Shown here: piece by piece, positions 1 to 64,000 of the stretch
How positions within the stretch are numbered: position 1 is the first letter of the stretch
Layout: every line of letters begins with the position of its first letter
Virus record (IMG/VR): IMGVR_UViG_3300008266_011401
Length of the DNA stretch: 64,000 bases
From: an uncultured virus (IMG/VR IMGVR_UViG_3300008266_011401)
Taxonomy: Duplodnaviria; Heunggongvirae; Uroviricota; Caudoviricetes
Strand: one strand, 5' to 3'
Translations under genes and position numbers: made by a program
Notes under the pieces: generated by a model
The model's input: only the letters and a program-made list of their open reading frames with translations
What the model was told of the DNA's origin: nothing
Database searches by the model: none

Positions 1-98
1 ACCACAAAAATGATAAAACGATAATAGAAAATGATAAAACGGACCTTTCCTATATAGGGCACGATATGAGGTATTTTCTGGTATAATATAGGGTATAA

Positions 99-136
99 AG
101 ACAAAAACATCATGACTATTATCATGATGCTTGTCT
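99..136 (-). terminator. Probable intrinsic terminator
   Basis: CATCATGA(108-115)/TCATGATG(122-129) inverted repeat, followed by a T run on the minus strand, just downstream of the 161..637 stop. Confidence 0.5.
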
Positions 137-160
137 ATACCTCTCTTGTATCTATATTAT

Positions 161-637
161 TTATTGTTGGTGTGACCGATAGCTCTTTCTATACTTTACC
201 GGTAATGCCACACTATATTCTTTCATACCTAATATAAGTTCTTTTTTAGATATGCCTGCATATTTCTTTAAGAGATAGATGTACTTCCCCACGAACCTAC
301 TATCATGATAATCATATCCTAATGCGTGGACCATTTCATGTATAAGGGTTATCATATCTCGTTGGGTAGGCGCTAGCTCTATGGTTTGACGATCACACCA
401 GGAATAATAAAAGTTTTTCCCACGTGCTTGTGTATGATATATGCCTTTACCAAATCGTATTTCAGGAATTAAATACTTTCCATTTGACTCATTATCCCAG
501 ATGAGTTGACCCAAGGTACGGAGTCTAGTAATAGGTAATTGTTTAATAAATGGTTTATATTCCGGTTGGTAAAAGAACTCGCCCTCGAACTTATACAATC
601 GTCGGGTATTAATCATTTCACGATATTGTTTGTCCAT
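161..637 (-). CDS. Zn-metallopeptidase-like protein (SprT/M48-like)
   Basis: LIHEMVHA (HExxH) followed by HD..F motif. Confidence 0.55.
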   Translation of the reverse strand: MDKQYREMINTRRLYKFEGEFFYQPEYKPFIKQLPITRLRTLGQLIWDNESNGKYLIPEIRFGKGIYHTQARGKNFYYSWCDRQTIELAPTQRDMITLIHEMVHALGYDYHDSRFVGKYIYLLKKYAGISKKELILGMKEYSVALPVKYRKSYRSHQQ

Positions 638-731
638 TCTCTTTTTGCTCCGCTTTCTTACAGAGTTGGTATTGATAGTATACTAACCAATAACCAATTC
701 CTATTGATACTAACCAAGCAATTGCCCACAT
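618..731 (-). CDS. Small membrane peptide (37 aa)
   Basis: Hand-translated MWAIAWLVSIGIGYWLVYYQY...; hydrophobic N-terminus. Confidence 0.35.
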   Translation of the reverse strand: MWAIAWLVSIGIGYWLVYYQYQLCKKAEQKENGQTIS

Positions 732-786
732 AACATTCTCTATTAATAGGTGTGTTTATATGTATCACCGACCTCTATGATTATAT

Positions 787-939
787 TCATAGATTTCCAT
801 CTACATCGTACCATTCAAACTTGGTAATCTTTGGCTTCTTATGGGTATACACTTCTTTGTAATCTTTCTGACCTTTCTTATCAGATTTATCGTTTTGCTT
901 CTTTGACCACTTGTTTTTATCTTTCCACGTTTTACCCAT
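787..939 (-). CDS. Small basic hypothetical protein (50 aa)
   Basis: Hand-translated MGKTWKDKNKWSKK...; AGGA upstream. Confidence 0.5.
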   Translation of the reverse strand: MGKTWKDKNKWSKKQNDKSDKKGQKDYKEVYTHKKPKITKFEWYDVDGNL

Positions 940-941
940 AA

Positions 942-1031
942 TTAATCCTTGTGACGGCGTTTAAACCACTTACCAATACCCATCAGTAACAGACCAAACC
1001 CAAATACAAACAGTCCCCACAGTTCGTCCAT
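942..1031 (-). CDS. Small membrane peptide (29 aa)
   Basis: Hand-translated MDELWGLFVFGFGLLLMGIGKWFKRRHKD. Confidence 0.4.
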   Translation of the reverse strand: MDELWGLFVFGFGLLLMGIGKWFKRRHKD

Positions 1032-1046
1032 ATTGTCATCGTTCAC

Positions 1047-1253
1047 TTAATTATCCTCGTCGAGCATAAGTTCGTCAGCGGTAAACTCCATTTCATACCC
1101 ATCGTTATCCAATCGAACATAGTATACATACTGACCAATATAATCACGATACTCATCCTCAGTGATTACCCCTGTCTTACCCTCATAGAAATCATCCACG
1201 GGTTCACTAATAATAACCTGCTCACCACGGTTAAACACTGGCGCCTTGGGCAT
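1047..1253 (-). CDS. Small acidic SH3/KOW-like hypothetical protein
   Basis: F..G..V....G..G.I pattern; AAGGAG RBS; directly behind a sigma70 promoter. Confidence 0.6.
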   Translation of the reverse strand: MPKAPVFNRGEQVIISEPVDDFYEGKTGVITEDEYRDYIGQYVYYVRLDNDGYEMEFTADELMLDEDN

Positions 1254-1283
1254 TTGTTTCTCCTTACGGTTAGGGTTACCTGA

Positions 1284-1312
1284 AATATACTACATTGTTA
1301 AGTCTTTGTCAA
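1284..1312 (-). promoter_or_regulatory. Sigma70-type early promoter
   Basis: Minus strand TTGACA-17 nt-TATATT. Confidence 0.8.
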
Positions 1313-1330
1313 GAGAACATTAAATATGAT

Positions 1331-1573
1331 TTATTTAGGATATACTTCTTCGTGACAATCTCTACATAGCTGACCAGACCCCTGTATATAATACAATCGT
1401 TCTTCTATTGGTGTTGATTTATTAATAGCTATTATTGTATTACAAGATATACAGCGTTCTGAATTACTTATTGCTTTTACATATTTGTATTTTTGAATTT
1501 CAGTGTCACGAATAATATATCCGATAAGGAAAACATATGTGACCGCGGTGGCGGCAATTAGTACGGTTATCAT
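1331..1573 (-). CDS. Hypothetical membrane-anchored Zn-finger protein
   Basis: N-terminal hydrophobic helix; CISC...CRDC. Confidence 0.55.
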   Translation of the reverse strand: MITVLIAATAVTYVFLIGYIIRDTEIQKYKYVKAISNSERCISCNTIIAINKSTPIEERLYYIQGSGQLCRDCHEEVYPK

Positions 1574-1574
1574 A

Positions 1575-2414
1575 TTACAATAAATGCTTTATTTGTTTTG
1601 CATCATAAAAGAAATCAGCAGTCCACTTACTCACACCCAACATTAATCGCTGACCCTGCGGGGTAAACTTACCCACCTTCCACAATTCATCAAGACACTT
1701 ATCGAATCGTGACCCCCATAGTTGAGCTTTGTATCGTGACTCACCATTGTCTGGTTCATATTTTAGATTATGAATATGTGTATGTGCCACCCCGAGAAAT
1801 GATAGGTAGGCGTGTAGTGAGGCAGACACAGGACGATTGGTAGGTTTGTTACCCACCGCAGGTTGTGCCGTGTTGGCGTAACTGTTTACAATAGACCAAC
1901 ACAATTCACTTTCGTGATTGAGGATAAACTCTTCTGTGGTAGGAAAGAATGTGTTTGCTCCCGTACCAAATCCCAACGCAACTAACTTCCAGTGCATCAG
2001 TTCGTGCACAAGATTAGCTAACGCAGCAACGGGATTGTACTGGTCAATTGAAGTCATAATTGCCCATGCCCCAGGATGACCAAATTCATTACCATCGTGT
2101 TGACCACTATAATTCTGACCCACTTCAAGATTAGGAACGATTACATCTACCAATCCACGGACATTATTATATCCCAACGGCCACACTTGCTGATAAATGT
2201 TAGCGAACGATTCAAAGTCTAAGGTTTTAATCGTCTGATAATCTTGTTCAGAACGAGGAACGATTGCAACCTTTCCATGAAACTTTGTCATAGACGACGG
2301 ATACTCAACAGGAACATATCCATTGTTCTTTTTAATCTTCGTGAATACATCTATGTCGTAACCATCTTCTTGTGGTTGTAAGATACGACTGTAATCAATA
2401 TCGTGAAATAACAT
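1575..2414 (-). CDS. aKG-HExxH-like peptide-modifying protein (paralog 1)
   Basis: LVHELMHWKL plus downstream RPVSASLHAYLSF, matching the HExxH...RP..LH.Y pattern; paralog of 47229..48083. Confidence 0.65.
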   Translation of the reverse strand: MLFHDIDYSRILQPQEDGYDIDVFTKIKKNNGYVPVEYPSSMTKFHGKVAIVPRSEQDYQTIKTLDFESFANIYQQVWPLGYNNVRGLVDVIVPNLEVGQNYSGQHDGNEFGHPGAWAIMTSIDQYNPVAALANLVHELMHWKLVALGFGTGANTFFPTTEEFILNHESELCWSIVNSYANTAQPAVGNKPTNRPVSASLHAYLSFLGVAHTHIHNLKYEPDNGESRYKAQLWGSRFDKCLDELWKVGKFTPQGQRLMLGVSKWTADFFYDAKQIKHLL

Positions 2415-3029
2415 TTATCTACCCTCCGGATGCATCCATCCAATTTTCTTTGAAATTTTTTCTTTAACAATATGTTCCGGCACACATGCGCCTAAACTTA
2501 ATACCACCCTTGGTCGGTTACCAACAACAGGGGTAGAACCGTGCAACCATTCCGATGCGTAGTTCATCCAACATTCACCTTCATCAACCCAATATTCTTT
2601 TCCATCAATAATTGGATTACCACCGATATCTGGTTTCTGTATCATGAAATTAAATCGTAAATGAATATTCCCATTACTGTCACGACTGTCTTGGTGTTCA
2701 TGCACACTACCACCTGTTAAGTTGACACCGATAAAATTTCCAAACTGTGGTTCTGGTAAAATATTAGAGACACCGATTTGCTCGTATACAATTTCTCTAT
2801 ACGCGGATACTATTTGTGACAGTTCCAGTTCTGGATATTTGGTAAGCATACAAAAGCGTCTGCTACACTTGGCAGCATCCGCTCGGGGGTCCATGTTATA
2901 TTTAAAATATTCCAATCCAGAGTGTAATGCAAAATCTAGGATTTTATTTTTTATAAAGGTAGGAATGGTGACATTATACTTTGGATTCATAATAACCTCA
3001 TTACATTGTACTTCAATACATATACTCAA
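2415..3029 (-). CDS. 2OG-Fe(II) oxygenase
   Basis: HQD...HGSTPV...R.VLS facial triad and 2OG-binding Arg; start may be at 2990. Confidence 0.75.
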   Translation of the reverse strand: MSICIEVQCNEVIMNPKYNVTIPTFIKNKILDFALHSGLEYFKYNMDPRADAAKCSRRFCMLTKYPELELSQIVSAYREIVYEQIGVSNILPEPQFGNFIGVNLTGGSVHEHQDSRDSNGNIHLRFNFMIQKPDIGGNPIIDGKEYWVDEGECWMNYASEWLHGSTPVVGNRPRVVLSLGACVPEHIVKEKISKKIGWMHPEGR

Positions 3030-3086
3030 ACGAACGGGAATACGCCCGTTACCGTAGTAACAGGCGTACCCACTATCACGTTTCCC

Positions 3087-4247
3087 TTAAACGTTAGAAA
3101 CGAAGTCAGCTTGCTCCCACGGTACACTAGCGGTAATGTTGGGGTTCACAAAGTACTTCTGCACCACTTGCCGCATGTACGTGCGTTCCGAATCATTACC
3201 ACCAGCGGGAGAGAAGAAGGGATAGACACACGCCTCAGCAGCCTCTGCGAGAGTGAACCCATCATTCAACAGACCAGCCATCTCTACCGTCATACGTGAT
3301 GAGATAGAAGTAGTAACCTTTGGATCTTCGCTACGAACCTGCGTACGAGTGTGGTCTGCAATCTCTGCGATTGCACGAAGCGCATCGGGATTAACCTCTG
3401 GATACGTCATCGTGAGAAGAGAAAGTTCATCGTCCCTGTTAAGCGGTTCCATCTCGACCACCGAAGCAAATCGGTCCATCATCGCTCGGTCAAGGACACG
3501 GGTGGCGGTGTACTCACTACCGATATTTGCCGTAGCGATAAACGTTACACCCCTCGCCACCTTAATCGTCGGCGTGTCTGGCATCTCATCAATGCGAAGG
3601 TAACGCTGGTTCTCATCAAGAACCGTCATCAGAATGTTCCAGGCGTCAGCGTGTCCACGCGTCAGCTCGTCAAGAAGAATGATGGCGTTGTCATCCTGAA
3701 TTGCCTTGACGAACAGAGCCTCAGCCACGAACGTACCCTTGTCCTTGCTGAAATGGGTATTACCGATAAGCGTGGAGCGGGGATCCTGTGTAGCGCCGAG
3801 GTTGAAGTAGTAGAACCGCCGGCCATCCAGCACGTTTGCGATAGTCTGTGCGGCGAGAGTCTTACCACAACCAGAAGGACCAGTCATCATAATGTTCTTA
3901 CCACGAAGTACCGAACGCATCAGATATCGCCACTTCAACGAATCCATAATCAGATGCGAGGGCTTGAGAGTTTCACAGTTCTTCAAAAACTCTACCACAT
4001 CATTTTCCAGTTCATTTTTCACATTCTCTACCTTCTTGGAGGGAACCGCAGTCTTGCGGAGAGCATCGTAGTCTGCCATATCAGTATCACGCCACTGCGT
4101 ACGACCAGTCTTGGTGTTCAACATACGGAGTGCAGTACCGTTTGCGTTGGCTCGCTTTCGAGCGTGGAGTGGAATATCAACAGTCATGTCATTGCCATGC
4201 TGGTCAATTGCCGTGAGATTATCCAGAACCTTTACAAGAGTGGTCAT
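3087..4247 (-). CDS. MoxR/CbbQ/NorQ/CobS-type AAA+ ATPase
   Basis: GPSGCGKT Walker A, ILLDE Walker B, ATAN sensor, LDRAMMDRF arginine finger. Confidence 0.9.
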   Translation of the reverse strand: MTTLVKVLDNLTAIDQHGNDMTVDIPLHARKRANANGTALRMLNTKTGRTQWRDTDMADYDALRKTAVPSKKVENVKNELENDVVEFLKNCETLKPSHLIMDSLKWRYLMRSVLRGKNIMMTGPSGCGKTLAAQTIANVLDGRRFYYFNLGATQDPRSTLIGNTHFSKDKGTFVAEALFVKAIQDDNAIILLDELTRGHADAWNILMTVLDENQRYLRIDEMPDTPTIKVARGVTFIATANIGSEYTATRVLDRAMMDRFASVVEMEPLNRDDELSLLTMTYPEVNPDALRAIAEIADHTRTQVRSEDPKVTTSISSRMTVEMAGLLNDGFTLAEAAEACVYPFFSPAGGNDSERTYMRQVVQKYFVNPNITASVPWEQADFVSNV

Positions 4248-4290
4248 AATTCCTCAGAGAGTGTAGTTGGTCGTGAACTTCATACTCTGT

Positions 4291-4329
4291 AATATAATAC
4301 GGGGACTCATCATAAGACAAGTCCCCGTA
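4291..4329 (-). promoter_or_regulatory. Sigma70-type promoter inside an inverted repeat
   Basis: TTGTCT-18 nt-TATATT; perfect 10-bp IR TACGGGGACT(4298-4307)/AGTCCCCGTA(4320-4329). Confidence 0.6.
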
Positions 4330-4373
4330 CATTAGGATTCCATTAATGTTACAATTGTATTAAATAGTATTTA

Positions 4374-5744
4374 TTAATATACTTCTGTCCATGATAAGGT
4401 ACACCCAACATCGGTACTGGTTCCTGTCATATTCTTCATAGCGAGTATATAAATTTCGCTATCATTACTAGGAATATTTTGTGAGATGAAATTTACTTTT
4501 TGGTTGACCACAGGGGTTTGTTGTTGACCTGCCACATTGTTTCCACCACCAACACCACCTGCGAAAATAAATCCACCAGAAAGTTCTTGACCACCAGTAT
4601 AGGCTGTTGCAGTGACATTGTATTCTACCACCGAGTTAGGATCAAAAGACACCCAACTACCACCTGTTAGTGACGAGGATTGTGGCAGTTTAACTAATTT
4701 GTATTGGCAGGTTTGGTCCTCAGTAAATGCACTCGCGGCGGTAACTCTAACGAATGCACGATTTGGTACACCACTATATGAATTCTTTAAACGGATTGCC
4801 ATCACTGGTAATGTAGATCCAGATGATACTGGACGTAACGCAGGGCTACCAAATGCAAAACTGATACCTTGTTCTTCGTATCCACCATCACTCAACACGG
4901 TAGAACAAATCTGCTCCATACTACCTGTTGCGGCAGGTGCGGATGTATTCACAATTTCACATCGTACTGGAAGGTTTGGATTTGCCATATATACTACGTC
5001 TGTTGTGTTTGAGTGGTCAAAGGTGTGACAGATTACGGTAATACCTTTGTGTACAAATCCACAACGAACACGACCAACACCTAACCATTGAAAGTCGGTG
5101 TAGAATAGTTGTGTTTTGGTAACATCAAACGTAAACGGACCAGATAATAAATTATTAACATTCCAATTTTCTTGTTTAACACGATTTTCTACTATTGACC
5201 CAGTTCCATTGGTAGATGAACGAATAACAAATTGTAAACTTCCAGTTTGGTCCTGTTCTACGAAAATACCATTAAAATCATCAAAATAACCCGTACGTTT
5301 TACTACACCAGGTTCTGCGGTACCGAATATAAAACTACTGAGAATAGTCTGGCTTTTTCCAGGTAAATAATTGTGATACATTTTTGTTTGATGTATCGCT
5401 CGGCTACCGGATGTTAAACTGGTTTTTAGTGTGACCGATGCTCTGTTCACATTGAAAGTTAAGGACGCTGCACTTGATGTAAAATCTACGAAATTTTTGT
5501 CAATGGAATAAATGTGTTTGTAGTCATTGAGAGTAAATGGGATTGCTACACGTTGACGACCGAATGCATCATACAACGGGTCTACTGAACCACTGCTCAG
5601 TGTTCCACCTTGTGAAGATTTGAACACACCAAGATTATTGTACAAATGTAATAATTCCCATCCATCCTTACCCTTTTCATTCATATTATCCAATGCGTTT
5701 GGTAATAATGATGGAAGTTGGTCTATTTTATATTGTATTGACAT
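4374..5744 (-). CDS. Putative virion structural protein (beta-rich)
   Basis: Ser/Thr/Gly-rich, DAFGR motif, C-terminal W.E; start refined to MSIQYK; ACTATTTATA motif upstream. Confidence 0.5.
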   Translation of the reverse strand: MSIQYKIDQLPSLLPNALDNMNEKGKDGWELLHLYNNLGVFKSSQGGTLSSGSVDPLYDAFGRQRVAIPFTLNDYKHIYSIDKNFVDFTSSAASLTFNVNRASVTLKTSLTSGSRAIHQTKMYHNYLPGKSQTILSSFIFGTAEPGVVKRTGYFDDFNGIFVEQDQTGSLQFVIRSSTNGTGSIVENRVKQENWNVNNLLSGPFTFDVTKTQLFYTDFQWLGVGRVRCGFVHKGITVICHTFDHSNTTDVVYMANPNLPVRCEIVNTSAPAATGSMEQICSTVLSDGGYEEQGISFAFGSPALRPVSSGSTLPVMAIRLKNSYSGVPNRAFVRVTAASAFTEDQTCQYKLVKLPQSSSLTGGSWVSFDPNSVVEYNVTATAYTGGQELSGGFIFAGGVGGGNNVAGQQQTPVVNQKVNFISQNIPSNDSEIYILAMKNMTGTSTDVGCTLSWTEVY

Positions 5745-5770
5745 GTATATTACCCAGAGAAAGTCCAGTA

Positions 5771-5780
5771 TATAAATAGT
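5771..5780 (-). promoter_or_regulatory. Putative late promoter motif ACTATTTATA
   Basis: One of four identical intergenic copies, 27 nt upstream of an ATG. Confidence 0.55.
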
Positions 5781-5792
5781 ACAAATGTAAAG

Positions 5793-5826
5793 AAAATCCC
5801 CCGCCAACTCTGACGGGGGATTTTTT
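5793..5826. terminator. Intrinsic terminator (possibly bidirectional)
   Basis: AAAATCCCCCG...CGGGGGATTTT hairpin flanked by A/T runs. Confidence 0.8.
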
Positions 5827-6118
5827 ATTTTTCTGCCGTTATATTTAAACTATTTTGTACTCTGTCAATCAATCCTTTGGCGAGTTGTTCCAGTTCACCA
5901 ATACAGTAATTATTCTTTCGAACTTTCCACGGTTTATTCAAATCGGCATATAACTCACTGACTTCACCGGTTTGTGTGTTGTAATGTAAATACAACCCAT
6001 ACATCATTGCACCCAAATTCCCTGAATCGTGTTTCCGTTTTCGATACAAATATTTCGAGAAACGATTTAGATGCTCCGCCAATGTCTCATTGCCGTGTGG
6101 CCAACTGATATGTGTCAT
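5825..6118 (-). CDS. Hypothetical protein
   Basis: 97-aa ORF translationally coupled to the vWA gene. Confidence 0.6.
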   Translation of the reverse strand: MTHISWPHGNETLAEHLNRFSKYLYRKRKHDSGNLGAMMYGLYLHYNTQTGEVSELYADLNKPWKVRKNNYCIGELEQLAKGLIDRVQNSLNITAEK

Positions 6119-8376
6119 TAGGACTTTTTGAGTAGAAGGTTATTCATAGTACGAAGTACCTCAGTTACATTCTGCACATTCACAAACACAGCGTTTTCAC
6201 CATACATCTTTTTGAAAGCGATATGCGAATAGCTGTGGGGTCTGCTAGTTACGTACTCAGAAATGAAATACGACATAACCTTGACACCAGCATCACGCAT
6301 CGCTTGTACCTGTCGCCGTGTATGATTGAATGCTTCCTCACCACCATAACTACGATATTCACCACCACGACGAACAGATGTACCAGGTTCACCATCCGAA
6401 AAGTTAATGAAGTACGTATCGTATTCACCAGAGCATTCCGTAATAAGGTCTAGCGTTGCGTTGAAGCACAATCCCTCAGGAGTAGAACCTGTCGGACACA
6501 GAGAAGGAAAGAGGTTACGAACCTTTTGGAAATTATCAACTCGACTGTCATGCACCACAGCGACCATAGGAATTTCACTATCACCACGAATCGTAACAAC
6601 AACTTCAATATTACGAATTTTACTAGCGACATAGGACAATGCAGTAGCCACGGTAATACACTGTTCCCACTTCCTGCCACTCATAGAACCAGACGCGTCC
6701 AGAGACAGATGGAGCATCGCAGGCTTAAAGTTTTCAACCGTGGTTCGCTTGAACACACTCTCAATATCCATACCCAGCTGAGCGAGGATACGGCGGTCAA
6801 TACGACCGTGATCCTGACGGGTAAATGTTGTTACAACAGGATCGTTACGAACCTGCAACCTATGCACAAGAACCTGACCCATACGAACACCAGATACCAC
6901 TGCATTCTTGTTACGTTCAGTAGAGTACAGAACCTTTTCACCCTTATGATGCGTAACATGCGAAAATGGGAAGAACTCCGACTGCATAATTTGTTTATTA
7001 ATTTTACGTGTAACAAGACACGGGAACATACCGACAATCTTATCACCAGCCTCAACAATCTTCGCATCTGCGGATTCGAGATGCTGAATGTCAGCCCGTT
7101 CCTTCGCCTTCAACTTCTTACGACGATTCTGACCACGCATTACCTGCTCCATCTTCTTCATCGCATCCAACGCCTTCTTCTCATTGAACTTACCAGGAAC
7201 AACCGATGACTGCGTGTTGCCAATATCAAGATTTTCCAAGCCATCCAAATTCATATCAAACTGCACACCATCCATCTGAATCTGCACAGTTTGTGTGGAC
7301 GTATCCGAGTTAGCCTTTTGCATCTGCTGTTCATAATCGCCAATGTGCTTCATAATTTCATACAGTACATCATTGGCAACAGTCCACAACGGTGGGAGGG
7401 TTTCGTAATCCAACAACGTAATATACGAAGGGCCGCCCGAATATGATTTACTACCACCATTGATATACCAGTTTTGCCAAGGAGAATTGGTGAACGAAAA
7501 ACTCCACTCAGCAAAACGTTCTGGCATCCGCTTAGTAATATCAAATCGGCGGATATTCTTCAAATCAATCATACCGACCATCTTAGACAGCCCGGGCAGT
7601 GCATTGCGGTCAAAGTTCGGATGAAAAATATTAATCAACCAGTTCGTGTAATTCTGAAACGTAGGAGTACGCCACGATGGATTGTGCTTCAAGTTTTTGG
7701 TAACTTCGGTATTAAAGAAATACTTGGTATACATCGCATCGTAATAAGGACGATACCCCGATGCGTTCTTATACACATACGAATCAATACGACGATCTTC
7801 GATTACGTTCATAATAACACCCAACATCTTCTGCATCGCCAGCACCTGCAAACGAATTTTGTTGAGGCCGATATCGTTACGATTATAATCAATCTGATAA
7901 TCGGGATGAAGCAGACCACGGAGTTCAGGACTCAACGCAATGTAGCACTGCTCCCAATTCTTCTCAGTAATCAAATGTTCCAACATATTGAAATCCGAAA
8001 GGAGACAATGTGACCCCTCGTGTAGTGCAAGACCCACCATAGAATCGAAATGTTTCGAATCATCTTCAGCAGCAATTACAACACGCTTACCATCGGTATA
8101 CGAATCCTTGCCGGAAGAAAAAGCCACTTCAATCGTTTCATCGTTGGTGAGAATACGAACAAAATTAGCAATAGCTCGACGAACAGAGGCAAGCTTGACA
8201 ATACGCTCTGGATTTATAAAGTCATCTTTGATTGTAGATGTGGTGTACTCATCATCATCAAAATCCATCCAATACGAACTGTAATTAGTAGCCTGCTTCT
8301 TCTTAACACCTGTCCGCGTGTTAAGTGTCCACAGAGTTTCTTGTTCATATGTGTCGTAGTATCTTGACATAATCAC
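6118..8376 (-). CDS. vWA-domain protein with N-terminal HExxH metallopeptidase-like domain (MoxR partner, CobT-like)
   Basis: HEGSH...NVIEDRRI; MIDAS DASGSM, TPE, FSDGEP. Confidence 0.85.
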   Translation of the reverse strand: MIMSRYYDTYEQETLWTLNTRTGVKKKQATNYSSYWMDFDDDEYTTSTIKDDFINPERIVKLASVRRAIANFVRILTNDETIEVAFSSGKDSYTDGKRVVIAAEDDSKHFDSMVGLALHEGSHCLLSDFNMLEHLITEKNWEQCYIALSPELRGLLHPDYQIDYNRNDIGLNKIRLQVLAMQKMLGVIMNVIEDRRIDSYVYKNASGYRPYYDAMYTKYFFNTEVTKNLKHNPSWRTPTFQNYTNWLINIFHPNFDRNALPGLSKMVGMIDLKNIRRFDITKRMPERFAEWSFSFTNSPWQNWYINGGSKSYSGGPSYITLLDYETLPPLWTVANDVLYEIMKHIGDYEQQMQKANSDTSTQTVQIQMDGVQFDMNLDGLENLDIGNTQSSVVPGKFNEKKALDAMKKMEQVMRGQNRRKKLKAKERADIQHLESADAKIVEAGDKIVGMFPCLVTRKINKQIMQSEFFPFSHVTHHKGEKVLYSTERNKNAVVSGVRMGQVLVHRLQVRNDPVVTTFTRQDHGRIDRRILAQLGMDIESVFKRTTVENFKPAMLHLSLDASGSMSGRKWEQCITVATALSYVASKIRNIEVVVTIRGDSEIPMVAVVHDSRVDNFQKVRNLFPSLCPTGSTPEGLCFNATLDLITECSGEYDTYFINFSDGEPGTSVRRGGEYRSYGGEEAFNHTRRQVQAMRDAGVKVMSYFISEYVTSRPHSYSHIAFKKMYGENAVFVNVQNVTEVLRTMNNLLLKKS

Positions 8377-8398
8377 CTTTCGTTTAGGGTATACTATA

Positions 8399-8433
8399 AA
8401 GATATATCCCCCTCACCGAAAAGGAAAGGGGGA
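8399..8433 (-). promoter_or_regulatory. Promoter-like element inside an inverted repeat
   Basis: TTTCCT-17 nt-TATCTT; IR TCCCCCT(8407-8413)/AGGGGGA(8427-8433). Confidence 0.45.
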
Positions 8434-8467
8434 CATCATTACGTTTTGATTAATATTGTAATAAATA

Positions 8468-9382
8468 CTATTTAACAAATATACATTGTTTATTACCTTT
8501 TTTAATTACCTTGTAAGGTGTTGCCGTTACATCAGTTAACGTATGTATGGTAAATACTGGTGTATCAATTGTGGCTACACCATATTCCGCGGTCCACGTT
8601 ATTTCCCAATCCAACATCTTACATAACATATTATATTCGTATCCATATCCATATTTCGTTGCAATACCAAGATTTTCCAATGCAATTCGTTTAGATTCGG
8701 TACAATTAAATGAACACGGTAAATGTGTAACTAACTTTAACCCAGCCCATCGAAGAAGATTACTAGCCCAGATTGGTGTTGTTTCAGGTAATTCGATAGC
8801 ATTATATTCACCAAGAATATTTTCTGCTTCAACATAATCGGATGTATTGGTAATTGTACAGGCTGCTTGTTGCCACGTTGTATCAATACCACCTCGTCGC
8901 ATCCACACTTCCGTAAAATGCTCTGAACAACAATGTGGGTATCCTAATCCACGACCAATGAGATATTCTCCCATAAATACATCACGTTCACGAGTTTTCC
9001 AGATGTCATTCCACTTGGAAACCAATTCTGGTTTGGTTACAATAGAACGCCATACAAATTGTGCCTGTCCATCCCACGGAAGTGAGTGATTACCGTAGTT
9101 ACCACTCATATTGTCTGCTTCTTTGTTTAGTAAAACAATCTCCAATCCATATTTACGAAATTCTGCACGTTTTTGTTCAACATCGGCGGGTCGAATAAAC
9201 AATAAATGTGCATCACGAGTTCCTTCAATTACCGAAAGATATTCAATGTGGTTGAATACGCCAACGATATTAGACATTAATTTTCTGTATTTATCCGCGT
9301 CTTTTTCATATTCTTGTTTAAAAGAAATATTAGTAAAGTTTGGACGTTCAATGTCTGTTTTTATAATCTGCATAATTACCAA
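8468..9382 (-). CDS. Cys-motif protein, DUF483-like
   Basis: GRGLGYPHCCSEHF and HLPCSFNC motifs. Confidence 0.5.
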   Translation of the reverse strand: MVIMQIIKTDIERPNFTNISFKQEYEKDADKYRKLMSNIVGVFNHIEYLSVIEGTRDAHLLFIRPADVEQKRAEFRKYGLEIVLLNKEADNMSGNYGNHSLPWDGQAQFVWRSIVTKPELVSKWNDIWKTRERDVFMGEYLIGRGLGYPHCCSEHFTEVWMRRGGIDTTWQQAACTITNTSDYVEAENILGEYNAIELPETTPIWASNLLRWAGLKLVTHLPCSFNCTESKRIALENLGIATKYGYGYEYNMLCKMLDWEITWTAEYGVATIDTPVFTIHTLTDVTATPYKVIKKGNKQCIFVK

Positions 9383-10395
9383 TTACCCAACTGTATGAGG
9401 TCTATTAATTTCGGAATAACTGTCTTTGGCGATGCTTGTTCTAATATTCTACGTTGTCCATTATAAGCAATATTATTTAGTCGCCATTTATTACTAGGTT
9501 TAATCCATTCTCTGTGTGCTTTAATTATCTGGTCGGCTGCTCTCATTGGATTGGAAGCCATACCAATAGACAGCCGTGAACCAACAGGTACGGCAATATA
9601 ATGATAGTTGGGTATTAAGTCAATAGCCAGATGATGCGTGTGTTCATATAACATAACGGGAAGTCCCAATGTCCACAATTCATGTTCACGGGAACACCAC
9701 TGATGTCCTGGTAGTCCTAGATTAATTGTATGCGTCGCTGCTTTTCTAAAAAAGTCTTGCATTGGAAGTTTTTTCTCTGTACTACCAACACAAACCTCAT
9801 CGGGATATTTGTATTCCAGTGCGGATATTACTTCTCTAATTTTAACCCCATCGTGTAAATAATCATCACGATTATTTCCAAAGAAAAATACTCTATCGTC
9901 CAATTGAGATGAATTTCTAATATCTTGAATTTCTTCAATCATAGATTCAACAACATTTGGATAATATGGGAAATAAACAAATGGTAGTAATTTCGTAAAA
10001 TCTAACCACGGATTTTCGTGATGATAACGTTCCAGCGAATACTGACCAAGTAACGACATGACATAACCTGGAAGTGTTTGTAGATACCGCGTCACAGATG
10101 GAGCGTCTTGTAAATCTACAATAACAAAATTTTTTGTTTCGTCGTTAACTATTATAAACCATAGGGAGTCAGGTATATACGGTCCATTTGAACTTACATT
10201 AATATCCACTTCTGGAATGTATAACACCTTATTGTCTGCACACAAATTAATATAGGTAATATTTGCTTCGTGTCCCATATCAAACAGTACAGTTTTTAAT
10301 TCATACGCCAGAAGTTCGGTGAAATATGTGTTGATACCAACTGGACTTGGATTATGTCCCTTATGTGCTGGATGATATATTGTGTAACTCGCCAT
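9376..10395 (-). CDS. Putative glycosyltransferase (GT-B-like)
   Basis: FFFG...R, L.LPG..CSRE.E...G.P, L.PN.HY, IA.NG pattern. Confidence 0.5.
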   Translation of the reverse strand: MASYTIYHPAHKGHNPSPVGINTYFTELLAYELKTVLFDMGHEANITYINLCADNKVLYIPEVDINVSSNGPYIPDSLWFIIVNDETKNFVIVDLQDAPSVTRYLQTLPGYVMSLLGQYSLERYHHENPWLDFTKLLPFVYFPYYPNVVESMIEEIQDIRNSSQLDDRVFFFGNNRDDYLHDGVKIREVISALEYKYPDEVCVGSTEKKLPMQDFFRKAATHTINLGLPGHQWCSREHELWTLGLPVMLYEHTHHLAIDLIPNYHYIAVPVGSRLSIGMASNPMRAADQIIKAHREWIKPSNKWRLNNIAYNGQRRILEQASPKTVIPKLIDLIQLGNW

Positions 10396-10403
10396 AAATA
10401 CCT

Positions 10404-10574
10404 TTATTGTTTTTCTTCTACATAGTCGTCATCATGCCCGAAATCCATTCCCATCGCCTCATAATACATCTGGACATTCCATTCACGGAGGTCATTCCGT
10501 GTAGAGTCCCGATGAGAAACTTGACGAGGAGTTGATTCTTGCACGAATTCCCGTAACATTTCGTTTTCGGACAT
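10404..10574 (-). CDS. Small acidic hypothetical protein (56 aa)
   Basis: Hand-translated MSENEMLREFVQES...; GGAGA RBS. Confidence 0.55.
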   Translation of the reverse strand: MSENEMLREFVQESTPRQVSHRDSTRNDLREWNVQMYYEAMGMDFGHDDDYVEEKQ

Positions 10575-10607
10575 CGTGTTTCTCCAAGTTTAATTGTGAA
10601 AGGGTAT

Positions 10608-10617
10608 TATAAATAGT
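10608..10617 (-). promoter_or_regulatory. Putative late promoter motif ACTATTTATA
   Basis: Identical intergenic copy, 34 nt upstream of an ATG. Confidence 0.5.
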
Positions 10618-10635
10618 AAAATAAAATTTTAAAAT

Positions 10636-11307
10636 TCATCTCCCCAATTCACGCAATATTTCGTCTTGGAGATTACGGATGTCGGACTGATGTTGGTTGA
10701 CCGTTTCCTCTATTTCGGCATCCTCCACAGGATCCATAGAATCTGTTGGCTTAGGTCCGTCATCCTTTTGTTTCTTGGCGTGTTCTGGGTCAGTTAAACT
10801 AGTTTCCACATACTTCTGGTGGGCCACCCACGGTGCGCCGGTAGTCAAAAACATACAATTATAACATAACAGATGTAGGTTATCTCTTGAAAAATCTCCC
10901 ATCTTGTCTTTGAAAGTTAACATCAACGGGGATTTACCATCTGACAATCGTTTCTCATTAAATCCACACAGACCACATTGTTCATTTAACATATGACGAG
11001 CTACCATACGATATTTTAATCGTATCATACTATAATCCGTATGCTTGTTGGCAAATATGTCTCGTAGTGGAATACTTTTCGGATTCTTTGCAAATCCCTT
11101 GGTGGTACCTAATCCAAGAGGATTTGAATGCTGGTCATACAAATTATATATCTTGGCGTAACGTCGGTAACGAGGTTCACTGACACCCAACCATTTCGCA
11201 GCCTGTCGGTTACTGTTGGTGTTTCGTTGTGCCTCTTCTATTTCAGATTTCAATAAGGGTATAGACTTTCTACCCGTGTTGGAACTACCTACCTGTTTTT
11301 TCGCCAT
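10636..11307 (-). CDS. HTH plus degenerate HNH/Zn-finger protein
   Basis: AAKWLGVS HTH; CGLCG...NLHLLCYNC. Confidence 0.6.
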   Translation of the reverse strand: MAKKQVGSSNTGRKSIPLLKSEIEEAQRNTNSNRQAAKWLGVSEPRYRRYAKIYNLYDQHSNPLGLGTTKGFAKNPKSIPLRDIFANKHTDYSMIRLKYRMVARHMLNEQCGLCGFNEKRLSDGKSPLMLTFKDKMGDFSRDNLHLLCYNCMFLTTGAPWVAHQKYVETSLTDPEHAKKQKDDGPKPTDSMDPVEDAEIEETVNQHQSDIRNLQDEILRELGR

Positions 11308-11428
11308 AATTTATATATAAAACTGGAAATTTCTATTAATATCATTGCGGTCAGACACACCATTAAACAAACTATGGCAACGAAGGTAAATAACGACCAA
11401 CCAAAAATATTAAAGAGTAAGGTGAGCA

Positions 11429-12094
11429 TTAGTGTGTAAAATTAGTAATCAATGGAAATAATTTACCAATGGCTTCGGCACATGCTATAGCAATTTCCCG
11501 ATGTTCTTTCTGCGTTGCTTCATCACTTCTGATATCAATATAATGAATCCAACTACGAATCGTTCCATTCACATACATACGTGACATTGTAAGTCCTTCC
11601 GGAAGAACGGCACGTGCCACTTCCTTGGCGATACCTTTATCCAACGCCCATACATAGGCGTCCAACGCTGCATCCCATGCTTCAAGCTGCTTTCGTTGCC
11701 ACTGTGATTGTAGTGAAGAATCCGTGGTTACTATACTTGCCTGACGATTCTTAACGTCTTGTAAACGTGCTTCCCGTAGACATGGTTTCATATCCAATGA
11801 TTCTACCGAAGCGTATCGTTGACTGAATTCTTGAAACGTGAAACTACGATGCCTGAGAATCTGTCGGGCAATGTCACGGGTTGTTTCAATTTCAAGTGTA
11901 AGATTGGCCATCTCAAATGGTGACCAATGTTTATGTTTAATCAGATAACTAATAAGTTTATCTGTTGTGTCGGTATTTGTTTGGTTGCTCGGATTACTTA
12001 CACGAGCACAAAATGCTATTAAATCAGTAAGGTCACTGTCTGGACCTAACTCTTCGACACACGGAGTTGTGTACGAAACCAATTTGACTTTCAT
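11429..12094 (-). CDS. thyX: Flavin-dependent thymidylate synthase
   Basis: HWSPFE and RHRSFTFQEFSQRY ThyX motif. Confidence 0.97.
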   Translation of the reverse strand: MKVKLVSYTTPCVEELGPDSDLTDLIAFCARVSNPSNQTNTDTTDKLISYLIKHKHWSPFEMANLTLEIETTRDIARQILRHRSFTFQEFSQRYASVESLDMKPCLREARLQDVKNRQASIVTTDSSLQSQWQRKQLEAWDAALDAYVWALDKGIAKEVARAVLPEGLTMSRMYVNGTIRSWIHYIDIRSDEATQKEHREIAIACAEAIGKLFPLITNFTH

Positions 12095-12330
12095 TAATGA
12101 TCACCGTAAATGCTAAATGTTGGAATTTCTGGTTCGGGGTCTTTCTCTTGTCTGACCATATATATCTTCCCTTCACCCGCATCAAAGAAGTATTGTTTAC
12201 ATTTGGTCTTTTGGAACATATATTCTAATGCGGCAGTGAGTGTAGGAAATATACGCGTCCCGTCACCATTAGTTTCACGCCACCTATCACCAGGTGGAAC
12301 TCTCTTTAAAATTTCTTCTCGTGTTTCCAT
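12094..12330 (-). CDS. Hypothetical protein
   Basis: Coupled 78-aa ORF. Confidence 0.6.
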   Translation of the reverse strand: METREEILKRVPPGDRWRETNGDGTRIFPTLTAALEYMFQKTKCKQYFFDAGEGKIYMVRQEKDPEPEIPTFSIYGDH

Positions 12331-12333
12331 AAT

Positions 12334-14127
12334 TTATCGTATCTTTGTATAAAAGTCAATATCCTTTTGCATTTCCATTCTTTCTTGTTTGGTAAGTGAA
12401 GGATTTTTTGATTGCAATTCTAAGAATTTAATAGTACTTTCTGCATGTTTTTTACGTTGCTGTGGTGTCCAATCCGCTGGGTTAGGACTTTTACTTGCCA
12501 GTGTATACGTCCAAGATTCATGCTGATATAATTCAAATGCCGCGGCAGTACTCAAGCCTCGTGCTCGCAATGCCAACGTTGCAATAGTTGGATAATAATA
12601 GTTTGGTGGTGGAGTTTTATTGGTGATGCGTAAACGAATCATACCAACACGTTTATCTGATTCTGGATCAATAATGAATCGTGTACGTAATTCTTTCAAT
12701 GCATCTTCCGAACTCACCGTTTTACTAATACCGAATGTGTCTCTTAATGATTTGTCGTTGACATACATGGGGATTGGATTCCCGTCACTGTCAATATTTC
12801 CTTCACCGTACACAGTCACTACCTTATCAACACCTTCGGTTGGCGTATCAGACAACATCTGAGGAATATCCAATGCATCCAACAGATATCTGGTAGTAGC
12901 TTCACGTACAGCTCTGTCAGATTCTATTGTATTTAAAAATTGTTTTGTGGCTATGTTATCTACATTTCTAATAGAATCCATCACCTTTTTTATTGATGGA
13001 TAATTCTTTTTTATACCTTCCAACGATTTTAATAAAGCTTTAAATTCGTTGGAGGCTAATTTCTCACCAGAAGTTGCTCTACTTAAAAACTGTTTATTGA
13101 GAGTACCGTTTGGATTAAAATAAGCATCATACTTAGGACTACTCAAACTCTTAATACCAGTACGATTAAATGTTGACAACGCACTACGTACTTCCTTTTG
13201 ATTTGCTTTTAAGAATTTTGAAAGTGCAACAAACGCCTTGTCAGCTTCTTGTTTGTGTAGTTTTTTCAACGCTTGAATTTTGGTTTTTGCTTTTGTGTCG
13301 TCGGTAAATGTTTCAATGGTACCGATAATTTTGGCATACCCTTGGTTTGCCAAAAATATATTTCCACTCTTCTTTAACGAAACACCAATCACATCACCAG
13401 ATACAGTTCGTATATACAAATCAGATCGGTCATTCATGTCCTTACCTTTTGGTAATCCCATGTTTGCACGACCTTCTGCATTATCCCAGACTAATGAATC
13501 TATACGACCATATTGCTTTTCTGTTTGTGACAGAGTTGCCACGATTTGGGCTTTGACACTTTTTGTCCAATCTTGTGTAAGTTTCGACCCTTTCATTGAT
13601 GATAATTGTGATATCATTTCATCTATCAATGCATCGTTATTACGTAGATACGCGTCCATGTCACCCTTGAAGGATTTACGTCCCTGCAATAACGTGTTGG
13701 AAACTAGTACAACTGATGCTTCAGCAGCTCGTGACTCAGGTGTTCCGGCCCCAGCACTACCCTTATCAGTCACACCAATAATAGCATCATACACACCCTT
13801 ACCACCAGGTAACTTCCCTATGGATTGTGCAACATTGACTGTCCCTTTTCCAGATACTCGTGGTGTAGAAGGTTTTGTTGCTGATACCGATTTCTTTTGT
13901 GGGGTGGTTGGTTTGCCAACAGGTTCTTGTTTGGGAGCAGATTTTTGTCTACCTCTGGCAAATACATCTGCTGTCTTTTTATCTTTAAAATAATCTGTAT
14001 TTCCCACTTGATTTTTAGCACCAAATCCACCTTTGGTTCTCCAAACATCACCTGGGTTATGAGTTGCGGGAACTGCTTCCGACAACGATAATATATCAGT
14101 TATAAATTCTTTTAATAATTCTTTCAT
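12334..14127 (-). CDS. Large basic protein, possibly virion-packaged, with PD-(D/E)XK-like motif
   Basis: E.....SDLY...IGVSLKK resembles a nuclease core; ACTATTTATA motif upstream. Confidence 0.45.
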   Translation of the reverse strand: MKELLKEFITDILSLSEAVPATHNPGDVWRTKGGFGAKNQVGNTDYFKDKKTADVFARGRQKSAPKQEPVGKPTTPQKKSVSATKPSTPRVSGKGTVNVAQSIGKLPGGKGVYDAIIGVTDKGSAGAGTPESRAAEASVVLVSNTLLQGRKSFKGDMDAYLRNNDALIDEMISQLSSMKGSKLTQDWTKSVKAQIVATLSQTEKQYGRIDSLVWDNAEGRANMGLPKGKDMNDRSDLYIRTVSGDVIGVSLKKSGNIFLANQGYAKIIGTIETFTDDTKAKTKIQALKKLHKQEADKAFVALSKFLKANQKEVRSALSTFNRTGIKSLSSPKYDAYFNPNGTLNKQFLSRATSGEKLASNEFKALLKSLEGIKKNYPSIKKVMDSIRNVDNIATKQFLNTIESDRAVREATTRYLLDALDIPQMLSDTPTEGVDKVVTVYGEGNIDSDGNPIPMYVNDKSLRDTFGISKTVSSEDALKELRTRFIIDPESDKRVGMIRLRITNKTPPPNYYYPTIATLALRARGLSTAAAFELYQHESWTYTLASKSPNPADWTPQQRKKHAESTIKFLELQSKNPSLTKQERMEMQKDIDFYTKIR

Positions 14128-14152
14128 AATATAACGTGGTTAAATATACTGA

Positions 14153-14162
14153 TATAAATAGT
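14153..14162 (-). promoter_or_regulatory. Putative late promoter motif ACTATTTATA
   Basis: Identical intergenic copy, 26 nt upstream of an ATG. Confidence 0.55.
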
Positions 14163-14176
14163 TGATAGGTACGAAG

Positions 14177-14383
14177 TTATTCCTTATCTGGACGTTTCTG
14201 ATGTTTCAAACTGTTCTTCTTTTTTCCACCCTTGTGTTCTTCTTCCGAACGTCTGGGGTGACGGATTTTCTCAAACCCCTCGTAGTTATCTTCCAACCCG
14301 AACTCTTCCTCATAATAGTCAAGTTCGTCATCATAGAATTCATCATCGTCATCAAACACAACATCACCTTGCCACTTTGGCAT
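14177..14383 (-). CDS. Small protein with acidic N-half and basic C-half
   Basis: GGAG RBS; D/E-rich then K/R-rich. Confidence 0.55.
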   Translation of the reverse strand: MPKWQGDVVFDDDDEFYDDELDYYEEEFGLEDNYEGFEKIRHPRRSEEEHKGGKKKNSLKHQKRPDKE

Positions 14384-14409
14384 CGTACAATCTCCTAAAT
14401 ATTATAAAG

Positions 14410-14796
14410 TTATTTTGCCCACTTACCACGCTTGACCAACTGACAGATAACCCCGTAAACCGATAGGTCTTGAAAGGTGTCGTCTATCGCCTCTCCTACA
14501 TTGTCCTTCTTACCTAATACGACCAACTGCTTCAACCGTTGAATCTTATCATTCATACGAAACCACAAACCAGTTAACGACAACTGAACATCATCAGGTG
14601 TTGATAACGAAGTCCCAACAGAAATATTACTTGGTCCATAGTTGGACTGTTTGACACAAAACGTTTCGTATTGCTCCATCATAATATTCCAGTATTCTTT
14701 GGTCATCTCTGGATATTCTCGTTCAATCTGTGCAACTATATCGGGTTTTTTATACACTGTTAAGTTGCCTGTAATACGATGTGACTCAATTTGCAT
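14410..14796 (-). CDS. DUF1599-like nucleotide-modification-associated protein
   Basis: KQSNYG...RMNDKIQRL...E.I.DT..DL.VY. Confidence 0.7.
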   Translation of the reverse strand: MQIESHRITGNLTVYKKPDIVAQIEREYPEMTKEYWNIMMEQYETFCVKQSNYGPSNISVGTSLSTPDDVQLSLTGLWFRMNDKIQRLKQLVVLGKKDNVGEAIDDTFQDLSVYGVICQLVKRGKWAK

Positions 14797-15586
14797 GTAA
14801 CCCTCTTATAGTAGACGAATCCCCGTTTGGGAATTTTGTATTGTTAAGACCATTGTGTGGAGGAACACCCCACTTATAGTAATATTGTTGCATTGCGAAT
14901 TGTTCTCTTTCTCTGAACTTCTGTGCTTCCGAATTCTTCTTTGTTGATACAGAACCAAAATGATACGAATGTAAGAAATGTGTACGTGATCTGGTAAGAC
15001 CAGGTATCAATTCTAACTTTGCGAAGAAATCCCAATCACAAAGATTTGGAGAATTGTAAAAGGTGTCAAATCCACCAACTGCCATATACCATTTCTTGTT
15101 TATCAAGAATGGAAATATATTTCCATCTGGTGTTTTCTTATTGGTAGACAATCTCCGTTCTTCATCAATGAACTTTTCCATATCAAATGTTTCAACCGTT
15201 TGTCCACAATCCATTACCGGAAAGTTAAACATTCCAGGACCAGTAGGTTCTATTTGATTGACTGTTAAGATTTCATTTGGGTCGTACTGCGACTCCAATT
15301 TCTTATCCCAATTTGGTGCGAACACATTATCATCGTTGATGATGAATATCTTTTCGTTGTTTGCATTCCACACACCCATGTTTAATGCGTGTTGCATCCC
15401 TTTATTTTCGGGAAGAGTGATAACGTCAATACCTTTGTGTTTGTTTATTACGTATTCACTTTCTTCTGCATATCCATCCAAGATAACAATTATTTCGTTA
15501 CCATTATGTTGTCCCCGTAACAATGAATGTAAACACAAATCCAAATATTTTGGATTACGATACGAGGGAATAATAACCGAAATCAT
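14786..15586 (-). CDS. Glycosyltransferase family 2
   Basis: ISVIIPSY, ILDG, NDD, GGFD, DWD. Confidence 0.9.
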   Translation of the reverse strand: MISVIIPSYRNPKYLDLCLHSLLRGQHNGNEIIVILDGYAEESEYVINKHKGIDVITLPENKGMQHALNMGVWNANNEKIFIINDDNVFAPNWDKKLESQYDPNEILTVNQIEPTGPGMFNFPVMDCGQTVETFDMEKFIDEERRLSTNKKTPDGNIFPFLINKKWYMAVGGFDTFYNSPNLCDWDFFAKLELIPGLTRSRTHFLHSYHFGSVSTKKNSEAQKFREREQFAMQQYYYKWGVPPHNGLNNTKFPNGDSSTIRGLHAN

Positions 15587-15587
15587 A

Positions 15588-16631
15588 TTAGTTTTTAAGT
15601 TTAGCTGTCTTGGCTTCCTGCACTAGTACATCGGTTTTCCAGAAGGGATAAATACCTTTTTCTACTTCATACTTACTCCACACTTGTCGTGGACGTTCTG
15701 GTTGTACTCGTGCCCATTCCCACATCTTCTTCAATCCTTCATATAAGTCTGTCTTGTGTTCGAATCCAAGAACATCAACCGATTTCTGCCAAGTAGGATA
15801 TGCATATTTCACTTCGTGTCGTGGGGGAAGATGTTTGATTTCACCACCACCCATCACATCAATCAATGTGTCTGCTGCTTCGTTGATACTATATTCCTTG
15901 ATACCACCCAAGTTAATAATTTGCTTGGATGCCTTCGGGTCGGTTCCTGCTCTCCACAAAGGTTCAAGAGAATCATCAATACAGCTAAATGCACGAACCT
16001 GATTACCATCACCGAAGATAGTTAATGGTTGATTGGTTAGCTTCTTATACATCCAGATACCTAACACATTACGATAGCTGTCCCAAATATTCTGGTTCGC
16101 ACCGAATACGTTGTGTGGTCGGATAATACACCAATCTAATCCATGCTGGACACCGGCGGTTTCAATATCCATTTCACACGCTGCCTTCGCAATACCATAC
16201 GAATCAATAGGTGCACGTGCCATATCTTCGTGGAATGGTGGTTCACCAGCACCAAATCCATACACACCCATCGAAGAAGTGAATACCAATCTCTTTACAC
16301 TGTGCTTAATACACTGGTTGATAACTCCCGCAGTTGCGAGAAGATTATTGGTGTAATTATACTGTCTGATGAATGGGGACAACGCTTCCGCTGCGTATGC
16401 TGCAAAGTGATACACGATATCAATTTGATGTGCATCGAAAACATATCCACAGTTCTGCGTGCCCAAATCAATATTATAAAACTTTACCTTTGGATTAATA
16501 TTTTCTTTATACCCACCACTAAAATCGTCAATACCAATAACGTCTACATCGGGTTGGTTTTCGATAATCCAATCAGCCAATCGTGATCCTAGAAGTCCAG
16601 CAACACCAGTGATTAATACAGTTTGTTTCAT
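15588..16631 (-). CDS. NAD-dependent sugar epimerase/dehydratase
   Basis: GVAGLLG, FTSS, YGIAK. Confidence 0.93.
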   Translation of the reverse strand: MKQTVLITGVAGLLGSRLADWIIENQPDVDVIGIDDFSGGYKENINPKVKFYNIDLGTQNCGYVFDAHQIDIVYHFAAYAAEALSPFIRQYNYTNNLLATAGVINQCIKHSVKRLVFTSSMGVYGFGAGEPPFHEDMARAPIDSYGIAKAACEMDIETAGVQHGLDWCIIRPHNVFGANQNIWDSYRNVLGIWMYKKLTNQPLTIFGDGNQVRAFSCIDDSLEPLWRAGTDPKASKQIINLGGIKEYSINEAADTLIDVMGGGEIKHLPPRHEVKYAYPTWQKSVDVLGFEHKTDLYEGLKKMWEWARVQPERPRQVWSKYEVEKGIYPFWKTDVLVQEAKTAKLKN

Positions 16632-16661
16632 TGTAAAGTAATTGTTAAAGGTTCATTAATA

Positions 16662-16690
16662 AGTATAACATCGTGACTGCTCTACGTCAA
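16662..16690 (-). promoter_or_regulatory. Sigma70-type promoter
   Basis: TTGACG-17 nt-TATACT. Confidence 0.75.
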
Positions 16691-16693
16691 GTA

Positions 16694-17440
16694 TCAAATA
16701 TCTTCCCACGAGTCAATTGAAAGACCAACCGTGGGTGCTTCATATCCTTTTAAACAATGTGTTGCTAATGACGGTAGTGGTTGTACTAATGCACGACCTT
16801 TTTCACGAAGTTTAAGAAAGATTGCAAAATCTTTTGTATTAATTAAATCTTCCGTTCCCCACATCCATACATCCATATCGTTCTTTATGGTACCAACAGT
16901 TGTTGCGAACGTATTGGTTGTAGAATTTGTTATCATCCAAAAATGGTCCTTCGTCTTAATAACTTGCGTAGGTTCCGATACATTTTCCATAGGAGTATAC
17001 GGATTCCCACCACGAGAGGGATCCCAAAACTTATCAGGATGTAAGTATCCAGTTGCGTAGTGTGCATAATTCAATGCCTCAATAATTTTATGTTCGGAAC
17101 CAGGAAGATATAAATAATCATCTTCTTGAAACAAAACAATTTCTTCATCATTTGTAATCTTTTGCACTTCGTCTAACAATACTCGCATAGACTTAGCATC
17201 GGACCCAGCCTGTATCTTGACGAGATTAACTCGTTCCGTTGCATCCGATAATTCATTTAACCATTTCCACGTTTCATCGGTGATGGAATCCACGAATATC
17301 GTAATCTCCGCCGTGGGGAAACAATTCAATGTATTCAACAAACACCGTTGTTTAGTGGCGTTTGGTAACTTCACCTGCCACGTTCGTTGTTGTGCATGTT
17401 GTGAATTACTGGACTCACTTATTCTGTAAAATATTTTCAT
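16694..17440 (-). CDS. Putative GT-A glycosyltransferase
   Basis: FQEDDYLY DxD-like motif; PSLATH. Confidence 0.65.
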   Translation of the reverse strand: MKIFYRISESSNSQHAQQRTWQVKLPNATKQRCLLNTLNCFPTAEITIFVDSITDETWKWLNELSDATERVNLVKIQAGSDAKSMRVLLDEVQKITNDEEIVLFQEDDYLYLPGSEHKIIEALNYAHYATGYLHPDKFWDPSRGGNPYTPMENVSEPTQVIKTKDHFWMITNSTTNTFATTVGTIKNDMDVWMWGTEDLINTKDFAIFLKLREKGRALVQPLPSLATHCLKGYEAPTVGLSIDSWEDI

Positions 17441-18329
17441 TATAAAACCGTTCTAATTCTTTTGGAAAGTGTTGTGTTGCAATTTGTCTAAACTCATCTT
17501 TACGATCAATACTGGACACTAAATCATTTAGGTATTTGTTGTTTTGTTGATGATTCTCACAAACTAATATACCGTCCAATACATACTGCTGCACAGGAAG
17601 TTTTTTGGATTCTCGTAACATTTGTGCACAAGTTAATACATAGGTATCTTCCAATCCGTAGTGACCGAATGATTCGGGTATTCCTGTTACTTTCAACAGT
17701 TTATTACTGATAACCGTTCCCCACCCACCAGCAGCTTTAAATGTATTGATTGGTCGAACCGCAACCCCAGTATCTCGTAATCCCAGATCAAATACATTTG
17801 CTGTTAGATTATCATTTAATTCTCTGGACAATAAATCGTCATGTACCAACACATCCCACGTAGTGTCCCACTGTCGTGTTATCTGTGGAGTTACTACATA
17901 GTAATCCACTCCACTATTTTTTATGGCTTTTACTGCATTACCAAGGTATCCAAGAAATCTGTCACCGAAGAATAAATCATTGTCCATCCACAAAGTAAAA
18001 TCGTAATCATCTACATATTTTAATGTATGTCGTCGTTGCGAAACACAGCCAAGTATTTCTGATTTGTATTCTATTCTAAATGTACTATCTGATGATTCCC
18101 AGGTACATAACGAACTTACTATATCAGAGAATTTATTAGCAAAATAAACTTGTGGTAGTTTTGAAGTTGACCAATCAATCATTTCATCACTTAAACATAA
18201 TGTGATATCAAATGTGTATTCCACATCCTCTGGTATCCATTCCGCGTTACGACGAAGATTATATAAAGTTAGATGTAAATTATCAATTTCGTGTGGTAAT
18301 ACAAAAATAGAAATTAAACCTTTGGTCAT
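17415..18329 (-). CDS. Putative GT-A glycosyltransferase
   Basis: WMDND; YGLEDT. Confidence 0.6.
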   Translation of the reverse strand: MTKGLISIFVLPHEIDNLHLTLYNLRRNAEWIPEDVEYTFDITLCLSDEMIDWSTSKLPQVYFANKFSDIVSSLCTWESSDSTFRIEYKSEILGCVSQRRHTLKYVDDYDFTLWMDNDLFFGDRFLGYLGNAVKAIKNSGVDYYVVTPQITRQWDTTWDVLVHDDLLSRELNDNLTANVFDLGLRDTGVAVRPINTFKAAGGWGTVISNKLLKVTGIPESFGHYGLEDTYVLTCAQMLRESKKLPVQQYVLDGILVCENHQQNNKYLNDLVSSIDRKDEFRQIATQHFPKELERFYNENILQNK

Positions 18330-18985
18330 ACCTTTATTCTCTGAACCACACCCACTCCCCAATCAGCTTCTCCACGACCAAACCATTCAACTGAGAAAAT
18401 ATCTGTGTCAATTGCATCTAACAATGCCACTGGACCTGGGTGGTAGTTTGTATCGTGGAATGCCATCACTCCATTTGGAATCATCTTTTCCCAATACTTC
18501 CATTCTTTGATTACTTGATTGACAGAATGCCATCCATCCACGAACATAAAGTCAATTTGTTCATGACCGTACCATTCCATCAATTGATACAAGCTTTCAT
18601 AGTTGGCGGAATCACCTTGAATTGTAAATATATTATTTTCTATACTATTCAAATATGTTTTGGGTTTAAGATCCATTCCAACATACATGCAGTCTGTTGG
18701 TTTGATACTGAGTAATGTGTTCGTGGAGGAAACACCACCACATTCATCTACACCAATTTCAACTATTAATTTAGGTTGGTGGGGTAATTTATTAAATGCA
18801 TATTTTAATGCTTCGTGATTAAGTGACGAAAAATGTACATTGGGTGAAGCATCAAAGTCACCTAACCAATCGGTATCATTGGAAATGCTAGGTTCCAGAG
18901 AGGGAAGATATTTTAGTCCATAAATATCTGTGGGTAACTTGGTTACCTTTGATAAAATATCATTCGTTCTGTCAAGTAAATTCAT
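18326..18985 (-). CDS. Class I SAM methyltransferase (Methyltransf_24-like)
   Basis: VEIGV..G.S, GDS, FVDGWHS, FHDT. Confidence 0.85.
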   Translation of the reverse strand: MNLLDRTNDILSKVTKLPTDIYGLKYLPSLEPSISNDTDWLGDFDASPNVHFSSLNHEALKYAFNKLPHQPKLIVEIGVDECGGVSSTNTLLSIKPTDCMYVGMDLKPKTYLNSIENNIFTIQGDSANYESLYQLMEWYGHEQIDFMFVDGWHSVNQVIKEWKYWEKMIPNGVMAFHDTNYHPGPVALLDAIDTDIFSVEWFGRGEADWGVGVVQRIKV

Positions 18986-18994
18986 AGTATTCTC

Positions 18995-20224
18995 TTAGAA
19001 AATTCTGTATTGTAAATCAGCGTTGACTGCTTTGTATCCCCACTTTTTAACAGCTGCGTCATATTCTGCTCCGTGGTTACCATCAATTGCTTGACGCATT
19101 GCCAATCCACCGGCGAGTGTACCCATTGGATGTCCATGCATTGCACCACCAACATTTGCCATCCAGTTATGACTATCAAGTAATCCGTTAATGTGCTGCA
19201 CCAATCCAGGATGCATTCCACAACTGAGTGCGGGGATAACATTGTAGTTCCACAACACCTTCAAGGCGTCTTGTAGTTCTGTGTCATCCTGATTCATATA
19301 CCCACCAATCATACCTGCGTGGATAGAGTCTGCACCAGACCACCCTGCAATCTTACAGATAACGGGCCAGTAGATATGATTCGGAGCACGACGGTCAGTG
19401 AAGAATTTATCCCCAGACTTCTGAAAGTGAATCCACAGATTAGGATTCTGTTTACGGATTGCACGATATGCACCCAACCCACTCCACACATTAATATGAA
19501 CACCCAATCCACCTTCATCCGAAACGAATTGTGCTCGTTGTAGTGCGTACGGACTGTCACCATTAATACAGAATGTGTACATTACATTCGGGGCGTTATT
19601 CGCCAACCAGTTGGTAATCAGTGGAACTCTCTTTGTCAACGGACAATGTGCCGGACTACCAAGGAGTTCATCTTCTTTAATAAAGTTTACACCACCATAT
19701 ACCATTTCCTTCACGGCTTCTAACAATACTTCTGGACTCATTCCAACCTTGGGTTTGATAATACCACCGAAGAATGGTTTGCCCTCGACACCATTAAACT
19801 TACGGAATCCATCAATACCATATGCTGGTTTCAATGTAAACTGTTGTTCAATATGTGCAGGTAGTGTTACGTCCAATACATGACATTGCTCAATTTCCAG
19901 AATGTCTACTTGACCACCGGCGATGTGGCAGAGGATTTGTGAGATACCATCTTCTTCTAAGTCTAGATTTTCTAGTGGAAATGCGATATCAACTTCACCG
20001 GAAAACTTCGACTTTAATTCATTTTCATCAGCGAGAACAAAACAACTGTGGTCACGAAACATCTGGTCAGTTTCCCATACACTACGATTGTTTGGATTAC
20101 CGATGCTTTGACCAATTGCCAAATTCCACGCGGCATCTCGTAGTGAAGTTTTCCCTGCAAGGAAGTACTTAACTATAAAATATTTGGATAAATCAATATC
20201 TCTTGTAAAAATATTTACGCTCAT
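18995..20224 (-). CDS. RuBisCO-like protein (form IV)
   Basis: GGIIKPKVG, GGVNFIKEDE, GADSIHAG, PALSCG, GGAMHGHP.G. Confidence 0.93.
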   Translation of the reverse strand: MSVNIFTRDIDLSKYFIVKYFLAGKTSLRDAAWNLAIGQSIGNPNNRSVWETDQMFRDHSCFVLADENELKSKFSGEVDIAFPLENLDLEEDGISQILCHIAGGQVDILEIEQCHVLDVTLPAHIEQQFTLKPAYGIDGFRKFNGVEGKPFFGGIIKPKVGMSPEVLLEAVKEMVYGGVNFIKEDELLGSPAHCPLTKRVPLITNWLANNAPNVMYTFCINGDSPYALQRAQFVSDEGGLGVHINVWSGLGAYRAIRKQNPNLWIHFQKSGDKFFTDRRAPNHIYWPVICKIAGWSGADSIHAGMIGGYMNQDDTELQDALKVLWNYNVIPALSCGMHPGLVQHINGLLDSHNWMANVGGAMHGHPMGTLAGGLAMRQAIDGNHGAEYDAAVKKWGYKAVNADLQYRIF

Positions 20225-20553
20225 TGTTTGTCTGTGACCTCGTATTTGTCGCCTATGACGGACGGTAATTTAACAACAATTAATTCACAATCTTCTAAAA
20301 ATTCTGGGTCTGCTATTTCATACGGAAATATAGTAAATATATCTCCTGTTGTCAATAGCTGTCCTTGTATTCGCATCTTGCCACGAATTAAATAGTTAAT
20401 TTCTATAGCCCTCTTGTGATAATGCTTACCCCAGATTTCACCTTTTTTATGACGAAGATATCCGACTTCAAAATCACTGGTCATCAATACGGATGGTGTA
20501 AAGTTTCCAATAAACCATCCACGAGTCATATCTTCAATTCTTTTTATTTCCAT
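20221..20553 (-). CDS. Cupin-fold protein
   Basis: GWFIGNF.P, HYH...E, G.M. Confidence 0.7.
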   Translation of the reverse strand: MEIKRIEDMTRGWFIGNFTPSVLMTSDFEVGYLRHKKGEIWGKHYHKRAIEINYLIRGKMRIQGQLLTTGDIFTIFPYEIADPEFLEDCELIVVKLPSVIGDKYEVTDKQ

Positions 20554-21265
20554 ATAATGCTCTGTATCGTTCAATATCTTCCAAGGTTCCTACTGCATAG
20601 TGTTCGGACGGAGTTATATCGTATACTCGTTTAGTTCCGTCCAGATAGTTGTATGAGGGACCAATATAATATTCACCATTAACAGTGTCTTTCACTTGTT
20701 TCATAGTATTCACCGAAGATGCGAAATCTTTGCCATACTTCCACCAGTGAATACCATTCAGTGAATAGTTACTAATCACTTCCTTTTCTTTTACCATTGT
20801 GAATTTTGGATATTTGTGTTCTACATTAGCCACCAACGCGTAACTATTTTTAGGCGTGTTAGTTTCGTAGGTCACCACCGCACCAATAGCATCGGTGGTT
20901 TTGGTAAACTCAATAAACTTATCGGCGTCCCAATGCATGATTTGGTCACAGTTGGTAACTAATAAATCAGTTTCTCCAAAAAATAATTGTGGAGCATGTA
21001 ACGCCGAAATGGCTGGACCATCGGTAAGATAATCAATTTCTACTACAACAGCCTGACCAACGGTTTTACGAATCGCATCACGAAGAGCCACATTCCAATC
21101 TTGATTGTTGTATCTACGAACAATGAAACAATAATGGCCATCTATGTTCAACGATTCCAATGCCATTTCAATCATAACTTTACCTGGTAATACTTCTACC
21201 AGTGGTTTGGGGACCGTGCTTTTTACACGAGTCCCCTCACCAGCCATTGGAATAATAATATTCAT
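20534..21265 (-). CDS. Sugar-phosphate nucleotidyltransferase
   Basis: IIIPMAGEGTR...PKPL, NCDQ, EK, NGEYY. Confidence 0.9.
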   Translation of the reverse strand: MNIIIPMAGEGTRVKSTVPKPLVEVLPGKVMIEMALESLNIDGHYCFIVRRYNNQDWNVALRDAIRKTVGQAVVVEIDYLTDGPAISALHAPQLFFGETDLLVTNCDQIMHWDADKFIEFTKTTDAIGAVVTYETNTPKNSYALVANVEHKYPKFTMVKEKEVISNYSLNGIHWWKYGKDFASSVNTMKQVKDTVNGEYYIGPSYNYLDGTKRVYDITPSEHYAVGTLEDIERYRALYGNKKN

Positions 21266-21269
21266 TTAA

Positions 21270-22163
21270 TCAAGCAACTGTTGAAGTAGTAAACTGTATG
21301 TCTGCGTGCTCACCCAATGATTCTGCCGACTTGGTACGCATGAATTCTTCATGTAGTGATTGACCCAACTGGTCCATTTGATTGAAGAACTGCTTACTCA
21401 AATCAAGATTCTTGTCAGTTACTAATGGAGTATAATCTGCTTGTGGGAAGTCAACCACCGAGTATGTATAATTCCAGTATGAAGCAAATTCCTCCCAACG
21501 ATTTTCTGCATCAATTAAATCCCAAACACGACTACCGATTGTTGGTACGGTGTGATAGTAAATAGATCTCTTTAATCCATCAAGTGTTCGCATACTACCA
21601 GCGATAATGTTTTGGTGACGTTGGATTTGTTGGTTTGCCAAATATTCCAAGTGTGCATCTGCATCAATTCCAACTTCTTCCATACGTCCTGGAATGATAC
21701 TAGCGAAGAACACACTTTGATAACTCAAAGACTTAATGATGGTATTTGCATCAGAAACACCTGTTACATTTAGATATAACTTACGAAGTTCTGGTGCGTC
21801 GGCGATTCGAAGTACATAACTGAAATGTGGAATCTTCAATGCCATAGCTGCACCATTACCGTTGAACTGGTCAACATATTGTGCCCATCGAATAATATCT
21901 TCTTCTTCCATAACTGAATTAGGGACTTGTACATATACTAATCCTTCTGGACCTTCACCACGAAGTTCTCCAACAAGTGAGGTCATCTGTGGAACAAGTG
22001 TTTCAAATTTATCCAATGTATCGCAGTTGACCTTTGCCAATGCGTTTGGATTGGTAGTAATACCAATTACGGAACTACCGTCAATATACTTACCCAACTT
22101 GTCCCAAATCTTACGGATATAGTCGGTGTCTGCTGTGTCAAAAAAGAATGTTGGTTGTGACAT
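21270..22163 (-). CDS. Transaldolase/fructose-6-phosphate aldolase-like protein
   Basis: FFDTAD, GITTNP, LKIP (Schiff-base Lys), NVT, GR, AGSMR. Confidence 0.85.
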   Translation of the reverse strand: MSQPTFFFDTADTDYIRKIWDKLGKYIDGSSVIGITTNPNALAKVNCDTLDKFETLVPQMTSLVGELRGEGPEGLVYVQVPNSVMEEEDIIRWAQYVDQFNGNGAAMALKIPHFSYVLRIADAPELRKLYLNVTGVSDANTIIKSLSYQSVFFASIIPGRMEEVGIDADAHLEYLANQQIQRHQNIIAGSMRTLDGLKRSIYYHTVPTIGSRVWDLIDAENRWEEFASYWNYTYSVVDFPQADYTPLVTDKNLDLSKQFFNQMDQLGQSLHEEFMRTKSAESLGEHADIQFTTSTVA

Positions 22164-22543
22164 TATGGATTCTCCACGGTTCTTGGTCCTTTGTTTATTC
22201 TATCTTTTATTGCTAAGATTGAGGTTTCCCAATCTGTATGTCTGTGTACCGCATCATCTATTATTAAATCGGCGTGAGGTTTACTCCACCAAATTTCATC
22301 ATATGGAATATCCCATTTTTCTAACCAATCAAACAATACTTTACCTTGTAACTTTAATACCCTTCCTTGATTCCCACCACCAGTTTTCATATGTCGTGCC
22401 GTATGAAGAATAATGGTGTGCCCTTCTTCTTTTAACCATCGTAACGTTTCTAATGCTTCTGGAAACGGCTTGACATCTGCGTAGGTCATATCACCAGTTT
22501 TATTTTCACAGATAGTATTATCTATATCAAAACAAAATATCAT
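22163..22543 (-). CDS. HAD-family phosphatase (capsule-biosynthesis type)
   Basis: FDIDNTI, HTAR, KP, IDD. Confidence 0.88.
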   Translation of the reverse strand: MIFCFDIDNTICENKTGDMTYADVKPFPEALETLRWLKEEGHTIILHTARHMKTGGGNQGRVLKLQGKVLFDWLEKWDIPYDEIWWSKPHADLIIDDAVHRHTDWETSILAIKDRINKGPRTVENP

Positions 22544-23310
22544 AATGTACCCTCAAAGGCTTTTACATCTGCTGGTGTACCAAGAGGTACAACATCAGTA
22601 ACGGTATGTACATATACTGGAATCCCTATACTCACATTATACGAGGCCACCATACTCATATAATACTCTGCGTTTCCATTAAACTCAACTGGTTTGTTAA
22701 ATTCCATAATAAACTTTGCATAGTTTGTAAAGAATTGTGTTTGACCAAAGTAGAATATACCAATCATCGTAGGATAGTGAACCCACGAATCATTCTTCTC
22801 ACGAATACCCACAGCCTTTCCATCTTCAATTATAACGTTCGACCATTTATTGGGTAGTGATTTGTCTGGATTATCAAAGCATGCTACTGCGACTGCATTA
22901 CTCTTAAATTTAATACCACGAATAAAATCATCAACACCATTATGATTATATTTGTTATCGGAATCAAGAACCAATAAGTCATCAGTTTTGTGCCACATAC
23001 GAGATGCTGCTTGTCTTGCGGTGTCTAAACTTCCCGAAGTAATTTCTTTAAACGGAATGATTTCTATGTTACGACCGTAAATGGAATATAAAAATTTATC
23101 CAATCCAGCATCCAAATGTTCTTGCAAAACTGCAAAATATAAATGAATGTTACTCGACTGTCCCTTTCCATCGTGACGAATATATGGACATGATTCCGTT
23201 GTCCATTGTAAGATTGTCTTACCATTTATTTGAATTAATGGTTTGGGGTCTTTGTATCCTTCGTTTACAAAACGTTGACCCCTACCAGCCATTAACACTA
23301 AGACGTTCAT
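22540..23310 (-). CDS. Sugar-phosphate nucleotidyltransferase
   Basis: LMAGRGQRF...PKPLI, DSD, EK, EYY, LGTP. Confidence 0.88.
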   Translation of the reverse strand: MNVLVLMAGRGQRFVNEGYKDPKPLIQINGKTILQWTTESCPYIRHDGKGQSSNIHLYFAVLQEHLDAGLDKFLYSIYGRNIEIIPFKEITSGSLDTARQAASRMWHKTDDLLVLDSDNKYNHNGVDDFIRGIKFKSNAVAVACFDNPDKSLPNKWSNVIIEDGKAVGIREKNDSWVHYPTMIGIFYFGQTQFFTNYAKFIMEFNKPVEFNGNAEYYMSMVASYNVSIGIPVYVHTVTDVVPLGTPADVKAFEGTL

Positions 23311-24293
23311 AATTCCAATGCCTCGTTTAATAATCTTATACCTGTGAGGTACATTGCTCGTTGTCTTTCCAGACTATCATAATGACGAGCACACATCCCA
23401 ATAAAGATGCAGCCTTGGATAATTTTTATTTCCTTCTTATTAAACATTGGAAAGAAAATATATTCAAACTCATTCAATGCCCAATCAAGTTCACCGTCAT
23501 TCTTAATGTCCAATTGATACGCATTGCCATTTGCTGTAACCTTAAACTTATCAGTAATAAATGCTTCATACGTTCCATCCAATGAATGATATAGTTTAGC
23601 TATATCGTATCGAATATCACCGTAATTTCCAAGTTTACCAAATGAACCACGAGGATCTATGAAACGAATAATATTTTTATCTTCACCATATAAAATATTA
23701 CTAAAACAACAATCACCGTGTATAAGTGATGGAGTAAAAGTTAACATATTTTGTTCGATGTAATTCTTAATCTGTGGCCAGACTACTTCGAACATGGAGT
23801 ATTGTTTATTGTTAATGTATACTGAATGTGCACGAACTTGGTCAATAAACAACGAATCAAACTTATCGTGCCACCCAGAATAAAAATTACGGTACTCACG
23901 TTCTGTTTTTGTGATGTACATATCGTACGCTGCATTACGAATTTCTTCGTCAGTCCACTTAACTCGTGGACTGATGTTAGACCACGACACAAGAATGTTT
24001 CGTAAATTAAGGAAAAATTCAGACCACGACGGCATAATTTTGTCACCAAACAAATAATTACCAACGTTTGGATAACTATACAATTCCAAATCCATCCAAA
24101 AGTCTGCTATTAACGGTTCTACGTGATCGAGTAATCTTGGAAAAAATACTGCTTGTGATGGATGATACTTTTGTAATTTTACATAATATAATATCTCATC
24201 ACGGAGTCGTTCGGTGGAACTTAATTTCCGAACAACTCCTCGCGTTTCATCTACTTCAAATCTATTGTATGCTCGTGTGACTAATTTTTCCAT
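23307..24293 (-). CDS. APH/choline-kinase-fold sugar kinase
   Basis: HGDCCFSNIL, FIDPRG, YDIAKL. Confidence 0.85.
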   Translation of the reverse strand: MEKLVTRAYNRFEVDETRGVVRKLSSTERLRDEILYYVKLQKYHPSQAVFFPRLLDHVEPLIADFWMDLELYSYPNVGNYLFGDKIMPSWSEFFLNLRNILVSWSNISPRVKWTDEEIRNAAYDMYITKTEREYRNFYSGWHDKFDSLFIDQVRAHSVYINNKQYSMFEVVWPQIKNYIEQNMLTFTPSLIHGDCCFSNILYGEDKNIIRFIDPRGSFGKLGNYGDIRYDIAKLYHSLDGTYEAFITDKFKVTANGNAYQLDIKNDGELDWALNEFEYIFFPMFNKKEIKIIQGCIFIGMCARHYDSLERQRAMYLTGIRLLNEALEL

Positions 24294-24296
24294 AAA

Positions 24297-24932
24297 TCAT
24301 CCCACTTGGAATGGTGGTTCCCATCCTGTTTCGTTACAATATTCAATGACTTCATCAATAGAAATCGTATTCAATGCCCATCGTTCTGCGTAGGGAATGA
24401 GGTCTGGGACTCGTGCCATACTACCATCATCATTCATAATCTCACAGATGATTGCAACTGGTTTCGTTCCAGCCATCATAGCAAGTTGAACAGATGCTTC
24501 GGTATGACCCTGCCGTTCCTTCAACAAACCAGGACGGGGACGGAGTGGAAACAAGTGACCTGGGTATGCAAGTTGTTCTGGTTTGGTATTTTCATCTAGT
24601 ACCAATCCAATCGTGACCATACGATCTTCTACACTTACACCAGTAGTGACACCATCACGTGCGTCAATACTGACGGTGAATGGAGTCGAAAACTTATCGT
24701 TATTGTTAGATGGACTCATAGGAATTTCTAAACGATCTAACATAAACTTTGGTGTAGGAATACACATGATACCTCGTGCTTCCTTTGCGATAAAAGCCAG
24801 TGTTTCTGGTGTTGCTTTTTCCGCTGCAATCATCAAGTCACCTTCATTTTCTCTATCGTAACTATCTACGACGATGATTGGTTTTCCGTTGCGGATATCT
24901 TCTAATACTGTTTTAATTTTTTCTGATAACAT
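24297..24932 (-). CDS. ribB: 3,4-dihydroxy-2-butanone 4-phosphate synthase
   Basis: DRENEGD, FTVSID, TGVS..DR, PGHLFPL, R.GHTEAS, ICEI. Confidence 0.96.
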   Translation of the reverse strand: MLSEKIKTVLEDIRNGKPIIVVDSYDRENEGDLMIAAEKATPETLAFIAKEARGIMCIPTPKFMLDRLEIPMSPSNNNDKFSTPFTVSIDARDGVTTGVSVEDRMVTIGLVLDENTKPEQLAYPGHLFPLRPRPGLLKERQGHTEASVQLAMMAGTKPVAIICEIMNDDGSMARVPDLIPYAERWALNTISIDEVIEYCNETGWEPPFQVG

Positions 24933-24944
24933 TTACCTTTCCCC

Positions 24945-25814
24945 TTATACGATTTTACAAATGTCGAAGTCTAATGAATTTATGTCTAACCACGGATACC
25001 AATCAATCTCTTCTTCGGTTGGCCCGTTTACGAAGTTTTCAAACGTGTTTGGTGACTGTCCTCTCCACTTTCTATCATTCCAAGTCAGCTTCTCAAACTT
25101 TTGTGTTTTTGCTCCGCACTGCGGAACTACATGCTTACTTGCTCGTGTCCAGTATTTATCCAACCCTACATCATTCCACCTAAGATATGGGAATCCATCT
25201 CCATATTCAGCGTGTCCAGTTTTACAAATCGGACTAACTATTTGACCCTCTACGTTTATTTGTTCGGGCCAATTATGCCATGCGTGATAATCAACCAACG
25301 ATGCTCTGTTGTGTCCTAAATCTCTACGTAATGCTCGTGTACTGAAATCCAGTTCGTGGTTTCCGTTTGTAGCGTATCGTTCATCCCACCATCCGAAAAA
25401 TCGTAATCCTTCCAATGTCATTAAGGTAACTTGGTCACCTTGTGGGGCCATATATAAATCATAATCGGTTTGCTTGATAATGTCAACCCACCCATCCTTA
25501 ATAATCATATTGTCGTGAGCAGTTATACAATATTTTTTACCGGAAAGAAAAGTGTGAACATATGCTTGATTGTAGTTTTCAACCATAGGACCGATTGCGT
25601 AATCGTGTCTCATCACATTATTCCAAATCTTAACACGAGATTTAATATCATCTGCGAAGTCATCAATGGTGACTGATGAATGATTGGTGATGATGTTGAC
25701 TCGTTCAAAGTCAAAGGTATTTAACCACTCACGTGCAAATCCATCCATCAACTCCTTTCTTCGCCAGTTGGAAATCCAAAGTTCAACGTTATCTGGTGTA
25801 AAATCTGTTCTCAT
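24945..25814 (-). CDS. Putative glycosyltransferase
   Basis: HDN, GWWDERY, ELD; cluster context. Confidence 0.5.
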   Translation of the reverse strand: MRTDFTPDNVELWISNWRRKELMDGFAREWLNTFDFERVNIITNHSSVTIDDFADDIKSRVKIWNNVMRHDYAIGPMVENYNQAYVHTFLSGKKYCITAHDNMIIKDGWVDIIKQTDYDLYMAPQGDQVTLMTLEGLRFFGWWDERYATNGNHELDFSTRALRRDLGHNRASLVDYHAWHNWPEQINVEGQIVSPICKTGHAEYGDGFPYLRWNDVGLDKYWTRASKHVVPQCGAKTQKFEKLTWNDRKWRGQSPNTFENFVNGPTEEEIDWYPWLDINSLDFDICKIV

Positions 25815-25815
25815 C

Positions 25816-26598
25816 CTATCCTCGCGTCAATTCTAAATGATTTATTACTGTATTGTATGGTAGTCCCATATGTTTTACGTAAAAAAATAATAATGTATGT
25901 GGATTCAAAAACCTATCTACACCTGGTATCTCTACGTTATTCCCTGCCGAACGTGTTGGTTTTTCTAGTTCTAGTACAGATTCCATCTCTTCTATATGAT
26001 TATACAAGTTATTGTATACTTTCATATTATCAAAATTACCCACCGCATAGTAATCGTGTGGTTCTGAGTAGTGTTCTTTTGTTGAGTTATACCACGGCCA
26101 ATTAATACATTCCAAATCTATATCGTCTAAATTAAAACTGTCTTTTAATTTAATATCTGGTCTACATTTTATTACCAAGTCATAATCTGTACTGTGTGAC
26201 TCTAATAACTCAAAACACTTTAATGCTTTGTACCACATAGAGTATAGATGCGTTACTCGTCGAGTTGTCCAATCTATACTGTTTTGTGATACACCTGCCT
26301 CGTTTCGTAGTTTTCTAACTCTCTTACTTTTATCTAAAAATTCTTGTAAAGGTTCTTCGTAAGGTTGTATTACTACATCGGTAAGATTATATTTTTGTTT
26401 TAACTCTGTTTCTGTATGTATTAATTTGTCTCGGTTCTCTACAACATTTACATCATCTGATTTTTTACGATTTCCCATCACATCCCACGTATGTAAAAAT
26501 ACATCACAGTCGTGTTTTGAGAATAATAATTTATCCCAAGAATCGTAATTATAATCAAAATTTCTATAATGTCCAGATAAACACACTCCTATCTTCAT
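25816..26598 (-). CDS. Putative glycosyltransferase-like protein
   Basis: VCLSGHYR, DVFLHTW, YDLVIKCRPD; paralog of the adjacent gene. Confidence 0.6.
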   Translation of the reverse strand: MKIGVCLSGHYRNFDYNYDSWDKLLFSKHDCDVFLHTWDVMGNRKKSDDVNVVENRDKLIHTETELKQKYNLTDVVIQPYEEPLQEFLDKSKRVRKLRNEAGVSQNSIDWTTRRVTHLYSMWYKALKCFELLESHSTDYDLVIKCRPDIKLKDSFNLDDIDLECINWPWYNSTKEHYSEPHDYYAVGNFDNMKVYNNLYNHIEEMESVLELEKPTRSAGNNVEIPGVDRFLNPHTLLFFYVKHMGLPYNTVINHLELTRG

Positions 26599-27365
26599 GC
26601 GTACTGCTTTTCCAATTCTTCTATATTGTTGATATTTACTACACGATGCATGATTTCGTAGTTGAACGGAGCACAGTATGCTTCAATTCCACCCATTACT
26701 CGTACACGATATCCGATATAGTTTTCACCATATGGAATCTGAATCTGTGAATGAATAAAGGAAAAGTGTGGATATGTGTCACAGAATACATCCATATTCT
26801 TTGATGTGGAGAATGCGAATATATCCGTCATCGTATATCCACCTTGATGAAAGTTTGGGTCATTACGAATCCCCTGAAACTTATCCGCGGTGACGATATG
26901 TGTTCGTGATTGTTCCAAATAATCCATTACATTGATAGGATTCTCGTACCACAAATCATATCTTGCACGAATCACCAAATCATATTCAAATCCATTTAAC
27001 AGTTCGTATCGCTTCTTCAACATATTCGCTGTATAGATTGAATAGAAGATACTAGCCATACGTTCTTGATTTGCTTCTGGTGGTGATGTGAACCTACGTG
27101 CGAATGGAAATTCCTTCTGTGGTTCAAAGATATAATCTTTTGGATTAAGACTGAGTAACATCTCTTCCGTTTGTGGATGAACCAATCCTACTCTACCTTG
27201 TTGATGTGCTTGCGCACTATCGTATGGTTGACCAATAGTATTTGGGTCAAACCATGCGTGTAAGAAGATATCCATATCTTCTATACCAACGAGGTTTGCC
27301 TTTAACATTTTTAATGACAAAGGCAATCCACGAGGTTGGCCAGATAAACAAAGTGCTATTTTCAT
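26595..27365 (-). CDS. Putative glycosyltransferase-like protein
   Basis: LCLSGQPR, DIFLHAW, YDLVIRARYD. Confidence 0.6.
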   Translation of the reverse strand: MKIALCLSGQPRGLPLSLKMLKANLVGIEDMDIFLHAWFDPNTIGQPYDSAQAHQQGRVGLVHPQTEEMLLSLNPKDYIFEPQKEFPFARRFTSPPEANQERMASIFYSIYTANMLKKRYELLNGFEYDLVIRARYDLWYENPINVMDYLEQSRTHIVTADKFQGIRNDPNFHQGGYTMTDIFAFSTSKNMDVFCDTYPHFSFIHSQIQIPYGENYIGYRVRVMGGIEAYCAPFNYEIMHRVVNINNIEELEKQYA

Positions 27366-27366
27366 A

Positions 27367-27966
27367 TTAATTAAAGAACTGTATTATAATCATCACATCA
27401 TCTGCGAGTCCGTTCGGACGCATGTGTTGATCTAGTATGGTTACTGCATAGTTACGGTCGGGTATCATATATACACCACGAGTTAAATAATCAAATAGAT
27501 TTGGTAAGTACATATCCTCACAGATATAATATCCACCTGGTTTTACAAGTGCGTGGTATTTTAATATTGCTTTGACTTGGTTATCAATATCATGTGCACC
27601 ATCTTCAATAAACACATCTTGCTTCGGTAAGTTCTGTACTAGATAGTTACCATTATCTTCATTGTATGCGTCACCAAATATCATATTAACATTAGGTAAC
27701 GTTGAAAGATAATCCTTTCGTACAGGTTCTACAATATCAAGTCCGGTAATTATACCCTTTGTAAAATATTGCGACCACATCAACAGACTTGCACCAGATG
27801 CAATACCCAATTCCATCAATTGAACAGGTTCGTCTTTCCATGCAGAGAATAATGCATCGTACGTATCAATATAAAAATGCTTATGTAACGGATGCCTATC
27901 TCCTTTGTCAGACAAACCAATATCAGGAATATCTTCCATTTGGTAGTAAAATTCTTTTAGTCTCAT
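27367..27966 (-). CDS. SAM-dependent (sugar O-)methyltransferase
   Basis: ELGIASGASL, GLDI, IEDGAH, PGGYYICED. Confidence 0.85.
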   Translation of the reverse strand: MRLKEFYYQMEDIPDIGLSDKGDRHPLHKHFYIDTYDALFSAWKDEPVQLMELGIASGASLLMWSQYFTKGIITGLDIVEPVRKDYLSTLPNVNMIFGDAYNEDNGNYLVQNLPKQDVFIEDGAHDIDNQVKAILKYHALVKPGGYYICEDMYLPNLFDYLTRGVYMIPDRNYAVTILDQHMRPNGLADDVMIIIQFFN

Positions 27967-28799
27967 ATCCAAAACCATTCACTTGGTAGAAGGTCTATAA
28001 TACTGTTATGACGAAGGTTTGGTCCGAACCACTGTGACGGTGCGGTTACAATCTTCTTGGGGTTTGGATTTAACCATGCTCCCCACCAACTAAACGAACT
28101 ATTTGCAATGATGTGATGGTCACACATACTCATCATACACATTTCTACATATGAGTTATTGATATCTACAATATATCCACCTTCGAACATTTCCTTACAC
28201 CATTCTGGATCATCGGAGAATACTACAAACCGATAAGGTTCTTTCGAAAAGAACTTGTTGATAGCCTCCGCATAGTATTCCATTCCAGTGACCGTATGGT
28301 TTGCAGAGTTTGCCACATAATCTCCACGACGAACGTGGATAGATACTCGTGGTGCATCATCCTTTACCTTTGCCAGTTCTAATTCAGCTTGCTGTCGAAT
28401 TTCTGGACGAAAGGTAAATACTTCACGGACTTTTTGTTCTGCATGTTTGAAATATTTTTCACTTTGAAAGAACCCAGCAATATCAATATTATCTGGGATA
28501 TCTAATGCTGCACCATTAAAATGAAAGAATTGTTCTTGATATCGTTGCTTGACAACATCTGAAATTTCTGCCATTGGTGCAAAGTAACTGTCGGGAATAA
28601 GAAATGGTCTACGAAGTTCCATACCAGTTGGTTCTGCTTGCTGCTTTGCCAAATCATAAAATACGAAGTTATCACCAGTATTTTCTATTGGAATTTTTAC
28701 ATCATATCCGTTCTTTTCTGCGATACCAATGAGTGCAGCCATTTGAAACATTTGGTTACCAAATCTCCCAGAGTTTCCTATACCGACATGCGTAATCAT
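27963..28799 (-). CDS. Alpha-1,2-fucosyltransferase family (GT11)
   Basis: GRFGNQMFQ, HVRRGDY, FSDD, NSSFSWW. Confidence 0.95.
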   Translation of the reverse strand: MITHVGIGNSGRFGNQMFQMAALIGIAEKNGYDVKIPIENTGDNFVFYDLAKQQAEPTGMELRRPFLIPDSYFAPMAEISDVVKQRYQEQFFHFNGAALDIPDNIDIAGFFQSEKYFKHAEQKVREVFTFRPEIRQQAELELAKVKDDAPRVSIHVRRGDYVANSANHTVTGMEYYAEAINKFFSKEPYRFVVFSDDPEWCKEMFEGGYIVDINNSYVEMCMMSMCDHHIIANSSFSWWGAWLNPNPKKIVTAPSQWFGPNLRHNSIIDLLPSEWFWI

Positions 28800-29815
28800 A
28801 TAGAGGTAACCTGTTCGTTAATCCAGTGATATGTTTTGGTAATGCCGTCAACCAATGGAGAATTTGGCTCCCAATTGAGGTGTTGACGAATTAACCGATT
28901 GTCAGAGGAACGTCCACGAACCCCTAACGGACCTGGAATATGATTAATAGTTAACTTCTTACCAGCGATTCCCATAATCATATAAGCAAAATCGTTAATT
29001 GAAATCATTTCTTCCGAACCGATATTAACAGGACCAGTAAAATCTGAATGGGTTAACCGTAAGATACCTTCGACACATTCATCTACATAAAGGAATGAAC
29101 GGGTTTGCTTTCCGTCACCAAACATATCAATTGAACCACCTTCTGGTGTCTGCGCAATCTTTCTGCACATCGCAGCGGGTGCCTTTTCACGCCCACCTTC
29201 CCATGTCCCTTCTACACCATATACATTATGGAAACGAGCAATGCGTGGTTCTATGCCGAAGTTACGCTTGTACGACATATACAATCGTTCACTGAATAAT
29301 TTTTCCCATCCATATTCACTATCTGGGTTTGCTGGATATGCTGAACTTTCTTCACAGTTTGGATTATCTGGGTCTAACTGGTTATGCTCTGGATAGATAC
29401 ACGCCGATGACGAATAGAATACTCGTTTTAATCCCAACGTCACCATTGCTTTCAATGTATTTAAATTGATTAACGCCGAGTTGGTCATTACATTTGCGTC
29501 ATGCTCACCAGTAAAGATGTATGATGCTCCACCCATATCAGCAGCTAATTGATATACTTCGACATCGGTACGGCCCAAACTTAATGCGTTCAAGCATGTT
29601 TGATAATCCGATAAATCTCCGTGTACAACATCGTCTGCAAATGTGTTTACATCACAATGTTCTGGAAGTTTAATATCTGCCACACGAACCCAGTAACCTT
29701 CGTTCTGTAATCGTCGTGCGAGGTGGTGGCCTATAAAACCACAACCACCGAGTACCACAGCGACTTTATCCGCTGTGCTCAGTGGTTTTTTACTAACGTT
29801 ACCTTCTTCTGTCAT
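28796..29815 (-). CDS. GDP-mannose 3,5-epimerase-like protein
   Basis: GGCGFIG, AADMGG, SSACIYPE, YGWEK, GGREKAPAA.CRK, GVRGR.SDN. Confidence 0.88.
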   Translation of the reverse strand: MTEEGNVSKKPLSTADKVAVVLGGCGFIGHHLARRLQNEGYWVRVADIKLPEHCDVNTFADDVVHGDLSDYQTCLNALSLGRTDVEVYQLAADMGGASYIFTGEHDANVMTNSALINLNTLKAMVTLGLKRVFYSSSACIYPEHNQLDPDNPNCEESSAYPANPDSEYGWEKLFSERLYMSYKRNFGIEPRIARFHNVYGVEGTWEGGREKAPAAMCRKIAQTPEGGSIDMFGDGKQTRSFLYVDECVEGILRLTHSDFTGPVNIGSEEMISINDFAYMIMGIAGKKLTINHIPGPLGVRGRSSDNRLIRQHLNWEPNSPLVDGITKTYHWINEQVTSI

Positions 29816-29975
29816 GTAACCCTTCCTATTGTATTAGTTTTATTCTTTTGCTACTGCTACGTGCTTACCAGTACAGATGTAGTACCAAACAGTCCACCAT
29901 TCTTTTTCTGGTATATATCTTTTTAAGTTTATTCTATCTTGTTTTGATTCCGTTAATGGGTGTTCTGTTATAACA

Positions 29976-30359
29976 TTATTCCCCATACATATTCTCCGTT
30001 ACGTTTTCTTCTGTCTTTAACACAGTTTTCTTAATGAATACTTCACGTAACGTAGATATCTTCGTTAATAAATAGGTTCGATAGGGTCTGTCACCAACGA
30101 AATTTGAGTTTTTGAAACGGTCGTAAATTACCTGAGTATCAGTTTCATCACCAATCAATTTAAATATTTGACCAAGTTTTTCTGGTGTTAGAGAACCCAG
30201 TGACAAAGCGTGCATTTTACCTTCCCAATTGGGATTGAGTACGAGTGCATATTTCTGCTCATTATCGTAGGTAAACTGCACCACTTTGCCAGTAGTCAAA
30301 TCTTTTCGAGAAACGAAAGTACGAACACCTAATGTACCTTTATACCCTTCTATTGCCAT
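29976..30359 (-). CDS. Hypothetical protein
   Basis: 127-aa coupled ORF. Confidence 0.55.
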   Translation of the reverse strand: MAIEGYKGTLGVRTFVSRKDLTTGKVVQFTYDNEQKYALVLNPNWEGKMHALSLGSLTPEKLGQIFKLIGDETDTQVIYDRFKNSNFVGDRPYRTYLLTKISTLREVFIKKTVLKTEENVTENMYGE

Positions 30360-31666
30360 TAGTTAATCTTCTTTAATGTTGGAAGAACCAATTTAGTTTC
30401 AACGGAAAATTGTGGAACATATTTGTCTAACAACTCAACTGTTCTGTTAAAAATAGTTTGATACGAGAACTTCTTAACATTTTGTTTTGCTAACAACTGT
30501 GCCTTCTTTTTAAAATTACTGTAATTCTTAAATACGGCGTACATTGCGTTTGCTGATTGGTTCATATCAGGAGCGAACCACGTAGACTCCCGAATCAATA
30601 CACCGTCCCACACAGAACTTTCGTGGATAGGTTTGAGTTCACCACCAATTAGTAATGAATTGTCTTTATCCAAGAAATCAAGTTGACCACTCCATCCAGA
30701 TGCGATTACGGGTTTGCCACTAATTGATGCTTCAAGTAATGGTCTACCAAACCCTTCACCCTTGGTTAAACTTACGTGTGCTTTTACCTTTGAGTGGTTA
30801 TATAAAGAATTCATTTCTTTGTCTGTTAACTCACCATGCAATAAATAAATATTCGGCATGCTCTGTCCAACGTTCAAAGTAACAGATTTCTTGATTTGTT
30901 CTATTTTCTTTAATATATCTTCTCTGTCCAAGATAGAAAATCCAGCACTACTAGTTTTTAAAATAAGCGCAGGCTTTTCTTTTTCTGGAACTTGTCGGAA
31001 TGTTTCAAGGAATATTTTCACCAACAGTGCAACATTCTTACGGTCCTCTCCAAATTCACCACGGAGCCAGTGACCAACGAAAAGATAACAGAACTTCTCT
31101 GGGATGCTATCCAATGTTTCTCGTATTTTTGGCTCTAAATTAAAATCATATTCGATTTTTTTAAATATGTTATTGTCAATACAATTGTGTAATACTTCAA
31201 TTGGTTTGGTGACTGCTAGTTCACCAATGATATTACCTTGTTGATTTTGCTGTGAGTACTTTGAGAAATGAAAAACATTCTTTGAGTGTTCGGAAATAGT
31301 CAGTACTAAATCCATTTTATTACATGCTTGTATCCATTCAGCAGAAGCCACGGTGGTTTCAATGCCGGCGGTTATACCGATATTGTACTTTCCTAACGGT
31401 TCAAATTCTGTTGGGATGGTAATTGTAACATACAATGATGGTTGTGGTAATTGTCCACCACGAATGATTCTATCCAAAATCATTTTGTCCTTTGGATTAG
31501 TTTCATCCAGTGCATTCATAGGAGTATCACCCCACGGTACACTGTGCACCTTCACATCAAACTTATCCCATTCAATGATGTGACGGATAATGTCTCTACT
31601 CATATCACCATAACCAGAACGAGTCTGGCATGGTGCTCTAACTATACATAACGGTTTGCCTGTCAT
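30359..31666 (-). CDS. Glycosyltransferase family 4-like (GT-B)
   Basis: RKN, GEGFGRPLLEA, WSGQLDF. Confidence 0.88.
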   Translation of the reverse strand: MTGKPLCIVRAPCQTRSGYGDMSRDIIRHIIEWDKFDVKVHSVPWGDTPMNALDETNPKDKMILDRIIRGGQLPQPSLYVTITIPTEFEPLGKYNIGITAGIETTVASAEWIQACNKMDLVLTISEHSKNVFHFSKYSQQNQQGNIIGELAVTKPIEVLHNCIDNNIFKKIEYDFNLEPKIRETLDSIPEKFCYLFVGHWLRGEFGEDRKNVALLVKIFLETFRQVPEKEKPALILKTSSAGFSILDREDILKKIEQIKKSVTLNVGQSMPNIYLLHGELTDKEMNSLYNHSKVKAHVSLTKGEGFGRPLLEASISGKPVIASGWSGQLDFLDKDNSLLIGGELKPIHESSVWDGVLIRESTWFAPDMNQSANAMYAVFKNYSNFKKKAQLLAKQNVKKFSYQTIFNRTVELLDKYVPQFSVETKLVLPTLKKIN

Positions 31667-31667
31667 A

Positions 31668-33068
31668 TTATGCCTTCACCAAAGTAAAACGTTCCCGTGG
31701 GGTCCAATTATCCCACGCATTTTCCATATGTTCGATAAATAATTCACACATACGTTCTGCCGTAAATTGTCCAGCTCCAAGTGCGTATTGACGACCCAAC
31801 TCACCACGGCGTTTACGTTCCTCACGCGACATCTTATACACTTCCATTATCTTCTCCGCTGCTTCTTCCCACGAACAACGGTCATCAAAAATGTACGGGG
31901 TCAACGGAGAACCTTGTAAAGAACGACTTACTGGAAATAATGGGAATGCCCATTCACCGTGATTCTTGAAACGTCCATCGTGATTACTACCCCAATCATA
32001 ATTGAAATCACGTTCAGGGTCAAGGTACTCACCTTCATCATTTGTGAATCCACACTGGTCTTGCAATCCACCCGTGACATTAACAATGATTGGTGTACCA
32101 GCAACTAGACTTTCACACGTACCCAAACCAAAACCTTCGTTACTAGACATATTAATGGTAACGTCTGCGATGTTATACAGAATGTTGATATGCTTCGATT
32201 CAATGCGTTCGTTTGAGAAAATAACATACTTTTCTAATTCTGGCATTACGTCACGAATCACCACAGGTAAGTCAGTACCGTGTTCATCAACGGGTTGTGT
32301 ATGTAATACAAGACGGCACTTTGAACGTTCTTCTTCTGGTAGCTTTTTCATAAACGTGTTAAATGCCAACAGAATATCCGATGTCATCTTTCTACGAATA
32401 TTTCTACTATTGTAGAACACTACATATTTAACGTCTTGACCGTTAAACAATCGTTCACGAACTTCCAAGAGTTCTTTGTCATCTTCTGGTAGTGGATGGA
32501 ACTTCTTTGTATCAATTCCATGTGGAATGTAGGATAGTGACCACGGAGCACGTGGTTCCTTTCTTGATACGTGCTTTACGATATTGTAGGTTTGTTTACT
32601 AATACATCCAATCCAATCATCGGAACGATAATAATTTTCATTATAGAATGGATACGGAAGGTCATCCCAAATAGCGTAGAAGAACATAGGAATCTTTTGA
32701 CGAATCTCATGCTCAATCTGATATAACCAAATCCAATATCTTGGGTCTGTGAAATGGAGAATAGCATCTGGCTTTTCTAATTCTATTAACTGACGAATCA
32801 ATCTACTGTCACCGTATCCATTATAGGGAACAATCTTAACACTAGCGTCAGTCAATCCAACTTCATTATTAATTGCGTCGGACATATCAATCATTTTACC
32901 GGCCTCAGGATGAGAAACCGCTGCACCTACCTGTACCCAATTAAATCTATGCGAAGTTCCTTCAATTATTTCACGGGACATAACACCAACACCTGATGTT
33001 ACTCGCATATCGTCTGAGAGGAATAAAATCTTCTTACGTTGTTCTTTTGGAATATAACCGTGTTTCAT
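31668..33068 (-). CDS. Glycosyltransferase family 4-like (GT-B)
   Basis: PHGID, RNIRRK, NEGFGL..CES, TGGLQDQ. Confidence 0.88.
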   Translation of the reverse strand: MKHGYIPKEQRKKILFLSDDMRVTSGVGVMSREIIEGTSHRFNWVQVGAAVSHPEAGKMIDMSDAINNEVGLTDASVKIVPYNGYGDSRLIRQLIELEKPDAILHFTDPRYWIWLYQIEHEIRQKIPMFFYAIWDDLPYPFYNENYYRSDDWIGCISKQTYNIVKHVSRKEPRAPWSLSYIPHGIDTKKFHPLPEDDKELLEVRERLFNGQDVKYVVFYNSRNIRRKMTSDILLAFNTFMKKLPEEERSKCRLVLHTQPVDEHGTDLPVVIRDVMPELEKYVIFSNERIESKHINILYNIADVTINMSSNEGFGLGTCESLVAGTPIIVNVTGGLQDQCGFTNDEGEYLDPERDFNYDWGSNHDGRFKNHGEWAFPLFPVSRSLQGSPLTPYIFDDRCSWEEAAEKIMEVYKMSREERKRRGELGRQYALGAGQFTAERMCELFIEHMENAWDNWTPRERFTLVKA

Positions 33069-33092
33069 CTAAACTCCTATAATATTTTTATT

Positions 33093-34190
33093 TTAAAATG
33101 CTATAATTTCACTGCCACCACCACCTCCACCGCCACCACCACTATCTCCGTGTTGTATGTAGGTATCTGTGTGTGGAATTATTTCCGTATCGGAATGAGG
33201 AATGTCTGAGTGTGGTACATATGTGTCATTATGAACTGGTGTATCCGTATGCTGTGTGTCGGTGTGTTGCACCTGTGTATCATTATGCACCGTATCGTTG
33301 TGTGATGTATCTGCGTGTGTTGTGTCGTTGTGTGTGGTATCCGCGTGTTGAACAACAACGGTATCTAAATGCCCAGCTGCTCCATCAGCACCAGGCGTCC
33401 CTGCTGCACCGGCAGGTCCTGGTGGACCTGGTGGACCTGGGGTCATAGCCCTATCCAACGCTGCTTGTGCTGATTGTGCCGCTGCAGCTGCGGAAGCCGC
33501 TGCAGCTTGAGCCGTTGCAAGGGCTTGTTGTGCTAATGCACGTACAGGAGCAACTTGTGATTCTACGTACGCTACAATTCTACGCCAATACGGACCATCA
33601 AGATATTCATAAATTGGTGTACCGACATCTTCTGCAAATATTCTGTTACCTTTTTTTGCCGTAGAATCTTCACGGGTACGTTGTGCTTGTGGAACGAATT
33701 TCGCATTTAAATGCGTTTCAATCATATCATTCAATTCGTTATTTGTTCTGAATAATTGACCCGTTGCCTGTGTTAACGTAGGTGTTTGTGGTGGTGTAAC
33801 CGTTACCGGAGTAGTATCCGTTACGGGTTGTGGTATTTCTTGTGCAGGTGTAAACGATTGTGGTGGATAGAAATTGGCACCAATACCCTTGTCAGGCAAC
33901 AATCGTAGGTATACACCACCTGGAGCGATTTCATCATAATCACCAGTGAACAATCCACTTCTGTATGCATTGAATAGTTCCTCTGCATCAACATAGTCTG
34001 GATTAATGAACACCCAACCACCCGAAGTTGTTGCGGTACTTAATACGTTGGCTGGTAAATTATTTAATTTACGAGTTTCCTCTGCACGTTCTGGTGTAAT
34101 TACTATACGGCTGTATTTGCCAGAATTAAATTCGGCTACATCCCCGGCTCCAGCCGCAAAATATATATCTTGTTTTGTTGGTATAGCCAT
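33093..34190 (-). CDS. Collagen-like protein with C-terminal His-x-Asp repeats
   Basis: Ala-rich helix, GPPGPPGPAGAAGTPGADGAAG, 13 HxD motifs, poly-Gly tail. Confidence 0.8.
   Translation of the reverse strand: MAIPTKQDIYFAAGAGDVAEFNSGKYSRIVITPERAEETRKLNNLPANVLSTATTSGGWVFINPDYVDAEELFNAYRSGLFTGDYDEIAPGGVYLRLLPDKGIGANFYPPQSFTPAQEIPQPVTDTTPVTVTPPQTPTLTQATGQLFRTNNELNDMIETHLNAKFVPQAQRTREDSTAKKGNRIFAEDVGTPIYEYLDGPYWRRIVAYVESQVAPVRALAQQALATAQAAAASAAAAAQSAQAALDRAMTPGPPGPPGPAGAAGTPGADGAAGHLDTVVVQHADTTHNDTTHADTSHNDTVHNDTQVQHTDTQHTDTPVHNDTYVPHSDIPHSDTEIIPHTDTYIQHGDSGGGGGGGGGSEIIAF
33144..33371 (-). repeat. Coding repeat of 13 HxD(T) motifs
   Basis: HLD,HAD,HND,HAD,HND,HND,HTD,HTD,HND,HSD,HSD,HTD,HGD. 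Confidence 0.9.
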
Positions 34191-34199
34191 ATAATTCTC

Positions 34200-34364
34200 T
34201 TATAAAGTGATACTACCGGACATACTAGAAGAAATAAAATTAGACCATAACTTTTCTGTAATGGTACTTGCAACAAACCCGTTAAGTTTACAAAACTCAC
34301 GAATGTGTTGATTTATTTCTTTCGTAATTTGCACGGTAGTATATGAATATTTATCTTTTCTCAT
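34200..34364 (-). CDS. Small ribbon-helix-helix-like protein (54 aa)
   Basis: Hand-translated MRKDKYSYTTVQITKEINQHIREFCKLNG... Confidence 0.5.
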   Translation of the reverse strand: MRKDKYSYTTVQITKEINQHIREFCKLNGFVASTITEKLWSNFISSSMSGSITL

Positions 34365-34387
34365 GTTTGACCTTTTCTATAACCTTC

Positions 34388-34397
34388 TATAAATAGT
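34388..34397 (-). promoter_or_regulatory. Putative late promoter motif ACTATTTATA
   Basis: Identical intergenic copy, 24 nt upstream of an ATG. Confidence 0.55.
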
Positions 34398-34399
34398 GG

Positions 34400-35077
34400 T
34401 CAAACTGCCAAAAGTTCGTTTATATCCAAAATTCTATATGTCATTCCCTTAACAACCCTATGCATATGTCCTGAATAAACCATAGGTGTTCCCAGTGCAT
34501 GCCATAAAGTTTCAATCTGCTTCTGCGTCGGATCTTCCCAATCCAATCCCACATCAAATTGAAGTTTTGCGGAGTTATCAAAATGTTCTTCGATAACACT
34601 GTTGGGTGGGCAATGCGTAATAAACATATCAATAGTCTTACCCTCTGCATTATTCAGCATACGAGTATATTGTTCATCACTGATAAGTTCGTTTTCATCC
34701 CAATGCATTCCGTCCGCCAATCTCCACTTTTTGTCAATGGATGCTGCACCACCCATAAATGCGATGGTCCGACCATCCAACTCCATTACTGTTCCACGAG
34801 GAATATAATAGAATGGAATGTCTGGATATACTTGTGAGACTTCCGTGTAACTAATCCAACGGGTGCAATCATCGTGGTTACCATCAATAAAATACACGGG
34901 AACTGATGACCTATTCAATACATTTTTAAATTGCTCTTCATTATCCATTCCATGTCCACGGAACAAACAAAAATCACCGACTTGAATAATGGCAGCGGCA
35001 CCGACTTGTCCAGCTAAATCAATAGCTCTCTCCATTACTTTGTAATCACCGTGAATATCACCTAATAGTAAAATCAT
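34400..35077 (-). CDS. Metallophosphoesterase
   Basis: GDIHG, VGD, GNHD, TH, GHMH. Confidence 0.93.
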   Translation of the reverse strand: MILLLGDIHGDYKVMERAIDLAGQVGAAAIIQVGDFCLFRGHGMDNEEQFKNVLNRSSVPVYFIDGNHDDCTRWISYTEVSQVYPDIPFYYIPRGTVMELDGRTIAFMGGAASIDKKWRLADGMHWDENELISDEQYTRMLNNAEGKTIDMFITHCPPNSVIEEHFDNSAKLQFDVGLDWEDPTQKQIETLWHALGTPMVYSGHMHRVVKGMTYRILDINELLAV

Positions 35078-35079
35078 AA

Positions 35080-35439
35080 TTACCGTCCGTATCTGTCTTT
35101 TATTCGTACCAAATCATCCAAATGATTTGTAGATGCTTCTAATACTTGCATATCTTCAAACGCTTCAACGGAATGAACTTGTGTTGGTGGGATATGAATT
35201 GAATCTCCTGGATTCATAACATATACTGCTGTCAACACGGGTACGTTTTCTTCCATTGTATAAAATTTAACAATACCTTTACCAGACAACACATACATAG
35301 TTTCGTCTTTGTGGTGATGATATTGAATACTCAAAGATTCACCACCGCGAATATTTAAAATTTTTCCTACATAATGTTCCGTATGTGCCCAAATGGTTTC
35401 ACTTCCCCAGGGTTTATTTATAAACTTAACTTCATTCAT
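35080..35439 (-). CDS. Cupin (mannose-6-phosphate isomerase type II-like)
   Basis: KPWG, LSIQYHHHKDET, H, DLVRIKDRYGR. Confidence 0.85.
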   Translation of the reverse strand: MNEVKFINKPWGSETIWAHTEHYVGKILNIRGGESLSIQYHHHKDETMYVLSGKGIVKFYTMEENVPVLTAVYVMNPGDSIHIPPTQVHSVEAFEDMQVLEASTNHLDDLVRIKDRYGR

Positions 35440-35674
35440 CTTTGTTTAACTCATTTTCATAAAAGTAATTTACTACTGCATCATTAAATGCATCTTCGTC
35501 AAATGTCAGTCCCACCATCAAGGTTTTAAATGCCTCGAACACTTCATTTGAAGTACTATCCATAGGAATTTCAATACTGATTTTTCGATTGTAACTTGAT
35601 GCCGTCAAAGTCAGTTCATTGTATTTATATTTTTCATACATCGGATTTAATATCTCCATTTCGGACGAGTTCAC
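35432..35674 (-). CDS. Hypothetical protein
   Basis: Coupled ORF. Confidence 0.5.
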   Translation of the reverse strand: MNSSEMEILNPMYEKYKYNELTLTASSYNRKISIEIPMDSTSNEVFEAFKTLMVGLTFDEDAFNDAVVNYFYENELNKDE

Positions 35675-35870
35675 TGAACAAATTCATCGTACTATTAAAC
35701 TTCTGATTATATAGTGTACGCATCCCAAACAACATATTCAACAACTGGTCTTGATGTACTGGTGAAATATCACTGTCTGCAATATACTCAGAAATCGTAT
35801 CCATATCATCCGTCACATTCCAACACTGCATAATTTTCTGTTCCAGTAGAAATCGGTCACGCTTTTCCAT
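35634..35870 (-). CDS. Hypothetical phage protein
   Basis: DRF.LEQ.IM.CW.V.DD pattern; GGAG RBS. Confidence 0.6.
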   Translation of the reverse strand: MEKRDRFLLEQKIMQCWNVTDDMDTISEYIADSDISPVHQDQLLNMLFGMRTLYNQKFNSTMNLFSELVRNGDIKSDV

Positions 35871-36117
35871 TGTTTTTCTCCTTTGGTAGATACACGGTGC
35901 CACCACACTCTTCAATAAAAGTAATAAACTCTTCAAGACTTGCTCCTGCAAACAACGCTTTGTCAGGCCACTTCGTCAACCACATAATCTTATTCCACTG
36001 CCACATCTGCCGAATGAAATTGAAACATCCATCGGTATCCTGCCACGGCCAGGTCTTAATCAGTTCCAATGCATGTTCCGTAGGATATCCTTCTTCGTCA
36101 TCATATTGTATCCGCAA
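35857..36117 (-). CDS. Hypothetical protein
   Basis: D..GYPT...L..I..W pattern. Confidence 0.55.
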   Translation of the reverse strand: MRIQYDDEEGYPTEHALELIKTWPWQDTDGCFNFIRQMWQWNKIMWLTKWPDKALFAGASLEEFITFIEECGGTVYLPKEKNNGKA

Positions 36118-36496
36118 TTAGTTTTTTAAATTTGGTTGTTGACCAACCGTGGTCACGGTTAATCCAATAGACAGGACAAAATCCCTTACCAGTATAATTC
36201 TTGTCTTTATAATCTTCACCAAGAAATCTAATAGAAGGATTGTATAAAATCAATAGCCTCCACAAATCGTGTTCTGTATTATAAGGTACTATTTCATCAA
36301 TATATCTAATACCTTGTAATATCTCTGTGCGTTCCTCTACCGATAAAATAGGCTTAATCTTTTCTGGTCGTTCAATAGTAGGGTCTGTATGAAGGAATAC
36401 CATAAACTTATCACAGTTTGCCTTACACTCCTTGAACATCTTCATATAACCAGGATGTATGATGTCAAAGTTTCCGGCGATTACTCCCAACCTCAT
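36101..36496 (-). CDS. Cytidylyltransferase (TagD/RfaE-like)
   Basis: GNFDIIHPGY, ER, G.DY, R.HGWSTT. Confidence 0.85.
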   Translation of the reverse strand: MRLGVIAGNFDIIHPGYMKMFKECKANCDKFMVFLHTDPTIERPEKIKPILSVEERTEILQGIRYIDEIVPYNTEHDLWRLLILYNPSIRFLGEDYKDKNYTGKGFCPVYWINRDHGWSTTKFKKLIADTI

Positions 36497-37104
36497 AGAT
36501 ACATCTCCTTGACATAATCCCATACGATAATATTCATTGCGGCACTGACGTTGAACGACCTGAGGACTCCGCGTTGCGGAATACTGACTTTATAAAAATG
36601 TTCGTTGTTCACCACTACTTCTGGAAGTCCGTGACTTTCACTTCCGAACACAAACAACGGACGGTCTACTTCCTCTTTGTAGAGTTGCTTAGTCCGATAT
36701 GAACCAATCTCTCGACCACCGTGTTCACAGAGTATCACACTATTCCATTTCAGCAAATACTCCAATCGTTCGTTGATTTCGGTATCCGCGTGTATCGGGT
36801 CATCAAACGTATACTGGACGATATTAATATATTTCTCAGCCCCTACTGTGGACCGCTTATCGAATTTCTTTCGTCCAAAGATATAGAAGTTCTCTGCACC
36901 CAATAGACACGCAGACCGAATCATCATTCCGATATTGAGTTCACCCGTAATATTGATACATCCCACGGAGAACCTACGTTGTTCACTAAGCGTTATAGCA
37001 ACATTCTGTTCATAGGTATTGGTCTTGTATTCATCTCGAACATTAAAGTGATTACTCGCGGTATCTGCGATAATTTTACTATAATTGACCATTGGATTAT
37101 CCAT
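36493..37104 (-). CDS. SpoU/TrmH-family RNA 2'-O-methyltransferase
   Basis: NIGMMIRSA, FGSESHGLP, IPQ.G..RSFNVSAA. Confidence 0.92.
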   Translation of the reverse strand: MDNPMVNYSKIIADTASNHFNVRDEYKTNTYEQNVAITLSEQRRFSVGCINITGELNIGMMIRSACLLGAENFYIFGRKKFDKRSTVGAEKYINIVQYTFDDPIHADTEINERLEYLLKWNSVILCEHGGREIGSYRTKQLYKEEVDRPLFVFGSESHGLPEVVVNNEHFYKVSIPQRGVLRSFNVSAAMNIIVWDYVKEMYL

Positions 37105-38005
37105 TCAACACCTTTGCTTTTTTGATTTTGTAAAATGATTCAGAACAATACGTTTCCTTATCGTTATACACACAATACTTACAACTATCTTTACTTGGTG
37201 TCGCGGTAATCAAATCCGTACGATAGTTTCCTTCACCATCAAAACACTCATTCAAGAACTTTTCAATATGTCCCCATGCACGGTTAACCGAAGGTTTTCC
37301 GTTAGACGGTTCGAAGGTGCTCACACGAGGAATGGGATATGGACTGTTCTCACTAATAATACGCTTGAGAATAATAAACTCCGTCCCAATCATTTCGAGT
37401 GGAGTATTAAACTTTTCAGAGATGAACTTCTTGTACAACAAAATCTGATTCAGTTTAATATGGTCACTCTTCTGTGCCTGCGTCCATCCAGACCGTGAGG
37501 TTTTCAAATCAATAATTGTAACCTTGCCCGTCTTTTCATTCTTGGTAATGATATCCACATACCCAATAAAGGTCACACCAGGACGAACTTCCGTTTCAAT
37601 AGGATATTCAATACCCGCAAGTACGGTGTCTTTTGACGGGAAAATCTTATTACGATGTTGCTGTACATACGACAGAATCTCACACCCTTGATTGTAAAAC
37701 TCCATTAGGGTTTTCTTATCACACAAGAATACTTTATTCCCGTTTGCATCAACCGTAGTGTTTTCTTGGAACAATGTAATGAACTTTGTTTTGAGGGGTT
37801 CACTGAGGTCCACACTCTTTGCAAGATTGTCCTTACCCGCATATACCGTAGTCTCCAACCATTCTTGGATAACTTCGTGCATGGCAGTACCGAACACGGT
37901 GTTAATTGATGCGTCATCAAATCGGACACCATCAACGTACTTCAACTTCCACGAGAGTGGACAGTTTGCCCACAACGAATACTGCGAGTAGCTAATCTTA
38001 TTCAT
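37097..38005 (-). CDS. PD-(D/E)XK nuclease (RecB/Cas4-like)
   Basis: ISYSQ..CP, FGTAMHE, GYVD, IIDLKT, Q..LY, CKYC. Confidence 0.88.
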   Translation of the reverse strand: MNKISYSQYSLWANCPLSWKLKYVDGVRFDDASINTVFGTAMHEVIQEWLETTVYAGKDNLAKSVDLSEPLKTKFITLFQENTTVDANGNKVFLCDKKTLMEFYNQGCEILSYVQQHRNKIFPSKDTVLAGIEYPIETEVRPGVTFIGYVDIITKNEKTGKVTIIDLKTSRSGWTQAQKSDHIKLNQILLYKKFISEKFNTPLEMIGTEFIILKRIISENSPYPIPRVSTFEPSNGKPSVNRAWGHIEKFLNECFDGEGNYRTDLITATPSKDSCKYCVYNDKETYCSESFYKIKKAKVLNG

Positions 38006-38244
38006 TCGATACCATCCAAGAGTTTCTGCATAGTTTTCTGTTCACGTTTATCGTAAGAGTTTACGGGCGTTTTATTGTTTGTGTGGTCTAGTATAACTTG
38101 TACAGCATCCTTCACCACTTGTAAATCATTCACTCGAAATTCAAGTGGTCCATGTCCTTCTAACTCAATAAGGATACTCATTTTACCTGTGAACTTCAAG
38201 TTAAGTTCTTTTTCTGATTTAGTTTTCTTCTTCGGCATCGTCAT
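38002..38244 (-). CDS. Hypothetical protein
   Basis: Coupled ORF; start refined. Confidence 0.5.
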   Translation of the reverse strand: MTMPKKKTKSEKELNLKFTGKMSILIELEGHGPLEFRVNDLQVVKDAVQVILDHTNNKTPVNSYDKREQKTMQKLLDGIE

Positions 38245-38572
38245 TTCCGTGTGTAAGGTCACCAGGTTTTGCGTGTTCAACACACGATGTATAATACCAA
38301 CCTTTACCTCGTACTTCACCAGGTTTGCCGCAGGTTTCACAAATTTTAACACTTTCATATCCCACTTCACGAATTACTTGATCAAGTTCATCATTACCAT
38401 AATCTGTGTAGATACGAAGTCCTCCAAACTTTTCCTTGACCTGTACAATCTTTACCGTACCTTTAATAGATTCCAGTACATCGTATACACGATTAATTAG
38501 GCCAGCCCACCCAGCACCAACACTTGCAAGTGCATCTTCTCTGGTATATCCTTTATATTTCACAAATGACAT
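38219..38572 (-). CDS. Conserved phage protein with Zn-ribbon
   Basis: GW..L, QVKEKFGGLRIY, CETCG...C..H; GAGG RBS. Confidence 0.7.
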   Translation of the reverse strand: MSFVKYKGYTREDALASVGAGWAGLINRVYDVLESIKGTVKIVQVKEKFGGLRIYTDYGNDELDQVIREVGYESVKICETCGKPGEVRGKGWYYTSCVEHAKPGDLTHGNDDAEEEN

Positions 38573-38599
38573 AGTTTCCTCGTGGGTAGATACACTTAA

Positions 38600-38635
38600 A
38601 ATATAACAAAAAACCCACTCAAAGTCAAGTGGGTT
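38600..38635 (-). promoter_or_regulatory. Overlapping terminator and sigma70 promoter
   Basis: AACCCAC-TTGACT-TTGAGTGGGTT-TTTT hairpin with -35 in the loop; TATATT 17 nt downstream. Confidence 0.75.
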
Positions 38636-38861
38636 ATGCAATAATATCTATTTTTGAACCTATTGGAAATCTATTATATAACTCCTGTTCCAGTAATAAT
38701 ATATTATTATCTAAAAATTCTATGCTTGGTGGATTTTCAAAACCTTCGTATATTACGAAATCACCTTTACCAACACTTATGTGAAACATATTATTTTCTT
38801 GAAGTATAGAATACCAACATCCAGTGTTAGTCGTTCCCTTTTTCTTCCCGTAATGTGTCAT
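38634..38861 (-). CDS. Hypothetical protein
   Basis: 75-aa ORF. Confidence 0.45.
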   Translation of the reverse strand: MTHYGKKKGTTNTGCWYSILQENNMFHISVGKGDFVIYEGFENPPSIEFLDNNILLLEQELYNRFPIGSKIDIIA

Positions 38862-39135
38862 ATAATCCCGTTAATTGTGATTCTTTGCTAAGTATGGCCA
38901 GTTTCCATCTTGCTTGGTCTTGGTTCCAATCACCAGTTAACCCAGGAAATAATTCCCAGAATAATCCAGAGGCAAGTAGTTCTGTGTATTCTTTATCAAC
39001 ATCATCATAACTTGCTGTGTGTGGGAGTCCACTATACTCACAGATGGGTGTACCGAAGGCACGTTCCCAGTTATTTGCGAATGTTTTTTGATCTACACTT
39101 AATGGTCTTGGGGAGTCACCTTTTCCATTACTCAT
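38827..39135 (-). CDS. Hypothetical phage protein
   Basis: GKGDSPRP.SV....F..NW...F pattern. Confidence 0.6.
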   Translation of the reverse strand: MSNGKGDSPRPLSVDQKTFANNWERAFGTPICEYSGLPHTASYDDVDKEYTELLASGLFWELFPGLTGDWNQDQARWKLAILSKESQLTGLYDTLREEKGND

Positions 39136-39610
39136 AATAAAGTACCTCTACACCTGCTTCACTGAACATAATCATACTTCGTTTAATACTTTCTTCCCAT
39201 ATTGGACCCTTTGCTCCATCTTGACTAAAATGCTCAATATAAATTTTCTTAATGCCGGCGTTTATAATTCCACGTGCACAATCTGCACACGGCATTCCAC
39301 ACGTAAGATACATTGTACAACCTGTTGTAGATACACCAATTCGTGCTGCGTTGTATATCGCATTTCGTTCTGCGTGTTCAAACCAAAAATACTTCTCAGG
39401 ACGTTCTTGCCGTTCAAGAACATCATCGTTAATACCACGAGGAAACGAATTGTATCCAGTAGAAACAATTTCATTATCTTTACCAACAATCACCGCACCG
39501 ATTTGTGTATACTTGTCTTTTGACTTTTGTTTTACATGCCCAGCAATTCCACGAAAATATCTGGCCCAACTCAGGTTAACCATTTTTATAATTTCCTCTG
39601 TTGTTGTCAT
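39128..39610 (-). CDS. dCMP deaminase
   Basis: GYN, HAERNA, PCADC. Confidence 0.93.
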   Translation of the reverse strand: MTTTEEIIKMVNLSWARYFRGIAGHVKQKSKDKYTQIGAVIVGKDNEIVSTGYNSFPRGINDDVLERQERPEKYFWFEHAERNAIYNAARIGVSTTGCTMYLTCGMPCADCARGIINAGIKKIYIEHFSQDGAKGPIWEESIKRSMIMFSEAGVEVLYYE

Positions 39611-40086
39611 AGTTTAGCCTTCTTGATTACTTTTTCTTCCGTTCCGTACATTTGACACAACTTTCGTAATTCTTCTTTGTTGTGCTTGTAGTAGATTTCG
39701 AGGTAGTCTGTAGCTTCTGCTGCGCTAATGTCATAATGTTTCCTAACCAAGTCAACCATCCACGACTCATATACCGACTCCTTTTTACTCTTAATGTACT
39801 TATTAAACTGTCGCCCTTTCGGAATAACTCGGCTGAAGAAGGCGTAGTGTATATCATTTGGTAATGTGTATTTCTGCATCTCGTTCACGAACGGAGATTG
39901 ATGCGGATTCATACTCAGAAATTTATTGACCATATACACACTGTATGATTTCTTATCAGCATCGGACAATGTATCAAAATAGTCTGGATTCTGCCCAACA
40001 TAAATTTGCTCTATGTGGTCAAACAGTCCCTTCGTTTTCGATTGATTCGTTTCCTTCGTCTGTGCTTGTTTCTTCTTCGGTGGCAT
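39607..40086 (-). CDS. Clamp loader small subunit (T4 gp62-like)
   Basis: Y.VNKFLSM...NEMQ...Y.F....PK...Y.K, near the clamp loader ATPase. Confidence 0.6.
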   Translation of the reverse strand: MPPKKKQAQTKETNQSKTKGLFDHIEQIYVGQNPDYFDTLSDADKKSYSVYMVNKFLSMNPHQSPFVNEMQKYTLPNDIHYAFFSRVIPKGRQFNKYIKSKKESVYESWMVDLVRKHYDISAAEATDYLEIYYKHNKEELRKLCQMYGTEEKVIKKAKL

Positions 40087-40765
40087 TGGTTAGCTCTCGT
40101 TTAATTTCTTCTATTACATCACGAAGTTTGTGGGCTTCAATGAAGGGTGTATAATCAATATACGTTGGATTTGAAATTTTGTCAACATCTTCTTGTGTAA
40201 AATCAATCCCCAAACGTTCATTTAACTCTGGTAGATATTCCGTAGATGGTTTCTGCATCATTTCGTGGTCAACCATACTAACGTGTAATCCAGACTTTAA
40301 TAAATGTGGTTTAATTACATCGTAATAATATAGAATAGTTTCCAAAATATACTTTAATAAACTTCTGTCAAGTGGAATATTTTCGGGTGTTTCCAATTGC
40401 TCAGTTAAAAACTCTACCAGTGCTGCGTGTTCACCATTACCATTTTCCTGTGCATACGACAATAGTAACCAACTTGCAGCTTGTTGCGTGATATCCAATC
40501 TTTCGGCCAAAACAATTCTATCAAATGCATGCCACGGAAATGTCTGGTAATCTAATATATTTTTATAACTTGTCAATGTGGTACTGGTAATCTTAACAGA
40601 AAAATCATCCGTGTTCGTCATCATGTCTAATTTTTCTTCCACGGATTTTACAATCGGACCTTCGGAAAACAATTCCGAATAATCTGTTAAATTAAACTTT
40701 GTAGAGAAAAGTGTTCCCAACATACTTGAACACGTACGTGGGGTCGAAACAATAGCTACTCTCAT
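40019..40765 (-). CDS. Sulfotransferase-like protein
   Basis: STPRTCSS 5'-PSB loop, ELF, L.R.D...Q..S. Confidence 0.6.
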   Translation of the reverse strand: MRVAIVSTPRTCSSMLGTLFSTKFNLTDYSELFSEGPIVKSVEEKLDMMTNTDDFSVKITSTTLTSYKNILDYQTFPWHAFDRIVLAERLDITQQAASWLLLSYAQENGNGEHAALVEFLTEQLETPENIPLDRSLLKYILETILYYYDVIKPHLLKSGLHVSMVDHEMMQKPSTEYLPELNERLGIDFTQEDVDKISNPTYIDYTPFIEAHKLRDVIEEIKRELTNATEEETSTDEGNESIENEGTV

Positions 40766-41589
40766 ACATTCTCCTTCAATTCTACTTTCTGAGGTTTCCA
40801 CCCATTATCTACACCTTGAATAACTTCGATGTTTTCCACAACTCCATCGGTAACAGTGACCTTTTGAATCAACTGTACGTATTCTTTAATATCGTTATAT
40901 GGTATGACTGGAATTTTTAAGTTTTTCATCATACGCTTCTTTTCCTTCTTGTCACAGAGAAAATAAATATACCGATGTTTGGCTGTTTCCTCTTTTCTCC
41001 AAAAAGTACGACCAATTCGTTTTGCTAGATTCTCCACGGATTTATTACCAAACTTTGCCCCCACTGTTCGTGAGTGCATCCACAATCCTCCTTCCTCTAA
41101 GAGAAGTGAGAAATCAGGCATCAACTTGGAATATCCACATCCCTGATATATCCAATTCGTTGCTCGGTAAATACCACCCGTGTGTGATTGTTCTGGGTCT
41201 GCGTAACTGACCAATACTTTTACTCGTGAATCATTATCTCTCATCCAGTGGAAGGATTGTGCAATAGAATAACTTTCAATATTCTTTCCATACCCATCAA
41301 GAATAACCAATCTGGTGAGTTCTAATACTTCGTCTAGTTCTAATCCGTCTACAATACTATCAACCGTTCTATTACTTACAGGATGCCCATAAGTCATACA
41401 ACCAATCAACTGTTCGTTTTCACCGGCAAAGAACATATGTTCAGTTTCCTCACGATAAAAAATCCCTAGGGCATATCGTGTGGAACTGAACTTATGTGTG
41501 TAATGGTGCTTTTCGATAAAATCCCGTGCCACAGCTTTACTAATTTCTCTAACTGAGACACGGGACTTATCAACAAACGTTTGTTCCAT
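40762..41589 (-). CDS. Mom-family (GNAT-fold) DNA modification protein
   Basis: FIEKHHY, G..TYG.P, LELTRL, ES, LVSYADP.Q.H.G.IYRATNW.Y.G. Confidence 0.78.
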   Translation of the reverse strand: MEQTFVDKSRVSVREISKAVARDFIEKHHYTHKFSSTRYALGIFYREETEHMFFAGENEQLIGCMTYGHPVSNRTVDSIVDGLELDEVLELTRLVILDGYGKNIESYSIAQSFHWMRDNDSRVKVLVSYADPEQSHTGGIYRATNWIYQGCGYSKLMPDFSLLLEEGGLWMHSRTVGAKFGNKSVENLAKRIGRTFWRKEETAKHRYIYFLCDKKEKKRMMKNLKIPVIPYNDIKEYVQLIQKVTVTDGVVENIEVIQGVDNGWKPQKVELKENV

Positions 41590-41592
41590 ATA

Positions 41593-42180
41593 TTACTTGA
41601 TGTCCTGTACCTTATCACAGATTTTATATTTCAACGCTTCCTGCGGAGCTAACCACACATCCTGCGGTGGAAGAAGTCGTTCACGAACAACCTTTTCTGC
41701 CAATCCAGTACACTTCTTGTAATGATTAATCATACGAATCGTAGTCAACTCAAACTCACGCATCGTTGCGATGAGTTCGTGCTCCTTACCTACCTGTCCC
41801 CACGACCACTGATGTGAGAGAATACTCGTATTCGGCGTAATGATACGATGTCCCTTCTCACCAGAAATGAATGTTAACAACCCAGCCGATGCGATACATC
41901 CAAGACCAATCGTACGAACAGGGATTGCACTACCTCGCATTACGTCAATAATAGCGAATGCAGCTGACAAGTCACCACCATAACTGGTAATCATCAATGT
42001 AAGATGGTCATGCTTCTTACTTTTCTGAATGTTTGAATCTAGTATCCACGTAACGACATCTTTTGCTACATTGGTATTAAACTCATCACACAAGTAATAA
42101 ATTCCAGCATCTCGCATAGTTGTTACTGGTGCTGCTGGTACCGATACGATTGGTGCTACTGCGTTAGTAGTTTTTGACAT
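41593..42180 (-). CDS. clpP: ClpP-family protease
   Basis: ITSYGG, ASAG (Ser), SHQ (His), D.WL...EALKY..CD. Confidence 0.88.
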   Translation of the reverse strand: MSKTTNAVAPIVSVPAAPVTTMRDAGIYYLCDEFNTNVAKDVVTWILDSNIQKSKKHDHLTLMITSYGGDLSAAFAIIDVMRGSAIPVRTIGLGCIASAGLLTFISGEKGHRIITPNTSILSHQWSWGQVGKEHELIATMREFELTTIRMINHYKKCTGLAEKVVRERLLPPQDVWLAPQEALKYKICDKVQDIK

Positions 42181-42181
42181 A

Positions 42182-42499
42182 TTACTTCTCTAAAATGAGT
42201 GAGGGCTTGCTCGGAGCCTTTTCCACTTCGGTTGCTGCTTCCTCTTCCATTCCCTTGGGAATTACAGGAAGAAATGACTTATTAATATGACCACATGCAT
42301 TACACGAAAAGGTAGGAATAGGTACAATTGCTTCCTTACCAGTTGGTGAAATAAGTGCAGACATCCGCTTCATCAACATCACTTGTTCAAAGGTGTAATT
42401 ACCACAACGTTCGCAGGAAACATCGTCTGCCTTTGACAAATCCACATTCAACTGCGGCTGTTGCGGTGGTGGTCCACCAAATCGGTTATTCTTTGACAT
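42182..42499 (-). CDS. Zn-ribbon hypothetical protein
   Basis: CERCG...CNACG. Confidence 0.65.
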   Translation of the reverse strand: MSKNNRFGGPPPQQPQLNVDLSKADDVSCERCGNYTFEQVMLMKRMSALISPTGKEAIVPIPTFSCNACGHINKSFLPVIPKGMEEEAATEVEKAPSKPSLILEK

Positions 42500-42505
42500 A
42501 ATTCC

Positions 42506-43420
42506 TCAACCATTTAAAATGTTATACAACGCTGCTACAAAATTAATTTCCTTATCTACTACAAAACTATCACGATACTGTCCCTCTGCGATTTCTCGGA
42601 TAGTATGTGGTACTTTTGCCGGTGCGTAATCAGTTACCTTATCAAAGAGTAATCTATACAGTTCAGCAAAATCCTTTACATTACTATCTGCCACAATCTG
42701 TCTTATTTCATTAACCTTATCTTTCAATGGAAGATTACTCATCAAGACATCTAACACCTTCAACTTGTAATCCCCAGCGATTACTTCCTCAACGTTGAGT
42801 TCCAGTCTACCGCCACTTGTTTGATTTTGCGAAGTATTAATAATCCGGCGAATGTCTGGGTAATATGCGTTAACCAGGGTTGCGATAACAGACTTATCAA
42901 ATCCAACATGTTCCTTCTCCAAAATTTTCATTAAGTGAACTGCCACCTCTTTTTTAGATGGTGGGGTCAACTTGAATACTTGTGCTCTACTAATCAGAGG
43001 ATCAATAATACGTTCCACATAATTACAGGTCAAGATGAAACGAGTATTCTTACTGAACACTTCCATCAAGTTACGAAGTGCTGCCTGTGCCTGTGGGGTA
43101 ATGTAATCCGCCTCGTCGAGTACGATAATCTTCAAGGGTTTAAAACTCATTGTTGCTGCGAAGTTCTTAATCTTAGTACGAATCGTATCTACGGAGTTTT
43201 CATCCGATGCATTGATAAACAAGTAATCACAATCAATATTCTTGACCAGAATCTTCGCTGCGGTGGTCTTACCAGTGCCAGCTGTACCGCAGAAGAGTAG
43301 ATGCGGAACATCTTGCTCTGCGATAAATTGAGTTAACTTGTTCTTTACGTGTTCGTTACCAATGTAATTCTCCAACGTATCAGGCCGGTAGCGTTCTGCC
43401 CAGATTGTATTATCAATCAT
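42506..43420 (-). CDS. Clamp loader ATPase (RFC small subunit/T4 gp44-like)
   Basis: WAERYRP, GTAGTGKT, NASD, LDEAD, AQAALR, SR. Confidence 0.95.
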   Translation of the reverse strand: MIDNTIWAERYRPDTLENYIGNEHVKNKLTQFIAEQDVPHLLFCGTAGTGKTTAAKILVKNIDCDYLFINASDENSVDTIRTKIKNFAATMSFKPLKIIVLDEADYITPQAQAALRNLMEVFSKNTRFILTCNYVERIIDPLISRAQVFKLTPPSKKEVAVHLMKILEKEHVGFDKSVIATLVNAYYPDIRRIINTSQNQTSGGRLELNVEEVIAGDYKLKVLDVLMSNLPLKDKVNEIRQIVADSNVKDFAELYRLLFDKVTDYAPAKVPHTIREIAEGQYRDSFVVDKEINFVAALYNILNG

Positions 43421-44856
43421 TATCTTCCAACCTCATTCAAGTAAGTGTTCTTGGTTTCATCCCAAGTCATCTGAACCATTTTACGATAATATAATGTTTC
43501 ACCATTTAAACGATTATTATCAAATAGATTCAAATATCTTTTGATTGCTTTATCTCTCCACCATAACATAACACTCTCAACATCATTTGTCAACTTCTGT
43601 GATAATATTAGTTTATCTTCGTTGATTTCTCCACGAAGAAATTCACGAGTATTTTCATAGACAGGTGCGAAGTATACACCACGTTGAAATCCATGCTCAT
43701 AATCACTTGCTTTAATACCTAATATCTTAAACAACAATAACATAGTCTGTTGCTTTGGTCCCGTTGGTGGGAATTTGTGTCGTGATTTTTTATCGTATAC
43801 TTCACCAGATGTATGAACAGAATAATTGTCTGCTTCTAATTTAGCAATCAATTCTTCTTTGGTGGTTGCAGTGATACGGATAAACTCGTCCGCACATACC
43901 CATTCTTCACCTTCTTGTGTAATATCTGCGACATACGGAATTGTTGCTTTATCAAATCCTTCCGAATGATTAACTTTTAGATAGTTTGCCCACTCTTGGA
44001 AAATATCATCGTCTGGTTTCAATGCAATCTTACCGGCGGTAACTCCTAATTCTTTCCAGAATGGAATTCGTTGGTACATACTGTGTGAACCATACAACGA
44101 TGTGGTGGTTAATCCCACAAGGATATTTCCAAATTTAGAATTCCAGTAATCACGGACAGACTTCGTTGCCAACAACGATGCAACCAATTTACCACCAAGG
44201 AAATTATACCCAAACGGTTGTGTTGGTACGATGGTGGTTCCGATTGATGTTGAGTTGAGTAATCCATCTTCAAATTTATTCTCCTTAGTCCATCCAATCC
44301 ATTTATCACGAACACCAACAGAGGCAACATCAGAACCCAATGCACAAACGCCAAGGTACTTACCAGAGTTCTTGTCACGAATAAGAATACGAACAAGACG
44401 ACCTGGATTTGCCGTAAACTCAAACGTAGAACACATAACACGAAGATATTTCCAATCACTAAATAACGAAGTATTATCGGGTTCAACAATAACAACTTCT
44501 GGATCTAATTTATTGATTTCTTCAACAGTTAAATCTTTGTTGAGAATATCTGTTGGCCGCCATATTTTGGCTTCAACAATTTGTGCAAGCTGAATATCTT
44601 TTGTATTATTAAAATCCGTTGTTAGTTCTTTCCACTTCTTATACAACGTATTTTCTTGCACCGATTGATTTTTCAACATACCCATATGTTGAACAAACTT
44701 ATTTTTTTCTACATCAAAATCAAACGATGTACCTTCACCACTGAAAAAATCAGTGGCACTGGTGTTCAAGACAACACCACCCTTCGGCGGTTTCTTCGCA
44801 GAAGGGGGTGTATACTGTGCTTGCTTTGGAGTATCGTTGAACTCAAAGAATGACAT
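43420..44856 (-). CDS. DUF4338/DruA-like protein
   Basis: PGR, LG...LGS, RDKWIGW, PFGYNFLGGKL, TTSLYG..S.Y. Confidence 0.7.
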   Translation of the reverse strand: MSFFEFNDTPKQAQYTPPSAKKPPKGGVVLNTSATDFFSGEGTSFDFDVEKNKFVQHMGMLKNQSVQENTLYKKWKELTTDFNNTKDIQLAQIVEAKIWRPTDILNKDLTVEEINKLDPEVVIVEPDNTSLFSDWKYLRVMCSTFEFTANPGRLVRILIRDKNSGKYLGVCALGSDVASVGVRDKWIGWTKENKFEDGLLNSTSIGTTIVPTQPFGYNFLGGKLVASLLATKSVRDYWNSKFGNILVGLTTTSLYGSHSMYQRIPFWKELGVTAGKIALKPDDDIFQEWANYLKVNHSEGFDKATIPYVADITQEGEEWVCADEFIRITATTKEELIAKLEADNYSVHTSGEVYDKKSRHKFPPTGPKQQTMLLLFKILGIKASDYEHGFQRGVYFAPVYENTREFLRGEINEDKLILSQKLTNDVESVMLWWRDKAIKRYLNLFDNNRLNGETLYYRKMVQMTWDETKNTYLNEVGR

Positions 44857-45575
44857 TAGGAAGCTGTCTGAATCTGAACGAGGTAGTAGTCGGTGTTGTA
44901 ATCAGTGACACCAAACTTGACATATGCCAATCCCTTACTACTAACCTTCAAGACACCACTAGCTGCTTCCTTATTTGCAGCGATAATTTCCTTAAAGTAT
45001 CGTGCAGAGAAATTGATGGGAGTAATTTTTGCATTCTTTGTAGTTTCTACATCAAGAGTGATACGATTGGTATTCATATCAGAATATCCAAGAACAATCT
45101 GTGCAGAATCACCATCACTAAGGACGGTAAAAGTTTCTACATCGGACAATGCACCTCGAGCCTTCAAGAAGGTATTCATCACCTTCTGGTCCAGCTTGAT
45201 TTCAATATCAAATGCGGGGAGTTGCTTCAAATCAGGCGCAGCGGGGATAACTGCGGAATCCGCCAATACGTAATCAACCTTTGCGTTACTATCGGTGAGG
45301 TGGATAGCAGAAACTCTATCACCGACCTTCTTAGTGGTAATCGTAACAGCTTCACCAAGAACTGATAGCATTGATGACAACTGCTTAGTATCAAAGATAC
45401 CATAGTCACCTTCGTCCAGCTTGGCGTCCTTAACCGTGACGATACCAAGTACATTCTTGTCGTCGGAAATACACTTTACGGTGATATCATTACCGTCCGA
45501 CTTCCACAACACACTTTCACAAGAACCACCAAGAGAATACTTACTAATGAACTTTTCTAACTTTGTCTTTTCCAT
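44856..45575 (-). CDS. DNA sliding clamp (T4 gp45-like)
   Basis: GIFD..QL..MLS, Y.LAD..VI; size and position upstream of the clamp loader. Confidence 0.8.
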   Translation of the reverse strand: MEKTKLEKFISKYSLGGSCESVLWKSDGNDITVKCISDDKNVLGIVTVKDAKLDEGDYGIFDTKQLSSMLSVLGEAVTITTKKVGDRVSAIHLTDSNAKVDYVLADSAVIPAAPDLKQLPAFDIEIKLDQKVMNTFLKARGALSDVETFTVLSDGDSAQIVLGYSDMNTNRITLDVETTKNAKITPINFSARYFKEIIAANKEAASGVLKVSSKGLAYVKFGVTDYNTDYYLVQIQTAS

Positions 45576-45595
45576 AACCGTTTAACCTCTGTTGT

Positions 45596-46264
45596 TTAAT
45601 TAAAACCGAACCAATCACCGTAATGTGATGGGCGTACCGTACCAAAATCTGCACTTATACTTGCTGACAATCGTTTACTTCTTGGAATACACTTATGATA
45701 CCTTCTGTATGGAATATACAACACATCCCCAGGATGTAAAGTGTACACCAAATCTTTTTTTAATAAATCATCATTTAAACAAATAACTTCATTTGGATTT
45801 CCGTTCCAAGTTTCTGCGTATACTGTCCAATCGGAAATTCCATCTAATTGTAATATTAACACATATTGGGAATCTGCGTGTGCGTGGAATGACTTGGAAG
45901 TATTTTTCAATCCACCGTAAATATTTGTACTGACATATCTATTTTGTATCTGTGAAAATATATTTGATGCGTAGAATAGTCCTTTGGTATACCGTTCCAT
46001 TGCATTTAATATAAATGATTTACCATCATAAATTTCAGAAGCTATAGTTTTAGTAGGTGTACTACTTGTTTCTGTACTTCTGTATGTTTCTATTTTTGAT
46101 TTATTATCACCAATAATAACAATATCGGAATTGTGGTAATTATCATTTATATAACTTTCTACATTACTCCACGTAAATATAGATTTGGGTGTACAAGAAT
46201 TGGTAAGAACAAATGTACGTTCTTTATCTTCAATAATTTTTTCAAAAACTACATCGTTTACCAT
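45596..46264 (-). CDS. JmjC/cupin 2OG oxygenase (RoxA-like)
   Basis: HAD...LQLDG...W...L.PGDVLYIP...H. Confidence 0.82.
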   Translation of the reverse strand: MVNDVVFEKIIEDKERTFVLTNSCTPKSIFTWSNVESYINDNYHNSDIVIIGDNKSKIETYRSTETSSTPTKTIASEIYDGKSFILNAMERYTKGLFYASNIFSQIQNRYVSTNIYGGLKNTSKSFHAHADSQYVLILQLDGISDWTVYAETWNGNPNEVICLNDDLLKKDLVYTLHPGDVLYIPYRRYHKCIPRSKRLSASISADFGTVRPSHYGDWFGFN

Positions 46265-46620
46265 CTATCCCACTCCCGCATCCACAATCTGTCAAGTTTA
46301 CCATAACTAAATCGTGCGAAGTAATCGTATTTTTTCCCGTCTATCGGAATACCATTGTAAAATCTAATATCACCGTGCAAATCTGTCAAGTAGTCCCTGC
46401 GATAAGTACCTTCTACTTTTTTTAAATATCCTTTTACAATAGGTCGTGTTTCATCGTCTACCCATTCATAATCCCACTTCTCACAATATATCTGACCCTT
46501 TGCAGTAATAACATATTGTTCCATAACATTATCAAATGATTTTGTTTGGAATTCTTCGTTAGTAATAAAGGAATATCCCGGTAATTGTATTTCACATTTT
46601 ATATAATCAAACATTCCCAT
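46258..46620 (-). CDS. Conserved hypothetical phage protein
   Basis: MGMFD.I...FQTK...G.IRFY. Confidence 0.65.
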   Translation of the reverse strand: MGMFDYIKCEIQLPGYSFITNEEFQTKSFDNVMEQYVITAKGQIYCEKWDYEWVDDETRPIVKGYLKKVEGTYRRDYLTDLHGDIRFYNGIPIDGKKYDYFARFSYGKLDRLWMREWDRW

Positions 46621-46623
46621 ACT

Positions 46624-47229
46624 TTACTCCTTTACAAAAGCAGTTTCTTCTGGATTAATTCCTATACTTTCTACATAATATATTTTGTGATTCACTTTTA
46701 ATTTTATTGGTAATTTCCAATTAGTGAAGCTATCTTCCCACCATCGTACCCGATTGTTTGGCATGGCTGCGAGATACCCCTCTTCCGACACCAACATATT
46801 AAAACTTTTATCTTGTTGTGGTGCGTTGGAATAACCATCATCATAAAATTCGATTGCCCATCCCAATCCACGGCCGGAAAATTTGTTACCGTGCGAATCT
46901 ATCCACTCAGCACTTAATCCTTTGGAAAACTTCATATCTATAATACCAAATTCTGTACCGAAACATCCCCACACTTGATGAGTATGTAAATTTTTTGCAG
47001 GAGGTATTTGTTTGGTGGTATCTTGTCCAATAACAAGTCCGTGAATGGGTACACCACGATATTGTGCACCATTTTCCAATAACACAGAAAATGTCAACGC
47101 CTGTGTGGGTCTAACCGATACTGCATGAATAATACAATTATCTAGTCCAGTGTCCGTTCCATTGGTAATAAATTCACGACGAACTTTACCATATAAGTGA
47201 TACGGAAGAGATGCGGTCAACGAATACAT
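46624..47229 (-). CDS. Hypothetical protein
   Basis: 201-aa coupled ORF; GA...P.H, PNNR. Confidence 0.6.
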   Translation of the reverse strand: MYSLTASLPYHLYGKVRREFITNGTDTGLDNCIIHAVSVRPTQALTFSVLLENGAQYRGVPIHGLVIGQDTTKQIPPAKNLHTHQVWGCFGTEFGIIDMKFSKGLSAEWIDSHGNKFSGRGLGWAIEFYDDGYSNAPQQDKSFNMLVSEEGYLAAMPNNRVRWWEDSFTNWKLPIKLKVNHKIYYVESIGINPEETAFVKE

Positions 47230-48083
47230 TACATTAATTTGGATAATGTTTTAAGTGTGTCTTTATATTCTTCTTGATAATCACGAGTCCATCGGTACAA
47301 TCCAAGAAGTAATTGTGCTCCCTTTTCCGTGGTATGTGCCTTTAACATCAAAGCCTCCAAGGATTCGTTCAATCTGTCTCCCCACTTCTTCGCGTAACCC
47401 AACCAATGGTAATGTGCTTTAAAATCGTGTTGTACGAAACGTAGAGATACTTCAGCTTCACCTAAGAATGAGGCATATGCATGAAGTGACGCACTAATGG
47501 GACGGCCTGATGCTTTGTGTCCAACAGCAGCTTGTGCTGTGTCATCATAACTATTCACAATAGAGTGATGTAGTTCTTCAACTGGATTTAAGACAAATTC
47601 ATTATTGTGATGTAACATATCGAATACTTCTGGTGTACATCCCTTTCCAAATCCTAGTGCTGTAAATTTCCAATGAATCATTTCGTGATACATGTTTCGA
47701 ACCGTAACCACTGCATCACCAGGAAGAGGAGCCATAACAATCCAAGAATTTGGATATTCAACTGCCGCCAACTGACATGAGAATTCGTTCCTATCGGCTG
47801 CAAGTTCGATTGGAGTGAATACATCCACTAAATTTGTTATGGTATTCCATATAGTAGGTACTGCTCGTGGAGCAATTTGTGCCAATGTATTTAAGTGAGA
47901 ATCGTTATTGGCAAATGAGGTGGGTAATGTAGATGGATTAAAAGAATGAACATACATACCAGAAACTTTCTTATATGGAAATTCTTTTTTAACAAATCCC
48001 TTTTGCAACTTAATTTGTTTAAACACCTCTACATCATAACCATCGGGTTGTGCTTGGATAACCCTACTATAATCTATTGTCAT
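47229..48083 (-). CDS. aKG-HExxH-like peptide-modifying protein (paralog 2)
   Basis: YHEMIHWKF plus RPISASLHAYASF. Confidence 0.65.
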   Translation of the reverse strand: MTIDYSRVIQAQPDGYDVEVFKQIKLQKGFVKKEFPYKKVSGMYVHSFNPSTLPTSFANNDSHLNTLAQIAPRAVPTIWNTITNLVDVFTPIELAADRNEFSCQLAAVEYPNSWIVMAPLPGDAVVTVRNMYHEMIHWKFTALGFGKGCTPEVFDMLHHNNEFVLNPVEELHHSIVNSYDDTAQAAVGHKASGRPISASLHAYASFLGEAEVSLRFVQHDFKAHYHWLGYAKKWGDRLNESLEALMLKAHTTEKGAQLLLGLYRWTRDYQEEYKDTLKTLSKLM

Positions 48084-48454
48084 AAAACCTCTTCCCATGC
48101 ATACTGGGCGTTTAATTTAAAGGTACCGACATATCCACCCCAGAACGCTTGAGCAGGATTTACCAGTGATATAAAAGCAGATCCATTTTGCTTCTTATAT
48201 AGATAGTAAGTATCCCCAATATTCGGCTTAAAACTTATTGAACTTTCATACAACATTTTATTGATAGAATATTCTCGTACCAACTTTTCATAATCCCGTA
48301 CAACAACATCATACCGTTCTTTAAAATAATGTTTAAACGTGGGAGACACTTCTGCTTTCCAAGTATCAACATCAACTGGATGAATTGTTGCTGGTGCGTT
48401 AGGTGTGATTCCATACGTTAATGCGTTTGGATTTTTATTTTCATCATCGTTCAT
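48080..48454 (-). CDS. DUF2452-like protein
   Basis: F.P.IG.TYYLY, G.FKL....W. Confidence 0.55.
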   Translation of the reverse strand: MNDDENKNPNALTYGITPNAPATIHPVDVDTWKAEVSPTFKHYFKERYDVVVRDYEKLVREYSINKMLYESSISFKPNIGDTYYLYKKQNGSAFISLVNPAQAFWGGYVGTFKLNAQYAWEEVL

Positions 48455-49041
48455 AATGCGTAGGTATAGATGTGTTTTGGTTTGGTTTTTATTACCTGTA
48501 CGCCTGGGTCACCACGTTTGTATCTGTTATTGATTTCCACCCCGTATGGTCTATCCACCATAGTAAGTGTGCGAACGTGGAACGATTTTCCATCTACCAT
48601 TAATGTAGTTCCTGGCGCAGTCATACCTTCGTATTTAAAGTTTGCTGCTTTATAAATAATACCTTTGTGTCCTTGCTGTTCGTCTGCATAGCTGACTACG
48701 AATTTCCACTCACTATTTTTTCGTAACCATTTTAATGTCCTACCTACAAAAAAACTTTCAGCGTTCTTTGGCGTGTCATCAATTAAACATAATCTACGAA
48801 GTTCTAAACATTTGTCAGGATCGGTGGGATAATATTTCTGTGCCGCAGAAGCACCTGCTGGACGGGTATAAACGCAAACACCCACCAATTCTGGCAGGAA
48901 TGTTCCTTCACGAAATAATCCAAATGTTTCTTTTTCTTGTATATTCACATAATCTGAATAATGCCAACGACGAAGAAAATTTCTAACTGTTTCCGAAAAA
49001 CTGATATGCTCTACAAAATAGTTTTCTAATGCCATAATCAC
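48451..49041 (-). CDS. Mom-family (GNAT-fold) DNA modification protein
   Basis: WHY, LELRRL, PKNAES.F, VSYAD..QGH.G.IYKAANF.Y.G. Confidence 0.8.
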   Translation of the reverse strand: MIMALENYFVEHISFSETVRNFLRRWHYSDYVNIQEKETFGLFREGTFLPELVGVCVYTRPAGASAAQKYYPTDPDKCLELRRLCLIDDTPKNAESFFVGRTLKWLRKNSEWKFVVSYADEQQGHKGIIYKAANFKYEGMTAPGTTLMVDGKSFHVRTLTMVDRPYGVEINNRYKRGDPGVQVIKTKPKHIYTYAL

Positions 49042-49048
49042 CTCATAG

Positions 49049-49165
49049 TGGCGGTGGGGGATTCGAACCCCACATAGGTTTCCCTAAGTCCTTGGCTAGC
49101 GTAGTAAAAGATATAACGAGTAGCGAGCCCAATTTACTACCGTCGTCCCGACCGACTGCACCGCC
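49049..49165 (-). ncRNA. tRNA-like RNA, 117 nt, with extended anticodon and variable arms
   Basis: Acceptor GGCGGTG/CACCGCC, D-arm GTCG/CGAC, T-loop GGGG-TTCGAAT-CCCC. Confidence 0.65.
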
Positions 49166-49171
49166 TGTATT

Positions 49172-50272
49172 TTAAAAGTCTCCCAATTCTCTAATACCGA
49201 CTCCCACTGGGAAGATGGGTATACCATCTCTGGATAATTCTTGATACCTCACAGTCACATATAGACCAATCAGTTTAGAGCGGTTCTTGTAAAGTTCTCT
49301 ACGATTTTCTTGTGATCCCTCCGGACGGCAATTAAAATGCTGTCCATCATCGGTTTCGAGAATAAATATGGCGAGATTCTTATCGCTTCCATCACCGTCA
49401 ATAATATCAACAATACGATATTCAGCATCAATAAAATCCTTTAATTTAAGTAGTGAATATGACCGTTTTCCAATTTCATACTGCATATCTGGATTTCGAA
49501 TCATCGTTCCTTCAAACCCATCACGAGTGAATGACTTATGCCAGACCAACACATCCGCCTCATTGAAAGCTTCCCACGTAGGAACACGAACAACGTTGGG
49601 GGGAGCATCGTGGAGAATATCGTGAATAATCTGCTGACGTTTCGCATAAGGAAGTTCACTATCCACAATATCATATACGTGATATAAAAGATTTGGTGAC
49701 AATTCTGGACGATATTTCTTGATTGCCGTCATACTCTCCTGCAACAGTACGTTGTTCGGCAACATCAGCTCACCATCAAGAATAAACCCGCCTGCATCAA
49801 ACTTCAAGTGCTGAATCACTTCGGGAATCACTTCCTTGTTTCCCCGACTCCAGCCGTTCTCACCATCGAACAGCATTCGCATCCCGTTCAACTTGGGCTG
49901 AACGTAAACAGGAAACTCCACCTTTCCCTTGTGGTCGGAGAACTTATGGGCGAGCATCGGCATTGGACGAACATCTTTCCGTTCACCCTTTGCACGGAAT
50001 CCCTTGTCACGTTGCTTCTTGATAACGGCATCATACTCAAAGTCTGCCTGCTCTTGGGAATTTCGTTCATTTGCACGACCAACGTTCGTGGGAGCAGCAA
50101 AGTATGGTTCGGAGGTCTGACGTTTCGTTTCACGACCAGTCTTACTAATCTGGTACCATTCAGTCTGCGTGTAATAGTCTGCACCGTCCTTGACGATGTG
50201 TAAACGCCAGAACTTTTCACCACCATTCTTGTTTTCGGAAATTAACCATTCACTTGACTTGACGATTTTCAT
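49172..50272 (-). CDS. ATP-dependent DNA ligase
   Basis: QPKLNGMR (motif I), LDGEL, YD, EGTMIR, RS..LLKLK, P.FP. Confidence 0.93.
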   Translation of the reverse strand: MKIVKSSEWLISENKNGGEKFWRLHIVKDGADYYTQTEWYQISKTGRETKRQTSEPYFAAPTNVGRANERNSQEQADFEYDAVIKKQRDKGFRAKGERKDVRPMPMLAHKFSDHKGKVEFPVYVQPKLNGMRMLFDGENGWSRGNKEVIPEVIQHLKFDAGGFILDGELMLPNNVLLQESMTAIKKYRPELSPNLLYHVYDIVDSELPYAKRQQIIHDILHDAPPNVVRVPTWEAFNEADVLVWHKSFTRDGFEGTMIRNPDMQYEIGKRSYSLLKLKDFIDAEYRIVDIIDGDGSDKNLAIFILETDDGQHFNCRPEGSQENRRELYKNRSKLIGLYVTVRYQELSRDGIPIFPVGVGIRELGDF

Positions 50273-50352
50273 TTGATAACCCTGTCGAGGATGAACATAA
50301 TGATTAAAGAAATCAGAAACAACTTTGCACCGAATAACCAGTCCCATGTCAT
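50269..50352 (-). CDS. Small membrane peptide (27 aa)
   Basis: MTWDWLFGAKLFLISLIIMFILDRVIK; ATGA-coupled on both sides. Confidence 0.4.
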   Translation of the reverse strand: MTWDWLFGAKLFLISLIIMFILDRVIK

Positions 50353-50471
50353 GAAATATCCCTCTCCGAATCCATCTTCATAATAGCATAACTGATATGG
50401 GCATATATTGCACTAATCAACACGAAGATTGCGAACAATCCCACAATGATAACACTGGTTTTGAATAGCAT
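50349..50471 (-). CDS. Small membrane peptide (40 aa)
   Basis: MLFKTSVIIVGLFAIFVLISAIY...; GGAG RBS directly behind a promoter. Confidence 0.45.
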   Translation of the reverse strand: MLFKTSVIIVGLFAIFVLISAIYAHISYAIMKMDSERDIS

Positions 50472-50490
50472 GTTAATCTCCAAGGAATAG

Positions 50491-50530
50491 GGGATGTATG
50501 AAATATATCACACATCCCACAAAATGTCAA
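50491..50530 (-). promoter_or_regulatory. Sigma70-type promoter with IR around -10
   Basis: TTGACA-17 nt-TATATT; GGGATGT(50491-50497)/ACATCCC(50512-50518). Confidence 0.78.
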
Positions 50531-50545
50531 GTCCTTTATTAAATA

Positions 50546-51808
50546 CTATTTAAGAACTTCTAACTTAGGTTTAGTATTTTCTAATTTATAAGTACCCAAA
50601 ATTTCTTCACCCAAACTAATATCTTTTAATGCTTTTCCTGTGTTGGAATCCACGTTACCATTTTCTTCTGCGGTGTTCATATACACATAGGGATTAGCTA
50701 AGTTAAAACAACCGTCTTTATGTAACTTGAACCAATAGAAATTTTCTTTGGTATTTTCATACGATTTCAGAATAATATTCTGCACGTATGTTGGCAATGC
50801 ATTAAATTCTTTTGGGGTTACACCATATGTACCACTTTCACCCGTCCATTTTGGAAATACTTCTTCACCTTTTTTAATATCACAGAGAGCAAACGTCCCG
50901 ATACCATGAATTGGACTTGGCGCTGTATCGGTTTTGATACAGTCTCGTACATACTCGTATGCTGTCTTTTTCACTTCATTTACATTGACAAACGTATCGG
51001 TGTGATTGTGATTATACTGGGTGTTAGTTACGATAACAGTATTGGACACCAATTTTTGATCTTTGGGATCAACCAAGTTTAATTTGATAGCGTGTCTGTC
51101 CTCACCGATTTCCGTATTATTTCCTACTTCCATTCCATTAAAATAATGCCGCTGCCAATCCTTGTTATGCTTTCCAGCTTTTTTATCTGCACTGAATTGC
51201 ATACGTGAATTATTATACGTATGAAATTTTTCATACAACTCAGGATTTTCATCCAAATGTTTGATTTCAAAATCAAACGTTTCCGCATAATTGTGTGGAA
51301 TTGGTTGAATGAAACAGATGGGGTCACCCTTTTTAAACTTTACAATTTTATTTATTTCTGTAACACGCCAGTTCATTGTAAATGTGTAGTTTAACCAATC
51401 TGTTTCAACTACACCCTCCAAAGGATGTGCCCCATCAATAAAGAAATTCGGTGCACCACGAACCAACATATTAACTTTTTCGTTTGTTTTAACTAAGAAA
51501 TCAAATTCAAACGTGATAACTCCGCCAACAAAATGACACTTCACCCACTGATTTGATACGTTATATTCTGGGTCCAACCAAAAGTGCATAGAACGTTTGT
51601 CTTGTCCACCAAACCAAACAGCACTGATGTCACACGGACATTCAATAACCCATCCGTTTTGATTTGCGATAGTCATTGGAAGGCATCGGTACATATGCTT
51701 ATACTCGTCCATCCACGTTCTTTTTGGTGATGCAGAACGAACGTTCCACCCAGGGATTAACTTATTTCTTTGATTTCTATAAAACGTAATCTTGTTTGGT
51801 CGTTCCAT
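50546..51808 (-). CDS. DUF6065-like domain fused to a SET domain
   Basis: RCLPMTIANQNGW...GVVETDW..FTMNW; C-terminal SPIHGIGTFA..DIKKGE...YMN...ALKDI..GEEI...Y. Confidence 0.7.
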   Translation of the reverse strand: MERPNKITFYRNQRNKLIPGWNVRSASPKRTWMDEYKHMYRCLPMTIANQNGWVIECPCDISAVWFGGQDKRSMHFWLDPEYNVSNQWVKCHFVGGVITFEFDFLVKTNEKVNMLVRGAPNFFIDGAHPLEGVVETDWLNYTFTMNWRVTEINKIVKFKKGDPICFIQPIPHNYAETFDFEIKHLDENPELYEKFHTYNNSRMQFSADKKAGKHNKDWQRHYFNGMEVGNNTEIGEDRHAIKLNLVDPKDQKLVSNTVIVTNTQYNHNHTDTFVNVNEVKKTAYEYVRDCIKTDTAPSPIHGIGTFALCDIKKGEEVFPKWTGESGTYGVTPKEFNALPTYVQNIILKSYENTKENFYWFKLHKDGCFNLANPYVYMNTAEENGNVDSNTGKALKDISLGEEILGTYKLENTKPKLEVLK

Positions 51809-51817
51809 AATAACCTC

Positions 51818-54340
51818 TTAGAATGAAAAGAATTCATCTGCTTTTTGATTGACATCAGTAGGAAGAAGTCCCCATCCTAATGCACTGTAAAAATCTTCTA
51901 GTTTTGTTTTTAATTCGTTCACAAACAATGCCTCGTAATCAATATACTGCGAAGCGATATCCGTAATTTCCTTCGGGTCATTGTATCCCTTTACGGCAAT
52001 GGTTTCTAGATTCCACGGATTTGTTTTGAGATACACATACTTAATCTTTTCACCGTCTGAAATTTTTTCATACTTGTTTTGTATGTTAAAATGACGCAAC
52101 ATTCGGTTGTATGTAATACACGCCTTTACGTGTGCGGGAGTTCCCTTCTTAAACTCACCCAATTGTTTACCAGCACCCTTTTCATATTCTGAGATGTTTT
52201 TAACAGATGTGTTTCTAGCAACGTTGATATAGTTCTCATTATCCAACGCGACACGAAAATCTAATACTTTTTTATCCATATCACCCTTGGTGATGCCACC
52301 TAGTACGTCCTTCAATACCCCATTCATAAACGTACGGAATGCCGGCGGAAATGTTGACCGTACTACATCCAATCCCTTAATCTTGATTTTATTATCAACA
52401 TCTAGGTTAGATTCCAAATCATACACCGCGTTCATAGCGTATCGCTTCTTAGCAATCCACACACCCTTACTGGCGACAGACTCACCCTTAATATAGAACC
52501 TGTGCTTATCACAGAAAAACAATTCCTTCGACATTACGTTATAGTAGTCGTTCAACTTGTTTTCCACCGCACGAGCCAATTTAATAGTAAAGTCCTTTGG
52601 TTCTGCGTTTTCTGGTAGTAGTGCTTTGGATGAAAAGTATAACGAGTCGGTATCAATATAGATACAATAATCCTTATCGTCTTTCAGTCTGTCGTTATAC
52701 AAATTATTTGCAAACTCTGCACTATTCTTAATAACATCTTGGCCCGTTGCTGTAACGGCCAATGCGTTGTCAATGTCAAAGAAACGGAAGATAGGAAGTC
52801 CAAGAACACCATACAAGGAATTCAAGAAAATCTTCTGAATGTGTTGACGACGATCGTAATAGTCTGCCAACTCTGCGTTACCTTCGTTCTTATACTTCTT
52901 CATCAAATTCTTATATTCTACTCGTTCTGCGAACCAACGGTCAAGTACTTCTGGAATAATACCCGTCTTGTTAGCATCATACAATACACCATTAGAACTG
53001 ATGTACATATTTGCCGTGTTCATAAACTTAATAAAGTTTTCACGAGGCAAACGAGTAATCGCGTCCGTGTCCTTATCACGTACCAGATAGATATCAATTT
53101 CACCCTTACGGTGCTTCTCAACGTCCCAATTCGTCACAAACCCGCGTTTAGTCTCTGGACTAATATTGAGACTCATAATGATACTTGGGTATAGTGATTG
53201 CAAGTCGAGTGAATAAATCCAATCGTACAAACCTGGTACAGGAGGTTTCACGTATGCACCAGAGAATCCTTCATCATTATTCTCTACACGGTCATTCATC
53301 AACTGCCGACCATCGGCAGGCTTGTTGCTTACCACCAATCCCTTGCGGTGTAGATAGGTAATGATTGTTCCTTCGAGGAACTTGGAGCTGTAACAATAAT
53401 CTTCGTATTGTACATGACCAACGTGACAAATACCACGAACCAACTCAATCAACTTCATTTTCTTGTCAATTTCCACGATGATACGTACGTCTTGCACGTT
53501 ATAATCAATAAACTTATCAAGGTCATTTTCAAACAGGTCATCAAGTGACCCTTCGTATTCTACCTTACCCATACCAACTTCAATACGACCAATCGTATCC
53601 AGACGGTAGTTTTGCTGTTGTCCGTAGGTGAACTTCTTATAAAGGTCAAGATAATCCAGTGATGTCACACCGGCAATCATCCACTTCTTTCGAAACTTGG
53701 AATACTTCAACTTTCCAATAGGGGACAGTCGGTTTGCAATACCGTTTCCACACTGTTGCTTTAACCGATTGTAAAGATAAGGTACGTCAAAATAATCACT
53801 ATTCCATCCCGTAATAATAGTGGGACCGATAGCTTCATATACATCAATGAACTTGTAAAGTAAGTCTAGTTCGTTATCAAAGAAGTACGTGTCAATATCA
53901 CCCTTCTTATAGTTTTGTCTAGACCCTGTTTTGTCTAGTACCAATACCGTATATTCCTTCGTGACATTATCATAAAGGGTAACGGCGGTAACTTCATTGT
54001 TCGGGTTTTCAATATTCGGAATACCATTTTCCATTGACACCTCAATGTCAAAGAAAATAACTTTGTGACCCTTTGATGGTTCGTCACTATCCAAATATAA
54101 ATCTGTGATTACACGAGTTTCACGGGGAATATCACTTTCAAATAAGGTTGGGTCATCCCACTTATACATCTTGGTTTTACTAACACGAACACCTGTCATA
54201 CTCAACTTAGACCCATTACGGTCAGCCTTATATGCATAATCAAACTGTGAAAACGGCAACGTGGTATAGCCTTCCTGGTCATCCCAGAGATGTACTATAC
54301 CACGACCTTCACCATCTTCAATAAAAATATTCTGATACAT
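51818..54340 (-). CDS. Family B DNA polymerase
   Basis: FDIE, GWN...FD, DLQSLYPS, K..LNSLYG, YIDTDS, KKRY. Confidence 0.98.
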   Translation of the reverse strand: MYQNIFIEDGEGRGIVHLWDDQEGYTTLPFSQFDYAYKADRNGSKLSMTGVRVSKTKMYKWDDPTLFESDIPRETRVITDLYLDSDEPSKGHKVIFFDIEVSMENGIPNIENPNNEVTAVTLYDNVTKEYTVLVLDKTGSRQNYKKGDIDTYFFDNELDLLYKFIDVYEAIGPTIITGWNSDYFDVPYLYNRLKQQCGNGIANRLSPIGKLKYSKFRKKWMIAGVTSLDYLDLYKKFTYGQQQNYRLDTIGRIEVGMGKVEYEGSLDDLFENDLDKFIDYNVQDVRIIVEIDKKMKLIELVRGICHVGHVQYEDYCYSSKFLEGTIITYLHRKGLVVSNKPADGRQLMNDRVENNDEGFSGAYVKPPVPGLYDWIYSLDLQSLYPSIIMSLNISPETKRGFVTNWDVEKHRKGEIDIYLVRDKDTDAITRLPRENFIKFMNTANMYISSNGVLYDANKTGIIPEVLDRWFAERVEYKNLMKKYKNEGNAELADYYDRRQHIQKIFLNSLYGVLGLPIFRFFDIDNALAVTATGQDVIKNSAEFANNLYNDRLKDDKDYCIYIDTDSLYFSSKALLPENAEPKDFTIKLARAVENKLNDYYNVMSKELFFCDKHRFYIKGESVASKGVWIAKKRYAMNAVYDLESNLDVDNKIKIKGLDVVRSTFPPAFRTFMNGVLKDVLGGITKGDMDKKVLDFRVALDNENYINVARNTSVKNISEYEKGAGKQLGEFKKGTPAHVKACITYNRMLRHFNIQNKYEKISDGEKIKYVYLKTNPWNLETIAVKGYNDPKEITDIASQYIDYEALFVNELKTKLEDFYSALGWGLLPTDVNQKADEFFSF

Positions 54341-54377
54341 TAACGAGTTCTCCTTGATAGTCTCTCTTAATATATCC

Positions 54378-54596
54378 TTAGTCGGCGTCTTTGTCAACTC
54401 CGAATTTTATCCATCTATACCAAACTCTCTCGTGAATATAATATTGTATTGGTTTCCACAATAATTCTGCTATACCAAACGCAGCACCAACTTTTATAGA
54501 TCCACTAACAACCCATATAGTAAAAAATCCAATAGTAGTACTAAGAATTCTATAACTTATTGTTTTTGCTATATGTCGTTTTGGGTGAATCATCAT
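54378..54596 (-). CDS. DUF2061 membrane protein
   Basis: RHIAKTISYR...YYIHERVW. Confidence 0.8.
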   Translation of the reverse strand: MMIHPKRHIAKTISYRILSTTIGFFTIWVVSGSIKVGAAFGIAELLWKPIQYYIHERVWYRWIKFGVDKDAD

Positions 54597-55321
54597 ATCA
54601 CATCCTTGTATATAGAACAATATTTGTTCCAGTTTTTATTAAATTCATCTATATTTGTTATTTTAGCTACTAAATTATTATCTATCGTTTTTTGAACTAC
54701 TTTGGAATAATTATCTAATTCTGGTAAATCTAAATATTTTAACAATTTTTCTGGATCGTTTACATAATCTTCAATATAAAACACATAATCCGTTAATTGT
54801 TTTATTCTGTGTAATCTGCACAACCACTCAAACCACATAGTAAACATATCTTCGGAAACATATATGCCCGACATCATCTGTCTTTTTTGGTGTATGATAT
54901 GTGGATCTCCGTGAAATGTTTTTGTGTACATAGACAAAATAAAACTTAAAAATTGTTGTCGCAAATCTCGTCTTAGTAGGGTTATAGTCTTGTATCTTTG
55001 GTTTTTTATAAATTTATTTATTATGTTATACGACTTACCAACTTTTAAATTAATTATTGGGAGTGGTGTAGTGTCAATTATCTGCTCATACAGTACATAC
55101 GGACTGATTTGTTCATATACCGAATTTTCTCTATGTAATATATTTTCTACACCAGCTTTATATTCAAATATTTCTATACTTTTTTGAAAAATTTCAGGAG
55201 TAGTATTTAATAAATTATCAGCATATTGTTTGTATTCCGGATACTTTATACTCAAACTTTCTAATATCCACGAATGTATTGCAACACTGCTTGCCCTTGG
55301 TAAGCTTATAATGCAGAACAT
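54593..55321 (-). CDS. Sulfotransferase-like protein
   Basis: SLPRASS, L.RRD...Q.LS, Y.ED. Confidence 0.55.
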   Translation of the reverse strand: MFCIISLPRASSVAIHSWILESLSIKYPEYKQYADNLLNTTPEIFQKSIEIFEYKAGVENILHRENSVYEQISPYVLYEQIIDTTPLPIINLKVGKSYNIINKFIKNQRYKTITLLRRDLRQQFLSFILSMYTKTFHGDPHIIHQKRQMMSGIYVSEDMFTMWFEWLCRLHRIKQLTDYVFYIEDYVNDPEKLLKYLDLPELDNYSKVVQKTIDNNLVAKITNIDEFNKNWNKYCSIYKDVI

Positions 55322-55432
55322 TATAATTGCAGTTGTTTAGGAATATTTATTGCGGAAATAATTTCAATTTTATCATCTAATTTAACATGTACCATTATAA
55401 AATATCCTTATGTCGCTTTGGATGAACCATAA

Positions 55433-56095
55433 TTAATCAGTTAAATAATTTAATGGGTAATTAAATGTAATAAAATCTTCGTGGAACAAATGCTCCGCCA
55501 ACTCAATAAATTCAGGGTCAGTAAAGTCTAGGTTATTCAAAGGATCGGTTTCTATCAAGTCCAATGCTTCAAGTTTACTGATGTCATATGTAAAATTATT
55601 TGTTATCCAGTTATTAAATTCAGATATGTTTTCATATTTAAACACAGTGATTTCCGAACTGCTTGCCCAGAACTTTTGTGTTTTAAAGAATGCACCAATA
55701 AACCATTCAGATTGCGTATTAAATATTTCACTTAATGTGTTTCCTTTTGGTTGACAATTTCTATTGAAATTTTCATAGAAAAAAGTAACCATATTGTGAA
55801 TAGTATCATGTGGAAGCACAAAAGAAATTCGCGGGTCTGTTGCTTTACGTTCAAACATATAACGTAAAGAAGAAATAAATCTATCAACAGGATTTCTAAC
55901 TACTGTGAAGTACTTAACAGAACTATCATTGACTGTTGATAATATACTGTATGATGAATGACCCAGTGGATAAAATTTATTAGCTTTCAATTCACTTGCA
56001 AATGATTCATCAAATAAACTGTTATATGCTTTCGTACCAGTTCGTGGTATTTTTACATAGCACCACTGGTTACCGTTCGTATCATTTATAATCAT
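55433..56095 (-). CDS. Sulfotransferase family 2 protein
   Basis: KIPRTGT, VRNPVDRFIS, KYEN, D...FNY. Confidence 0.8.
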   Translation of the reverse strand: MIINDTNGNQWCYVKIPRTGTKAYNSLFDESFASELKANKFYPLGHSSYSILSTVNDSSVKYFTVVRNPVDRFISSLRYMFERKATDPRISFVLPHDTIHNMVTFFYENFNRNCQPKGNTLSEIFNTQSEWFIGAFFKTQKFWASSSEITVFKYENISEFNNWITNNFTYDISKLEALDLIETDPLNNLDFTDPEFIELAEHLFHEDFITFNYPLNYLTD

Positions 56096-56448
56096 ATTCC
56101 GAGTTCCTTACGAATTTGGGTTGCACTAATTGATTCAATTTCATCATCCAACTTAATTTGTTCGACTTTATAACCAACATCACGACCATAGTATACACCA
56201 GAAATATTTGGCAATTGCCAAATGGTATACTTACCTGCGTAATCTTGTTCTAAATCTTCGTGGATTCTAGAAATAACATCTTCGATTGGCAATGGGTCTT
56301 TTTCGGTTGTTCCGTGAGTATCACGAACGCCGATACATACTTGTCCGGCAATAGACAAAATCTTTTCAAATAGAGCACGATGACCTCTGTGCCAGGGTTG
56401 ATATCTTCCCACCATAAGTCCAGTGGGTGCTTTGGGGTTAAACTGCAT
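56092..56448 (-). CDS. HxGH nucleotidyltransferase (NadM/cytidylyltransferase-like)
   Basis: GRYQPWHRGH, ISATQIR; GAGGTG RBS. Confidence 0.85.
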   Translation of the reverse strand: MQFNPKAPTGLMVGRYQPWHRGHRALFEKILSIAGQVCIGVRDTHGTTEKDPLPIEDVISRIHEDLEQDYAGKYTIWQLPNISGVYYGRDVGYKVEQIKLDDEIESISATQIRKELGI

Positions 56449-57100
56449 GTTCACCTCTGTGTTTTTTCTTTAAGGTTTCACTAATTTTTCTTTTCGTTTC
56501 TTCCGATACATGTTTTGTTTTTCGTTGCCCACTTTTCCATGCATCTTTTTGTTTTTTTCGCATCATTTCTTTATTTTTTGGATTGCTCCAAAATTCTTTA
56601 ATTTTTTCTGATCGTTTTTGTATGGTTTCATCACTCTGTTTTTTTCCAGTTAAACTATCAGATATTTTATTTTTCCAATCTTCGGTTCTTCGTAAATTTG
56701 CTTCTTTTATTTTTTCACGAGTTTCCAGTGAATGTTTGTAATTTTTACTCAATCTACTTTTAGTCACTTTTTCAATATGCTCTTTTGTTTTGTATTTCAT
56801 AGCATATGTTAGATTACCAGTTCCAAAACACCCTTCATTCAGCCAATTTGTGTTATGTATTAAATTACATTTCTTTATTAATTTTTGTTCCCACGCAAAT
56901 GCTTCTTCTGGGGTATCAAATAGTTTTCTAACCTCTGCTATAAAACTATCCTTACCATATGATTTTATTAAATCTTTTACTATTTTAGAACTTGAAAAAT
57001 AAGTAATCCATAAATTTTCTGGATGTGAGTTTTTACCGTATTTTACACCATAGTATCGTTTTCCAGTGGGTATGTGAGTTAATAAATAAGTATAAGCCAT
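56438..57100 (-). mobile_element. GIY-YIG-like homing endonuclease with NUMOD3 repeats
   Basis: YTY...YYG, YFSSS, E, N; HS.ETREKI, SDETIQK, SEETKRKIS repeats. Confidence 0.85.
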
Positions 57101-57175
57101 GTGTATCTCCAAAAATACCATATACTTATACTTATCATTAAGCCTCTCAAAAACACCGATTTTTACAAAAAATCA

Positions 57176-57613
57176 TTAACACTGTTGATGCTTTAGAATT
57201 AAATTGCATATTCTCTGTGCCTCTTCCTCTACGGGATTAAATTGTGTAATACGATCGTTATATTCGTTATCAGTAGGTACTTGCCACACTTTGTTAGTAT
57301 CTTCAAACCGACCCTCTGTAATAGTGTCCATCCATACTGCAAAGTGTGGTTCGTAGATAGCACGGAGTTCTGCGGTTGGGGCCACGAAATCAGATACTAC
57401 ATATTGCACCCGACCCTCTTCCAAAATATTATCGGACATGGTTCTCATACGAAGTGCTTGTCGTGCTCGTCCGGCGGGACTAAAATCCCAATCTTCAAAT
57501 GCTTTACGGATGGCGTCTGCGTTTAGATGACCTGCGTTTGGAAGTAACTTAACCAACTCTTGTGCTAATGTAGTTTTTCCAGAACCAGGTAAACCAAATA
57601 GTAAAATTCTCAT
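57176..57613 (-). CDS. cysC: Adenylylsulfate (APS) kinase-like protein
   Basis: GLPGSGKTT, NADAIR, DFS..GR..Q..R, FVAP. Confidence 0.75.
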   Translation of the reverse strand: MRILLFGLPGSGKTTLAQELVKLLPNAGHLNADAIRKAFEDWDFSPAGRARQALRMRTMSDNILEEGRVQYVVSDFVAPTAELRAIYEPHFAVWMDTITEGRFEDTNKVWQVPTDNEYNDRITQFNPVEEEAQRICNLILKHQQC

Positions 57614-57996
57614 GACCCCTCATCTAATTTAATATGTTTCTTTATTTTTGATTGAACAATTTTCGGATTATTTCTAATGTCATTTTCCCATAAACATAAA
57701 AATTTAAATCCCATCTGCTCAAATTTTTTCTTTCGTTCATTATCACGTTGCCAAATTTCTTCGGCTGTCTTTTTCTTACCTTTATTAAAATAGGAAGAAG
57801 TATATTGCTGCGGGTTACAGTGCCAAAAGTCACCATAACATTCCACGATATATTTTTTATTTACCAAAAAATCAACGGTGTATCTATCCACCGAAACTTG
57901 TTCTTCAAAAGGAAGATTAAGTCTTGTTAATATTGTAGAAACCGTTTGTTCAATTTTATTACTTGTACACTTAGTTTCTTTTTTCTTACGACTCAT
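57610..57996 (-). CDS. Vsr/DUF559-like endonuclease
   Basis: E, VDF, ECYGDFWH, D..R, G...L.LWE. Confidence 0.8.
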   Translation of the reverse strand: MSRKKKETKCTSNKIEQTVSTILTRLNLPFEEQVSVDRYTVDFLVNKKYIVECYGDFWHCNPQQYTSSYFNKGKKKTAEEIWQRDNERKKKFEQMGFKFLCLWENDIRNNPKIVQSKIKKHIKLDEGS

Positions 57997-58565
57997 AAGT
58001 TATATTGTGTATTGAAACTCAACGTAATTCTCATATTGGTTTTATTTGGTGGAACGTAATGTTGAACCCAACTTGGAAATAATACTAACTGTCCTGTTTT
58101 CGACTCCACGTTTTCTATATTAGATGTATACATACCAGGTGCATCTTTTCTTGTATGCTGTACGTCCAACATTCTAAATCCTTCCGTTGCACTTACAAAT
58201 GTAATTGGTGCGCTTCCTTCGTCCACATAAGGATAATATGCTCCACTAATTACACTATCATAATGTCTATGAACACCAACAGAACCATTCATACTTAGAA
58301 TATTCATCCAGCTTTCATAAATATAACTGGTGTGAATTCCAATTCTATTTGAGTACTCGTCAATACACTCTTGGAATTTATTGTATAATGGTTTTAGTGC
58401 GGGTATCTTACTTGGGTCTGCGTCACCACGAATTCCATCTACTAAACTATTCGTTGTGTATCCAATATTTTGTAATGCGTGGTTTACATCATCGGTGACG
58501 AAATCCGATAAATTAAAAATTGCTACTGGTGTGGAAAATAACCATAGAGTATTTATTTCTGTCAT
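57993..58565 (-). CDS. 2OG-Fe(II) oxygenase (phage TIGR02466-like)
   Basis: LFSTP, W.N, HRH...SG.YY, LFPSW..H.V, R..LSFN. Confidence 0.85.
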   Translation of the reverse strand: MTEINTLWLFSTPVAIFNLSDFVTDDVNHALQNIGYTTNSLVDGIRGDADPSKIPALKPLYNKFQECIDEYSNRIGIHTSYIYESWMNILSMNGSVGVHRHYDSVISGAYYPYVDEGSAPITFVSATEGFRMLDVQHTRKDAPGMYTSNIENVESKTGQLVLFPSWVQHYVPPNKTNMRITLSFNTQYNL

Positions 58566-58574
58566 ATAGATTTC

Positions 58575-58925
58575 TTATGCGGAAAAACTACTTCCACATC
58601 CACATTTAGCAGTAGCGTTTGGATTTTTAAAGGTAAACCCAGATCCCATCATGTCTATGACATAATGAACCAATGTACCATTTAAGTAAGAGCTGGAAAA
58701 GGGGTCTATGACAATCTTCAACCCATTTTCCTGCTCTACAACAACATCATCCTCTTCTGGATTATCAATGATATTGAAGTTATACTTAAATCCCGAACAA
58801 CCACCAGGTAATACCGAAATACGGAAATATTCACTATTTTCCGCTTCGGAAAACTTTTTCATTTCACCCAATGCCGCGTTGGTGAAGGTAATACTAAAAT
58901 CAGCCGCCTGTTGAACCGAATCCAT
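58575..58925 (-). CDS. iscA: A-type Fe-S cluster carrier (IscA/ErpA/HesB)
   Basis: GGCSG..Y, NPNA...CGCGSSF. Confidence 0.93.
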   Translation of the reverse strand: MDSVQQAADFSITFTNAALGEMKKFSEAENSEYFRISVLPGGCSGFKYNFNIIDNPEEDDVVVEQENGLKIVIDPFSSSYLNGTLVHYVIDMMGSGFTFKNPNATAKCGCGSSFSA

Positions 58926-59319
58926 TGCTCCCCCTTCCATCTTCCGATGTGAGTTCAGTAACCTCTTCTACTGCAAAATCCACTGTTGGTATTAAGATTA
59001 GTTGTGCAATCTTGTCACCAATGTAAACTGTCTTAATATCTGGTCCACCGTTGTGTAATGCTACCTGAATTTCACCTGTATATCCGTTATCAATTATACC
59101 CGCTACTACAAATAATTTTTTCTTCGTAGCGATGGAAGAACGATCACGAATAATACCACCATACCCAGCGGGAAATCCTATAGCGATACCGGTCTTTACC
59201 AATAATGTTTCATCTGGATATATTGAGACTTGTGCATTGGCGTATAAATCATACCCCAAATCTCCAGCGTGTGCTTTTGATGGGAGTATAGCCGTGTCAT
59301 ATAATCTTTGTACTTTCAA
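58900..59319 (-). CDS. dut: dUTPase
   Basis: GYDL, RSS, GIIDNGYTGE, AQLI, RG..GFGSTG. Confidence 0.96.
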   Translation of the reverse strand: MKVQRLYDTAILPSKAHAGDLGYDLYANAQVSIYPDETLLVKTGIAIGFPAGYGGIIRDRSSIATKKKLFVVAGIIDNGYTGEIQVALHNGGPDIKTVYIGDKIAQLILIPTVDFAVEEVTELTSEDGRGSNGFGSTGG

Positions 59320-59348
59320 GTTAGTGCTCCTGATATAATTAGTTTTAA

Positions 59349-59627
59349 TTATTTGTCAAATTTACCATTTATAACATCATTAATTAATTCGGTATATCCA
59401 GCTTTTGAATTTGCACCTGTTAACGATACAACATCAATATCATTTTTAAAGATAATAATTGTTGGAACTGATCGAACTTTATACTGCGTTGCCAAATCAG
59501 GACTTGCATCAACATCAACTGTTTCAAATGTAACTGCTGGCATTTCTTCCTGCAATTGCTTAAAAATAGGAGCAATCATTTTACACGGCGCACACCACGG
59601 TGCGGTAAATCTCATTACTTTAATCAT
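59349..59627 (-). CDS. trxA: Thioredoxin
   Basis: WCAPC, VPT. Confidence 0.92.
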   Translation of the reverse strand: MIKVMRFTAPWCAPCKMIAPIFKQLQEEMPAVTFETVDVDASPDLATQYKVRSVPTIIIFKNDIDVVSLTGANSKAGYTELINDVINGKFDK

Positions 59628-59636
59628 ATTAACCTC

Positions 59637-62600
59637 TTAAAAATTAATTCGGATACCTGCTTGCATTTGCCAACGTGATAACAAATCATCGTACTGATAT
59701 GTTTTTACGGTTGGGTCGAAACTATACGTAGGTGTTCCACCCACTGCGCGTCCAGAACGGTATTGTAACGGATATACGTTTTGGTTATTGAGATTAGGAA
59801 CGAAATACGACCTGCCCCACGAATCATTCAGTAAATTACCAATATTCGCTATATCAAATGTATACTGCATTCTACCATGCGTTTCTGTTACACGAACATC
59901 TACTCTATGGTTCCACGGTGTTCTTCCACCATTACGTTCCGTGTACTGTCCTCGACGACTGTTTAAATATACATCATTTGATATAAACTTGTCAAGGTCT
60001 GCCCAGATTTGTGCTTCCGTTCGTGTATCGGTTTGTCCAGTAGGTCGTGCTGAAGGGACCAATTTAATTTCCGAGGCGTTTCGTGGTACATATAATAAGT
60101 CATTATGACTGGACCCATCTCCATTCAAATCACCCGAATACACATATGAGAACGGTGAACCAGATGCTCCTGTATACACTGCGGAAATTACGGTATTCTT
60201 TTTTACATTCCACGAGGCGTTAGACACGATTCTATGACGAACATCATAGTTGGACCATGTTAATTCATATTCATTAGCTTTCACTAATTGATTATATTCT
60301 ACGTGCGATTGAAATGAGTTACGTTGACCATTGGCCAAATCCTTTGCTTGACCATAGCTATACGCTGTCATCATATCCCACCGATTCCACTTTTTACTAA
60401 GATTTGCTGTTAAATTATACCGATATCCTAGATTGGTATTTTGTAATGCAAACACCGATGTGTAGGGATTTGTTGCCGTTGTGGACAATCGCGTTGAGGT
60501 GTATACAGGACGAGTATCAGCTCCTCCCAAATTACCCGCAGCTCCAGGTAATCCCACATTGGTGAATAAAATATCATTCAATGTTTTTGTATAGGTTCCA
60601 TCTAACACCAACAATGCATCACCAGGAAGTTTAATATCCAATGCCAAATTTCCACGTACCATTTGTGGTTGTACATATTTGTCCGTGATGATGTTCATTT
60701 CATAGTTGGTTGTACTACTCACGGAACGTTGACGTAGTGGGTCAACAATTAAAGGAACTGTGGTTGTTGGTCGGGCATCCACATTTCCTACCACCAAACC
60801 ATTATGAATGAAGGGGTAAGCAAACCATGCGAATGGCATACGTCCTTGGAACAATCCTGCACCACCACGAACAGTAACTTTATTTGTTTCCCAAATGAAT
60901 CCCGCACGAGGCGCAATCATTAATGACGTACCATAATTGTTAGTAAACTTGGTATATGGTTGTGTCCCGTCCGTTAATGTTAGATTGGTAAACTCTGTCG
61001 CCTGTGTTGGTGTATCAATGATGTTCCAATCCGCACGAATGCCCAGACTTACTTTCAATCTGTCGGTTAGTGTAATTTCATCTTGCAGATACACGCTTGG
61101 TACTGCGATATTGAAATTCGCTCCAGGATTATTCAATACATAATCTAAACTGTTATCCGTTAAATCAAAAGTGGAACGAATACGATTAGGTCTGTTAGCA
61201 AAGAATGATGCAATGTTTGAATATTGCCAACGTCCCGCATATCCATTCACGAATGTGTACTGGACATTATAGAATTCATTGTGTGTACCCAAAGTAACTG
61301 TATGATTGTTCTTGGACCAGATTAAATTATCTGTGAGTTCAAACGTGCTAGTTCGGGTACGATACACCACGCCTTCACGATCTGCGCCAGCATTAATTTG
61401 TCCAAATTGAATATCTTGGATTTCAATCTGTGGTGCGTATTCTGAACCGTAAGGGTCACGATGGTCATTTACCAACGAATATCCTGCTAGTAAACTATTG
61501 GACACACCCACACCTAATTGTGATTTCAACTCTGCTACTGTGCTCAATGTTCTACTGATGTGATTGAAATCTTGTGAGGCAAGTTTATTTAATGCTTGAC
61601 CACGTTCTAAATTACCTGCCGATGCATTAACAAAATTACTTCGAACTGTGAGAATGGAATTACCAACGTTCCAATCTAACCGCCCGAAGTATTTTTCACT
61701 ATTTGCCTGAATGTTGTATGCTCCAATCGTACCAGGATCAAAGTTTGATATACCTGATTTTGCTGCAAATGAAATTAAACTATCTTGAATTTGTTGTGCA
61801 ATTTCTTTACTTAACAATGCACCTTGACTTCCTGGTGCGAATAGCACAGGGTCCGTTCTACGAGAAATTTCCGTATTGAAGAAATAGAACAATTTATCTT
61901 TGATTACAGGACCACCAATACGACCGCCGAATTGATATTCATTGAATGATGATGGAATATCACCCGACAATCCATTTCCCACCAATTGCGGTGCTCTTCC
62001 AAAACTATAAATTGATCCTTCTTGTTTGTTTGTTCCCGAACGAGTCACCGCATTAACACTACCGCCTGTGAAGTTACCAATCTTTACATCATATGGAGCA
62101 ATAGCAACAGACACTTGTTCGATAGCATCTAATGAAATAGGTTGGGTACGTGATAGTGAACCTGGGGTTCCAGTAGGTACAGATGCAGTAGATTGACCAG
62201 ATGACTGACTAAATCCGAATGCATCATTAGATGCTGCACCATCAATAGTTAAGTTGTTATACCGATAATTGGAACCTGCAAATGACACACCATTACCTTG
62301 TGGTGTCATTCTGGTCATATCCTGCAAACTACGACCCAACGTTGGTAATACTTCCAACTTATCTCTATTTAACTGTGCAGTCACCCCATCTTTTCTTGCC
62401 TGCGCCGCTACATCGGAAACAACTTGTACACCCTCTAACTGTACAACAATCTTATCTAAAATAATTTCTTTATTAGTTGTTCTACCCAACTCAACGGAAA
62501 TATCGCCCAAAGACTTTGGACGATATCCCAATGAAGTTATAGAAATAACATAAGGACTTCCTGGTTTCAGGTTAGTAATACTAAACTTACCGTATTCATT

Positions 62601-62777
62601 TGTACGTGTCATCACCTTTTGTGATGTTGGAACAAATGTGACTGTAACCGTTGCATTACTAATAACATTACCAGTATTATCTTTTGTTATACCGCTTAAA
62701 GTTCCACTCGTAACCTGTGCGAAGGATGCGTTGGCGCACAATACTGTCAGCGCAAGAATGCTCTTCAAAAATCTCAT
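59637..62777 (-). CDS. TonB-dependent receptor, Oar-like, with N-terminal carboxypeptidase-regulatory-like domain
   Basis: Signal peptide, GNFTGG.VNAVTRSGTN plug, PR.GF, C-terminal GIRINF. Confidence 0.92.
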   Translation of the reverse strand: MRFLKSILALTVLCANASFAQVTSGTLSGITKDNTGNVISNATVTVTFVPTSQKVMTRTNEYGKFSITNLKPGSPYVISITSLGYRPKSLGDISVELGRTTNKEIILDKIVVQLEGVQVVSDVAAQARKDGVTAQLNRDKLEVLPTLGRSLQDMTRMTPQGNGVSFAGSNYRYNNLTIDGAASNDAFGFSQSSGQSTASVPTGTPGSLSRTQPISLDAIEQVSVAIAPYDVKIGNFTGGSVNAVTRSGTNKQEGSIYSFGRAPQLVGNGLSGDIPSSFNEYQFGGRIGGPVIKDKLFYFFNTEISRRTDPVLFAPGSQGALLSKEIAQQIQDSLISFAAKSGISNFDPGTIGAYNIQANSEKYFGRLDWNVGNSILTVRSNFVNASAGNLERGQALNKLASQDFNHISRTLSTVAELKSQLGVGVSNSLLAGYSLVNDHRDPYGSEYAPQIEIQDIQFGQINAGADREGVVYRTRTSTFELTDNLIWSKNNHTVTLGTHNEFYNVQYTFVNGYAGRWQYSNIASFFANRPNRIRSTFDLTDNSLDYVLNNPGANFNIAVPSVYLQDEITLTDRLKVSLGIRADWNIIDTPTQATEFTNLTLTDGTQPYTKFTNNYGTSLMIAPRAGFIWETNKVTVRGGAGLFQGRMPFAWFAYPFIHNGLVVGNVDARPTTTVPLIVDPLRQRSVSSTTNYEMNIITDKYVQPQMVRGNLALDIKLPGDALLVLDGTYTKTLNDILFTNVGLPGAAGNLGGADTRPVYTSTRLSTTATNPYTSVFALQNTNLGYRYNLTANLSKKWNRWDMMTAYSYGQAKDLANGQRNSFQSHVEYNQLVKANEYELTWSNYDVRHRIVSNASWNVKKNTVISAVYTGASGSPFSYVYSGDLNGDGSSHNDLLYVPRNASEIKLVPSARPTGQTDTRTEAQIWADLDKFISNDVYLNSRRGQYTERNGGRTPWNHRVDVRVTETHGRMQYTFDIANIGNLLNDSWGRSYFVPNLNNQNVYPLQYRSGRAVGGTPTYSFDPTVKTYQYDDLLSRWQMQAGIRINF

Positions 62778-62817
62778 AAATCTCCGATGTATGGGTAATA
62801 TAACCCGTTATTGTTTA

Positions 62818-64000
62818 TCAAACAACTTCACAGGCACCACCACCACATGCTACCTCGCCAGACAGATTAGTACCATCTACGAATTCTACTACATCGTCTA
62901 GGTTGATATCGTGTAAATGCCCAATAAGTTCATTATAGGTTTCTTCGTTTACATCTTCGAATGGTGCTTGAATATATGAGTGGTCGGAATACGGGAGTAC
63001 TGACAATGCTGTGAAGTTCTCGCGGTTTTCCCACATCCACTCACCCACTTCTTGCCATTCACCATCCTTAATAGACACGGTAACGGATACATTATTCTTA
63101 TTTGCACCCTTACGATGACCTGGCTTCACCCATTCCTTCCATACCTTAGATACACGCTTCAACAAATCCAATGCGGATTCCTGACGAGTGACCGCGCCTT
63201 CGGGTGCCTTTTGTGGCACTTCAATGACAGCTTGAAGATTTGGTTTAAAATACTCGTCTGTAATTAATTCTGGGTGATTAATTTTTAGATAGCTATAGAT
63301 ACTTTCATTCTTTCCAACACGGATACGACGAATGTAGTGCTTGTTATGCCAAGCGTGGATACCACTACTCGTACCCAAAACGAGGGACGATGTGCCTTCC
63401 GGCTTCACGGTTGTGCAACGGGCCGCTGGCATCGTACCAATTATGGACGATACACGTGCATTCTCTTCCTTTACCATATTTGCAGCTTCCTTCATGTCGA
63501 GTTTCAACACTCCACCCGATGCGATTCCAGTCATACTCACGCCGATTAACGCTTCCTTCTCCGTGGTTCTCTTCCATATATCTCTCAAATAGTGAAAATC
63601 TGTGTACGATGCTTGTAATGTGCCAATAAATGCTGCTGCCTTTGCACGCGCATTCAAATCATCTTGATCAACAACATCACCAGCATGAATAGTGGTAAGA
63701 TTACAGAATTGGAAAGGACGAAGTGAAATTTCTGCACACGGGTTCATGCCCCAATCCTTGTCATTTGTAAAGAAGAATCCAGGTTCACCAGAACCAGAGA
63801 GTTCAATCTTCTTCCACAATTCAAAGAATGTTTCTTCTTCAACCTTTGAACGAACGATTACTGCACTATTATTTGCACGACCACGTTGTGGATTATTTTC
63901 CCACCAGTTGCCGAACTTACAAGTCAACATATCATCATCGTCAATGTCGAACAACGAAATCATAGCGGAACGACGAATTCCACCAGCAAGTACAGCGTCA
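62818..64000 (-). CDS. nrdJ: Class II (adenosylcobalamin) ribonucleotide reductase, 5' end beyond window
   Basis: GGIRRSA, GEPG, NPCAEI, TTVKPEGT, C-terminal CGGGAC. Confidence 0.92.
   Translation of the reverse strand, partial: DAVLAGGIRRSAMISLFDIDDDDMLTCKFGNWWENNPQRGRANNSAVIVRSKVEEETFFELWKKIELSGSGEPGFFFTNDKDWGMNPCAEISLRPFQFCNLTTIHAGDVVDQDDLNARAKAAAFIGTLQASYTDFHYLRDIWKRTTEKEALIGVSMTGIASGGVLKLDMKEAANMVKEENARVSSIIGTMPAARCTTVKPEGTSSLVLGTSSGIHAWHNKHYIRRIRVGKNESIYSYLKINHPELITDEYFKPNLQAVIEVPQKAPEGAVTRQESALDLLKRVSKVWKEWVKPGHRKGANKNNVSVTVSIKDGEWQEVGEWMWENRENFTALSVLPYSDHSYIQAPFEDVNEETYNELIGHLHDINLDDVVEFVDGTNLSGEVACGGGACEVV

Follow-up and report, generated by a model that had tools for sequence, protein, structure and literature searches.

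The 64,000-nucleotide stretch of phage DNA analysed here (hereafter, the window) encodes a 365-residue protein (ORF 33093-34190, minus strand) whose C-terminal tail carries 13 His-x-Asp units. In a near-identical, longer contig of the same phage, arrays of this His-x-Asp/Asn class are encoded beside a radical SAM/SPASM enzyme and a DUF483-like partner, an association that we observe here and for which we found no describing paper. We tentatively propose that the product is a late fibre protein, trimeric in form, and that this radical SAM machinery acts on its array in trans, a reading in which our confidence falls somewhat short of even. The original prediction had read the protein as fibre-like, with a tail that is crosslinked or hydroxylated, and this interpretation is partly supported.

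Domain architecture and homologues

From N- to C-terminus, the protein comprises a globular domain, a Pro/Thr linker, a conserved domain of ~65 residues, an Ala-rich helix, Gly-X-Y triplets, 13 His-x-Asp units, a run of nine glycines and a brief hydrophobic end, SEIIAF (coordinates written with two dots are on the minus strand). The globular domain (residues 1-110; 33861..34190) is confined to the closest homologues: in our alignment P0001, P0002 and P0003 have it, and P0004, P0005 and P0006 do not. It matches no family in Pfam or PHROGs. The Pro/Thr-rich linker (residues 111-148; 33747..33860) was read from the sequence and has the lowest pLDDT of the model, 26-30. The conserved domain (residues 149-214; 33549..33746; ..KKGN..FAEDVG.PIYEYLD..YW.RIV.YVE) was identified by a profile search, which also places it at the very N-terminus of ~15 other short proteins. 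In the sequences of those proteins, heptad-like, low-complexity or collagen segments come after the domain, which is probably an anchor. The 18 conserved-domain proteins that we aligned are highly divergent.

The Ala-rich helix (residues 215-251; 33438..33548) is modelled as a helix by AlphaFold2 (AF2) and as a trimeric coiled coil in a trimer model. It is followed by eight uninterrupted collagen-type Gly-X-Y triplets (residues 252-275; 33366..33437; GPPGPPGPAGAAGTPGADGAAGHL) that lie within the modelled trimer interface; the Pfam Collagen family (PF01391) gives no match here at E<=0.01, and two PHROGs of unknown function, phrog_25888 and phrog_9328, match the Ala/collagen segment weakly. The 13 His-x-Asp units (residues 274-349; 33144..33371) stand 5-8 residues apart, and 11 of them read HxDT. 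The glycine run, the hydrophobic C-terminus and the stop codon occupy 33093..33143, and homologues likewise end in a glycine run, followed by ..TFF or ..TFI. The Ala-rich helix, short Gly-X-Y stretch, 13 HxD(T) motifs and poly-Gly tail of the original prediction are thus all found in this ORF.

The full protein matches no Pfam or NCBIfam family. Among INPHARED phages, there is no match by tblastn with the protein or by megablast with 12 kb of sequence. A metagenome scan for the protein family returned four loci, all of them 98-100% identical copies, and single-protein scans gave no locus with either P0006 or P0020. In the ESM Atlas, the best score for residues 1-215 is 0.85, under the meaningful level; phage-fibre families appear in the same search at 0.82, as leads only.

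The AF2 monomer model is poor (pLDDT 38.7), with a helix at residues 200-249. The trimer model reaches an ipSAE of 0.54 (median of three runs) against 0.20 for the best control, with an interface formed by residues 205-274; the runs share at least 54% of contacts, and partner pLDDT is at least 54. Among solved pairs 20 of 30 reach the ipSAE mark, and among single chains 1 of 23; these counts apply only roughly here, as our own alignment and a ligand were used. Moreover, the trimer may pass because both coiled coil and collagen look like trimers of known structure. The putative label "virion fibre" has as its basis the architecture, the trimer model (of residues 205-274 alone) and a common promoter-like motif described below.

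A constrained array and its radical SAM-linked relatives

All 14 histidines of the protein stand in H-x-[DN]. When the 76-residue tail was shuffled 200,000 times, the mean HxD count was 2.2 and the maximum 9, with no shuffle reaching 13. Across six homologues, with identity down to 45-49%, 11 of the 13 units keep both His and Asp without exception, and the intervening residue (X2) is invariant in none. Eleven of the 14 H-x-[DN] units have Thr at X4. The 78-kb genome has 516 stop-to-stop frames of 50 codons or more, and none but this gene contains more than six H-x-[DN].

The original prediction called for a search for SPASM radical SAM genes. The 78-kb genome itself contains no radical SAM gene, and one is present in the longer contig, G002, which is collinear with that genome and 99.75-99.97% identical to it (five sampled stretches totalling 29.7 kb, at constant offset). 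The gene lies 7 kb past the end of the 78-kb genome and ~51 kb from the fibre-like gene, in the tail-fibre module. Its product matches PF04055 at 62 bits (62.2) and contains the motif CNLSCPYC and a CX2CX5CX3C SPASM-type motif, CQGCRFFLTCKAHC. The best NCBIfam matches are an anaerobic sulfatase maturase and peptide maturases, including the cyclophane-forming YhhB, AmcB, GrrM and FxsB. All of these scores fall below the family cut-offs, the best being 76 bits against a cut-off of 349 (YhhB 68 against 445, AmcB 64 against 425, GrrM 55 against 310, FxsB 50 against 370 and XyeB 39 against 450 bits). In a phmmer search of the PDB, the enzyme matches anSME (6e-11) and the radical SAM domain of ChlB (8e-8).

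The G002 enzyme is flanked by a DUF483-like/methyltransferase partner and by at least three His-x-Asp/Asn array proteins, including one with a collagen-then-array layout; further HxD-repeat proteins, as anticipated, therefore do exist in this phage. The predicted co-occurrence of arrays with radical SAM genes also holds across relatives: at 24 homologous loci (42-100% radical SAM identity), 20 have an array ORF and the other four are cut by contig ends. The DUF483-like partner is found at 21 of the 24. Loci that miss a component have at most 1.4 kb of upstream sequence, or a partner that starts at base 41 of the locus. Under the array-ORF criterion of this count, the 78-kb genome (516 frames), L002, L004 and L021 yield no array frame, and what passes is the P0004 homologue in L005 and the G002 cassette arrays in L020. 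The collagen-then-array layout stands beside a radical SAM gene twice, at L020:2347-3909 (the same phage) and L030:3501-5183. A profile of the P0001 family, run on the radical SAM-bearing contigs, matches solely the array proteins next to the radical SAM gene.

The cassette arrays share the grammar of the fibre-like protein and differ from it in detail. In five cassette proteins, 31/31, 30/32, 20/20, 40/40 and 97/99 histidines stand in H-x-[DN]. X3 is always Asp in the array described here, whereas the cassette arrays mix Asp and Asn; X4 is Ile, Asn or Ala there and mostly Thr here; and cassette units are spaced by 7 or 9 residues, against 5-8.

The fibre-like gene is an outlying copy of the array, adjacent to neither the radical SAM gene nor a DUF483-like gene. 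None of the 24 loci encodes a relative of residues 1-273. Moreover, contig G005 (148 kb, 72% complete) contains the cassette and no relative of the conserved domain was found in it, so the cassette does not need this protein. The co-occurrence of the fibre-like protein with the radical SAM enzyme is read from G002, the sole contig long enough. The enzymes have no direct tie to the fibre-like protein, which may be a substrate and which we treat as a candidate. One cassette array protein, of 256 residues, starts directly with its array; a dedicated leader thus seems unnecessary, which would make action in trans plausible.

Possible metal binding by the array

The array might instead be unmodified and bind metal, with three His and three Asp at each level of the trimer holding up to 13 stacked ions that stiffen the distal fibre. 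This is the rival that fares best, though we consider it rather unlikely. It accounts for invariant His and Asp beside a variable X2, and the trimer model sets three chains in register just ahead of the array. There is also a precedent, as T4 gp37 is reported to hold seven iron ions through HxH pairs, with HxH found in marine phage fibres (PMC11705849). However, the protein contains no HxH, and its histidines are never closer than five residues apart. The units are irregularly spaced, at 5, 6, 7 or 8 residues, and the trimer model, which was run with three Fe ions, gives no confident contacts past residue 278 and does not place the array, which leaves it silent on array structure and metal sites. 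Finally, arrays of like grammar are tied to a radical SAM gene at most of the loci counted above, a link that a purely structural motif would not need.

Genomic neighbourhood of the gene

The gene had been described as lying under a sequence motif. That promoter-like motif, ACTATTTATA, stands instead at 34388..34397, on the sense strand, 23 nt upstream of a conserved 54-codon ORF (34200..34364) that stops 9 nt before the ATG of the gene. ACTATTTATA occurs at four sites in the window against 0.28 expected, all on the sense strand, and none of 100 shuffles reaches four. The sites stand 23-33 nt upstream of ATGs, including that of a virion structural gene (phrog_1645, 4374-5744). A T4-type late promoter was also considered as a candidate. 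Its sequence, TATAAATA, is no commoner than chance predicts, with 8 matches where 7.0 are expected, and the match at this gene is antisense; we therefore do not term the motif a T4-type late promoter. The 54-residue peptide matches nothing in Pfam, PHROG or NCBIfam; it corresponds to the C-terminal part of P0007 in L005, where a GIY-YIG-like sequence precedes it in frame.

Two GT4-type glycosyltransferase genes follow the fibre-like gene, confirming its predicted position just upstream of glycosyltransferases. The first (31668..33068; PF00534 3.8e-9, phrog_2170 1.5e-21) starts 24 nt downstream, and the second occupies 30359..31666 (PF00534 2.8e-7, phrog_2170 5.6e-27). A consensus scan of the minus strand from the motif to 29765 found no terminator-like site. 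Beyond the two genes lie ~18 kb of sugar-nucleotide and transferase genes, which places the fibre-like gene in a glycan-synthesis region, outside the structural/fibre module.

This setting raises the alternative that the array is a glycosylation target, in which the Thr of HxDT, or Asn-Asp-Thr in the HNDT units, would be glycosylated by the two co-transcribed GT4 enzymes with sugars from the downstream cluster, giving a virion fibre a glycan coat. The short distance to the GT4 genes, the lack of a terminator-like site between them and the frequent Thr at X4 are in its favour, as is the order of 54-codon ORF, gene and two GT4 genes, which L004 and L005 share (64% identical homologue). Furthermore, the C-termini of mycobacteriophage capsid and tail-tube proteins are reported to be glycosylated by phage enzymes (Freeman 2023, as cited in PMC12619734). 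However, L004 and L005 are related phages, and their synteny may be inherited rather than selected; such clusters may act on host surface polysaccharide or DNA instead; and the invariant His and Asp are left unexplained by an acceptor site that is itself only putative. We judge glycosylation improbable as the full explanation, and it is compatible with modification of the array by the radical SAM enzyme.

A flexible low-complexity spacer, devoid of any specific chemistry, in a protein that could belong to the infected cell rather than the virion, is less probable again: the array has no family match and no confident fold, the gene lies outside the structural module and the repeat number differs (12 units in L004 against 13), but the single rule that every His follows, the invariance of His and Asp at 45-49% overall identity and the shuffled tails all argue against it.

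HExxH proteins and a DUF483-like paralogue in the window

The window encodes a stand-alone protein of the aKG-HExxH fold (1575..2414; 279 residues; HELMH), modelled by AF2 with a pLDDT of 91.3. It scores 35.9 bits against TIGR04267, for which the cut-off is 40. The top Foldseek match is the HExxH domain of ChlB (8s5f; E 5.2e-5, TM 0.50/0.43), followed by SjiH (22ob; E 1.5e-4); all five matches at E<=0.001 are 8s5f chains or 22ob, with TM of 0.48-0.55 on the query. By sequence, neither phmmer nor a 21-row profile found anything relevant in the PDB, and fold comparison alone gave a match. A paralogue (47229..48098; 289 residues; HEMIH) is 37% identical (E 2e-52) and scores 23.9 bits against TIGR04267, again under the cut-off. 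The two genes lie 14-32 kb from the fibre-like gene, and neither adjoins any array or radical SAM gene. In five further radical SAM contigs, HExxH genes were found in none by TIGR04267 and in two by our own profile. Of the proposed link to HExxH enzymes, then, the fold assignment of ORF 1575-2414 stands, while family membership by score and proximity to the array do not.

The window also encodes a DUF483-like paralogue of the cassette partner (8468..9373), 24 kb from the fibre-like gene. It is 34% identical to residues 1-272 of the G002 partner (E 3e-51), has CC and C..C motifs in common with it and matches PF04467 at E 0.0011. Elsewhere in the phage are genes for a TonB-dependent-receptor-like protein (59637-62777) and for Fe-S assembly (58575-58940).

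A model for modification in trans

In the model that we favour, the gene product would be a late-expressed, trimeric, fibre-like protein in which the Ala-rich coiled coil and the eight collagen triplets set three chains in register. The distal end would then bear 13 His-x-Asp(-Thr) units per chain, as a member of the His-x-Asp/Asn class encoded beside the radical SAM/SPASM enzyme and its methyltransferase-fused, DUF483-like partner in the tail-fibre module. The cassette enzyme would act on this array in trans and, by analogy with triceptide synthases, could link the ring of each His to C-beta of the Asp that stands two residues further along, with a change of -2 Da for every unit. Beta-hydroxylation of Asp or His might follow, carried out by the pair of stand-alone aKG-HExxH proteins. 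Enzymes of these types are known from peptide antibiotics, in which they cross-link and hydroxylate units of this kind, so the phage may chemically staple one of its own proteins after synthesis. The conserved Thr of HxDT is unexplained by a three-residue cyclophane.

A highly improbable extension is a siderophore-like fibre tip: the radical SAM enzyme would staple the units and the HExxH enzymes would beta-hydroxylate them, giving 39 rigid beta-hydroxy-Asp/His chelating sites per trimer, and the virion would dock at a TonB-dependent iron receptor via bound Fe(III), in an enzymatically made form of the "Ferrojan horse" idea.

To our knowledge, neither the cyclophane chemistry of radical SAM enzymes nor hydroxylation by aKG-HExxH enzymes is known outside small peptide natural products. 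If a phage applies such chemistry to large fibre proteins, its virions would mature in a new way that bears on fibre stiffness, protease resistance, metal binding and receptor recognition, and this would point to natural enzymes that tolerate protein-sized, leaderless substrates. Because the array gene lies far from the cassette and appears co-transcribed with glycosyltransferases, in a phage with two HExxH enzymes, it can reveal whether the machinery acts in trans and whether one protein is a shared target of several modification systems.

Comparison with known systems

Virion glycosylation in mycobacteriophages (Freeman 2023, as cited in PMC12619734) resembles the present case in having phage glycosyltransferases beside the gene of a structural protein, the C-terminal part of which is modified there; the host group and the proteins differ, and here the glycan is hypothetical. 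The T4 gp37 needle is likewise a trimeric phage fibre with regular, conserved His-containing triplets, the trimer being modelled in our case. Its motif is HxH rather than HxD, no iron-binding fold is predicted for the array described here, and gp37 has no radical SAM link.

Among phages, the closest genomic likeness that we found is the "rSAM module" of the Thermus phages Cumys and phiMa (PMC11437467; 10.1101/2024.08.14.607894), in which, among phages and prophages, a radical SAM gene is likewise joined by two others, one of them with a DUF483 domain. That report was the only one found to join DUF483, radical SAM and phage; it notes DUF483-methyltransferase fusions as in G002, a likeness drawn from its description (10.1101/2024.08.14.607894). 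Its passage on the module does not mention His-x-Asp arrays, and its suggestion of DNA modification, the only published comment that we found on a phage module of this kind, speaks against the reading favoured here (10.1101/2024.08.14.607894). Our literature search found no report combining radical SAM, bacteriophage and triceptide.

The HExxH proteins share motif and fold with aKG-HExxH beta-hydroxylases such as the ChlB domain (8s5f), SjiH (22ob), PflC/PosC and BpmH. They differ in being stand-alone, in forming a pair of paralogues below the TIGR04267 cut-off and without a PDB sequence match, and in lying next to no array or radical SAM gene. The ChlB domain is reported to beta-hydroxylate Asp and His of cyclophane-bearing precursors (PMC12636437), and these are the two conserved residues of the array described here.

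Among triceptide systems, the motifs HTK, HAA and HNR are known to form His-X2-X3 cyclophanes, and multi-motif substrates are known (PMC11499958). Compared with HtkB (HTK), HaaB (HAA), YhhB (HNR) and ChlB, the phage system differs in X3, which is Asp, in a radical SAM enzyme that scores under the family cut-offs and in its DUF483-like partner. Their precursors are short leader-core peptides, whereas the phage candidate is a multidomain protein modelled as a trimer; their synthases are encoded beside the precursor, whereas the phage enzyme is distant from this gene, though beside the phage's other arrays. The two nevertheless have in common repeated aromatic-X2-X3 units with His as the aromatic residue, and a radical SAM/SPASM enzyme whose nearest named relatives include those same synthases.

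P0001 carries a dense His-x-Asp array

The ORF at 33093-34190 (minus strand) encodes the 365-residue protein P0001, which comprises a globular N-terminal domain (residues 1-110), a Pro/Thr-rich linker (residues 111-148), a conserved domain (residues 149-214), an Ala-rich helix (residues 215-251), a collagen-type stretch of eight uninterrupted Gly-X-Y triplets (residues 252-275), and an array of 13 His-x-Asp units (residues 274-349), followed by nine glycines and a terminal SEIIAF. Eleven of the 13 units read HxDT, the units are spaced 5-8 residues apart, and all 14 histidines in the protein are followed by x-Asp/Asn. Across 200,000 shuffles of the 76-residue tail, HxD occurred 2.2 times on average and at most nine times, compared to 13 times in the real sequence, bearing out the array as originally noted. 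Among 516 frames of at least 50 residues in the 78-kb genome, no frame besides P0001 contains more than six H-x-[DN] triplets.

The viral contig is 78,110 bp long, most of it covered by the window, with a CheckV completeness estimate of 41% and a GC content of 38.5%; one strand carries 82 of its 84 called ORFs. It encodes T4-like replication proteins (family B polymerase, clamp loader, clamp, UvsX, SSB, and a DnaB-like helicase). Pieces of a baseplate are encoded at one end, and the P0001 gene is followed downstream by ~18 kb of sugar-nucleotide and transferase genes. This glycan-synthesis cluster also contains a RuBisCO-large-chain-like ORF (18995-20224; PF00016, 2.9e-33) and a DHBP synthase (24297-24932; 1.2e-73). 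Two Mom-family proteins (40762-41589 and 48451-49035) and a DruA-like protein (43420-44856; PF14236, 2.9e-23) are encoded amid the replication genes, and a 1046-residue ORF with CarboxypepD_reg and outer-membrane beta-barrel/TonB-dependent-receptor domains (59637-62777) is unusual phage cargo.

The motif ACTATTTATA occurs four times versus 0.28 expected, always 23-33 nt upstream of an ATG, which in one case is that of a phrog_1645 virion structural gene. In the T4 orientation, TATAAATA occurs about as often as chance predicts. The ACTATTTATA motif said to govern the P0001 gene is indeed present upstream (34388-34397, sense strand), but lies directly ahead of a conserved 54-residue ORF, which stops 9 nt short of the P0001 gene, rather than of the P0001 gene itself. 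A more distant relative (L005:7110-7853) has a sequence resembling a GIY-YIG homing endonuclease fused in frame upstream of this 54-residue ORF.

A near-identical contig encodes a radical SAM cassette

We found no radical SAM match in the 78-kb genome. A longer contig (G002; 104,871 bp) is 99.75-99.97% identical to this genome over five sampled stretches (29.7 kb total), with coordinates shifted uniformly by 4,982 bp, and encodes a protein identical to P0001. Approximately 7 kb past the end of the 78-kb genome, G002 encodes a 437-residue radical SAM protein (10117-11430 of its stretch L019). The proposed radical SAM/SPASM enzyme is missing from the 78-kb genome itself, but present on its near-identical counterpart, ~51 kb from the P0001 gene. 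The protein scores 62.2 bits on PF04055 and contains the motifs CNLSCPYC and SPASM-type CX2CX5CX3C. Its best NCBIfam rows are anaerobic sulfatase maturase, DynA, and the cyclophane-forming YhhB, AmcB, GrrM, and FxsB, with scores far short of every one of these cut-offs, and a phmmer search of the PDB identified anSME (6e-11) and the ChlB radical SAM domain (8e-8).

The complete cassette lies within a tail-fibre module (L019:8249-15000 and L020:283-4656, both stretches of G002 past the end of the window's genome), whose other genes include two for large fibre proteins, one of the T4_baseplate family, and one that is tape-measure-like. Besides the radical SAM gene it encodes a DUF483-like protein fused to a methyltransferase (490 residues), a 118-residue ORF (L019:9740-10096), three further collagen-like proteins, some with Cys-rich C-termini, and three His-x-Asp/Asn array proteins of 256, 386, and 520 residues, answering the expectation of more HxD-repeat proteins. 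In the 520-residue protein collagen precedes the array, the same order as in P0001. The pattern HADH[VT]D..G.Y occurs twice in the 118-residue ORF and once in the C-terminal extension of the radical SAM protein (L019). Within the window, a second operon under ACTATTTATA (8468-10617) encodes a 56-residue ORF, a 339-residue ORF with no family, a paralogue of the DUF483-like protein (8468-9373; 34% identity to the N-terminal half of the cassette partner, E 3e-51), and then a 750-residue vWA/CobT-like protein containing HEGSH. This operon could be a second maturation set without a radical SAM enzyme.

His-x-Asp/Asn arrays accompany the radical SAM gene

We identified 24 loci in IMG/VR homologous to the G002 radical SAM gene, with 42-100% identity. 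We counted as an array any frame that contains at least six H-x-[DN] triplets and exceeds a triplet density of 0.04 (P0001, at 0.036, falls slightly below), and found one in 20 of the 24 loci, nearly always just upstream and on the same strand. All four loci without an array are truncated: no more than 1.4 kb of upstream sequence is present in L036, L038, and L045, and the L043 partner gene begins at base 41. A DUF483-like partner is present in 21/24 loci and the 118-residue ORF in 14/24. Many of these loci are close relatives, forming ~7 groups by radical SAM identity, six of which have an array. As a control, no frame passed in the 78-kb genome, the related-phage locus L004, L002, or L021; the only passes were the P0004 homologue in the related-phage locus L005 and the G002 cassette arrays (L020).

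P0001-family and cassette arrays share one rule: essentially every histidine lies in H-x-[DN] (12/12 to 15/15 in the P0001 family; 31/31, 30/32, 20/20, 40/40, and 97/99 in cassette proteins). The third position is Asp only in P0001-family arrays, whereas cassette arrays mix Asp and Asn; the fourth is Thr in the former and Ile, Asn, or Ala in the latter, and units are spaced 5-8 residues apart versus 7 or 9. On five radical SAM-bearing contigs, a P0001-family profile matched only arrays adjacent to the radical SAM gene, in two of the five. No relative of P0001 residues 1-273 was found in any of the 24 loci, and a 148-kb contig (G005; 72% complete) has the cassette and lacks a P0001 relative.

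Relatives of P0001 and a trimer model

Neither Pfam nor NCBIfam assigns P0001 to a family, and its only PHROG matches are two weak ones to families of unknown function. A search of 5.8 billion proteins yielded five relatives, three of which lack the N-terminal domain, two of these also lacking the Ala-rich helix. Across the homologues, 11 of the 13 units keep both His and Asp without exception, eight keep Thr, and none keeps its second-position residue; the L004 homologue has 12 units. Searching 1.84 billion representatives with a profile, we obtained 105 matches at E<=0.001 (19 at 1e-10 and three at 1e-30), of two kinds. In the first, ~15 short proteins carry the conserved domain at their extreme N-terminus, followed, in the sequences listed, by heptad-like, Ser/Thr-rich, or collagen segments. 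This layout is that of a fibre with a conserved end that may serve for attachment. In the second, HxDxx arrays lie inside long proteins; of 27 scanned, three match tape-measure PHROGs (P0010, P0027, and P0028) and one (P0038) matches tail-fibre and collagen PHROGs. The array proteins P0039 and P0046 have twin-arginine-like signal sequences (..RRALL..GW..).

We modeled three copies of P0001 residues 200-365, obtaining an ipSAE of 0.54 (median of three runs) versus 0.20 for the best control, with contact agreement between runs of at least 54% and partner pLDDT of at least 54. The ipSAE mark was reached by 20/30 solved pairs and 1/23 single chains, counts that apply only roughly here because our model used its own alignment and a ligand. 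The confident interface spans residues 205-274, a coiled coil and collagen segment that resemble solved trimers; the array is not placed in this model, and a P0001 monomer model was unusable (pLDDT 38.7).

HExxH proteins and oxygenase-type genes

The ORFs at 1575-2414 (HELMH) and 47229-48098 (HEMIH) share 37% identity and score 35.9 and 23.9 bits, respectively, on TIGR04267 ("aKG-HExxH-type peptide beta-hydroxylase"), both below its cut-off of 40. An HExxH model reached pLDDT 91.3 from a 21-row alignment (72 homologues available), and all five Foldseek matches reaching E<=0.001 come from chains of 8s5f (ChlB HExxH domain) or 22ob (SjiH), the best being 8s5f (E 5.2e-5, TM 0.50/0.43). PDB sequence searches with the HExxH protein found nothing. 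According to PMC12636437, the HExxH domain of ChlB adds beta-hydroxyl groups to Asp and His in a precursor already bearing cyclophanes. Other aKG-HExxH members hydroxylate Gln.

The two HExxH genes lie 32 kb and 14 kb from the P0001 gene, with no array adjoining either. By TIGR04267, such genes occur in three of four near-identical or related contigs and in 0/5 further radical SAM contigs, two of which have one by our own profile. The HExxH genes look like lineage genes, with a functional tie to the arrays a possibility. Beside the first lies an ORF (2415-2990) with no family match and an HxD...H pattern (HEHQD ... WLHG), which we take to resemble a 2OG-Fe(II) oxygenase. Further oxygenase-type genes, at 45596-46264 (JmjC_2) and 57993-58565 (2OG-FeII_Oxy_5), encode candidate protein hydroxylases.

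A model for P0001

We tentatively propose that P0001 is a trimeric, fibre-like protein made late, whose distal array may belong to the substrate class of the phage's radical SAM/SPASM-DUF483 machinery. One cassette substrate opens directly with its array, so the enzyme may recognize the repeats as such and might be able to act in trans. A rather unlikely alternative is that the array stays unmodified and forms a 3-His/3-Asp metal stack, analogous to the iron held by HxH motifs in T4 gp37 (PMC11705849). Two GT4 glycosyltransferase genes begin 24 nt downstream of the P0001 gene, and no minus-strand terminator-like site was found ahead of 29765. Glycosylation of the conserved Thr by this co-transcribed pair, for which PMC12619734 cites precedent, is less probable still, and would be compatible with a crosslinked array. 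That the tail is a plain spacer we consider improbable.

In the machinery-substrate model, the likely chemistry would be a crosslink from His to the Asp C-beta, possibly followed by hydroxylation. We found no paper joining radical SAM, bacteriophage, and triceptide. The sole paper we found combining DUF483, radical SAM, and phage describes, in its available portion, a module in Thermus phages for which DNA modification is suggested (PMC11437467). The proposed crosslink is modelled on the His triceptides HTK, HAA, and HNR (PMC11499958).
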